The notes below the pieces were generated by a model. It ran no database searches. It was not told the DNA's origin and saw only the letters and a program-made list of their open reading frames with translations. Shown here piece after piece: positions 1 to 45,154 of a DNA stretch of 45,154 bases. The DNA lies in the NCBI GenBank assembly GCA_011109175.1, contig RDEW01000024.1, positions 856,656-901,809 on the forward strand. The letters are read 5' to 3'. This stretch comes from Dicyema japonicum (lineage: Eukaryota; Animalia; Dicyemida). Both the position numbers and the translations under genes were made by a program. Numbering within the stretch: position 1 is the first letter of the stretch; each line of letters begins with the position of its first letter.

Positions 1-656
1 GATGGTTTGTTCTCATTGTTAAAGTAATTGTCCATTATTTTGCAGAGGCGTTTATCTTCATTCTAAGCATGTGTACCAACTCCCGTCTACTCTATCAAAA
101 TATGTAGTGATAAAAATAAGATAACAAAAAATAAGCAACAATTTGACTTTAATTATATGTCACCTGAGGATGACGACTTTGTAAGCGATAGTGATTCTGA
201 CGATGAGTTCCCCAGTTTACATAGAAGATTAAGAAATGCAACAAATTCTACAAGATGACGCGTCGTTTATAATATGGGGTGATGATGGAAAATACTGTGA
301 GTTGGACGTGATGCTACATACTTACAGCGCTGATGTCAAGGATATCAGATCAAAAAATTGCGGAGACTATTGCATAGCTAATGAGTCATTCGATAGGATC
401 GAGATGGTCGAAGAATCCAATAATTCAAATGATAATTCTGAGTCGGACAAAATTGATAATTTCGAATAACTTAATACAGTATGACCTTTACCTATTTAAA
501 AAAATGCCTCAAAACAGAGGTTTCCCCAAAAATGGAGGTTCGGCATTTTCTTTAGATTTATCCACAGTTTAACAATTTAACTTTGCTTTTTATTAAATTT
601 ATAGATAAATAATGTTTTTTTTATATAGATTTTTCAGAATTATATTAAAAACAAAT

Positions 657-2230
657 TTATTTAACTATAGGAAAATAGTCTGTTAATTTCCCTCCGGTTG
701 CTGATTTTTTCATTTGCATTCCTAATATTTTTCTGAAATTATAATAATCTTTCAAAGTTTCAGGAAACAAATTGAAAATGTTCTCTTCAAGTGTATTCAT
801 CGCTGTTATTATTTCCAAATGAGAATAGGTACATTTTACTCCGTCGTATATATACTCGTCATCATTTTCTACTTGATTTTCAGTATATCTTTAATTATGT
901 TATCTAAACTCTCCAATTCATTATTCACCAATGATAGAGTTTGAAAACGACATTCATCAATTTTCTTCTAACAATTAGTAATTGATTCAGAGTGTATTTG
1001 TTTCCATGTCTTTCCAACAATAATGATTATTTGTCTGAGATTTACTTGCTTTAAATTCAACATTGTAAACTTAGCATCCTCAAAAGATAGGGTAAAATCC
1101 ATCAAATTATTCAAATAATTGGATTTGAACGATTTAATAACTCCCATATCTAAGGGTTGAATTAATGATGTTGCATTTTTTGGCAGAAAAAATAGCTCAA
1201 TGTTAGAAAAATGATTATTCTTGTGACAACTTGCATTGTCAAGTAAAAGGACAATTTTTCGGTTGTGTTGAATCATTTCTTCGTTGACAATGTTCAACCA
1301 AGTAATATATATATCAGATGTCATCCAACAATTTTTAGAAAACGAATAAAAAACTCCGTGCTTTTCAGGGTTAAAATTTTTGATACAACGTGGGGATTTA
1401 TATTTTCCTATTAATAATGGCTTCAATTTTCGCCACAAGCACTGACCGACAAAAGAATAGTAACTTTTTTTTTACTCTTTTTAATTCAAAAACAATATTG
1501 ATCTGAAGTTACAAATGATTTTGATGTTTTTCTTTNAATGTACAACGTGGGGATTTATATTTCCTATTAATAATGGCTTCAATTTTTCGCCACAAGCACT
1601 GACCGACAAAAGAATAGTGACTTTTTCTTTACTCCTTTTAATTCCAAAACAATCTTCATCTGAAGTTACAAATGATTTTGATGTTATTCTTTTAATGTAC
1701 AATCCCGTTTCATCGCAGTTGAAAATATTTTCAATGCCATAGTTATTAACATAGTCATGGTACTTATCAAAAAAAATTCCAAGGCAAGAAATATCACACG
1801 AATTTTTTTCACCACTTATTGTCTTAAATGACAAATTGTGTCTTTTCTTAAATTTTTCAAGCCAACCATTAAGGTATAGTTCAAATTCCTAGCTACTTTT
1901 ATAGCAATGTTTTTAAGAATAGGTACTGAAACGGGAATAAATTCTTCCCTTGCTTTAAAAAAGCATTCATAAACAATTTTATCGAATTTCTGTGACAGAC
2001 TGTCTCTTCTCTGTGAAATTTGACTAAGACAATTTGATTGTACGGACCCATTATTTATAAAGTTCATATAATTTTGTTTAATTCTAGATACTGCTCCTAA
2101 ACAATAGAATTATCAGATAACCTTTACTAATTTTATACTTTTTGACAATATCTCGTTCGCTCATGAAACAATTTTCGTTGATTTCTTGGGCAATTTTAAG
2201 CTTTAACTCCAAAGTAAGCTTCCTCCCCAT
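657..2230 (-). mobile_element. pogo/Tigger (CENP-B-like HTH + DDE_1) transposase, frameshifted remnant
   Basis: Fragments in order on the minus strand: MGRKLTLELKLKIAQEI (ATG at 2230, psq-type HTH); FFKAREEFIPVSVPILKNIAIKVA (CENP-B HTH); IFNCDETGLY...SKEKVTILLSVSACGEKLKPLLIG; WMTSDIYITWL...RKIVLLLDNASCH...FFLPKNATSLIQPLDMGVIKSFK; C-terminal KLTDYF, stop 657-659. Multiple stops and frameshifts. Confidence 0.92.
1384..1697. repeat. 157-bp tandem duplication inside the Tigger ORF, with an N at 1536
   Basis: 1384-1540 and 1541-1697 are near-identical; the junction shares TACAA; a single N lies 5 nt before the junction. Confidence 0.9.
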
Positions 2231-2351
2231 GACAACAAAAACGCAAATCTAGCACGCGAAGTTTAAGAAAATTTTATATAATTAAATTTAATAGTAATTG
2301 CAAGACTTTATATAAATTAAAAAAAATTAAGTGCCTCACTAAGAGGTTCAG

Positions 2352-2480
2352 GTAATTTCCAAATTTGGAAATTACTGTATAAAAATGATCTAATTTTCAA
2401 ACTGCCCCAAAACCTGGGGGTGCCCCAAAAATAGATGTGCCCAAATGAGAAGGTCTGCCCCAAATGGAAGTTGCACTGTA
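2352..2480 (-). mobile_element. Candidate pogo-type element ends (TA|CAG on the minus strand) with subterminal repeats
   Basis: CTG|TA at 2375-2379 and 2476-2480; perfect 24-bp palindrome GTAATTTCCAAATTTGGAAATTAC at 2352-2375; four TGCCC(C)AAA motifs about 17-18 bp apart in 2403-2465. No convincing partner TIR found left of the ORF. Confidence 0.45.
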
Positions 2481-2555
2481 TTCAGTTTATTTTACAAAAA
2501 TAATGTTAATAAATTAGTTAGAAGTATTTCCTTTTTATTAGCAAAGACGTCTTTT

Positions 2556-5052
2556 CTACGAGCAATTTAGTGTTTGGGGTTCTCCAAAACATTCTAGGTC
2601 ATCCACAAAGTTCGGTTCTGAGCAGTCCAAATTACTTGTTCCGTCGTCCTGAGAGTCTTTGTTATCCATTCTTGTATAGATATTATTTATTTCCTTCTTT
2701 AGCTCCTTATTTCTTTCGACAAAACCCGTTTTATTCCTGTATGAAACAATCATCGACTCAAAAGTTTTACGTATAACCAATGATTGAATATACGTATAGG
2801 TTCTTTCGCTTATGTTCAGAGATCTGGAATGTTCCCACGAGTGTGAGGTTACCAATCCAACCCGGGTCAGTACTATTGGGACAATCCTCACTTTCGCATG
2901 GTGTATTTATTCCAGTTCTTTCGATAGAAGGTCATACTTTCTCAATTTTTCGAATTCTACTTGTTAGAGAATTTGGGATGATGTTATACCCACTTCAACC
3001 AACAGTATTTGATTTTTCTTTTTATCGTAGAAACTTTAGGATATCTGTTATTAAGGAATCGGCTAAGTGGATCCAACACTAGCACAAATAGCATAGGAGA
3101 CAACGATCTCCCTGTAAAATTCCCCTTGAAGTTTGATAGTGCGAATATTATCTTTATTCAAAAAGAAGCTTGAGTTTCCAGTTTTGAATAAGTATTTTAA
3201 TTACGTTAACAATCCACAATGGAATGCCAGAGTTTTCAAGGAAAGAGAAAATCATGGTTTACTGAGTCGAAAGCCTTTTTAACGTCAATCCATGCTGCAT
3301 AAAGTCCAAATCTGTTGATGTTAATTGACTTGTTCACCAGAGCCTGTTCATTAGCACCTTGGCATCTACTCCTCGTGCCCACTTGATTTTCAGTAAGTAT
3401 GTCAAATGCTTCCTCATAGTCAGTTAGCTTCATATTAATGCATTTAGTCATGAGTTTATATAACGGTGGCATGCATGTAATCGGGCGGAAATCTTTTGGA
3501 GACTCAGGGGCAGTGCATTTTGGGATCAAGTAAGTGAGTCCAGTGAAAAACTACTCTCCGGCACACATTCTTCTTCCACAAGTCTACTCATCACATTAAA
3601 TATTGAGTCGTGCAAAGACGTGAACTTTTAATAAAAAAGTTGAAAACTCCATCGCAGCCTGGGTCTTTCCAGTTAGGCAGATATTTAATTGTTTCATTAA
3701 ACTCATTTCTATTAAATCCAACACGTACATTCTCGACGTCGGTTATTCTTTTTTCAATATTAACCCTCTCTAAACATGCATCTTTTTTTTCCAGAAGTCT
3801 TCCCAAAGTCTGTACATTTTTAATTATCAATAGACTCAGTAGCATTATTTGTCGTAGGGGTTAAGTTTCTGTAAAATGATCTTCTATTTAATTCGAAGTT
3901 TAGATTATCAAGACGGAATTTCTTGCGGGACTCAGATACACACAATTTCTTTTCGAGAATTTTAATTTTATCTTCAATGTACGAAATAATCCTCCTTCTT
4001 TCACCATGATTTTTATTGCATCCCACTAAGGATGTCGCGTGGCAGGTCATAGGTTTTTCCTCTGATGACAACGTCTTCATAAAACAATTTTTTAATTAAC
4101 AAAAAAAAGGATTTCCACTTTTCGACTATTCTACATATATTCTCATTCCATTTTGATGGCTCATTTTTTTCATGTAATCTGCTTGACCAGCATAAATAAG
4201 AGTAGAAATTTGATCCATAGAAATTATGGAGTTCTTTTTAACCCATTGGCTGACACAGTTCAAACACTCCAATAAGNATGACAACGTCTTCATAAAAAAT
4301 TTTTTTAATTAGCAAAAAAAAGGATTTCCACTTTTCGACTTTTACACATATATTCTCATTCCATTTGGATGGCTCATTTTTTTACTGTAATAATCTTCTT
4401 GACCAGCATAAATAAGAGTAGAAATTTGATCCATAGAAATTATGGAGTTCTTTTTAACCCATTGGCTAATGACACAGTTCAAACACTCCAATAAGTTATT
4501 GTCAATCTTGACATAGGGAATCTTTTTGGATCGGGGTCTCGAGCTTTGTTCAATTTGCTCGGCAATTATCAATTGTTCCATAAATGTGCGTCGGCAGTGA
4601 TCGTAAAATTTAGGATCCAGGGACGGTGAAGACATATCAGGCTTAGAATCTGGGGTAACCTTCGAATCAAGTTCATTGCGTGATAATTGATGCGTTCCTG
4701 GATGTATATCAGTTTTCTGAACTCAGGCATTGTTATTTCCTCTCCAACTTTAGTCTTGAACCCCTCAAAGAGAATAGCCCATAGACCTGTGGGGACACGA
4801 CCCAGTCTAGAACGCGTACTTTCAATAACTGAGGCAGACCATTGTTCTCGACAATCAGCTGTTGAGGAAGACATTATTGCTCGTAGAACCAGAAATTTCC
4901 TGTTGTTTTTCTGAGACGAATCCTAGAAGCATCCGCGTCGGAAAAATGTCGGACAAGCTCGGTGACAGTTCAATTTGGGTTTTTTTACTCAATTCGGCGC
5001 AGAAGTCCGCATAATCCGATGAACTTAGATGGTTCTTATCAACATCAACCAT
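2556..5052 (-). mobile_element. Non-LTR retrotransposon with restriction-like endonuclease (R4/Dong-like), decayed and internally deleted
   Basis: N-terminal ORF pieces (4342-5052); RT motifs KDPGCDGVFNFFIK, LIPK..DFRPITCMPPLYKLMTK, ENQVGTR..QGANEQAL, WIDVKKAFDSVNH and RGILQGDxLSPMLFVLVLDPL; then endonuclease ILLVEVGITS..EKLRKYDLL..IVPIVLT. Confidence 0.88.
4065..4495. repeat. ~215-bp tandem duplication split by a single N (4277); probable assembly overlap
   Basis: 4065-4276 matches 4278-4495 with a few small indels; the N sits exactly at the junction. Confidence 0.9.
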
Positions 5053-5418
5053 TAACCAGCAACGTGTATTATATTTTAATAACTTTATTTACATTTTATT
5101 TAAATAACTTGTTAAAAATATTTTTAGAATATTTATTTATTCCTGTTAGGCACTGGTTTTTCACTTGAAGTGAGAGCAAGTAGGTATTCCCTTGATTACA
5201 TAATCATTTTATTAATGATGTCTATAGTATCGGCTTGTATTCTTTTGTGAAAGTTCTTAGGGAAGCTTATAATGTAAATAAATGGGGGATGGTGAACCAC
5301 CATGATAGAACCGCATTATGTTCGTTTTGTGCTTAACGTGGGAGGCTCCATGTACTTAGTCTGAAATATTTTTGATCTTTTGTAGTAAATGTCTTATTAG
5401 CCGTATGCTGTCTTGGTT

Positions 5419-5644
5419 GATTATTCCTTCGACGACTTTCTATTACTTACCTTTTATTATATCCAAGGCTCTCGAAAAATCTATAATCAAGACTGCACGA
5501 TTTGTGTTTAGGCAAAATGACACGAATCTGCATTTTACCTTCCATCGCTGAATACACTCTAATTAGGGGACAGATTTGTATGATTCTACTGAGGATCACG
5601 ACTGTTTGTTTTTCGTATCGTAGTATGAAGATTTATTGGAGAGG
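5419..5644 (+). repeat. Dispersed ~230-bp repeat, copy 1 (copy 2 at 7122-7360)
   Basis: Shared blocks TTCCTTCGACGACTTTCTAT, CTATAATCAAGACTGCACG, GTATGATTCTACTGA and TTTTTCGTATCGTAGTATGAAGAT. Confidence 0.85.
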
Positions 5645-5732
5645 TATTCGCATCGTAGTACGAAAACTGTTTTCGTATCGTAGTATTTACTATACATATC
5701 ATAGTATTAGTACTATACATGGGTATGCTGAT

Positions 5733-6235
5733 AGTGTTCCATGATTTCTCAATATTAACCAAACTCACAGAAGTATGCTACAACATTTTCCGCTTTGATT
5801 TGTCCAATAATCAAATTGATATTAAAGATTTAGCAAACTTGTGTCAAAACCTACCAAATTTAACCAAAATTAGCTAAAATTTCATCTTCTGAGAATACGC
5901 CTTACATGAAGTATTTTCCAAATAATGTCAATTCTTTCACTTTTTTGTAATATGATGACTTAGTTTTACTTCATTTGCTATTTAAAACCAAATTTAGTGA
6001 AATTAGGTCACTAGAACTTTTATCAGATTCCCTTCTTGAAAAAAGTGTCCAACTAAAATTAATTGTTGCACAATCAAACTGATCAAAGAACTAGAAAAAA
6101 CTAATTTTGAAAATGTTCTGATTTCCATTTCGAAGAATTTTGCAAAAGTCTTACCAGTCCCAGATCTCTAAAGTTTTATTTTGTTAGATTAAGATACTTT
6201 TCGTATACAAAGTAAAAATACACAAACAGTAAAAA
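5733..6235 (+). pseudogene. Third, truncated copy of the ZER1/ZYG-11-like gene (LRR exon 1, intron 1, start of exon 2)
   Basis: Matches 32080-32575, e.g. HDFSILTKLTEVCYNIFRFDLSNNQIDIKDLANLCQNLPNLT; several indels; retains the intron-1 sequence GTTTTATTTTGTTAGATTAAG. Confidence 0.92.
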
Positions 6236-6259
6236 TGACTTCAGATCCTACTCCCCCCT

Positions 6260-6390
6260 ACACTAGAGTTTTTCGGACGTCTTGGAAACCGGATCACCTC
6301 ATGCACTGGAGATCTCCGCAAAAGCCGCTGCCAGGTTGAGTGAATTTGCTCGCAATTCTGAGAATGAACAGCCACGCAGTGAGGGCTGTA
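6260..6390 (+). mobile_element. Possible C-terminal fragment of a CRE-like non-LTR element
   Basis: FFGRLGNRITSCTGDLR resembles the LGxRIxxxTGDxR end of CRE-clade proteins; short and weak. Confidence 0.3.
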
Positions 6391-7121
6391 ATAACTAACG
6401 TTTTGTCCTTATCATTTTTAACAAAAAATTACATTTTTTTAATAAATTTTAAACAATTTTAAAGAACGTATAAATTTTTGACTTTAAAAAGTTTAGTTAT
6501 TTAAGTTATTAAGTAACCCTGGCATCATTAACTTGGGGTAGACCAGCGGCTATTAAGTGTGACCCATTAAATGGCAGTCGTTTCATAAATTGTCAGTCTT
6601 GCATAGTAGAAGAACTGTGCACTAATTCGTGACATTTAAATAGGTGAGTTATTGTTAACTCGGAGCAATTCCAAAAGGAACAGAGGATATCTTTACATCA
6701 TCCAATTTATGTACTTCGGTAGAGAGGTGTAGTGCACACATCGTAGACTTGCCAGTTAACTAGGAAGAAATGATTCTGAAGAAGTGGGACGGATAGTATT
6801 TAATTATCATCGAGTCTTCAGATGGTTGTCTAGAACAAAATCGTGTATTTGTTTAATACGACCTCAATGATTGGGGTGGAACGAATGGATGATAGGATTC
6901 AGACAGGTCACTTAAGACATAATAATTTTACTTTTGTTTAAGGTTTTGCATATTGTGATATTGATGGTTGGGTTGTAGGCATGGAAGAGGAATAGCTATT
7001 AATTGAGAATATGTTTTATGAACAATTCTACGGGTAATTACAAGACTCTGAAAAAAATCGAATACAGAGTTCCTATATAAATTAAAATAAAAAACCATTA
7101 TTATCAACATCCTTTCCTAGT

Positions 7122-7360
7122 GATTGNTTCCTTCGACGACTTTCTATAACTTCTTTTTAATAAATTCAAGGATTTCGAAAAAACTATAATCAAGACTGCA
7201 CGTTTTGTGTTTATGGCAAAAAAACACGAATATTCTGAAGTATACCTTCTATCCCTGAGTCCACTCTAATTAGATGACAGATATGTATGATTCTACTGAA
7301 GTCACGACTGACACGACTGACTGTTTTTCGTATCGTAGTATGAAGATATTTTGGGAGAGG
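7122..7360 (+). repeat. Dispersed ~230-bp repeat, copy 2
   Basis: Same-orientation diverged match to 5419-5644; N at 7127 at its left edge. Confidence 0.85.
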
Positions 7361-8782
7361 GCTGTTTAGGGTCCTTTGGGATTGACAAGTTCTGTGATAA
7401 ACTAGAACTCTCACCCAAGATGAACAAGATTGTTCTGCCTTAAAAATTTTTTGTTGAAATTATAAGTATAATTAGTTTGTATTTCAATAGTTATTTTTGT
7501 ATTTCGTTAAGGCCAAGAGATTGTGAGGCATTAAGTATAGATTTGTAGATATTGTGTTATTAGATTTGCTAGGAAGCTGGAATACCTTAATTTTGAATCT
7601 GGGAGTCAGTTATTTTTGACATGAACATATCAAGTGAACAAACCTCTTAGTTACAAACTGTTGAATGGCAAAAAAAATATATAATCAAAGAAAAACTTTC
7701 CGCATATAAAAAAAGTTATAGAGTGCAATGAAAAATTGCAGAAGCATTTAGACAATTTGATATAGACCGTAGTGTCTACAGCGCTGGAAAACTGACAAAA
7801 ATTTGTCAAATTTATCAGAACTAATGTTTTTCCAGATGACATGCATTTCAATTAAAAATAGCATTTATGTCAATAATTAATAGTTTTGAATGCTGTGGAA
7901 TTTAATCAAAATGCAATGAAGTTCCCATTATTTTCATTAAAGGCTACAGTAAATTTTAGCAGAAACCAATATGAAAATGTCAATATCGCATGTGTTGAAA
8001 TAGATATTGAATATGACTGTATTTCTAATAATTGGAAAAATTATTCTATAATAATGAAAATTTGATGTATATTCCTAATCGTTTTTGTATTCATTACTTT
8101 TTTCTCATTTCGGAATGCTTCCACAATTATGAAATTTAAAAGATATTAATATTCTGAACAAATCCTTTGGTGAAGAATACATTGTGAACACTATTCGGCC
8201 GAAGAATAATTGGTATTTAGTTTTAGTCAATTTATTCAAAAAAATCTTGGTTTTTAATTTTTATTTTTGATCCTAATATTTGTAATAATAAATTGTAGCG
8301 TGGCGTTGTGTGGTCCACCAATTTAAAAAATTCAATAAGATTTGGCAACTCCCTGAAGGCTTCTAATACCCTCCGAAATGGACAATTAGACCCTTCGCCC
8401 CGGGGTCATTATCGTCCCCCGGCGATGTGTTTCAAGAAAGTATAAACATTCCCGGCGAAAACCTTCAGCCTACTGTAGAGAAAAGAAATTTACCAATAAA
8501 ACATCAACGGAATTAAAGGAAAAGTCAGGGAACTCCGTTCACTCCTGGCAAATCAAAAGATCGACGTGGACATGATTTAAGAAACTAAACTCCGCATGCA
8601 TGATTCCACTCCTTCATTCCCTGGATACGAGGTAATCAGGATGGACCGTAAAAGAGAAGAGTGGTGGACTACTTACTCTAACAACTCTGGAGTAGTCTGA
8701 AGTAAACTTCAAAAGTAAAACGTTCGGTGTTTCGGTGGAGGTGACTTCTCAAACAAGAGGTTTACCGGCTATAAAAAGATTG

Positions 8783-9260
8783 TCATCCTATTTGGAAAAT
8801 CTGCCTGACTAACTGCAAGAGAGAGACTGTAATCCAAAACAGTCGATCTGGTTTCACGGACTTTAATCCCAGTCGTAATGAGATCCTAATACGGACGCAT
8901 TCATTTTCCAGGAAAGTACCTAAAACTCTAGTAGGAACTGCGTTGAGCGAGGCACCGCTCTCGGAAGACGCCCCGACCAAAGACAGGCAGGGCTGTTTCG
9001 GCTAGATGACACTTGCAAATCTTCGAAAGAATTCCAGCATATAGGATCGTCCAGTCTTGCTGGAAGAACGGGAAATACATGGAAAGCTGATATGCACGGC
9101 TCCAGGCCTCAAGATCATGGCCGGCGTCCTTGTCGATAGAGAATTCAGGTAGAGAGTTTAGAATATTCTTGACAAGGGAGTTACAGGCAATTAGCGAAAA
9201 TAGATATGCAGGGATAATAAGGTCTAGTAAGTTTCGAATTCCAACTCCTCCGAGTCTCAT
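8783..9260 (-). mobile_element. CRE-clade non-LTR retrotransposon fragment (post-RT region)
   Basis: RLGGVGIRNLLDLIIPAYLFS followed, after a frameshift, by ESGASLNAVPTRVLGTFLENECVRIRISLRLGL; this matches the CRE-type LGGLGIR...SGAWLNALP...LRLG region. Confidence 0.75.
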
Positions 9261-9329
9261 TTTACAAAATTAATAAAATTAATATTAATTAATTTTTATT
9301 TAAAAATAAATTTTTTTAATTCATTATTA

Positions 9330-9911
9330 GGTCACTTTCTGATAATGCTCTATTACTAGGTTTATTAAATAAATTAATAATAGTCATATTTGCGTGTTTA
9401 GTAAGCAATAGAAATGTGTCGCAGAATATTGATACTTTTGAAAAATTGTCTATTAATGTCCCTGTGTGGGGTGGATTCGAGAATAACCGAGTTGTATCGT
9501 TATTTAGTGGGATAATTGAAGTTGAATATAAAATTAATAATACTGTAATCAGATTATATTTATAAAGATAAAATATGAAAATTTAATTGACGCAATTTTT
9601 TACTTTAGTTTACCTCTAAATTTTTCACCTCATGAACTGAAATGGAAGAAAAATGATATAGAATTCAAAATATTAATTTCCTGTATCAAAAAATATATGT
9701 TTTCTGGGAATTAGCATTGATTTCCATTCATATACATATGTTTACTCCAAGTATTAAGATTTGGACGACTGGTTATTACAACTGCTCTGAACTAGTCGTA
9801 AAAATTTCTGAATCTGCAACTATAAAAATAAGAGATATGAAAATGCAACTATCAAATCAGATAATAACAAAATATTTACTGGAAAAAGTACTTATGATAA
9901 CCAATATTTAG
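9330..9911 (+). pseudogene. Possible orphan gene remnant with mini-introns
   Basis: Removing GTTTATTAAATAAATTAATAATAG (24 nt) and GTAATCAGATTATATTTATAAAG (23 nt) gives LSDNALLLVIFACLVSNRNVSQNIDTFEKLSINVPVWGGFENNRVVSLFSGIIEVEYKINNTIKYENLIDAIF. Later stops; family not recognised. Confidence 0.3.
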
Positions 9912-11199
9912 CACTCGGATGTGATTTTGAAAGAAATCTCCAATTCAAATCAACATCCCATATGAGTACAAAAATAAATACAACTACTTCTCAACGTTAT
10001 ATAAAAAATACAATGCACTCTCATACAATAAGTAATATTAAGTTAAATTTAGAAATCAAATCTCCAGTACTAGTTTGTGTAATTGGCGGATAGTTGTGAT
10101 CTTTGCAGTCGTTTATTTAATAAATATAATAGAATACGTTTTTATCCAGTACAGAATGGCATACTCAATTACTAATATTATTTTCTTTTAGATTATAATA
10201 ATGACAATTATCTCATATAAGGCTTAATGATGTTGAAGTTGTTAGTTAGTCTGAGATTGATGTGGTGACGTATCTCTAACGAATGAAACTTCAAGAAAAG
10301 TAAAATCTATGTTCAATTTATTATCGTGTCCATTGACATAGTGATTACTTTTTCATTTATAATTATATATAATAATCATTGACATTGAACGACCGAAATA
10401 ACATGGGGATGTAGAGAAGTGGCGTAGACTGTTTTTTTATTTGAGAAATAGTAACATTGTATAAGGTGGAGTGATTGTAGAAGTAAGATATCACCGTTGT
10501 ATGAAAAGTGGTGGATATCTATAGTATTTTTTATTAAGGAGTAAATAAAATTTATAATCACAAATGCACTCGAAAAATATTTCAGAAATTGTGGAATAAA
10601 TTCGTAGTAAATTTTCCCTTCGATCATAAATTAAAATGGAATACCAGGCAACATCCTGTGAAATGGAAAACATATTTTCGATTCTTTAAAATTTTTAACA
10701 AAGATAAAAATTTCCAACCCGAAAATGTAAAATATTATTTATTTTGTGTTTGACAATTAAAAATAAAATCAACTTTTAATTTTTAGGTCAATTTTTTTAA
10801 TATATTTATCAATTCAAGATAACATTTTATACCTTCAGGTCAACAAGAGGCTAATCCTATCAACAATTTCGCTGACTCTAAAAACAAGAGACTCGCCGTT
10901 ACACCAATAATCTAACACTATCTTTTATAACGAAAATAGTTTTTATTAACTAATTTCTGTTAAACTCTATAAAAATCAAATCAATAAAAAATCAATAAAT
11001 TATTTTTACATTATTGACCTAAAATCTAATTTTGATTTTTTGACTTTATAACTACTGATATGTATAATATTTTTGATTAAGAAGTACATTAAGATGTCTG
11101 ATTGGATAATATCGTAGTCTGTGTGTTAACCGAGGAATAAATATGTATGCTATATTTTTAAAAATATTCAATTGTTTGAGTTAAAAAGCAAACAATTGG

Positions 11200-12915
11200 T
11201 TTATTTACTTTTTTTGTGCGAATTCATGTGTCTATAAAGGATCAAATCCATAGATTGCACATTCATAATATAAATGATTTTTAAAATTATTAAGATATTT
11301 CAAAAATGTGGTTAATAACCAAAATATCATTTAAAAAAAGTTTCAAATAGAAAATTGGTTTGGGTTAAATTAATTCAAGTGTACACAGAATACTTATCCA
11401 GTTGATGTACATGTTATGTAGATCAAATTCTGAGAAAAAGATACAGAAAGTCAATCTGTGTATAAATATGAAATTCCAAAGTTAAATAAACTTCGTTCAT
11501 ATATATTTTATGTAATAAAATTAGAATTTGATTCCAAGTCCCCAAGGAAATCCTTTTGATAAAGTAACGAGTTTTTTCCAAGTACATTTGAACGTCTTGT
11601 CGGATAACATTGTAAATTTTGGTGTTTGTCAGGAAAAAATGTGTACGCAATTTTGTGAACAAACATAATTTTGAAGTTAATTAAAATTTGATAATTTGTC
11701 ATTAGACAAAGATTCTTTTCGATGCCATCGAAGATAAAAAAAAACGTTTTTATTACGTGAAGTGAGATTAGAGAGAGGAGGAAATTGAATTGAAATATAA
11801 GCAAATATTTTGTGATGTGTATGGAGTTCAATCGAAATGACAATAAATAAGGTTAAAACCTTTGATGAATATTTATAGTCGAATTCAGACTGAAATCTTG
11901 AATGATGTTAGTCAGTGGTTTGTTATTTCTTAATATATTTTCCAGTAAATTGTAAAATTTGATTAATAGAGATTGGATTAAGAAATCTTGGAGAAGGTAA
12001 TATAATTTTTAATAAATAGGCGAGTTAGAAGATACCAATTCATTAATTAAAAGTATAACTAGTCATTCCTATAGTTTCTACTACTCTGTCGACGACAGCA
12101 GGTTTAATGATTAGTAATTCCTATAGCTTCTATTACTACGACGACGACAGCAGGTATAATGACTGTTTATTTACGTCAGATTCTACCATTCCATTAACTA
12201 AAGGTATAATGACTAGTCATTTCCCTAGCTTCTTTCACTTTATGATATCTATTTCCTGAAGGTATAATGAATAATCATTTCCGTAGTTTTTGCTAATCTA
12301 TTGATGAGAGAAGGTTTAATGACTAGTCATTCCTCTAGCTTCTACTACTCCGTCGACGGCTGAAGGTTTAATGACTAGTTATTCCTATAGATTCACCTAA
12401 TCCGTAGACGACTACAGGTTTAATGACTGTTCATTATCGTCAGATTCTACCACTCCATTGACTGAAGGTATAATGACTAATCATTTCCCTAGCATCTTTC
12501 ACTTCATGGAATCTATTTCCTGAAGGTATAATGACTAATCATTTCCCTAGTTTTTGCTACTCTATTGATGAGAGCATGTTTAATGACTAGTCATTCCTCT
12601 AGCTTCTACTACTCCGTCGACGGCTGAAGGTTTAATGACTAGTCATTCCTATAGCTTCTACTACTCCGTCGACGACAGCAGGTATTATGACTGTTCATTA
12701 ACTTTTGCTTCTACCACTCCATTGACTGGAGGTAAAATGACTGATCATCGCGCTAGCATCAACCAATCCATCAGCAAGTAATCTGACAGCAAGTATTTTG
12801 ACTAATACAACCTACGAAAATATTAATTAGTTTGATTCATTTGTTTTTTGTTGAGTAATAATATGTCTTCTTTATTTATATCATACAATTATTGTGTATT
12901 TTCTAGACATTTATT
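11200..12915 (+). pseudogene. Putative decayed cell-surface protein gene (FN3-like strand motif, S/T-rich stalk, hydrophobic segment)
   Basis: YKYEIPKLNKLRSYIFYV at 11461-11514; mini-introns 11945-11969 and 11997-12019 lead in phase 1 into the micro-exon array; hydrophobic FVFC*VIICLLYLYHTIIVYFL near 12840-12910. In-frame stops prevent a clean model. Confidence 0.4.
12053..12787 (+). repeat. Tandem array of 14 intron + micro-exon units (50-58 bp) with a 264-bp higher-order period
   Basis: Units start at 12053, 12102, 12154, 12204, 12262, 12314, 12366, 12418, 12468, 12526, 12578, 12630, 12682 and 12732. Each is GT(A/T)TAATGACT...AG (22-26 nt; the 12682 unit ends TG) plus 24/27/33 nt of exon-like sequence. 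Unit lengths 52,50,58,52,52 recur at +264. Confidence 0.93.
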
Positions 12916-12981
12916 CTTTTTTTCTTATTTTTTCTCTTTTAATGTAATCAAACTCTTATTTATTTTTTTAATCAAAAATCT

Positions 12982-13760
12982 TTAAACAACTAATTTAGTT
13001 AGTTTATCGTAAATTTGCCGGAATACTATCTGAGCACACGGAAAAGGTGCAAGACTGCTGAGATAGGCGTAAGTGATCACATTAGTACTAGGATTCCTGG
13101 GAGCTGGAAAATATCTCATAAATATATTAAATAGCTGAGGACTCAAGACTGATCCTTGTGGCAGTCCCCTCTTCATAACAATCTCTTCAGAAATAAATCC
13201 TCCACATCTCATAAATGATCCCTGTCAGGAGATTTCTTTACCAATCAAGTAAAACTTTGAGATTCCAGCTACGACAAGCAGATAATAAAGTGTGTCATGC
13301 TAGACACTATCGAAGGCCTTCGATATATCTAGACAGACGACACTCAGCTGATATTTGAAATTCCTGGCCTTCTCAATCTCAGAGTTCAAGATGAAAAAAC
13401 AATCTCCGCATGATTTCCAAGGATTGTTTCTTCCTGAGAAAATATGGGGATCCGACATGACTTGTAAGTCTTTTATAAATAAGCCTCTCCATGATTTTTG
13501 AAATTTGGCCTACTAGACTACTAGGTCTGTAACTTAAGAGATCTGTCCTCGATTTTCCTAGTTTTGGGATCATCCGAATAATGGAATTGATTGTATAAAA
13601 TAGAAGCACATTTTGTGTTGACTGGATCCTGGATTTTAAAGATGCTTTTGTAATGTCGAGTTTTAGATGACCTTTTGAAAGAATGTTCTTTTTATGTTGA
13701 AAAAATGAGCAAGGGGTCCAAGGTCACTCCAAAAATTCTTTGATGTGTCTGTATGGGAAT
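12982..13760 (-). mobile_element. Non-LTR reverse transcriptase remnant (Jockey/I-like)
   Basis: MIPKLGKSRTDLLSYRPSSLVGQISKIMERLIYKRL; LSVVCLDISKAFDSV; GLPQGSVLSPQLFNIFM. Disrupted. Confidence 0.85.
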
Positions 13761-14229
13761 AAGTTTTTACATAAATGTTGATATCTAGACAATCCTTTTG
13801 TCACCGGTCAGTGGTAAAATATTAAATGTGAATTTTCAGAATGAACGTATAGTCAGTTCGAATTCAGCCAAGTCTACGGGTGTGTAGGTGTGACCTACGT
13901 TGATACGTTTTTATTCAACTTCAAGGGTGTTATACTCCTTAATCTACTATATTTGTGTATAAGATGGTTTTTATCTTCAAAGAAGGAGATCTTATTGCTC
14001 CTAGAGAAAACAAGGATTGCTGCGATTAAGCTCTCTCTACACAAGAAGCTGAGTGATAGTCTACGCCAGGAGGAACATATGATGCTAGTATAGAAGAACC
14101 AAATAGCAGAACTGTGAAGTTTATAGATGGTTTCAAGAGGAATTCAAAAATCGAGGACACATACGTAAAAATGAGAGAACCTTTTGAAGAGAATGAACAA
14201 AGGAGGAGAATCCATATATAGGCTCCAAG

Positions 14230-14438
14230 CCTTGAGGTAGGACTCCAAATTACACAGATAATTTGTCGGAAATTGCAACAAGGTGGTGATCTTTATTACA
14301 GAACACCCGAAGAGTTGTGTTTCAAAAGTAATTGCCATTTTCGATGTCAGGCAGACTATATTTTTTATGTGCAAACTATATTTTAAACAGTATTAGTTTA
14401 ACAGACCATCGGTCCGCGGACACAAGTTGGGGACCACT
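14230..14438 (-). mobile_element. hAT (Charlie-like) remnant: terminus plus dimerisation-domain fragment
   Basis: Minus strand starts AGTGGTCCCCAACTTGTGTCCGCGGACC (Charlie-type end); TLLQFPTNYLC resembles hAT ILLPFxTTYLCE. Confidence 0.55.
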
Positions 14439-15261
14439 TGTTTAAAGTACTGAGGTGTTAGCAAGATATATGCAAACTGGTTTTTAATTTGGAGGAATCA
14501 AATTCGATTTATGTTACATCCATAGTCATTAAAAATTGATAATAGACAGTGTACTTTGTGGTTTCGAAATAGTCAGAGACTCGTCCAATATGTCCTGGAA
14601 ATCATCCCTTCTATTCTTGATTAGTAGTCATCAATTAAACTGATGAGATGTGAGTAATCTTAGACTCAGGTCAGTTCAACTATATAGTCAGAGTTATCTA
14701 TAAAGTCACGACTTACAAAAGTTTTTAAATAATTTCGTCATTCATTGCATCGCTGCTATCATCCGCTTTTCCAGAAATTTAATTCAAGAAAGTACATGGA
14801 AAACTAAACTCCCATGGTTTATAATGTAGTATTGACAGAAATAATTGTGCTATTAAAGGATTCTTGGACTGCTGTTGCAGTCGCTTATAATGGTAGTGTT
14901 AAAGTCATTAAGAACTTAGTAGAGGAAACTTTAAATCTTAGTTGAGCGAAGCTATGTGATACAACGTAATAGTATCATTCAAATGACGTCCTTTTGAACG
15001 ATTCCTCAGTTAAAAAATTATGTTCTTGACTCAATCGATATTTTGTAAAATTGTCAATGGCTCAAATTCACATTATTTAAAAAAATAAGTAATTAATAAT
15101 TTTATTAATTTTATTAAATGAATTAAAATTCAAAGTATTTTTGTTTTTGTTGGTGTGATACACTATGGCTTTAGTGGCAAAAATAATAAGTCTGTTTAAC
15201 TTCGTGTAAAAAGCAAAAAATGGATTCAGTATGTTTATAGTAATTAACCATAGATTGCATG

Positions 15262-15590
15262 ATAATGTAATTATCAGGTGATACACGTGCTATTTTATGC
15301 GTGAAGTTTTCCCCAGTTGGTAATTTATTTGCATTTGCTGGGATATATCAAGTTATGACTTCGTCAAGTCTCTGCATTTAAGGATTATGAATACTGTCTG
15401 AGAATGTGAAAATTTTTATTCTCTGGTGGACACACTGGATGTGTTCTTAGATTTGCACAATTCTTTGTATGTGTTTTTGTGTAAACTTTACGATATTCAT
15501 ATTTTCTATTTAATCTAATTTTCGCTAATTTTTATTATTAAATTTTAGTCTGTTTAATTTCTGGTGGAATTGACAATGATATAAAAGTTT
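15262..15590 (+). pseudogene. SNRNP40: U5 snRNP 40-kDa WD40 protein-like pseudogene fragment
   Basis: IM*LSGDTRAILCVKFSPVGNLFAFAG (cf. IMLLSGHEGEVYCCKFHPNGSTLASAG), SGGHTGCVL (cf. GHSGAVM) and LISGGIDNDIKV (cf. IISGGIDNDIKV) occur in the correct order. There is an in-frame stop and the middle WD repeats are missing. Confidence 0.7.
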
Positions 15591-17524
15591 ATATTTACTA
15601 TACCACATGGCGAAAAGTTATTTGGTGCTGTGTGGGTACGTGAATTGAAGATTATTTGTTTGATTCTTCCCTTTTGGTTCCAGGGAGCTTCAATTGTTAC
15701 CGTGCGTCATGTGGTTCACCATCTTTGGTGGCGCAGGTACAATCCTAAAATATATCCAAAAAGAACCATTAGTCAGCATCCATCAAGAAGAGTTTTCCGT
15801 GGAGGGCATTTCTTTAAAGTCAGAGGATGCGAAGACTTCTGAAAGAGGCAGGGGTCACCTGAATTGTTCATTCTGGCTATGACGGTGTTTTTTGGTTCAA
15901 TAAATTTAAAACTATATTTTTAGACTGATTTGGGATTGAAGAAATGAAGTTGTCTTTACAAGCATCTGCCCATACTTACACTATAACTGGTTGAGTTCAG
16001 AAGGTTTTTTCAAATGTAATGGACAAAATTGGTTGGTCTTTAATTGTTAATGTTAGTTCGTATTTCGAATATTTCTACATTTGTAACTCAAACTAATCGT
16101 TTTTGTAAATATTTTCGGGTTTAGTCATGTTAATTAAGGCGTTTGCTATTATTTGATAATTTAGTTTCTTCGAGGGCTTCATGGTCACCTGACTGGTTAG
16201 TGTAGGATCTTCAGATAAGTTTGTTTATGCATGAGATTCTACAACTACTAATATTTCCTGGCATCTGGATAAGTCAAGAAACTGATTTACAACCACATGA
16301 ACCAATTAGTGACTTTCAATTTGATTTCTAGTCCATCTGTTTTAAATGATGGACGAGTTACTTTTGAGAGATTTAATTTTTTGTCATCCTACGGGTCTCA
16401 TGAAGTTTTTCAAATTTGTCTAGATTTCATGTTTTTTAACATTTTAAGGGAAATACATAACACTCATAGTTGTCAGAGAAATTTAATATAAAAATAATCT
16501 GTAAATTCATAAAAATAATGGAATTTAATGTTCATTCTAGTGAAAATTAGTACCAAATCATGTATTAGAATACTGGAATCAGTGGGTTGCCTGTACGATG
16601 GGAACTCCAAGGCGTTGTGAAAACCATCATCGTTTGCAATTGTATTCCCCATTTTGTTGCCTGTTCCTATAGCCATTCTTAAAATCGCTTAAAAAGGTTA
16701 CAGAGGCGATGGACAATACGAAAACGATTTCCAATAGCTAAGTATTTTTTAGTCTCCTCCGCTCGACTTCAGACCATGCTTGATGATTTCACGAACCTTC
16801 AGGAGGTCCATCTTTTTTCGGTCAGCCATGATACTACAATGACAATGTATCTATGCTTGGATGTTGGTAAACGTTGAGCCAACATCTTCTATTTTCTATG
16901 CGTGTCGTCCGGAGACAATCAAGGTGGTGCTGACTAAAGAACTTCTTTACCTCTTAAGGGAAGCCCTCCAAAGAACCTTGTCCAATAATTTTTTGATACA
17001 GATTACCCACGGGAAAGTCAAAACCTAATCTCTCACATTGTCCGAACTTTCGATGTAGCCTTATCGAACGAGTTATTAGAAAAGTTATGTAAGATCTCAG
17101 TTATGAAGTAGTAATTTGAAGCACATGAAAAAAAATAGACAGGAAGTGTAAATACATCACCACTATATTAATCGGAAGTTGATATTAGGACCAACTCGGG
17201 CTGTCATTTTGATGTCTAGGCTGTCCATACTTTTAAAATATTAAATAATGATCTAAGGTTGTCAAGAGGAAAAGACAAACCTTCATGAGGAACAGGCTTA
17301 TTTTATCATAGTAGCGATTATCTGGTGAAGTATTCGAAGATTCTATGATTTCTATTGTCGTGGATGGTGAAGTCTATTTTGAGATACGTATAAGCCCACC
17401 TTGGGATTACATAATTAAGGGTAAATGTTCTAAGATTAATGATTATTCTTTATGAAAAAGATTATTGGATTCTCTACTTATTGCATATTAATGATTATAG
17501 GATTATTTGATTGTTAGTTGCAGG

Positions 17525-18158
17525 CAGGGGTTGTTAAAAATCATGATTTTTATGAAAAAATTCGAAAAAATCTGATTTTTTATTTAAATCAGATAAGACT
17601 TCTACTCCCACCAAGCTATAGGTGATACTTTGCTCAATAAATTCGGAGCGTACATGTATAGTTTAAATGTAACAGCTTTTGCTCTGAAATTAATCAGAGT
17701 CGGAAGAGCATATTCATAATGTTCAGCACAATATTCCAAGTCGATGTCAATCTAGCAGTTGAAAGAGATCTTCAACTACGTGTTGGATCCATATCAATCA
17801 AATTTTTCTTGATGACGTCGACGTAGTAATGAAATTAATTAAAGCCTTCTATCATCTTTAAAAGGAATTCGCTGATCAATTCACTTACAGGTTTCGACGG
17901 ATTATCAGGAATATCAATATTAGTTCGACAAAACAAATGATGCTGCTTCATCCGAAATACAAGACCTTGTACCTCCTTCCCGCGATTACAGTATTTGGCA
18001 AGACTCATGGTCTTTCCAGGAATAATACGTTTATCGAATTGAACCCACAAGGCATCACGCTTTCTTCCAGACATTAAAAAATCATTTAAAGATTTTTTTA
18101 ATAATTTAAATCATTGATTTTTTTATTAAATTCAAATGATTTAAATCTAACAACCCTG
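17525..18158 (-). mobile_element. Internally deleted non-autonomous hAT element (BED finger plus C-terminal piece)
   Basis: TIRs CAGGGGTTGTTA (17525) and TAACAACCCTG (18158); subterminal GATTTAAATC-type motifs; 8-bp flanks GTTGCAGG / GTAGCAAG (6/8 identical). BED-like MSGRKRDALWVQF..AKYCNRGKEVQGLVFRMKQHHLFC and LINFRAKAVTFKLYMYAPNLLSKVSPIAWW. Confidence 0.85.
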
Positions 18159-20026
18159 GTAGCAAGTAATGAAGAATGTTTAAATCTGTCTGCTATAACT
18201 GTGGGCAGTTTTCTCCACAAGTTGACGACTCAAAATAAAATTAATCCGTTACTTTTTGGGATTAATGATTATAAATTTTTTTCTATTCATTCGTTTGTTT
18301 TATAAATTTTATTAATTAATTAATAAATTTAAATTAATTTTGATCTTGTTGAGTATTTTTTTCCCTGAAAGTTACCTCAAAGTTGAATAATACACCTAAA
18401 CGCCAGTGTCAGGCCGGCACGAAAAAGGATCATTTGCTCTTCTCCACTCCACTGTAGGGGTTTCCACAACTGCATGTAATGGACTTCTTACCTTTTATGC
18501 TGATACCTGATGGAGTCTGTTTCTGTAGAAGTGGAAACTGGATACACTTAAATAGTTGTTTACTTTAACTTCTTTCTCGGTGTATCCGGAGTTGGTTAAT
18601 AAATAAATAATCGACGAAACCACACTTCCAATTACTTGTTAGAAAACTATTAAGATTACAAGGAATTTAAAAAATCCTTTATTTCACACAATCTTTTAAC
18701 AGTTCCAAACTGAGTGCCCTCATAGTTTTATGTTTCAATAATCTATTTAAGGAAACCCATCAAATTCTACATATACTTCGTCTACTTTAATATGTGCGAC
18801 ACATGGATTTACTTCCACATATTTATTTTGTTAAATGCGTGAATTGCAGGCATTTTGTCCTTCTGCTGAATTTCTTCATCTAGAAAACGTCGACTTATTT
18901 TATTAAAGTGATGCTTGTAACTTTTTAGATTTTTTCTCACCGCTTTGTGTCAAATTAACGGCGTTATGAATAAATCCGATTTCGCTTACTGCTTATCTGA
19001 TTATTTAGTGCTTAAGAATGTAAAAAATACTGATATTTTGCACAAAATCGTGATAACTTAACTTTATTCCCAAAAATAGGATTACTATCAATACCCCTCT
19101 GGATTCATCAAATTCTGTAAATTTCACCTGTTTTGCACAAAATGATTTCTCTGCCCGACGGATTTTTGGAGAAGAGTGCGTATTTATGTTCTGCCAGCAC
19201 CTTTTATAACCACGTGGATAGACATACTAGTGTCCTAAAAATGCAGGAAGAATCATCACCTAGTTGTCATTAGTAGTCTGTTCCATCAACTCAACTTCCA
19301 TTTTTTTTTCACGAATTTTTAAACAGGTTGTTCCCTAAAGTAAGAAATTTAGATTTTTGTCGTGGAAGCTGAGACTTACTATCTGGTTTAATTGACCAAG
19401 GTGTGCTTGATTCCGGCGAAACAGGTGGATATTTTAGATAACTTTCTAGATGGCCATTTATCGGAAAATAGACGACCTCGTTCACTGTTAGCCTGCTTTT
19501 TGTTTTTAAACCTGCTTATTTGGGTTTTTTGACTTTTATGATTGTAGACAGAGTCTCATCCACGAACTGGAATAACAATTTTGAGATATTTGAAGGAAAT
19601 ATCTCTCCCGATGATCAGTACAATCTTCAACTCCAAGTAAACAACTTTGAACATGATGAAAGCTTTTTGTGAGATTTATTTATGTTATTTTCTAAGAAAT
19701 AAATCCATCAAGCTTCTTAGTATTTGTATGGACCCCAATTCTACTGCGAGTACGTAATTTAACTGATAACAGATGTTTATACCGCAATTGATTGTGATTG
19801 GCTTTTTCGTTGTGTTAACATATTTAGCTGTGTTTTGATAGGTGGAATAGAGTGGGATTTATTAGATCAATTTACCCTTCAACTTCGAAGCTTCGGAGCA
19901 TCGGTGCTTTTGTCCATAAACTTCACTTCAGAGATAATTCTTACTCTGAAATCAAGAGTGACTGTCTCGCTCCATGCAGGTTACGCGAATTCTAAGCGCT
20001 ACACTTTGACCTTGGATTTTTTTGGA

Positions 20027-20663
20027 TGTTGACATCTAAAGTCAATTAACCACAATTAATTCACTATTTATTCATAAATCGAATTATCCGCATAAGAAAA
20101 AAGCATATTAAAAGTATGATCAAAACTTCTAAGAATACAATGATATTGTTTCATATCTACAATGCAAGATCATCAACCAAAATTTTACACGAATGCAAAA
20201 ATTTAGGTTTATTAAGAAACCAATTTTTTTGGTTGTTGGAATGTTCTATAAACTCTATACAAATGATGAGGCTCATAAACAATGTTATGGCTCAAGACGA
20301 TATTCAAACTATGAAGATAGAATGCATGAAACAGCATTTGACCACTCATTATGGAATCAATAAACTGAAAGAATTATGCGACAATTATTATTTCACCATC
20401 CACAGATCCATCATACGTGATTTATGTTCCTGATCCACAACATGTTCACAAAGCCAACCGTTAAAAGCTTAAATTCCATTTGATTCACATTAAAGCAAAG
20501 TTTCCTTGTGAAAGATTTCAAATGGACTTAATGGATTTAAGTCGATGGTCCCAGGCCAATGATGGCTTTAAATATATATTTAATATTATTGACGTATATT
20601 ACAAATTTGTTTTGCAAAGCGATCGTCTCAAAAGAAGCAACAGTTATTTGTGTTGATGTCACA
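20027..20663 (+). mobile_element. GIN/Ginger-type (KRBA2/SCAND3-like) integrase remnant, left-arm copy
   Basis: HLTTHYGINKL..YYFTIHRSIIRDLCS..TCSQSQP (HHCC-like), then KAKFPCERFQMDLMDLSRWSQANDGFKYIFNIIDVYYKF (rve start). Ends TGTTGACATC ... GATGTCACA. Confidence 0.75.
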
Positions 20664-23600
20664 AATTAAATAATCTCGAGTTAAAAATTTTTACGCCTTT
20701 CTGTTTTGTAATTTTGTCATCATGTTGTGTTTACTTTTTTTCATAAAAATTCAAAAATAAGGCAAGTGAGGTTAAACTCCTATGTTAATAGAGCACAATA
20801 GATAGAATTAAGGTAGTGGTAGGTTTAGGAAATGGTTAGGATTAGGTAATGATTTGGAGTAGTAGATGGTTAGGGTTATGATGTAATTGGTTAAATTAGT
20901 GGTTAGGGTATTTTTTTTAATTTATTTAACCCAAGACCACGGTAAAATCAAACTAATTATCAGGTGATCCCTATGCATTCTAACAGAGACTCATCTTCGC
21001 TCGGAAGTGTATGGTTTAATTAGGATCAAGATAGGGGATTTAATGAATAATTTCTATTATTATAATATTTATTTTTTATAAGTTTATTTAAAATAATAAC
21101 TTATAGTTTCATTTTAGAACAATTACTATGTGGCGTTTTATTCCTCAACACTTGCTTAAATACGATTTTTGAAATTGAGATTTCAATTTTTATGAAACGT
21201 CACCTGTCAAACTAAACTGTCATGTTACAAGGTTAAAGTGCAACGGCTAAAATTGTAGTAATCTGCATGGAGCGCGACAGTGACCAAAGAATTTCAAGTT
21301 TCTATTTTGACGTTGGATTGCTTACTGAGAAGTTGCTGGCAGAATTATTATCCGTTCGGATCGAATTTGAACAATCTATTGAGAATTTATCTTGTCTAGA
21401 AGAAGTTAAACACTTCAGACTCTTCTCGTGACGTTAAAAGATCTGCTATTTTGTTGGTTGTACTTCTTTATCAGGGAATGATGGATAATGAATAATTCTC
21501 ATTTTCGGGGGTTTATTATGAGACATGGGCTGCTCGTTACATTTTCTGGCCTTGAAAAATTTTTTTGATTATACGACATTTATTTTTTATATACGATTTC
21601 TATCGTGATTAATATTTAGATTATTTTTATTATTTTATTGCAGCAAATATTTAATTTTTTATAGCGGCAAACATAAATTTCTGTAGTGTGATATGGTGGA
21701 AGGTTGTTTTGTTTTAATGGGTTTTTAAAAGACTGCGTGGAATATGAATTTATAAAAGATGCTTTGGATATAACTTCCCCGAAAATTTTCTGAGGCACAG
21801 AAAATATAGGCTTCTTAAGAGATAGAGAATTTCTTAATTATCAATGAAAGGTATTGTAAATGTGCAATAAATGTATGGACTGTATCTTAAAGTTACTGAT
21901 CCCAGGCAAGTCAAATCTCTGGATTTGACTCCGAAATGGAGCTCGTGGCGTATTACAGAGATTTAACTCGGAGAATTAAATAAAATTGACTATGATTGTA
22001 GTCAAAGATAATCACTCTCGAGATTGAGAAATCAAAAAAGTCATTCAAAATTGTGAAGTTTGCAAATTTCCACCTACCTTAAAATTTTAAGATTTTTTAA
22101 TAGTAGATTGAAGATATAAATCACCACATGTTTGCTTCTTGTCCGAATATACGTTTCAGATAGATTTTAGAGATTTTAAAAAAATTTTCATGGTAAATCA
22201 AAATTTCAAATGGAGTTGACGGTAATTGACATATATAGTAGGTTGGCTTTTTAAAACATTTTTTATAGATTCGTATTTGCAGTTATTTCAAACATCAAAC
22301 ATATTCACTGATAGCCTAACAATCTTCGAGAAAGGGATAGTCGAAAGATTCAATTAAACGATAATGAGAAAGCTGTCAAAAATGCTGGATAACAGTGAAA
22401 TAAGTTGTTTGATAAATTAGAAAGTTAGTGTACAGTTATAACATATATGTCCATTAATTTATTTAAAAAAGTCTTAAATTCGAAAAGCAAAGACTGTGTA
22501 GAGCTAAACTTTTAGAAGATTTTCAATTATTGAGGAATGAAAATTCTTCTTTCAAATGTGTTTTATATGTTAATAAGGATGCATAATGACTTAATGTTTA
22601 ATTTTTAAATTCTGGAAGAAATTGTGTAATACTGAACGTATCTCTATTTCTGTTTCTGAACCATGAACCATCTGTCATTGTTTGACGCTATGTCGCTACA
22701 TAAATCTCTTTCTCTGTTACAGATAAAAAAGAAAATTAAGGCATGAATGAATAGCCTTCCATTTGTTGATTATTAATGAAATCACTTCTAATCGAATGAT
22801 TGCTCCTCTTGCCGCTGTTATTTTAAACATTACCTCAACCTTTACATGATTTATTGCTAATGTTGTTTAAGAATTTTTATGATGCTTAGTCCATTCCTGT
22901 CAGAATTTTTCATTTTTCCATTGTTATGTGGACGTAGATTTAGATTTTTTACATGACAGACACCTACAATTTAAATTCTCTTTATTTAATAAAAAGTGTA
23001 GTAATTAATGACTAACTGCTTGGATATATTTTTCGATAAAAACAAAATCATATACGATTAAAAATTGAAGTTATAAGCAAATCCTAATAAATCAGATCTA
23101 CATTTCTATTAATTCTATTGAATTGGAAAGATTTTTGTTTTTCTAGCATAAGGGTTTATTTTGCAACCATTCAAAACGATGCACATTTCTTCACATATTG
23201 TTGTGCTTAGGAAGTAACGTAACCGCTATAAAAATGGTGGAATAATTTTGATGTGTTTTACCAATTCCTGAAATAAAAAAACAACATTACTTTAGAAATA
23301 AATCAATATATATATATATATTTTTAAAAATTTATTTAAATAAAGAACATATTATTATGGAACGTGCCGTCGAGACTTTATGGTCCAGTCACTCGATCGA
23401 TACTTGCTTGTGTGGGAGGTCGAGGTAAGAGCATCGGGCCAAAATGAGATCCCTGCTAGAGCGTGCTAGGATCACATGATTATATAGTTTGTGTAACCGT
23501 GGTCTTTGTGTTATTACTATAACTAATTGACTGGGGAGAAATTAAGGAATGCTCTTCATTTCTATATTTTTTTTGTTGTTTGTAAGTCCTTTATAGACGA

Positions 23601-23667
23601 TCCGGTTCCGTAATTAAATGTTCACTGGTATCACACGTCAAGACAAAAAATCGTGGATGCGTGGAAG

Positions 23668-24426
23668 ATTCGACCATAATGTATAGCAGCGAGATTCGAA
23701 CTACGGGCCAGGCTTCTTTCCCTGAATCCGTTACATTGCACCACCTAAACATTTTATTAGATTATTAAGAGAATCAGTTCGCATTTGGAATTAGTAGATT
23801 ATTAAGTCAATTTTCTATCTTTGATTTAATTAAATTCAAAATTTCTAACATAAAATTCAAAATTTACTTTCTTCATATTAAATATAATTTCATCAAAAAT
23901 AGCATCATCTATTGATACAAACAAATATGATTTCAAAGCGAACGCGATCTATTATACCTAAACATTTAAACTACAAATTTCGCAATAATTTGAATCCACA
24001 TGTATTGTCATCTAAAATTGATAAATGAATACATCGAATAAGCTATCTAGAGGCGTTAAAACACTATTTTAATATAAATGAATTACTATCAGCCTCTCCA
24101 AAATTAATCAAGTTATTAAAAATAAAAATACCATAGAAAAATCCGAAAAATTAATAATTTACAGAATAATTCTGACATTTTCGAAACTTTCCTCGTATTG
24201 AGTAAGATTACATAATTATGTTCAATAATTTAACTCGAAAAATTAATAATTTATCGAACCAGCATAACATATATTGGAGTAGAATAACATTTCGAAATCT
24301 AAATAATCTAAAATAAATCAATAAAACCTCTATCGTTTTTGAATGTCGTTGACTTCAACTGTTTTTTCCATTTTTTAGATTTTTGATGATGCAGTAGGTT
24401 ATAAATTTAATAATATAAAATCAAAG
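23668..24426. other. 759-bp segment present only in the left arm
   Basis: The right arm joins ...GAACTAGTTAG-CTT-CCACGCATCC at 34973-34975; in the left arm the segment is bounded by AAG (23665-23667) and AAG (24424-24426). Confidence 0.9.
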
Positions 24427-25093
24427 CTAACTAGTTCAGCTAATAAACAGACTTTGACAAATAAGTTTTAATCCTGTCACATAATCAATGTTAAGTTTCG
24501 ACTTTGAATTATTTTGGGTCAAAAAACTGAATAGCTATGTTGAAAAAATATAAACTACATGTCTCCAATATAAAGAAATTTTTCCATCTGTCGAGAATTC
24601 TGAATCAAAAAAAATACTCTACTTGTTAAAAAAATTTTCCAATTTTCTTCAGTGTATATAAAATCAGGATGAACAGCTTGGATTTCAAAAATAAAAAAGA
24701 ATATTTTATCAGTCCGTGCAAGAGATTCTTTTTTGGGTAGCGCACAAGCAGCATCAATAGGGAATGTCTTAAACAATTTTGGATAACTGTGGATGAGTTT
24801 CTTCAGTATCTCTCGGTCTCTTCTTTATCGTATTGACCCAAACATGAAAACCTAACACTTTATTCTCTTACCAGGCCGAGAAAATCGCTTTTTTTATACC
24901 TCCCAAGAAGTCGATCAAACATATGGTAGACTTTGTGGAAAAGCCCAGACACTTTTCTTTGGATTTTAAACTTCGAATAAGAATTTCGAAAGTAATTACC
25001 TCTTAATTTGATTAATCTTTTTATTTTAAACCTAAAGTCTCCAATAAGTTTTAATTATGAGAACAAAAAATATTAAAGAAAATATCGTTAATA

Positions 25094-27491
25094 TTAGTGA
25101 TTCGAAACATAATTCTAAAATAATAAGAAAAATACATTATAAGATTCTTTAACGTCAATGGCACATTCTTGTAGATTCTTGATATTTGATAGCGAAGCCA
25201 AAGTTTCAATTTTGCTGAAGACATTTTTAGACATCATCATTGGGATGAATATTTGTGCTACTAAATCAACAAATAGTACGTTCATAGTAAACCATTCGAG
25301 AAAATTCCCAAATGGCCCAAAACCATAGTCTTTGGTCTAATTCCTCATTTAAAAGGTTTACAAGTGAATCAATAGATCTTTTGTTAAATGATATCTTACC
25401 GATAATATCCGATATAAAGTAATGTCCCATATTATCATTTGAACATGAAGCAATTGTATCAATAATATATTCAGACACGGTTTTATTTTCTGTATCAAAA
25501 TAATCAAAAATCTTCATATCTTCAGTAGAGTCACTCATTATGTTTGATAAAGCATTGCAGATGGCAATTATTGATATGTGTCCAAGTATCGCCAAAGACG
25601 TAGTCCCTATTAAAATTACACAAAACACACAATAAATAGGTAATCAATCCACTATTCCGAACCAGAGGTCGAATTTTCTCGAATTTAGTTAGATTTTCGA
25701 TATTAAAAAAAACTGGAAGTAGAAAGTAATCATGCAAAATAATATAATTTTTAGGAAACTGTTTAAAGAAGTCTAGAATAAGATCAATCCCTCCCAATTC
25801 AACAAACAAAGTGGCATTGTCGTTGTTTGCATCTGACAGATAATGTAAACCAAAATCACCTAAAAGATACCACAAAATTCTCCAAGCCACATTACAGTAA
25901 GGAAAAGCTATTAGTTCTTTGTATTTTTTAATATGATTCACGATTGACTAAATCGAAATAAACGATACCTCGATTGATCCGTAAAATCCCAAATAAGACA
26001 AAACCTCAATACTTTGACTCTTCATTGGAAGATACAATACATCATCACTCTCGATAATTCTTCAATGTGCGTGTGAACATCCCTGACGAATGTTTGAGTG
26101 AAAAATGAAAAAGACAAAATCTAAAATGAGCAAGCAAAATACAAAATTTGATAACTCCCAAGGTTTTATGCAACTCATAATTTCGCATAATATATTCTGA
26201 ACTGAAAAAAATATAAAAATGTGACTACCGTATGATGACAACAATGTGCTTCTAAAGTAACAAGGATAGCTTCATAAATAAGGCTAAGTTAACATGGACT
26301 CAAACCATCGATAAGATTCAGATATGTTCATTCCATCGATTTCGGTATTTAAACAATACCTATCAAGTCAACGTACGCGATTACATGATTTGTAGAATAA
26401 CCTTAGTATTTTGTGATGTTTTCAACAAACGGCAGATAAACTAAAATATAATTTCAAATACCCTCAAAAATCGTTTATAAAGAGAAGGCCGAATTTCAGA
26501 GTCGCAGTCGTTAATATAATGTAAAGTAGAACAAAGCATCGCATCCTTATGTTCAAAGTGAAAAATTGAATTAACCAAATTATATATGAGTAAATTTGAT
26601 TCAATCTACAATTATTATTAATAATATTACATTGTCATTATTTTTAAAAAATTGCGATATTTTTTGGAAGCAAAATGTGTCAATCTTGTGTTTCAACAGT
26701 TCTCTAATTGTTACCTAGCAAAATACGGTTTTAGTAATCCATAATCAATCAAGAATCCTGACAAATCAAAGAATTCTAAATTAGTGGCTAAATTTAATAA
26801 CGTTCTAAAATCACAGCTTAATTCATGCACATCTTTACTGTTTGTATACGAAAAATATCTTAATCTAACAAAATAAAAACCTTAGAGATCTGGGACTGGT
26901 AAGACTTTTGTTAAATTCTTCAAAATTGGATACCAGAACATTGTCAAAATTAATTCTTTCGAGTTCTATGATCAGTTTGATTGTGCAACTATAAATTTTA
27001 TTTGGACTACTTCTTTCAAGAAAGGAATCTGATAAAAGTTCTAGTGACCTAATTTCACTGAATCCGCTTTTAAATAGCAAATGAAGTAAAACTGGGTCAT
27101 CATATTCCAAAAGAGTGAAAAAATTGACATTATTTGGAAAATACTTCAGATAAGGCATATTCTCGGAAGATGAAATATAAGCCAACTTGATATTCGTTAA
27201 ATTTGGTAGGTTTTGGCACAAATTTGCTAGATCTTTAATATCAATTTGATTATTTGACAAATCAAGGCGGAAAATGTTGTAACATACTACTGTGAGTTTG
27301 CTTAATATTGAGAAATCATGCAAAACTGATAATATCTTTTGTGAATTTTGTGCTTTCAAATATTCTATTTCATAATGTATTCTTTTGTCAAACATCATCT
27401 TCGACTTTGAGCTTAATCCGCCATATTTCTTCATGTTAATGATTTTTCGATATTCATTAATGCAAAGTGCATACAATGAAGGAATTTGCAT
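25094..27491 (-). CDS. ZER1: ZER1/ZYG-11-family Cul2-Elongin BC substrate receptor (BC-box, LRR, ARM); 15 exons, predicted 689 aa
   Basis: N-terminal PSLYALC (BC-box-like) and LRRs (LDLSNNQ, LEFFDLSG). ARM matches: VAWRILWYLLDANNDNATLFVELGGIDLILDFFKQFP vs ZER1 VAWSxMWNVTDET..C..F...G......FP; RSIDSLVNLL..WFWAIWEF vs RSFEPILRLL..QHWAxWAL. Introns: 26859-26880, 26704-26726, 26606-26630, 26441-26461, 26360-26384, 26284-26305, 26197-26228, 26121-26142, 26018-26040, 25948-25968, 25833-25859, 25607-25628, 25258-25279, 25115-25135. Spliced length 2070 nt, no internal stop. Family-level call, not proven orthology. Confidence 0.85.
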
Positions 27492-28762
27492 TATGTTTAA
27501 AAATTATAGATTTTAAATTTAAAACCCAAATTAAAAAATTAATATAAAAATCCAGAATTAAAAAAATACTCTTATCTTTTTTACTATAAATTTTTCTTTA
27601 CACTTCGAGTCATCAATATTTTTTATTGTGATACATTGAAACACCAAATGGATGTTTTCCATCCTTTATGGTAGTTCTTGATCGATATTTATTATTTGTG
27701 ATGCTTCTGTCTCCGTGACAATGGGAACTTGATGCACTTAATTAGTTTCAAATTTGAGTAAAAATAGCAAAAATTAATCAAAATTGTATCCCGACAACAT
27801 AATTGACGTTTAGCTCTCTTTCATGATCACAATTGTGATAAATGAAGAAGCATTCTTAGTATCAATTCATCTCATATCGAAGACGATCAAATTGGCTGAG
27901 AAAAGGACGATGTAGAACACTTTGGGAAATACTCCACACAAAAATTGTTTCATATGTTAGGTAATCGAATTTGTAAGACGAATCCTGGATTTACAACACA
28001 CAAAGATGTTAGGGTTTACAAAGGTGTCATTTCTAAGAGCCCAAGTTTGGTATTCTCAATATAATTGATCAGATAATTTCTGTAGCACAAAAAACATGAC
28101 ATCCAGCTCTTCTTTAAACGTTAACTTTTATAGATGGTCTCGTCATAGCGCGTTTGCTTTTAATCTATTTAGTATCTTCTCTTCCTGTATGTGACTACTC
28201 TTTCCATAATCCTTGTAGACTTTAAGAGAAGATTCAATCACCTTTAAATATGGATTATCTCTCTGGTTTCAGACCTAAAAATTATGAACCAGAAGATAAA
28301 AATCTTGAGTAGTTTGAAATGCTGTTAGATTTGAAAGAAAACGTAAAAACTAAGAACAAGAGTTTTAAAGGTGTCCAGAGTAATCTAACACTTATTAAAG
28401 CTCAATGTTGTATGTATATGGCACCATAACTCGCGGATAAATGTACGGATTTTAATTTAAAAAAAAGTTATTAACAAATAAAAACAATGTCGAAAAAGTG
28501 AGTTAACCAGATATATTTGATCAATATCAACCTGTCATTTCAAAAACTCCACTTTAATCATTTCTGGGTACTAATACAAAATCTCAAAGATCCGAGAGAT
28601 AGGTGATAATGAGAAACAGTCCATGTGGCATAAACAATCAAATCTTAATATTTTTAAACTGCTAAACACTTTTCTTACAAATGGAATATTAAAATACTTA
28701 ATAGTCACCTAAGCACTTATAATCAAACTAGACACCTGTGTTATCGTATCACATATATACGT

Positions 28763-28920
28763 AAATTTGACTAAAAATAGCAAAAATCAATCAAAATTGT
28801 ATCCCGACAACATAATTGATGGTTAGCTCTCTCTCATGATCCCAATTGTGATAAATGAAGAAGCCACTGAGTATCAATTCATCTCATATCGAAGACAATC
28901 AAATTGGCGGAGAAAAGGAC
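28763..28920 (+). repeat. Extra copy, in the spacer, of the sequence upstream of the ZER1-like gene
   Basis: Direct repeat of 27750-27908 and inverted repeat of 31495-31652. Confidence 0.9.
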
Positions 28921-31911
28921 TTTAACAAGTATATAAATTCTGGCTGTGGAGGTCCAGGAGAGACTCAGCGTTGTTTGTCAAATAATCGAAGCTCGCGGCA
29001 GACCCTAGACCACATACACGCGGAACGTGCGCAGGTGTCTTTGCACCCACCTTTGAGACGTCTGTTTCTTTTGCGCGACTCTAGGAATCTAGGGAATCTG
29101 ATTTCTACACAATCAAGAGACCTTTGTGAGCACAGCTAGTTATATGAGCGAATCTCGCCGCCACGCAGAAAGGGCGGCCGTTATATGACCATTTTTTAAC
29201 TTTTATCAAAATAAATTGATTTATTTCTTTGAACTTATCTAATATTGAAAGTACTGAAGGAGAATGGACAGGGAGTTATTTTAACATTTTACGTTTAATA
29301 TTGAGACGATTATCAAATAGTTAAAATTAAATAAATATAATTTAAAAATAATATCAATTGGTGTGTTGATGGCGACAATCTATATAGGTTTTTGATAAGA
29401 CAATTCCCAGTCACAGAGAGCCTATCGTTTTACAAAAGTGAGTGAGAACACGAGTGATGAAAATATTGATAACTTTTGGAAAATAGAATGTTTCCCAAGT
29501 TTTGGGAAAGTAAACACAATTTTACAACATTTATAGAAAATCTATCATTAAATTTATGTTCGCACGTAGTCACCGGAACCTTAATGAAGCGTTTAGGGAT
29601 AAAATGTTGTCAGAGATGTCCTTAGTCTCTCTTTGACCACAAAGATTTTGTAAAATCTCAAAAAAATTGAACCCGATTATAATTTTTTATCTGAATACCA
29701 TAGTAGTACTATACATGCTGACATTGCTCTATCTTTTTGACAATTTAAGGTAAATTAAAATAAAATATAAAAATTGACTATTCAAAATAGAATAACCAAC
29801 AAACGGAAAGATATACATCCCCCGTTTTTAAAGTTATGGACTCTACATTTGGTTTGTATTATTGCTTCTAAGAACTGCGACGAATTGCAAATACGTGTCT
29901 TTTAAAGGTCGTGTAAAATATAAAATATGAACCACAAAGTAAGCCTTGTCTGCAAAAAAGAAGGGACCATTAAATATGCAATTTTTTTTCTAGCCACTTT
30001 TTCAAAAAAGAATTAGAAGATTTATATTTCTCACTAATATCGTTATTACTGTGTATAGATTGGTCAACTGGTGACACTACAAACTAGAATGTATGTTGGG
30101 GGAGGTGTAGAAAAAGGTTAAAAAGCAATAATCTTTGGAGATAGTGTTCTGGTATGAATTTACTAATCAATTAGAAAGTAGAAATGTGAAACATTATCTA
30201 ACCCTCTATTGCAGAGAGAACTTGAGTAAAATAGGTGACAAACCATCATTGCATTAATATTATTGGATGGGTGCTTGTGAAAGAAATGCGAGAATTATTG
30301 GAAACAATCTGATGACTTGAGAATAAATATACGGACATATAGAAAATGTTGATCACATTGTATTAGTTGTATCAATGAGGACAATAGACCTACGCAAGTC
30401 AAAATCTAATAATCGAGTGAGGAGAATAAATAAAACAGATCAGAGATAAAATATAAAAAGTTTTATATTGACATTGAGAGGTTAACCGAATGGATGATAT
30501 CCCACTAACGTTTATCGACTATATACGAAATGGTCTGTGTTGAATAAAATTCTAAAATTCTGAAATTACTGGCATAATTTTTGACATAACAACTATTTGA
30601 GAAAAGAAAAATTGAAAGTTTAAGAAGAGAAGAATTGGAACAGGGGCGAGGAGAAGGTATTAACTAATGCCTTGGATAGTCAAAACTTTAATATTAAAAG
30701 TTCCTTTACAGAGTTTTGTCATGATTTATTGAAGAAGACTGCATCATAGGTGTTAGAACAAAGAGAGAGGATTAATGGAAGAGACAAGATATCAATCATT
30801 AACGACAACATATTTTGTTATCACCGAAAGATTAATTAAAGACAATTTTTTCCAATGTTCCCGCCGATAACACGAACACTCTGATACAAAAGTCAATAAA
30901 AATGACTAAAGCTGTTCCAGGACATGTGAATAACTTCCAAGACACTGTCACATACGGCTAAGTGGAACGACGTACAAAGGTGGAGATATCCCCCTTTTAC
31001 CAGCTGTGGAATCTGAATTTGGTTTGGATTATTGGTTCGTTCGAACACATGAGATTTTCAAAAGATGTCCATATTACTAAGCGGATGCACCATTAGCGTA
31101 TGAAATTGATGAAAATGATAAAATACATGACAAATTCGATGACGTTTTTGCATGTTGAAAATAATCTTGTTCTCAAAATGGGTAAGGATTATGGAAAGAG
31201 TAGTCACATACAGGAAGAGAAGATGACTAAAGTAGATTTAAAAGCAAACGCGCTATGACGAGACCACCTATAAAAGTAAACGTTTATAGAAGAGCTGGAT
31301 GTCATGTTTTTTGTGCTACAGAAATTATCTGATCAAGTATATTGAGAATAATCCAAACTTGGGCTCTTAGAAATTATACCTTTGTATACACTAACATCTT
31401 TGTGTGCTGTAGATCCAGGATTCGTCTTACAAAATCGATTACCTAACATATGAAACAATTTTTGTGTGGACTATTTCAAAAAGTGTTCCATCTCGTCCTT
31501 TTCTCAGCCAATTTGATCGTCTTCGATATGATCTGACTTGATACTCAGTGGCTTCTTCATTTATCACAATTGTGATTATGAAAGAGAGCTAAACGTCACT
31601 TATGTTGTCGGGATACAATTTTGATTAATTTTTGCTATTTTTACTCAAATTTAAAACAAATTAAGTGCATCAAGTTCCATTGTCACAGAAACAGAAGCAT
31701 CACAAATAATAAATATCACCAAGAACCACCATATAGGATGGAAGACATCCATTTGGTGTTTCAATGCATCACAATAAAAAAAATATTGATGACTCGAAGT
31801 GCTTAAAGAAAAATTTAAAGTAAAATAGATAAGAATATTTTTTTAATTCTGGATTTTTATATTAATTTTTTAATTTGGTTTTAAATTTTAAATCTATAAT
31901 TTTTAAACATA

Positions 31912-34307
31912 ATGCAAATTCTTTTATTGTATGCACTTTGCATTAATGAATATCGAAAAATCATTAACATGAAGAAATATGGCGGATTAAGCTCAAAGTC
32001 GAAGATGATGTTTGACAAAAGAATACATTATGAAATAGAATATTTGAAAGCACAAAATTCACAAAAGATATTATCAGTTTTGCATGATTTCTCAATATTA
32101 AGCAAACTCACAGTAGTATATTACAACATTTTCCGCCTTGATTTGTCAAATAATCAAATTGATATTAAAGATCTAGCAAATTTGTGCCAAAACCTACCAA
32201 ATTTAACGAATATCAAATTAGCTTATATTTCATCTTCCGATAATATGCCTTATCTGAAGTATTTTCAAAATAACGTCAATTCTTTCACTCTTTTGGAATA
32301 TGATGACCCAGTTTTACTTCATTTGCTATTTAAAAGCGGATTCAGTGAAATTAGGTCACTAGAACTTTTATCAGATTCCTTTCTTGAGAGAAGTACTCCA
32401 AATAAAATTTATTGTTGCACAATCAAACTGATCAAAGAACTAGAAAGAATTAATTTTGACAATGTTCTGATATCTAATTTCGAAGAATTTTCCAAAAGTC
32501 TTACCAGTCCAAGATCTCTAAGGTTTTTATTTTGTTAGATTAAGATACTTTTCGTATACAAACAGTAAAGATGTGCATAAATTAAGCTGTGATTGTAGAC
32601 CGTTATTAAATTTAGCCACTAATTTAGAATTCTTTGATTTGTCAGGATTCTTGATTGATTATGGTTTACTAAACCCGTATTTTACTAGGTAACATTTAGA
32701 GAACTGTCGAAACACAAGATTGACAAATTTTGCTTCCAAAAATATCTCAATTTTTTAAAAATAATGACAATGTGATATTATTAATAATAATTGTAGATTG
32801 AATCAAATTTACTCATGTATAATTTGGTTAATTCAATTTTTCACTTTGACATAAGGATGAGATGCTTTGTTCTACTTTACATTATATTAACAACTGCGAC
32901 TCTGAAAATCGGCCTTCTCTTTATAAACGATTTTTGAGGGTATTTGAAATTATATTTTAGTTTATCTGCCGTTTGTTGAAAACATCACAAAATACAAATG
33001 TTATTCTACAAATCATGTAATCGCGTACGTTGACTTGGTAGGTATTGTTTAAAACCAAAATCAGTGGAATGAACATATCTGAATCTTATCGATGGTTTGA
33101 GTCCATGTTAACTTAGCCTTATTTATGAAGCTATCCTTGTTACTTTAAAAGCACTATTGTTGTGATCATACGGTAGTCACATTTTTATATTTTTTTCAGT
33201 TCAGAATATATTATGCGACAGTTATGAGTTGCATAAAACCTTGGGAGTTATCAAATTTTGTATTTTGCTTGCTCATTTTAGATTTTGTCTTTTTCATTTT
33301 TCACTCAAACATTCGTAAGGGATGTTCACACGCACATTGAGGAATTATCGAGAGTGATGATGTATTGTATCTTCCAATGAAGAGTCAAAGTATTGAGGTT
33401 ATGTCTTATTTGGGATTTTACGGATCAATCGAGGTATCGTTTATTTCGATTTAGTCAATCGTGAATCATATTAAAAAATACAAAGAACTAATAGCTTTTC
33501 CTTACTGTAATGTGGCTTGGAGAATTTTGTGGTATCTTTTAGGTGATTTTGGTTTACATTATCTGTCAGATGCAAACAACGACAATGCCACTTTGTTTGT
33601 TGAATTGGGAGGGATTGATCTTATTCTAGACTTCTTTAAACAGTTTCCTGAAAATGATATTATTTTGCATGATTACTTTCTACTTCCAGTTTTTTTTAAT
33701 ATCGAAAATCTAACTAAATTCGAGAAAATTCGACCTCTGGTTCGGAATAGTGGATTGATTACCTATTTATTGTGTGTTTTGTGTAATTTTAATAGGGACT
33801 ACGTCTTTGGCGATAATTGGCCACATATCTATATTGCCATCTGCAATGCTTTATCAAACATAATGAGTGACTCTACTGAAGATATGAAGATTTTGATTAT
33901 TTTGATACAGAAAATAAAACCGTGTCTGAATATATTATTGATACAATTGTTTCATGTTCAAATGATAATATGGACATTCACTTTATGACGGATATTATCG
34001 GTAAGATATCATTTATACAAAAGATCTATTGATTCACTTGTAAACCTTTTAAATGAGGAATTAGACCAAAGACTATGGTTTTGGGCCATTTGGGAATTTT
34101 CTCGAATGGTTTACTATGAACGTACTATTTGTTGATTTAGTAGCACAAATATTCATCCCAATGATGATGTCTAAAAATGTCTTCAGCAAAATTGAAACTT
34201 TGGCTTCGCTATCAAATATCAAGAATCTACAAGAATATGCCATTGACGTTAAAGAATCTTATAATGTATTTTTCTTATTATTTTAGAATTATGTTTCGAA
34301 TCACTAA
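31912..34307 (+). pseudogene. ZER1: Frameshifted second copy of the ZER1/ZYG-11-like gene
   Basis: Exon 1 is open (20 substitutions and no indels vs the left copy over 611 nt, counted by hand). 1-bp indels vs the left copy lie near 32740, 32849, 33052, 33155, 33831, 33892 and 34016; the BC-box PSL is changed to LLL. Some indels are in homopolymers and could be sequencing errors. Confidence 0.8.
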
Positions 34308-37300
34308 TATTAACGATATTTTTTTAATATTTTTTGTTCTCATAATTAAAACTTATTGGAGACTTTAGTTTAAAATAAAAGATTAATCAAATTAAGAGGT
34401 AATTACTTTCGAAATTCTTATTCGAAGTTTAAAATCCAAAGAAAAGTGTCTGGGCTTTTCCACAAAGTCTACCATATGTTTGATCGACTTCTTGGGAGGT
34501 ATAAAAAAGCGATTTTCTCGGCCTGGTAAGAGAATAAAGTGTTAGGTTTTCATGTTTGGGTCAATACGATAAAGAAGAGACCGAGAGATACTGAAGAAAC
34601 TACATCCACAGTTATCCAAAATTGTTTGGCACATTCCCTATTGATGCTGCTTGTGCGCTACCCAAAAAAGAATCTCTGGCACGTACTGATAAAATATTCT
34701 TTTTATTTTTGAAATCCAATGCTGTTCATCCTGATTTTATATACACTGAAGAAAATTGGAAAATTTTTTTAACAAGTAGAGTATTTTTTTTGATTCAGAA
34801 TTCTCGAAAGATGGAAAAATTTCTTTATATTGGAGACATGTAGTTTATATTTTTTTCAACATAGCTATTCAGTTTTTTGACCCAAAATAATTCAAAGTCG
34901 AAACTTAACATTGATTATGTGACAGGATTAAAACTTGTTTGTCATAGTCTGTTTATTAGCTGAACTAGTTAGCTTCCACGCATCCACGATTTTTTGCCTT
35001 TACGAGTGATACCAGTGAACATTTAATTACGGAACCGGATCGTCAATAAAGGATATACACACAACAAAAACAATAAAGAAATGAAGAGCATTCTTTATTT
35101 CTCCCAGTCGATTAGTTATAGTATAATAACACCAGAGACCACGGTTACACAAACTATATAATCATGTGATCCTAGCACGCTCTAGCAGGGATCTCATTTT
35201 GGCCCGATGCTCTTACCTCGACCTCCCACACAAGCAAGTATCGATCGAGTGACTGGACCATCAAAGTCTCGACGGCACGTTCCATAATAATTTGTTCTTT
35301 ATTTAAATAAAAATTTTAAAAATAATGTTTTTTATAAATTCCATACTTTATATCCTGATTTTATTCTAAAGTAATGTTGTTTTTTTATTTCAGGAATTGG
35401 TAAAAACTTTAAAATTATTCCACCATTTTTATAGCTGTTACGTTAACTTCCTAAGCACAACAATATGTGAAGAAATGTGCATCGTTTTGAATGGTTACAA
35501 ATAAACCCTTATGCTAGAAAAACAAAAATCTTTCGAATTCAATACAATTAATAAAAATGTAGATCTGATTTATGAGGATTTGCTTATAACTTCAATTTTT
35601 AATCGTACATGATTTTGTTTTTATCTAAAAATATATCCAAGCAGTTAGCCATTAATTGCTACACTTTTTATAAAATAAGAAAATTTGAATTGTAGGTGTC
35701 TGTCATGTGAAAAATCTAAATCTACGTCTACATAACGATGGGAAAATGAAAAATTCTGACAGGAATGGACTAAGCATCATAAAAATTCTTAAACAACATT
35801 AGCAATAAATCATGTGTAGGTTGAGGTAATGTTTGGAATAACAGCGGCAAAAAGAGCAATCATTCGATTAATAGTGATTTCATTAATAATCAAAAAAATG
35901 GAAATGTATTCATTCAGGCCTTGGTTTTCTTTTTTATCTGTGACAGAGAAAGATATTTATGTTGCGACATAGCGTCAAACAATGACAGATGGTTTATGGT
36001 TCAGAAACAGAAATACAGATACGTCTCAGTATTACACAATTGCTTCCAGAATTTAAAAATTAAACATTAAGTCATTATGCATCCTTATTAACATAAAAAA
36101 ACACATTTGAAAGAAGAATTTTCATTCCTCACTAATTGAAAATCTTAAATAAGTTTAACTCTACACAGCATTTGCCCTTCGACTTTAAGACTTTTTCAAG
36201 TAAATGAATGGACATGTAAGTTATAGCTGTACACTAATTTCTATTTTATTAAACAACTTATTTCATTGTTATACCAGCATTTTTGACAGCTTTCTCATTA
36301 TCGTTTAATTGAATCTATTGACTATTCCTTTCTCTAAGATTGTTGGCCTTCAGTGAATTTGTTTGATGTTTGAAATAACTGCAAATACGAATCTATAAAA
36401 AATGTTTTAAAAAGCCAACCTACTATATATGTCAATTACCGTCAACTCCATTTGAAATTTTGATTTACCATGAAAATTTTTTAAAATCTCTAAAATCTAT
36501 CTGAAACGTTTATTCGGACAAGAAGCAAACATGTGGTGATTTATATCTTCAATCTACTATTAAAAAATCTTAAACTTTTAAGGTAGGTGGAAATTTGCAA
36601 ACTTCACAATTTTGAATGACTTTTTTGATTTCTCAATCTCGACAGTGATTATCTTTGACTACATTCATAGTCAATTTTATTTAATTCTCCGAGTTAAATC
36701 TCTGTAATACGCCACGAGCTCCATTTCGGAGTCAAATCCAGAGATTTGACTTGCCTGGGATCAGTAACTTTAAGATACAGTCCATACATTTATTGCACAT
36801 TTACAATACTTTCATTGATAATTCTCTATCTCTTAAGAGGCCTATATTTTCGATGCCTCAGAAAATTTTCGGGGAATTGATATCCAAAGCATCTTTTAAA
36901 ATTTCATATTCCACGCAGTCTTTTAAAAACTCATTACAACAAAACAACCTTCCACCATAGATATCACACTACAGAAACTTATGTTTGCCGCTATAAAAAA
37001 ATTAAATATTTGCTGCAATAAAATAATAAAAAATAATCTAAATATTAATCACGATAGAAATCGTATATAAAAAATTAAATGTCGGATAATCAAAGGAATT
37101 TTTCAAGGCCAGAAAATGTAACGAGCAGCCCATGTCTCATAATAAACCCCAGAAAATTGAGAACAATTCATTATCCATCATTCCCTGATAAAGAAGTACA
37201 ACCAACAAAATAGCAGATCTTTTAACGTCACGAGAAGAGTCTGAAGTGTTTAACTTCTTCTAGACAAGATAAATTCTCAATAGATATTTCAAATTCGATC

Positions 37301-37995
37301 CGAACGGATAATAATTCTGCCAGAAACTCCTCAGTAAGCAATCCAACGTCAAAATAGAAACTTGAAATTCTTTGGTCACTGTCGCGCTCCATGCAGATTA
37401 CTACAATTTTAGGCGTTGCACTTTAACCTTGTAACATGACAGTTTATTTGACAGGTGACGTTTCATAATAAATTGTAATCTCAATTTCAAATATCGTATT
37501 TAAGCAAGTGTTGAGGAATAAAACGCCACATAGTAATTGTTCTAAAATGAAACTATAATTATTATTTTAAATAAACTTATAAAAAAAGTAAATATTATAA
37601 TAATAGAAATTATTCATTAAATCTCCTATCTTGATCCTAATCAACCATACCCTCTCCGGGCGAAGATGAGTTTCTGTTAGAAAGAATCGGGATCACCTGA
37701 TAATTAATTTTGTTTTACCGTGGTCTTGGGTTGAATAAATTAAAAAATACCCTAACCCTAATTTAACCAATTACATTATAACCATAACATCTACTAATCC
37801 AAATCATTACCTAATCCTAACCATTTCTTAACCCTACCACTACCTTAATTCTATTTATTGAGCTCTATTAACATAGGAGTTTAACATCACTTTATTTTTA
37901 TTTTTGAATTTTTATGAAAAAAAGTAAACACAACATGATGACAAAATTACAAAGCAGAAAGGCGTAAAAATTTTTAACTCGAGATTATTATAATT

Positions 37996-38631
37996 TGTGA
38001 CATCAACACAAATAACAGTTGCTTCTTTTGAGACGATCGCTTTGCAAAACAAATTTGTAATATACGTCAATAATATTAAATATATATTAAAAGCCATCAT
38101 TGGCCTGGGACCATCGACTTAAATCCACCAAGTCCATTTGAAATCTTTCACAAGGAAACTTTGCTTTAATGTGAATCAAATGGAATTTGAGCTTTTAACG
38201 GTTGGCTTTGTGCACATGCTGTGGATCAGGAACATAAATCACGTATAATGGATCTGTGGATGGTGAAATAATAATTGTCGCATAATTATTTCAGTTTATT
38301 GATTCCATAATGAGTGATCAAATGCTGTTTCATGCATTCTATCTTCATAGTTTGAATATCGTCTTGACCATAACATTGTTTATGAGCCTCATCATTTGTA
38401 TAGAGTTTATAGAATATTCCAACAACCAAAAAATTGGCTTTCTTAATAAACCGAAATTTTTGCATTCGTGTAAAATTTTGGTTGATGATCTTGCATTGTA
38501 GACATGAAACAATATCATTGTATTTTGGTAGTCCTGATCATACTTTTAATATGCATTTTTCTAACACGGGATAATTCGATATTTGAATAAATAGTGAATT
38601 AATTGTGGTTAATTGACTTTAGATGTCAACA
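37996..38631 (-). mobile_element. GIN/Ginger-type integrase remnant, right-arm copy
   Basis: Mirror image of 20027-20663. Confidence 0.75.
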
Positions 38632-41279
38632 TCCAAAAAAATACAAGTTCAAAGTGTAGCGCTTAGAATTGGTGTAACCTGCATGGAGCGCGACAGTCAC
38701 TCTTGATTTCAGAGTAAGAATTATCTCTGAAGTAAAGTTTATGGACAAAAGCACCGATGCTCCGAAGCTTCCAAGTTGAGGGTAAATTGATCCAATAAAT
38801 CCCACTCTATTAACCCAATAAACACAGCTAAATATGTTACACAAAAAAAGCCAATCACAATCAATTGCTATAGACAATCAGTCAAATTACGTGCTCGCAG
38901 TACAATTGGGGTCCAAACAGATACTAAGAAGCTTGATGGGTTTATTTCTTAGAAAATAACACAAAATAAATTTCACAAAAACTTTCATCATGTTCAAGTT
39001 GTTTACTTGGAGTTGAAGATTGTACTGATCATCGGGAGAGATATTTCCTTCAGGTATCTCAAAATAGTTATTCCAGTTAGTGGAAGAGACTCTGTCTACA
39101 ATCAAAAAGTCAAAACCCAAATAAGCAGGTTAAGGACCGAAAAACTGAAGTGAACGATGTCGTCTATTTTCCGATAAATCTATCTAGAGCGTTATCGGAG
39201 AAACATCCACTGTTTCGCCGGCATCAAGTACACCTTGTCAATCCAGATACTAAGTCTCAGCTTGAACGACAAAAATCTAAATTTCTTACTTTAGGGTACA
39301 ACCTGTTTAAAAATTCGTGAAAAAACACAGAAGTTGGTTGATGGAACAGACACTAGATGACAACTAGGTGATGATTCTTCCTGCATTTTTAGGAACTAGT
39401 ATGTCTATCCACGTGGTTATAAAAGGTGCTGGCAGAACATAAATGCGTACTCATCTCCAAAAATCCGTTAGCTGAGAAATCATTTTGTGCAAAACAGGTG
39501 AAATTTACAGAATTTGATAATCCAGAGGGTATTGAAAGTAACTCTTTTTTGGGAATAAAGTTAAGTTATCACGATTTTGTGCAAAATATCAGTATTTTTT
39601 ACATTCTTGAGCACTAAAGAATCAGATAAGCAGTAAACGAGGTCGGATTTATTAATAACGCCGTTAATTTGACACAAAGCGGTGAGAAAATCTAAAAATT
39701 ACAAGCATCACTTTAATAAAATAAGTCGGCGTTTTCTAGATGAAGAAACTCAGCAGAAGGACAAAACGCCTGCAATTCACGCATTTGACAAAATAAACAT
39801 GTGGAAGTAAATCCATGTGTCGCACATATTAAAGTAGACGAAGTATATGTAGAATTTGATGGGTTTCCTTAAATAGATTATTGAGACATAAAACTATGAG
39901 GACAATCAGTTTGGAACTGTTAAAAAATTGTGTGAAATGAGGGATTTTTTAAATTCCTTGTAATCTTAATAGTTTTCGAACAGGTAATTGGAAGTGTGGT
40001 TTCGTCGATTATTTATTTATTTATTAACTCCGGATACACCGAGAAAGAAGTTAAAGTAAACAACTAATTAAGTGTATCCAGTTTCCACTTCTACAGAAAC
40101 AGACTCCATCAGGAATCAGCATAAAAGGTAAGAAGTCCATTACATGCAGTTGTGGAAACCCCTCCAGTGGAGTGGAGAAGAGCAAATGATCCTTTTTCGT
40201 GCCGGCCTGGCACTGCCTTTTTGGTGTATTATTCAACTTTGAGGTAACTTTCAGGGAAAAAAATACACAACAAGATCACAATTTCTTTAAATTTATTAAT
40301 TAATTAATAAAATTTATAAAACTATACGAATGAACAAAACCTTGACTCCTTTCACAGAAGGCAAATTCGGTCTCTCTTAGGACTAAAGTGGCCAATGCGT
40401 GTAGGGAGTGAAAATTTATATAGAAGATGCGGTTCCGGACCTCTGAGCACCTTGATCATGAAGGCNCCGGCCTGGCACTTGGCGTCACCTATACAGGTGG
40501 ATCACATGACGCCACTCTATTAGGAAGAGAGAGGAGGAACAGACAAGCAAGCAGAAAATTTGAGCCATTTAACCACGCAGCATCACATGGCGCCACGCGG
40601 CAAATGGTTTAAAATCAAGTATGACAATTGGTTAAGTGAACCGTAACTGTAGTTATGCTAAAATTAATAAATAATGAATTTAATATAAAATATAAATTAA
40701 AAGTAAAGTGCAATGAATAATCCCAGAGAATACAATCAAATAAGGTAATGTACACAACAGATCCAATGACCAACACAAACATATAATAGAAAAACTCACC
40801 AATATTTCCATCGAACTTAAAAACTCATTCAAAGACCGAAGAAACCGAAAAATAATGAACGCTTTCACGAAAAACGTGCGTATTAGATTTTTATTAAGAA
40901 CCACAAGATTGAGAACATTAGCAAGAATTTGCAAAATATTGACAACAATAATGCCATAAATATTGATAAAAAAATAAAAAGTACATTCATTGAGTAATCC
41001 GCAAAAACACACAAATTTGGAGTGCAATGAAGACTTTGAGAGAAGCCATTCAAGTTCACGACAACGAACTGGGTAACATAATATCCCTTATAAGGGAAAA
41101 GTTTTATTTTCACGTAAAATTAGAGAAAATTAGAATTTAATTTTGCTTAAAGAATTCAAGACCAATCAACAATACAGTCAATTGAAGATATCTCTATTTT
41201 AGCTAGGGTTCTTATTGTGTCGTCACTGGATTTCAATTTTTGCTTTACGTTTTTAAGTTATCTTAGGCTTTTCATGGGA

Positions 41280-42110
41280 ACGGCCTCCTTAGCAAACATC
41301 GTGATCATCCATAGTTCTGTTCGACTGTGATTCCAACTCCATTCTCAGAATGTGCCCAAATAGTCTCTAACGGACTCCATTATCTCCTGGCTTATTGATG
41401 TACACCCACATATCTTATAAATTCCTTTGCATGAGTTTCTGGTTGAGCACCACATTGCAAACATCGTGATCATCCATAGTTCTGTTCGACTGTGATTCCA
41501 ACTCCATCCTCAGAATGTGCCCAAATAGTCTCTAACGGACTCCATTATCTCCTGGCTTATTGATGTACACCCACATATCTTATAAATTCCTTTGCATGAG
41601 TTTCTGGTTGAGCACCACATTCCTGTTTTTTTAGGTTATTCCTGAAAGATTCCAGCCTCTCCACTTTTTTGAGGTAGCCTAGATCCCAGTTTTGTATAGC
41701 AGAATAGGTTTTATAAGCGAGTTTTAAATCCTTAGTTTGTTGCTGATCCATCTTCGCTTTTTAGTTTTTTTCGCATTTGCCAAGGTTTTTTATATATCAT
41801 CACTCTCTCCTAGAAGGAAACTGAGTTTTTGCATCTAGCCATTTCTCTTTACTCATTCTTTTTATTTCCTTGAATTTTGTTTTGTCTTTGTTTACTGTAA
41901 GAAATCATTTCCCAAGTAGATCCGATGCTTTTTTCTAATATATGTCCCAAGAGAGCTCTTTTTTCAGAAATTAGATCGACGTCGTCTGCATAGATTACTT
42001 CTATTTTCTTTTTTATAACGGTCTGAGTTCCCTCATAGTTGTTCTGAAATTGTCGTAAACGTTAAATGGGAAAGAGTCTCCTTGAGGGGTGTCAGTGTTT
42101 GTGTTAAATT
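41280..42110 (-). mobile_element. RTE-like non-LTR RT and C-terminal remnant
   Basis: NTDTPQGDSLSHLTF, VIYADDVDLIS, then SLIKPILLY and ERLESFR; heavily disrupted. Confidence 0.8.
41292..41621. repeat. 165-bp near-perfect tandem duplication
   Basis: 41292-41456 vs 41457-41621; one mismatch seen; no N. Confidence 0.95.
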
Positions 42111-42288
42111 TTAATAGTAAATTTCTAATATTGTCTATATCGGGCATGTCAAACTAGAAAGCTTCAGGACCGCTAATTTGAGTGTACAATTGTACCACAA
42201 TAACAAATCTACTACAAAGGCTACATTACGATGAAGCTCCACGACGATAAAAACACAATTTTAATCACTTTTTTTAAAATTATCATTT

Positions 42289-42560
42289 TCACTCTTTAGT
42301 CTTTATCCTGAGGTTCCTTTTTTTCGTGACTATTTTTCGTATCTGAAATGTATTATCAGTTCCGACCTTGATCAGGGATGACAACTGTTCATCAGTCAGC
42401 CTTGTTTTCTGAGAAAAATTTGTTGATTTCCTAAAGGAAAGTACATTGCTGTTAGGAAAATGAACCAAATTTTCATGTGACAATTGTGACTTTATAAGCT
42501 TAATTTAGTAATGAACACTTTTGTAATGAACATCTTTTAACTCTATTGTCAGTACTCAGA
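42289..42560 (-). mobile_element. hAT (SPIN/GTF2IRD2-like) transposase fragment
   Basis: FITKLSL/KSQLSHENLVHFPN followed directly by KTRLTDEQLSSLIKVGT; these match KLxLWKSQL..NL.HFP and RSRLTDEHL..LLR of this group. Confidence 0.7.
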
Positions 42561-42771
42561 GAGTACGCAGGTCAGGTTCAATAAACCTGATATTTCAGTC
42601 CACGATAGGGTAAATAATAGATTGTACTCATAGATAATGGAATTACTACTCAAGGATTATTGAAGCCCACAAAAGTTGAAGAACTCAAACTAATGTCATT
42701 GTTTTAACCTGCAAATGCTATAAATCTCACTTGGGAGTTATCCAAATCGATGCACCAACTAGAACGTCATT

Positions 42772-43376
42772 TTAATTTGTTGTCTCTAAGAAGACGTGGG
42801 TGAGCATTTTTGCTATCGAAATATTCTTTTGTGAGGAGTTTACTATTGATTTTGATTTGGTCGGATTGAGAACAACCGAAAGGGTTATTTTAGGGCTACC
42901 TTCGACTTTCGGGAAATCCACTGTGAAATACACTAACATCATATAATTCGCTGAAGTTGTAGAGTCAAGGTGCTCTATGTGTCCGAAAAGTTTCCATCGA
43001 TCTTTGATGATTGTTTTTGATAGTTTCAAGATCTTTATTTTGGTGTCATTGGTTACCAATGACCACACGTATTTTCCTTATGTGGAACGCCACAGAAGGG
43101 CGTTCCACGTTTCCCATAAAATTTTATTTGGGTTTTTTTTAACTCCAATTTTTGCATTTAGATCACAAGAAAATAATATCAGTGCGGACGATTCTAATTC
43201 GTTGCAATAAAAGTCCTCTCAGACGGATTTTTAATCACTTTCCTACAATTTGTCGCACTCACATTTATAATTGTCATTTTGGAGGGACAGTTGCTGTTAA
43301 GTCGTACTTGAATTACATCAATTCTGTCACTCACATGACATATATGGTGGATACCAACTTTCAAAGTATAGTACAT
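42772..43376 (-). mobile_element. RTE-like LINE remnant: endonuclease piece fused to the post-RT tail
   Basis: VSDRIDVIQV..KMTIINV (APE-like) at 43194-43376; IIKDRWKLFGHIEHLDSTTSANYMMLVYF...GSPKITLSVVLN (RWxLFGHxLR tail) at 42772-43010. Confidence 0.7.
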
Positions 43377-43702
43377 AATTAGATATCAATCGATATTTCC
43401 ATAGGTCTCGTCGAGACTGCAGACACCCAATGGAAACGCTATATCTCTCCAGGAAATCACAGAGAATCTATCTCGTCCTGACCTTTGATATACATTTACC
43501 TTTAGGAGGAGCTTCATCTTCTTACATCTACTTTCTATAGAGTCGTGTGTTCAATAGCGTAAACATTTGTGTTCATTTACATGAGTCAGGAAGGGAAATG
43601 CTTAATAAGATCGTTTTAGTACAAATTATTGTGGAAAGTATCAGCAACCATATAATTCCTTACAATTACAAAATTAGTTCCTGTTTTATTAAAGAAAAAT
43701 AT

Positions 43703-44380
43703 TTATAAAACTAAATCAGGCAACCAGTCATCATTAAAAGCATTCAAAACGATAGGAAGAGTATAAGTGAACAATCTCGAGTTATCATTTTGTTCGTTCT
43801 CTTCATCATTGGATTCCCCCAGTCTATCACGAAACCATAATTCAACTGTTTTACACATTGACGGCAGTTTAGGCTTATCCACGTAAATTAAATGACTTTT
43901 ATTGGTTGGAATCTAGGAAAAGTGGAGATAGAGATGAATCCTTGTCGAAGCACTCTTTGAGAGGACCTCACAGTTCAGAAACTAAGACAAATAGTGTTGA
44001 AAATACTTAGAGTTCACTAATTCCTCGGAAATCTCAGCTTCCGATAATTTTGGAAGCATAAATCTTATGCACATACGAGCATCTTCAATGCAGTTTCCAA
44101 AAACAACATCAATTTGGCAGAGATCCTCAACAAGACAAACTTCCTCAAAAAATTGGAAAAATTCTGAAACTTGAAGCCAGTAATTTATGAAATGGAAGAA
44201 ATAAGAAATATTTTCAATTTCTGAAGTAATTTCGTACAGTTCAATATAAGGCAGTGGAATATGACCATATAAATACAAAATGTGCTGTATGAGTCCGGAT
44301 AGTATAGGAGTTCTTACTACATTATTTGAAAACGCATTTTTTGTTGGACCAATTAACACCATCTTTCTTTCACAAACCAT
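43703..44380 (-). pseudogene. MAD2L1BP: p31comet (MAD2L1-binding, HORMA-like) homologue with two in-frame TAG codons
   Basis: One 226-codon frame. LIQHILYLYGHIPLPYIEL (cf. LLKHIMYQRQQLPLPYEQL), IDVVFGNCIEDARMCIRFMLP (cf. VLILLGGNALSPKEFYELDL) and LFTYTLPIVLNAFND (cf. IWFQAPVTFKGFRE). TAG at 43982-43984 and 43913-43915; TAA at 43703-43705. Confidence 0.55.
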
Positions 44381-44734
44381 TTGGGACACAAAATTTATTA
44401 TTTTTAATTTAATTATTTTTTATATTATAAATTTACAACTTCTTTTAAGAAAACNTTGAAGCCAGTAATTTATGAAATGGAAGAAATTAGAAATATTTTC
44501 AATTTCTGATATAATTTCGTACAGTTCAATATAAGGCAGTGGAATATGACCATATAAATACAAAATGTGTTGTATGAGTCCGGATAGTATAGGAATTCTT
44601 ACTACATTATTTGAAAACGCATTTTTTGTTGGACCAATTAACACCATCTTTCTTCCACAAACCATTTGGGACACAAACTTTATTATTTTTAATTTAATTA
44701 TTTTTTATATTATAAATTTACAACTTTTTTTAAG
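44171..44734. repeat. ~280-bp tandem duplication across a single N (44455); probable assembly overlap
   Basis: 44171-44449 matches 44456-44734 and duplicates the 5' part of the p31comet-like gene. Confidence 0.9.
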
Positions 44735-45154
44735 TAAAATTATTTATTTATAATCAAAATGTCGCATTGCATCATGTGGTGGTTAATAGGTTGATAATTT
44801 ATTTTCCTTCGCTCTGATGGCTTCATTGGATACATCTTACTCAGGAGAGGCAAAATTCCAGGCCAGCATTCAAATGGATCCAACTATTCATTCACAATTT
44901 CGTCCCTGGCGACGAGTTCTGGAATCGCCCTCAGCTCTCCGGACAACGTATTCTGGATCACTGTTCTCGGGTGTGGTTTTCCGTTGGTACGCGTCTGGAT
45001 CAATGAATTAGTTATTTTAGTTTTACCCTTGGTCTTTGGAATATTATTACTTATTAACCCCATGCTTACAATTTTTGGTAAGGACGACACAAACAGTCAC
45101 AACTAATTTATCCAAGGAAGGAGCCCAAGGGAGAAGTGTGCCGACCAAAAATTT

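Follow-up and report, generated by a model that had tools for sequence, protein, structure and literature searches.

A tandem array of intron-like blocks and symmetric micro-exon-like segments in Dicyema japonicum, possibly derived from a multi-copy gene for a small secreted protein

We found a tandem array on the plus strand of a 45,154-nt stretch of Dicyema japonicum DNA (the whole analyzed stretch is called the window below) that contains 12 complete modules (12053..12681), each made of an intron-like block of 22, 25, or 26 nt and an exon-like part of 24, 27, or 33 nt. Judging from the sequence, we give an even chance to the reading that this is a gene-derived micro-exon array, belonging to a lineage-specific, multi-copy gene for a small secreted Ser/Thr-rich product, and that the copy found here is probably disabled. 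An earlier, sequence-only reading had described the unit as a mini-intron-like block plus a symmetric phase-1 micro-exon, and this description holds in all 12 complete modules: the exon-like part measures 27 nt in eight of them, 24 nt in two, and 33 nt in two, and is always a multiple of 3 and in phase 1. The span assigned to the array at that time (12053-12787) proved too short, since putative exons begin upstream at 11902 and the last one runs to a TAG at 12828-12830.

Two periods were reported by Tandem Repeats Finder, one of 52 nt over 12058-12726 (12.7 copies, 68% matches) and one of 264 nt over 12058-12760 (2.7 copies, 87% matches). The 264-nt higher-order block is composed of five diverged module types, A to E, of 52, 52, 50, 58, and 52 nt, respectively. 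Fourteen array blocks open with GT and a TAATGA-like core, and a search of the window for this pattern returned 15 matches, all within the array, against 0.21 expected. An AG end follows in 13 of the 14 blocks, after 22 nt in one, 25 nt in ten, and 26 nt in two; the previous claim that the blocks run from GT to AG over 22-26 nt thus stands for these 13 and fails for the block at 12682, which ends in TG. The same block is the only exception when all 16 blocks between 11945 and 12756 are considered, the other 15 having GT..AG ends, including the last intron-like block of the array (12732..12756, 25 nt). No second copy of the array was found elsewhere in the 45,154-nt window.

Exons 2-15 of the model described below are 24, 27, or 33 nt long and all of phase 1-1, so any subset of them could be skipped in frame. 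Without splicing, the array holds only two ORFs (48 and 50 aa), in line with the earlier remark that the unspliced array gives no listed ORF. When the array and its tail are spliced in silico, Ser and Thr make up 42% of the residues, and Ser, Thr, Pro, and Ala together 61%. The peptide list of the sequence-only reading was accordingly correct in being Ser/Thr-rich overall, but it left out 4 of the 13 array exons, and these contradict a uniformly open, mucin-like series: E07 contains a TGA, E10 contains a TAG, and E08 and E13 are hydrophobic. More generally, module types D and E encode hydrophobic peptides, not Ser/Thr-rich ones.

The array blocks agree with introns of this genome in both size and ends. 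As an intron control, we used the minus strand of 24900-27700, where an ORF of about 670 codons under the standard code, counted with all three stop codons as stops, emerges once 11 GT..AG blocks of 19-25 nt are taken out; nothing comparable was found on the plus strand of the same interval, and the three largest exons of this gene had no Pfam match. This gene, with its need for 11 introns of 19-25 nt, bears out the earlier statement that the array blocks are of the size of real introns in the window. A ciliate reading, with TAA and TAG as Gln in a Paramecium-like manner, had been suggested by the 25-nt introns and the small number of standard-code ORFs, but was dropped because the 670-codon gene is restored under the standard code. 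Animal introns under 30 bp have been reported only for Dicyema japonicum and myxobolid myxozoans; in such genomes, median intron lengths are 22-27 bp, and the splice signals of these tiny-intron animals are reduced to GTa and AG (PMC13644364). The control gene lies in a large inverted duplication (18297-28050 and 31353-40322), with many collinear arms that are 88-99% complementary, and therefore has a mirror copy. Two-copy tandem duplications were also seen at 41292-41621 (165 nt, 99% identical) and 44167-44739 (285 nt, 96% identical).

Upstream of the array, the sequence offers an ATG exon in phase with the array, whose N-terminus is signal-like. An in-frame TGA immediately precedes the ATG ATG with which this putative first exon (11902..11944, 43 nt) opens; the encoded residues are MMLVSGLLFLNIFS, and the exon terminates in phase 1. 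It would be followed by putative intron 1 (11945..11969, 25 nt), putative exon 2 (11970..11996, 27 nt, phase 1-1), putative intron 2 (11997..12019, 23 nt), and putative exon 3 (12020..12052, 33 nt, phase 1-1), which leads in phase into the first module at 12053; both introns have GT..AG ends, and neither is related in sequence to the array introns. At position 12038 in exon 3, most reads carry C rather than A. No charged residue occurs among the first 14 encoded from 11902 onward, and for hydrophobicity they rank in the top 2.6% of the 693 ATG-started, stop-free 14-mers in the window. At the other end, the putative last exon (12757..12830) is Ser/Thr/Asn-rich and ends at the TAG at 12828-12830. 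All of these features are on the plus strand.

One sense frame of the joined exons is nearly open (two stops), and the other two contain six and eight stops. The joined exons also have one open antisense frame, but it was rejected as a gene because no introns support it. A minus-strand gene was likewise discarded: its 23-nt GT..AG blocks leave spacers of 29 nt, which is not a multiple of 3. We do not count a free spliced-ORF search by dynamic programming as evidence, because it threads "ORFs" through almost any AT-rich DNA here. Beyond the array, a 26-nt GT..AG block whose start lies within the terminal TAG could link the last exon, with the frame kept, to an ORF at 12848-12985 (plus strand), which is T-rich, very hydrophobic, and 45 aa long, and is the only hydrophobic tail candidate. 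This tail ORF is not common to the family, as the read depth drops about 10-fold at 12851. The product had earlier been pictured as a surface-protein stalk; the family has no globular head, membrane span, or anchor in common, which leaves the "stalk" interpretation unsupported.

Nor does the copy as assembled bear out the idea of an intact coding array, for it has two in-frame stops and one lost acceptor. An in-frame TGA (12243-12245, plus strand) in exon E07 (12229-12261, module D1) ends the ORF as assembled after 65 residues, whereas the sister module D2 has TGG. Exon E10 (12391-12417, module B2) contains an in-frame TAG (12405-12407, plus strand) where the sister modules have TCG, and TCG also occurs at this site in loose read ends from other copies. 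Module C3 (12682..12731, plus strand) is defective, in that its block opens with GT and ends with TG instead of AG; judging from the sequence, 12682-12756 could act as a single 75-nt GT..AG intron with the frame kept. With E07 and E10 left out and 12682-12756 removed as one intron, no stop codon interrupts the frame between the ATG at 11902 and the TAG at 12828. The two in-frame stops and the lost acceptor indicate that this copy is most likely a decaying member of its family.

The bare alternation of intron-like and exon-like parts is weak evidence, because 41% of random 52-mers taken from the window and tiled can be read as a 19-31-nt GT..AG block plus a stop-free exon with a length that is a multiple of 3; with the block fixed at 25 nt, the rate is 20%. 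The five module types share 78% identity in their intron parts and 61% in their exon parts, and every type keeps GT, AG, a 3n length, and, in the best-kept repeat block, a stop-free frame. A neutral simulation of GT/AG/frame retention across the module types gave P values of about 0.01-0.15, a range set by how many lineages count as independent, which suggests that retaining splice ends and 3n lengths in five diverged types would not be expected by chance. Exon length changed from 27 to 24 nt and from 27 to 33 nt, both differences being multiples of 3, and the sole intron change was +1; the two 3n changes may contribute a further factor of about 1/9 to the simulated P.

A neutral satellite is expected to diverge evenly along its unit, but here the intron-like part is better kept. 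The mean majority fraction per column was 0.87 in introns and 0.76 in exons (Mann-Whitney P = 0.01), and differences between the first two repeat blocks were found at 9 of 101 intron positions versus 25 of 138 exon positions (Fisher P = 0.06). Modules D2 and E2 have identical introns, although their exons are only 49% alike. Within the exons, between-block differences were distributed over the three codon positions as 8, 11, and 6, and the changes comprised 20 nonsynonymous versus 4 synonymous ones; given these numbers and the lack of a third-position excess, purifying selection on the peptide is not visible.

The only public runs in which a search found this DNA were a few from one 2019 sample, and we mapped their reads to 9500-14500. 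Coverage of AT-rich non-genic DNA is continuous, skips of about 25 nt occur nowhere in this interval, and read contigs pass unspliced through the blocks (e.g., 12633-12851), all of which indicates that these runs should be read as DNA. Summed over 9500-12839, the depth exceeded that of 12840-13006 and 13675-14500 by a factor of about 5-20; run X2, for example, had 650-2039 over the family stretch versus about 103 in the flanks. This excess indicates that the array is part of a dispersed multi-copy family of roughly 5-20 copies, at least 3.3 kb in length. The multi-copy homology ends near 12851, about 20 nt past the putative stop codon. Depth was also high at 13007-13507, and the highest depth in 9500-14500 was found at 9500-9666 (about 85,000 in run X1), which suggests a different, more abundant repeat at the left edge.

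Variants of the family gain or lose entire modules. In all four runs, one joint leaves out 58 nt, a segment that equals 12468-12525 exactly given the stated ambiguity; it consists of one 25-nt block and one 33-nt exon and lies between two identical introns. Another variant steps back 104 nt, adding two modules. A 248-nt variant contig spanning 11895-12142 shows eight substitutions and no indel. The array had been suggested to be variable in length through splicing, and length variation does exist at the DNA level, as one lacking 58-nt module or 104 extra nt. The other proposal, that the array grew by duplication of an intron-exon module, is supported by the sequence.

The array locus lies, as one of the roughly 5-20 copies, among LINE fragments in a genome reported to be LINE-rich with 49% repeats (PMC6736024). 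ORFs at 12982-13609 (minus strand) contain reverse-transcriptase motifs (RVT_1, E = 1.3e-6, just below the curated cut-off), and those at 8783-9260 (minus strand) resemble the C-terminal portion of a LINE protein, although they have no Pfam match; LINE-type fragments thus flank the multi-copy region that carries the array. The 2.6 kb of 9260-11900 yielded no convincing coding signal on either strand. A transposon with defined ends was rejected, as no terminal inverted or direct repeats were found around 9260-12851. Apart from RVT_1 in the neighboring fragment, Pfam gave nothing for the tested ORFs; no relatives of a 111-aa flanking ORF were found in protein databases, and there was no protein record for the two unspliced array ORFs (48 and 50 aa). 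Metagenome contigs scanned for the repeat unit gave no matches. A known RNA family was also rejected, as the sole Rfam match, snoR77Y, scored 24 bits against a cut-off of 52, which is at chance level.

Most array introns contain in their core a palindrome, AATGACTAGTCATT, which is exact in five copies, or a near copy of it. Exons A2 (12339-12365) and A3 (12603-12629) hold a second palindrome, CCGTCGACGG, and exon B3 (12655-12681) holds CGTCGACG, the core of the A2/A3 exon palindrome. Array RNA was predicted to fold through intron-intron pairing at -96.5 kcal/mol (z = -4.3), whereas single array introns form weak hairpins (0 to -3.3 kcal/mol). No compensatory changes were found in the intron palindrome among variants.

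In the gene-derived reading, a 52-nt module (an intron of about 25 nt plus a 27-nt phase-1 exon encoding nine residues) would have been duplicated head to tail, the modules would have diverged into five types, and the resulting 264-nt block would have been duplicated again. Transcription would start near 11900, splicing would connect the signal-like first exon and the two short exons after it with the array exons in phase, and translation would end at 12828-12830, with a putatively secreted and glycosylated product. This reading is favored by the GT..AG ends and 3n exons of all 12 complete modules and by a block size matching the control-gene introns, as well as by diverged types that keep their ends, better conserved intron parts, and a nearly open Ser/Thr-rich frame. 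The hydrophobic ATG exon, joined in phase through two unrelated GT..AG blocks, argues in the same direction, as do the whole-module variants, the indel-free 248-nt contig, and the TCG of other copies. It is disfavored by the stops and the lost acceptor, the lack of a synonymous excess, the 41% chance rate, the open antisense frame, the palindromes, and the setting of the array in a multi-copy stretch of at least 3.3 kb that is otherwise devoid of coding signal and adjoins LINE fragments. Much of this unfavorable evidence would be accommodated if the array were a non-coding minisatellite within a dispersed repeat or transposable element, with its GT..AG ends and 3n lengths inherited from an ancestral unit that had them by chance and the hydrophobic upstream ORF arising as a by-product of AT-rich sequence. 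We regard this, the main rival reading, as possible but somewhat doubtful. The proportion of random 52-mers that pass the same reading is high; the depth of 5-20 times that of the flanks extends over at least 9500-12850 with no convincing upstream ORF, and reverse-transcriptase fragments of LINEs lie on the flanks. The two in-frame stops, the missing AG, the lack of a synonymous excess, and the lack of protein or gene records for the ORFs also fit a minisatellite. Palindromes are common in satellites, and the unit has two of them, in the intron core and in the A-type exons. However, a minisatellite accounts poorly for GT, AG, and 3n exon lengths being kept in five diverged module types, for divergence that is uneven along the unit, and for a signal-like ATG exon in phase with the array. 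In addition, amplification of the array does not exceed that of the flanking element, the array occurs nowhere else in the window, and no element delimited by terminal inverted or direct repeats was found.

Alternatively, and closer to the sequence-only reading, the present copy might be functional, with regulated or stochastic skipping that drops the stop exons, among others, and yields mucin-like proteins, secreted or on the surface, that vary in length; on the sequence, we consider this unlikely. The symmetric 3n exons would permit skipping of any subset, the frame is open from 11902 to 12828 without E07, E10, and 12682-12756, and schistosome micro-exon genes do vary their products by skipping (10.1101/2023.06.21.545858; PMC4350168). 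Self-complementary intron cores can also pair, as the predicted fold illustrates, and could loop out exons. Even so, the lesions resemble ordinary decay, with sense codons at both stop sites in sister modules or other copies, and the family has no anchor or head domain in common, the tail candidate at 12848-12985 lying beyond the end of the homology. The weak single-intron hairpins and the intron palindrome without compensatory changes also count against a functional copy. More specifically, pairing of intron cores in the pre-mRNA would be a built-in source of stochastic in-frame exon skipping, giving variable secreted mucin-like peptides from a single locus and bypassing the stop exons, which we consider highly improbable. 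Such pairing-driven skipping would by analogy be a miniature tandem-repeat counterpart of the variation in schistosome micro-exon genes.

The closest described system is that of the micro-exon genes (MEGs) of Schistosoma, which encode secreted parasite proteins that evolve fast at the host interface; their coding sequence lies mostly on symmetric exons of 3-81 bp, in multiples of 3, so that skipping keeps the frame (10.1101/2023.06.21.545858; PMC4350168), and their introns reach 5 kb (10.1101/2023.06.21.545858). The likeness is that most of the coding sequence would lie on symmetric 3n micro-exons of at most 81 nt. MEGs, however, have long introns and exons that are not in a tandem array, whereas the introns of the array measure 22-26 nt, and each combines with an exon into a 52-nt repeat unit. 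With its short introns and tandem arrangement, the array locus would be MEG-like in its working without being a MEG.

The spider flagelliform silk gene (Flag) reportedly has iterated intron-exon modules, as described by Hayashi and Lewis in 2000. It resembles the gene proposed here in encoding a repetitive protein and in having grown through tandem duplication of intron-plus-exon units, with introns more alike than exons. The difference is one of scale and product: Flag modules measure kilobases and encode a structural silk, while the Dicyema module is 52 nt and its product would be a short Ser/Thr-rich peptide. In classical mucins such as MUC1, the VNTR domain consists of Ser/Thr/Pro-rich repeats within one large exon. 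The array shares with MUC1-type mucins the Ser/Thr/Pro-rich tandem repeats and the copy number variation at the DNA level, but here every repeat would form a separate exon, and this copy has a broken frame.

What this copy adds is a higher-order module structure, introns conserved above exons, and gain or loss of whole modules in DNA, although it is itself broken. If the array is spliced, it would mean that in animals with introns of about 25 nt, a micro-exon and its intron can be copied jointly by tandem duplication. Such duplication would multiply introns and build genes for repetitive secreted proteins that resemble satellite DNA, and standard annotation would miss genes of this kind. In the published work on Dicyema japonicum, which describes a mixed-stage transcriptome, repeats were masked before transcripts were mapped (PMC6736024), and for this reason genes for the surface or secreted coat of this parasite could be systematically missing from the gene set.

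Follow-up and report, generated by a model that had tools for sequence, protein, structure and literature searches.

A 22-kb interrupted palindrome with head-to-head ZYG11/ZER1-like gene copies in the Dicyema japonicum assembly is probably an old inverted segmental duplication

Large palindromes with genes in their arms are known from the primate X and Y chromosomes (P1-P8 type), where continuing gene conversion keeps the arms about 99.9% identical. Inverted copies are found in other systems as well: origin-dependent inverted-repeat amplification (ODIRA) yields an inverted triplication, and the inverted amplicons of Leishmania are extrachromosomal. In Caenorhabditis, zyg-11-like genes have undergone lineage-specific expansions, the zeel-1 family being one example, and developmental DNA rearrangement as well as extrachromosomal DNA have been reported in dicyemids. 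Here, we analyzed a palindromic locus of Dicyema japonicum, an octopus parasite whose genome is among the most reduced of animals, in a window of 45,154 nt (assembly GCA_011109175.1, contig RDEW01000024.1, positions 856,656 to 901,809 of the forward strand; all coordinates below are counted from the first letter of the window).

Like the primate palindromes, the locus has inverted arms of about 10 kb or more, a unique spacer of kilobase scale and coding genes within the arms; unlike them, it shows an arm identity of about 96% (95.6% counting substitutions alone), carries an arm-specific insertion and has one of its genes interrupted. Two full copies only, in a chromosomal context, set it apart from ODIRA and from the Leishmania amplicons. 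It resembles the duplications produced by fold-back repair or template switching, as the inverted copy adjoins the original, the unique loop is short, the ends are sharp and transposon hallmarks are absent. Such events take place at short inverted repeats and, after 4% divergence, the junctions here no longer reveal seeding repeats. The following features were delimited in the window:

18286-28214 (9929 bp), no strand: left arm of the inverted duplication, sharp at both ends (self-BLAST, repeat search, global alignment)
31184-40334 (9151 bp), no strand: right arm, reverse complement of the left arm (self-BLAST, repeat search, global alignment)
28215-31183 (2969 bp), no strand: unique spacer between the arms (self-BLAST, sensitive blastn)
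25115-27491, minus strand: left-arm ZYG11/ZER1-like gene, open, 708 aa (dynamic-programming gene model)
27461-27491, minus strand: BC-box-like motif SLYALCINEY, residues 5-14 (by-eye comparison with ZYG11B, no model score)
31912-34286, plus strand: right-arm copy of the ZYG11/ZER1-like gene, interrupted (gene model under the left-copy rules)
23668-24423, no strand: left-arm-specific insertion, about 756-759 bp long, with an AAG/AAG direct repeat at its flanks (self-BLAST, global alignment)
24424-26000, no strand: low-divergence patch (3' half of the gene plus downstream sequence), candidate old conversion tract (segment divergence)
5733-6219 (0.49 kb), plus strand: dead fragment of the same gene, with part of exon 1, intron 1 and the start of exon 2 (self-BLAST)

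Self-BLAST of the window gave two inverted alignments, the first pairing 18286-23667 with 40334-34973 (93.2% identity, 5431 columns) and the second pairing 24424-28214 with 34975-31184 (96.5%, 3807 columns). A separate repeat search recovered the same collinear blocks, so that the arms of 9.9 and 9.15 kb around a 2969-bp spacer, as given in a preliminary description of this DNA, proved exact by both methods. The edges of homology are sharp at all four arm ends. With blastn at word size 7, no inverted homology was found beyond the arms, between 7128-18285 (11 kb) and 40335-45154 (4.8 kb), and the spacer showed neither internal symmetry nor inverted homology at the same word size. The spacer contains a single copy of a 159-bp element (28763-28920) that is also present in both arms, and its longest open reading frame (28855-29139) had no Pfam match. 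The geometry of the arms is far beyond chance.

Global alignment of one arm against the other gave 8691 matches, 398 substitutions (4.4%; 190 transitions and 208 transversions) and 85 gap events, among them 62 single-nucleotide gaps, 14 gaps of two nucleotides and a gap of 759 nt, in agreement with the substitutions, many small indels and 759-bp indel noticed earlier. Because the differences are mostly substitutions (398 versus 85 indel events) and include a flanked 759-bp insertion, the arms behave as separate evolutionary lineages. Read errors or a missed-adapter fold-back were considered as a source of the arms and set aside on the same two features. The left-arm insertion is probably a retroposon that arrived after the separation of the arms; ARAGORN found no tRNA within 23668-24423.

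The 5' ends of both arm genes point toward the spacer, and their ATG start codons, at 27491 (minus strand) and 31912 (plus strand), bear out the earlier statement that the two genes diverge from it. In the left arm, the dynamic-programming model gave 12 exons separated by 11 GT-AG introns, each 21-25 nt long, and its 708 aa make this gene a clear outlier in the window, against a peak of 202 aa in shuffled controls.

Judged from its predicted sequence, the protein is ZYG11/ZER1-like in architecture yet very diverged, probably a lineage-specific relative encoded by a fast-evolving gene. Its parts appear to follow the order of ZYG11/ZER1, with a BC-box-like N-terminal helix, an LRR-type region (weakly detected) and clear armadillo repeats. 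Human ZER1 chains were the sole matches of a PDB sequence search (E 0.004, to the ARM repeats), and the Atlas feature search gave an Arm cluster at 0.97. Among 1.8 billion representatives, 10 of the 11 matches were ARM proteins (best E 5.5e-18), and these were of the generic kind. For exon 1, an LRR_Zer-1 cluster came second in the Atlas ranking, with a score of 0.94 and 173 features in common; the remaining named clusters in that listing were F-box or other LRR proteins. Pfam LRR_4 fell under the cut-off on the protein (E 0.035), and the LRR region had no match in the PDB search. Pfam ZER1-like_2nd matched two exons collinearly (profile positions 153-191, then 237-310) with 12.5 and 12.8 bits, for a cut-off of 27, and the AlphaFold single-sequence model, with a pLDDT of 37, was unusable.

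The ZYG11/ZER1 proteins (human ZYG11B and ZER1, C. elegans ZYG-11) are substrate receptors of CUL2-RING ligases, and their N-terminal VHL box combines a BC box, which binds Elongin C, with a Cullin box behind it. ZYG11B has a seahorse architecture, and its BC-box residues are L18, L19, I21, C22, L23 and L26 (PMC13201589). Compared by eye, the BC-box-like motif (pattern xLxxLCIxxY) matches the residue spacing of ZYG11B and keeps L, C and I/L; the right copy reads LLYALC at this motif, with L replacing S5. No Cullin box was identified in the protein. In ZER1, the W552A and E600A changes abolish peptide binding, and N553A greatly lowers it (PMC9741652). A phmmer alignment of low similarity, hence provisional, indicated that two of the five Gly/N-degron pocket residues are kept, with Asp and Asn at ZER1 D556 and N597, which hold the free amino group of the substrate, while W552, N553 and E600 are replaced by H, Y and K, respectively. 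These provisional replacements, the ZER1-like_2nd score under the cut-off and the failure to identify a Cullin box are the points at which the protein differs from ZYG11/ZER1. The ZER1/ZYG-11-like assignment first put forward is based on the architecture and on weak sequence matches, and no family model gave a significant match. The protein may function as an E3 receptor, more specifically as a CUL2 substrate receptor.

Under the same model rules, the right copy loses its frame after 308 aa, with a stop at 32937. Eight 1-nt indels distinguish the two copies within the coding sequence, the first non-bypassable one at 32848, and a comparison of the copies over 542 codons gave a dN/dS of 0.72. 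Because the short-read unitigs and the assembly disagree at about 4 indels per kb, the single-base frameshifts, and hence the death of the right copy, are uncertain. The fragment at 5733-6219 shows 89% DNA identity, and its reading frame is disrupted by an in-frame stop codon, a deletion of 5 nt and further deletions of 1 nt each. The three family copies within 30 kb counted at first therefore comprise one open gene, one interrupted copy and one dead fragment, and the idea that the duplication is driving an expansion was overstated, given one open copy of three and a dN/dS of about 0.7 between the arm copies. As read from the coding sequences, the states of the copies and the dN/dS look like birth-and-death turnover, not like a gain of working genes. 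This is reminiscent of the Caenorhabditis zyg-11-like/zeel-1 expansions, a fast-evolving, locally duplicated family with pseudogenised members; in contrast to the zeel-1 family, neither a partner toxin gene nor a transmembrane extension was found in the window, and nothing there points to a selfish element.

The arms could also be divergent haplotypes, or variants from pooled individuals, of one single-copy locus that the merging, scaffolding or gap-closing steps of the assembly brought together in inverted orientation. We consider this unlikely, although the history of the assembly gives it some weight: a pooled, heterozygous sample was assembled with Platanus and Falcon, the two assemblies were merged, and SSPACE, GapCloser and HaploMerger followed (PMC6736024). 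Within the window, unmerged copies at 92.7-96.5% identity adjoin single-N joins at 1536, 4277 and 44455, and since these copies are 3.5-7% apart, haplotype-level or technical divergence in the window reaches the range of the arms. The locus is in this respect like haplotypic duplication artefacts, in which two diverged versions stand side by side. The outer end of the right arm lies 132 bp from a further single-N join, at 40466. Artefacts of this kind are, however, usually collinear and tandem or at contig ends, whereas the locus is inverted, lies in a stretch free of N letters (none inside 7128-40465) and has non-homologous sequence on all sides. Alleles would be expected to stay collinear past the block, yet the ends are sharp in four of four cases, and neither spacer nor flanks show homology. 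At 4.4%, the divergence of the arms amounts to 3.5 times the genome-wide heterozygosity, published as 1.24%.

Read-level evidence bearing on this point came from Logan unitigs of 100-240 nt from one pooled sample, with depths taken relative to one another, as summed word depths. Unitigs from two Illumina runs cross from the spacer into the right arm for 27 nt, ending where both arms become identical, a behavior that fits a de Bruijn graph when an arm end has two different neighbors. They support the sequence of the right inner junction over these 27 nt, a crossing shorter than the 31 nt set as the rule for bridging; at the left junction, there was no bridging record among those listed. Left-specific and right-specific unitigs are both present, and their depth is alike, also with respect to the better-covered spacer bins (an uncalibrated, relative depth). 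No half-depth signal was seen on the arms in the unitigs, and arm depth was not below spacer depth in these relative terms. Left-state and right-state letters are mixed in the unitigs at some sites (26922 and 32511), showing that both kinds of variant circulate in the sample, in favor of a joining of haplotypes.

The divergence between the arms is patchy, with 1.2% substitutions in 24424-25114 versus 5.4-5.8% in other segments, and a substitution-free tract of 389 bp (24771-25163) was reached in none of 2000 shuffles. This patchiness would fit one conversion event or more, as in the primate palindromes, and hints at a past conversion tract. Arm-to-arm conversion, raised in the preliminary description, may have occurred in this past form; it is not ongoing, because the arms are 4.4% diverged. 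That the palindrome is actively maintained by gene conversion, in the manner of primate sex chromosomes and with both copies kept functional, would agree with the patches and with the geometry of large arms, unique spacer and arm genes, but is very improbable in view of the mean divergence, the 85 indel events, the 759-bp arm-specific insertion, the dN/dS of 0.72 and the interrupted right copy.

Equally hard to credit is that a mobile element of about 9-10 kb with a ZYG11-like cargo gene inserted twice, independently, at sites 3 kb apart and in opposite orientation, and so gave rise to the arms: the sharp ends on both sides of both arms, the transposon-rich window (DDE_1 and RVT_1 open reading frames, and a weak integrase zinc-finger match within an arm), the truncated gene fragment elsewhere in the window and the lack of a CACGTG excess there would suit this origin, but neither terminal inverted repeats nor long terminal repeats, target-site duplications or Helitron-type termini occur at the arm ends, self-BLAST found no direct repeats within an arm, and the arms contain no intact transposase or reverse transcriptase.

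We favor, as the probable explanation, an inverted segmental duplication that is real and old and lies in a gene family with birth-and-death turnover; its arms are not being kept alike as they are in Y palindromes. The preliminary description had already proposed an inverted segmental duplication with head-to-head ZYG11/ZER1-like genes; this still fits the sequence best. Gene models, divergence pattern and the structure as assembled are observed directly, while we infer the physical existence of the palindrome and the mechanism of its origin. Under such a duplication, fold-back repair or a replication template switch would probably have placed an inverted copy of a block of about 9.2 kb at a distance of about 3 kb from the original. 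The block would have contained one ZYG11/ZER1-like gene, about 0.7 kb of upstream sequence and, downstream, about 6.8 kb of degenerate DNA derived from transposons. Later drift may then have produced the 4.4% substitutions, the many small indels and the single 759-bp insertion in the left arm, and part of the 3' gene region was perhaps homogenised once. With the left copy still open, the right copy apparently decaying and an older fragment 12 kb upstream, the locus would represent birth-and-death turnover.

A broader proposal is doubtful, although it can be formulated from this locus. According to it, large interrupted palindromes (arms of 10-20 kb, spacers of 1.5-4.4 kb) would be a recurrent and genuine route of gene duplication in this genome, with a possible link to the DNA rearrangement and extrachromosomal DNA of dicyemids, and the ZYG11-like receptors would be among the families with the fastest turnover by this route, their pocket changes leading to new substrate specificities.

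Should the palindrome be an artefact, unmerged haplotypes would inflate the gene-family counts and "expansions" drawn from the draft assembly. In both cases, a single locus of this kind would not surprise a specialist; an ordinary inverted duplication of old date is the likeliest reading. If it is real, its history would have begun with an inverted duplication, perhaps passed through one round of conversion and led to the loss of one copy, and the locus would offer a dated snapshot of the growth and decay of a lineage-specific family of probable ubiquitin-ligase adaptors.

Self-comparison of the window reproduced, correct to the base, the arm and spacer geometry of the preliminary description, and placed the inverted homology in two alignments, 18286-23667 against 40334-34973 (93.2% over 5431 columns) and 24424-28214 against 34975-31184 (96.5% over 3807 columns). 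The parts of this inverted duplication, the elements associated with it and the joins of the surrounding assembly are as follows.

18286-28214: left arm, 9929 bp
28215-31183: spacer, 2969 bp
31184-40334: right arm, 9151 bp
23668-24423: insertion of about 756-759 bp, left arm only, with AAG on either side
27750-27908, 28763-28920 and 31495-31653: 159-bp element, present in both arms and once in the spacer, ~92% identity between copies
1536, 4277, 7127, 40466 and 44455: five joins, each a single N

Global alignment of arm against arm gave 8691 matches, 398 substitutions (4.4%; 190 transitions and 208 transversions) and 85 gap events, 62 of them single-base gaps and one the 759-bp insertion in the left arm. 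The homology boundaries are sharp at all four arm ends, and in a sensitive search the outer flanks share no inverted homology, nor does the spacer contain any. Substitutions dominate among the differences between the arms, and with the flanked insertion they point to evolutionary divergence. A missed adapter or fold-back read artefact was ruled out on three grounds: the spacer is asymmetric and 3 kb long, substitutions outnumber indels, and the insertion is flanked. The insertion is probably a SINE-like retroposon, with a tRNA T-arm-like motif, GGCCCGTAGTTCGAATCTCGC (minus strand), at one end; ARAGORN found no tRNA in it, and an origin from a tRNA-derived SINE was set aside. The window is AT-rich (26-36% G+C) and has no Rfam match. 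The hexamer CACGTG is present only 3 times where base composition predicts 3.4, and the ZYG11-like genes contain none. Other elements observed in the window are listed here.

968-1438, minus strand: pogo-type DDE_1 transposase ORF (E 1.9e-34)
3236-3529, minus strand: RVT_1 reverse-transcriptase ORF (E 1.2e-10)
12058-12760: tandem array, period 264 bp (2.7 copies), sub-period 52 bp (12.7 copies)
20116-20433, plus strand: weak integrase H2C2 zinc-finger match (E 0.0018), inside the left arm
41292-41621: 165-bp unit duplicated in tandem, exact-looking (99.4% identity), no N between copies

We consider that the palindrome is probably a real inverted duplication. The main competing explanation, that the arms are two haplotypes wrongly assembled in inverted orientation, appears unlikely. 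Several features of the assembly speak for it. SSPACE leaves a single N where contig ends overlap imperfectly. At 1536, 4277 and 44455 the join has a copy of one 160-290-bp stretch on either side, the copies being 92.7-96.5% identical, and these look like unmerged contig-end overlaps of this kind; redundant versions 3.5-7% apart can thus survive unmerged in this assembly, in the same window as the arms, and one N lies only 132 bp from the right arm end. The Dicyema japonicum genome, with a heterozygosity of 1.24% and 49% repeats, was assembled from pooled parasites by merging Platanus and Falcon assemblies, with SSPACE, GapCloser and HaploMerger (PMC6736024). Against a haplotype artefact, homology stops sharply on all sides, with none in flanks or spacer, unlike what simple allelic haplotigs would give, the arms differ mainly by substitutions plus the flanked insertion, and the sequence is free of N between 7128 and 40465.

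Read evidence came from Logan unitigs, Illumina-derived, of 100-240 nt, from one pooled 2019 sample of the same species, covering 26700-32699 and kept at a 97% likeness threshold. Spacer unitigs of two runs enter the right arm by 27 nt and end where the arms become identical, as expected if an arm end has two neighbours. Left-specific and right-specific unitigs are alike in depth, and also like the well-covered spacer bins, a relative comparison that may speak for a real duplication. Against a firm reading of these signals, the 27-nt crossing falls under the 31-nt bridging threshold, and the supporting unitigs are short and from a single pooled sample; they may also be the data behind the assembly itself. 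The low depth of the central spacer is not taken as copy number and is probably due to the 97% threshold, because unitigs there differ by 2-3% from the assembly. Across the 6 kb, unitigs and assembly differ by ~23 small indels and ~28 substitutions (~4 small indels per kb), and all four runs show many of these disagreements at full depth. Either the consensus is imperfect in this region, or it represents a minor variant within the pooled sample.

Divergence between the arms is strongly uneven along their length, as seen from the substitution levels of successive parts.

outer part of the arm (5.3 kb): 5.4%
24424-25114, downstream of the gene: 1.2%
25115-27491, gene span: 2.6%
27492-28214, upstream of the gene: 5.8%

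Substitutions per 250-column window have a mean of 10.9 and a variance of 40, and the longest substitution-free tract, of 389 bp, was matched in none of 2000 shuffles. Near the spacer, 27100-27299 and 32100-32299 are told apart by seven left/right differences. A single conversion event in the past, spanning the 3' half of the gene, would account for the uneven pattern, although recombination between old haplotypes, under the allelic explanation, would yield the same unevenness. To this extent the arm-to-arm conversion that the preliminary description names for large gene-bearing palindromes may once have taken place here; continuing homogenisation of the kind seen in sex-chromosome palindromes is rejected, the arms being far too diverged, which leaves a palindrome maintained by conversion with a small share of the probability. 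A similarly small share goes to the arms being a large mobile element, since Helitron, terminal-inverted-repeat and LTR types were ruled out by the end sequences.

A real inverted duplication could have originated in a single inverted copying event of a ~9.2-kb block, by fold-back repair or template switching. The copied block would have comprised the gene with 0.7 kb of its upstream sequence and, on the downstream side, 6.8 kb of degenerate sequence, leaving a 3-kb loop between the copies, each of which would then have decayed independently.

Gene models came from dynamic programming, which sought the open path of greatest length while allowing GT-AG introns of 21-32 nt. Three loci carry the same gene or a part of it.

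25115-27491, minus strand: left copy, ATG at 27491, stop at 25115, 708 aa in 12 exons with 11 introns of 21-25 nt
31912-34286, plus strand: right copy, start at 31912, open for 308 aa to a stop at 32937 under the same intron rules
5733-6219, plus strand: third locus, a fragment

The 708-aa path of the left copy is a clear outlier of the window, where the runner-up has 14 exons and 410 aa; no path in shuffled controls exceeds 202 aa. For its first intron, a 16-nt version was dropped in favour of a frame-keeping 22-nt one, and a 32-nt alternative led to a stop. The genes of the window use the standard genetic code and GT-AG introns of about 21-25 nt, a size published among animals only for myxobolid myxozoans and Dicyema japonicum (PMC13644364). 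The right copy, head to head with the left and 4.4 kb from it, still splits in two when introns of 15-45 nt are permitted. As for the three copies previously claimed, the third locus exists, but spans only 0.49 kb and is damaged by a stop in frame, a 5-nt deletion and 1-nt deletions.

Across the 2.55-kb gene span the two arm copies are 66 substitutions and 11 single-base indels apart, eight of the latter falling within the exons of the left copy. Single-base frameshifts in this assembly are not fully trustworthy, because of the unitig-assembly indel rate and because arm-to-arm indels hold a level of 2-5 per 500 bp in stretches with hardly any substitutions (for example 24786-25285, with 0.2% substitutions and 5 gap events); some 1-nt indels between the arms may thus be consensus errors. 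That all eight coding indels lie in the right copy argues that most of them are real. Over 542 in-frame comparable codons, 10.5 synonymous and 30.5 non-synonymous differences give a dN/dS of 0.72, a sign that at least one of the two arm copies is under little or no constraint.

Family tests on the encoded protein were made exon by exon. The C-terminal exons are armadillo (ARM) repeats: a 135-aa exon retrieved 11 matches by phmmer among 1.84 billion representatives, all but one being ARM-repeat proteins (best E 5.5e-18), and this exhaustive search returned generic ARM proteins only. The Atlas assigned the C-terminal region to an Arm cluster at 0.97, and among all solved structures the sole matches were the ARM domains of human ZER1 (E 0.004). 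Two successive exons matched Pfam ZER1-like_2nd collinearly, at 12.5-12.8 bits against a cut-off of 27 bits. Exon 1 (of the left copy) gave an LRR_4 match below the Pfam threshold and, second in the Atlas ranking, an LRR_Zer-1 cluster; a search limited to proteins of 112-355 aa found no homologues, exact look-up of both exon-1 ORFs gave no contig, and AlphaFold without alignment reached a pLDDT of 37. The spacing of the N-terminus, SLYALCINEY, compared by eye, fits the BC-box residues L18, L19, I21, C22, L23 and L26 that ZYG11B inserts into Elongin C, and the order of BC-box-like helix, LRR and ARM resembles the ZYG11 architecture described in the same work (PMC13201589). In the alignment to ZER1, which is of low similarity, D556 and N597, which hold the free amino group of the substrate, are kept, and W552, N553 and E600 are replaced by H, Y and K; in ZER1 itself, degron binding is lost when W552 or E600 is changed to alanine, and greatly reduced by the same change at N553 (PMC9741652). 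The earlier ZER1/ZYG-11-like assignment thus holds for architecture, the gene being a putative rather than an established member of the family. On the ARM, LRR, N-terminal and pocket evidence, we call the gene ZYG11/ZER1-like in architecture, its product being probably a CUL2 adaptor and probably not a canonical Gly/N-degron reader.

Literature on dicyemid palindromes was absent among the matches listed, and none linking dicyemids with zyg-11 was found in the library searched. Inverted duplication of segments, gene families with birth-and-death turnover and dicyemid micro-intron genes are each of an already known kind; given the lack of a zyg-11 literature for these animals, the local turnover of a dicyemid ZYG11-like family seems to be unreported.
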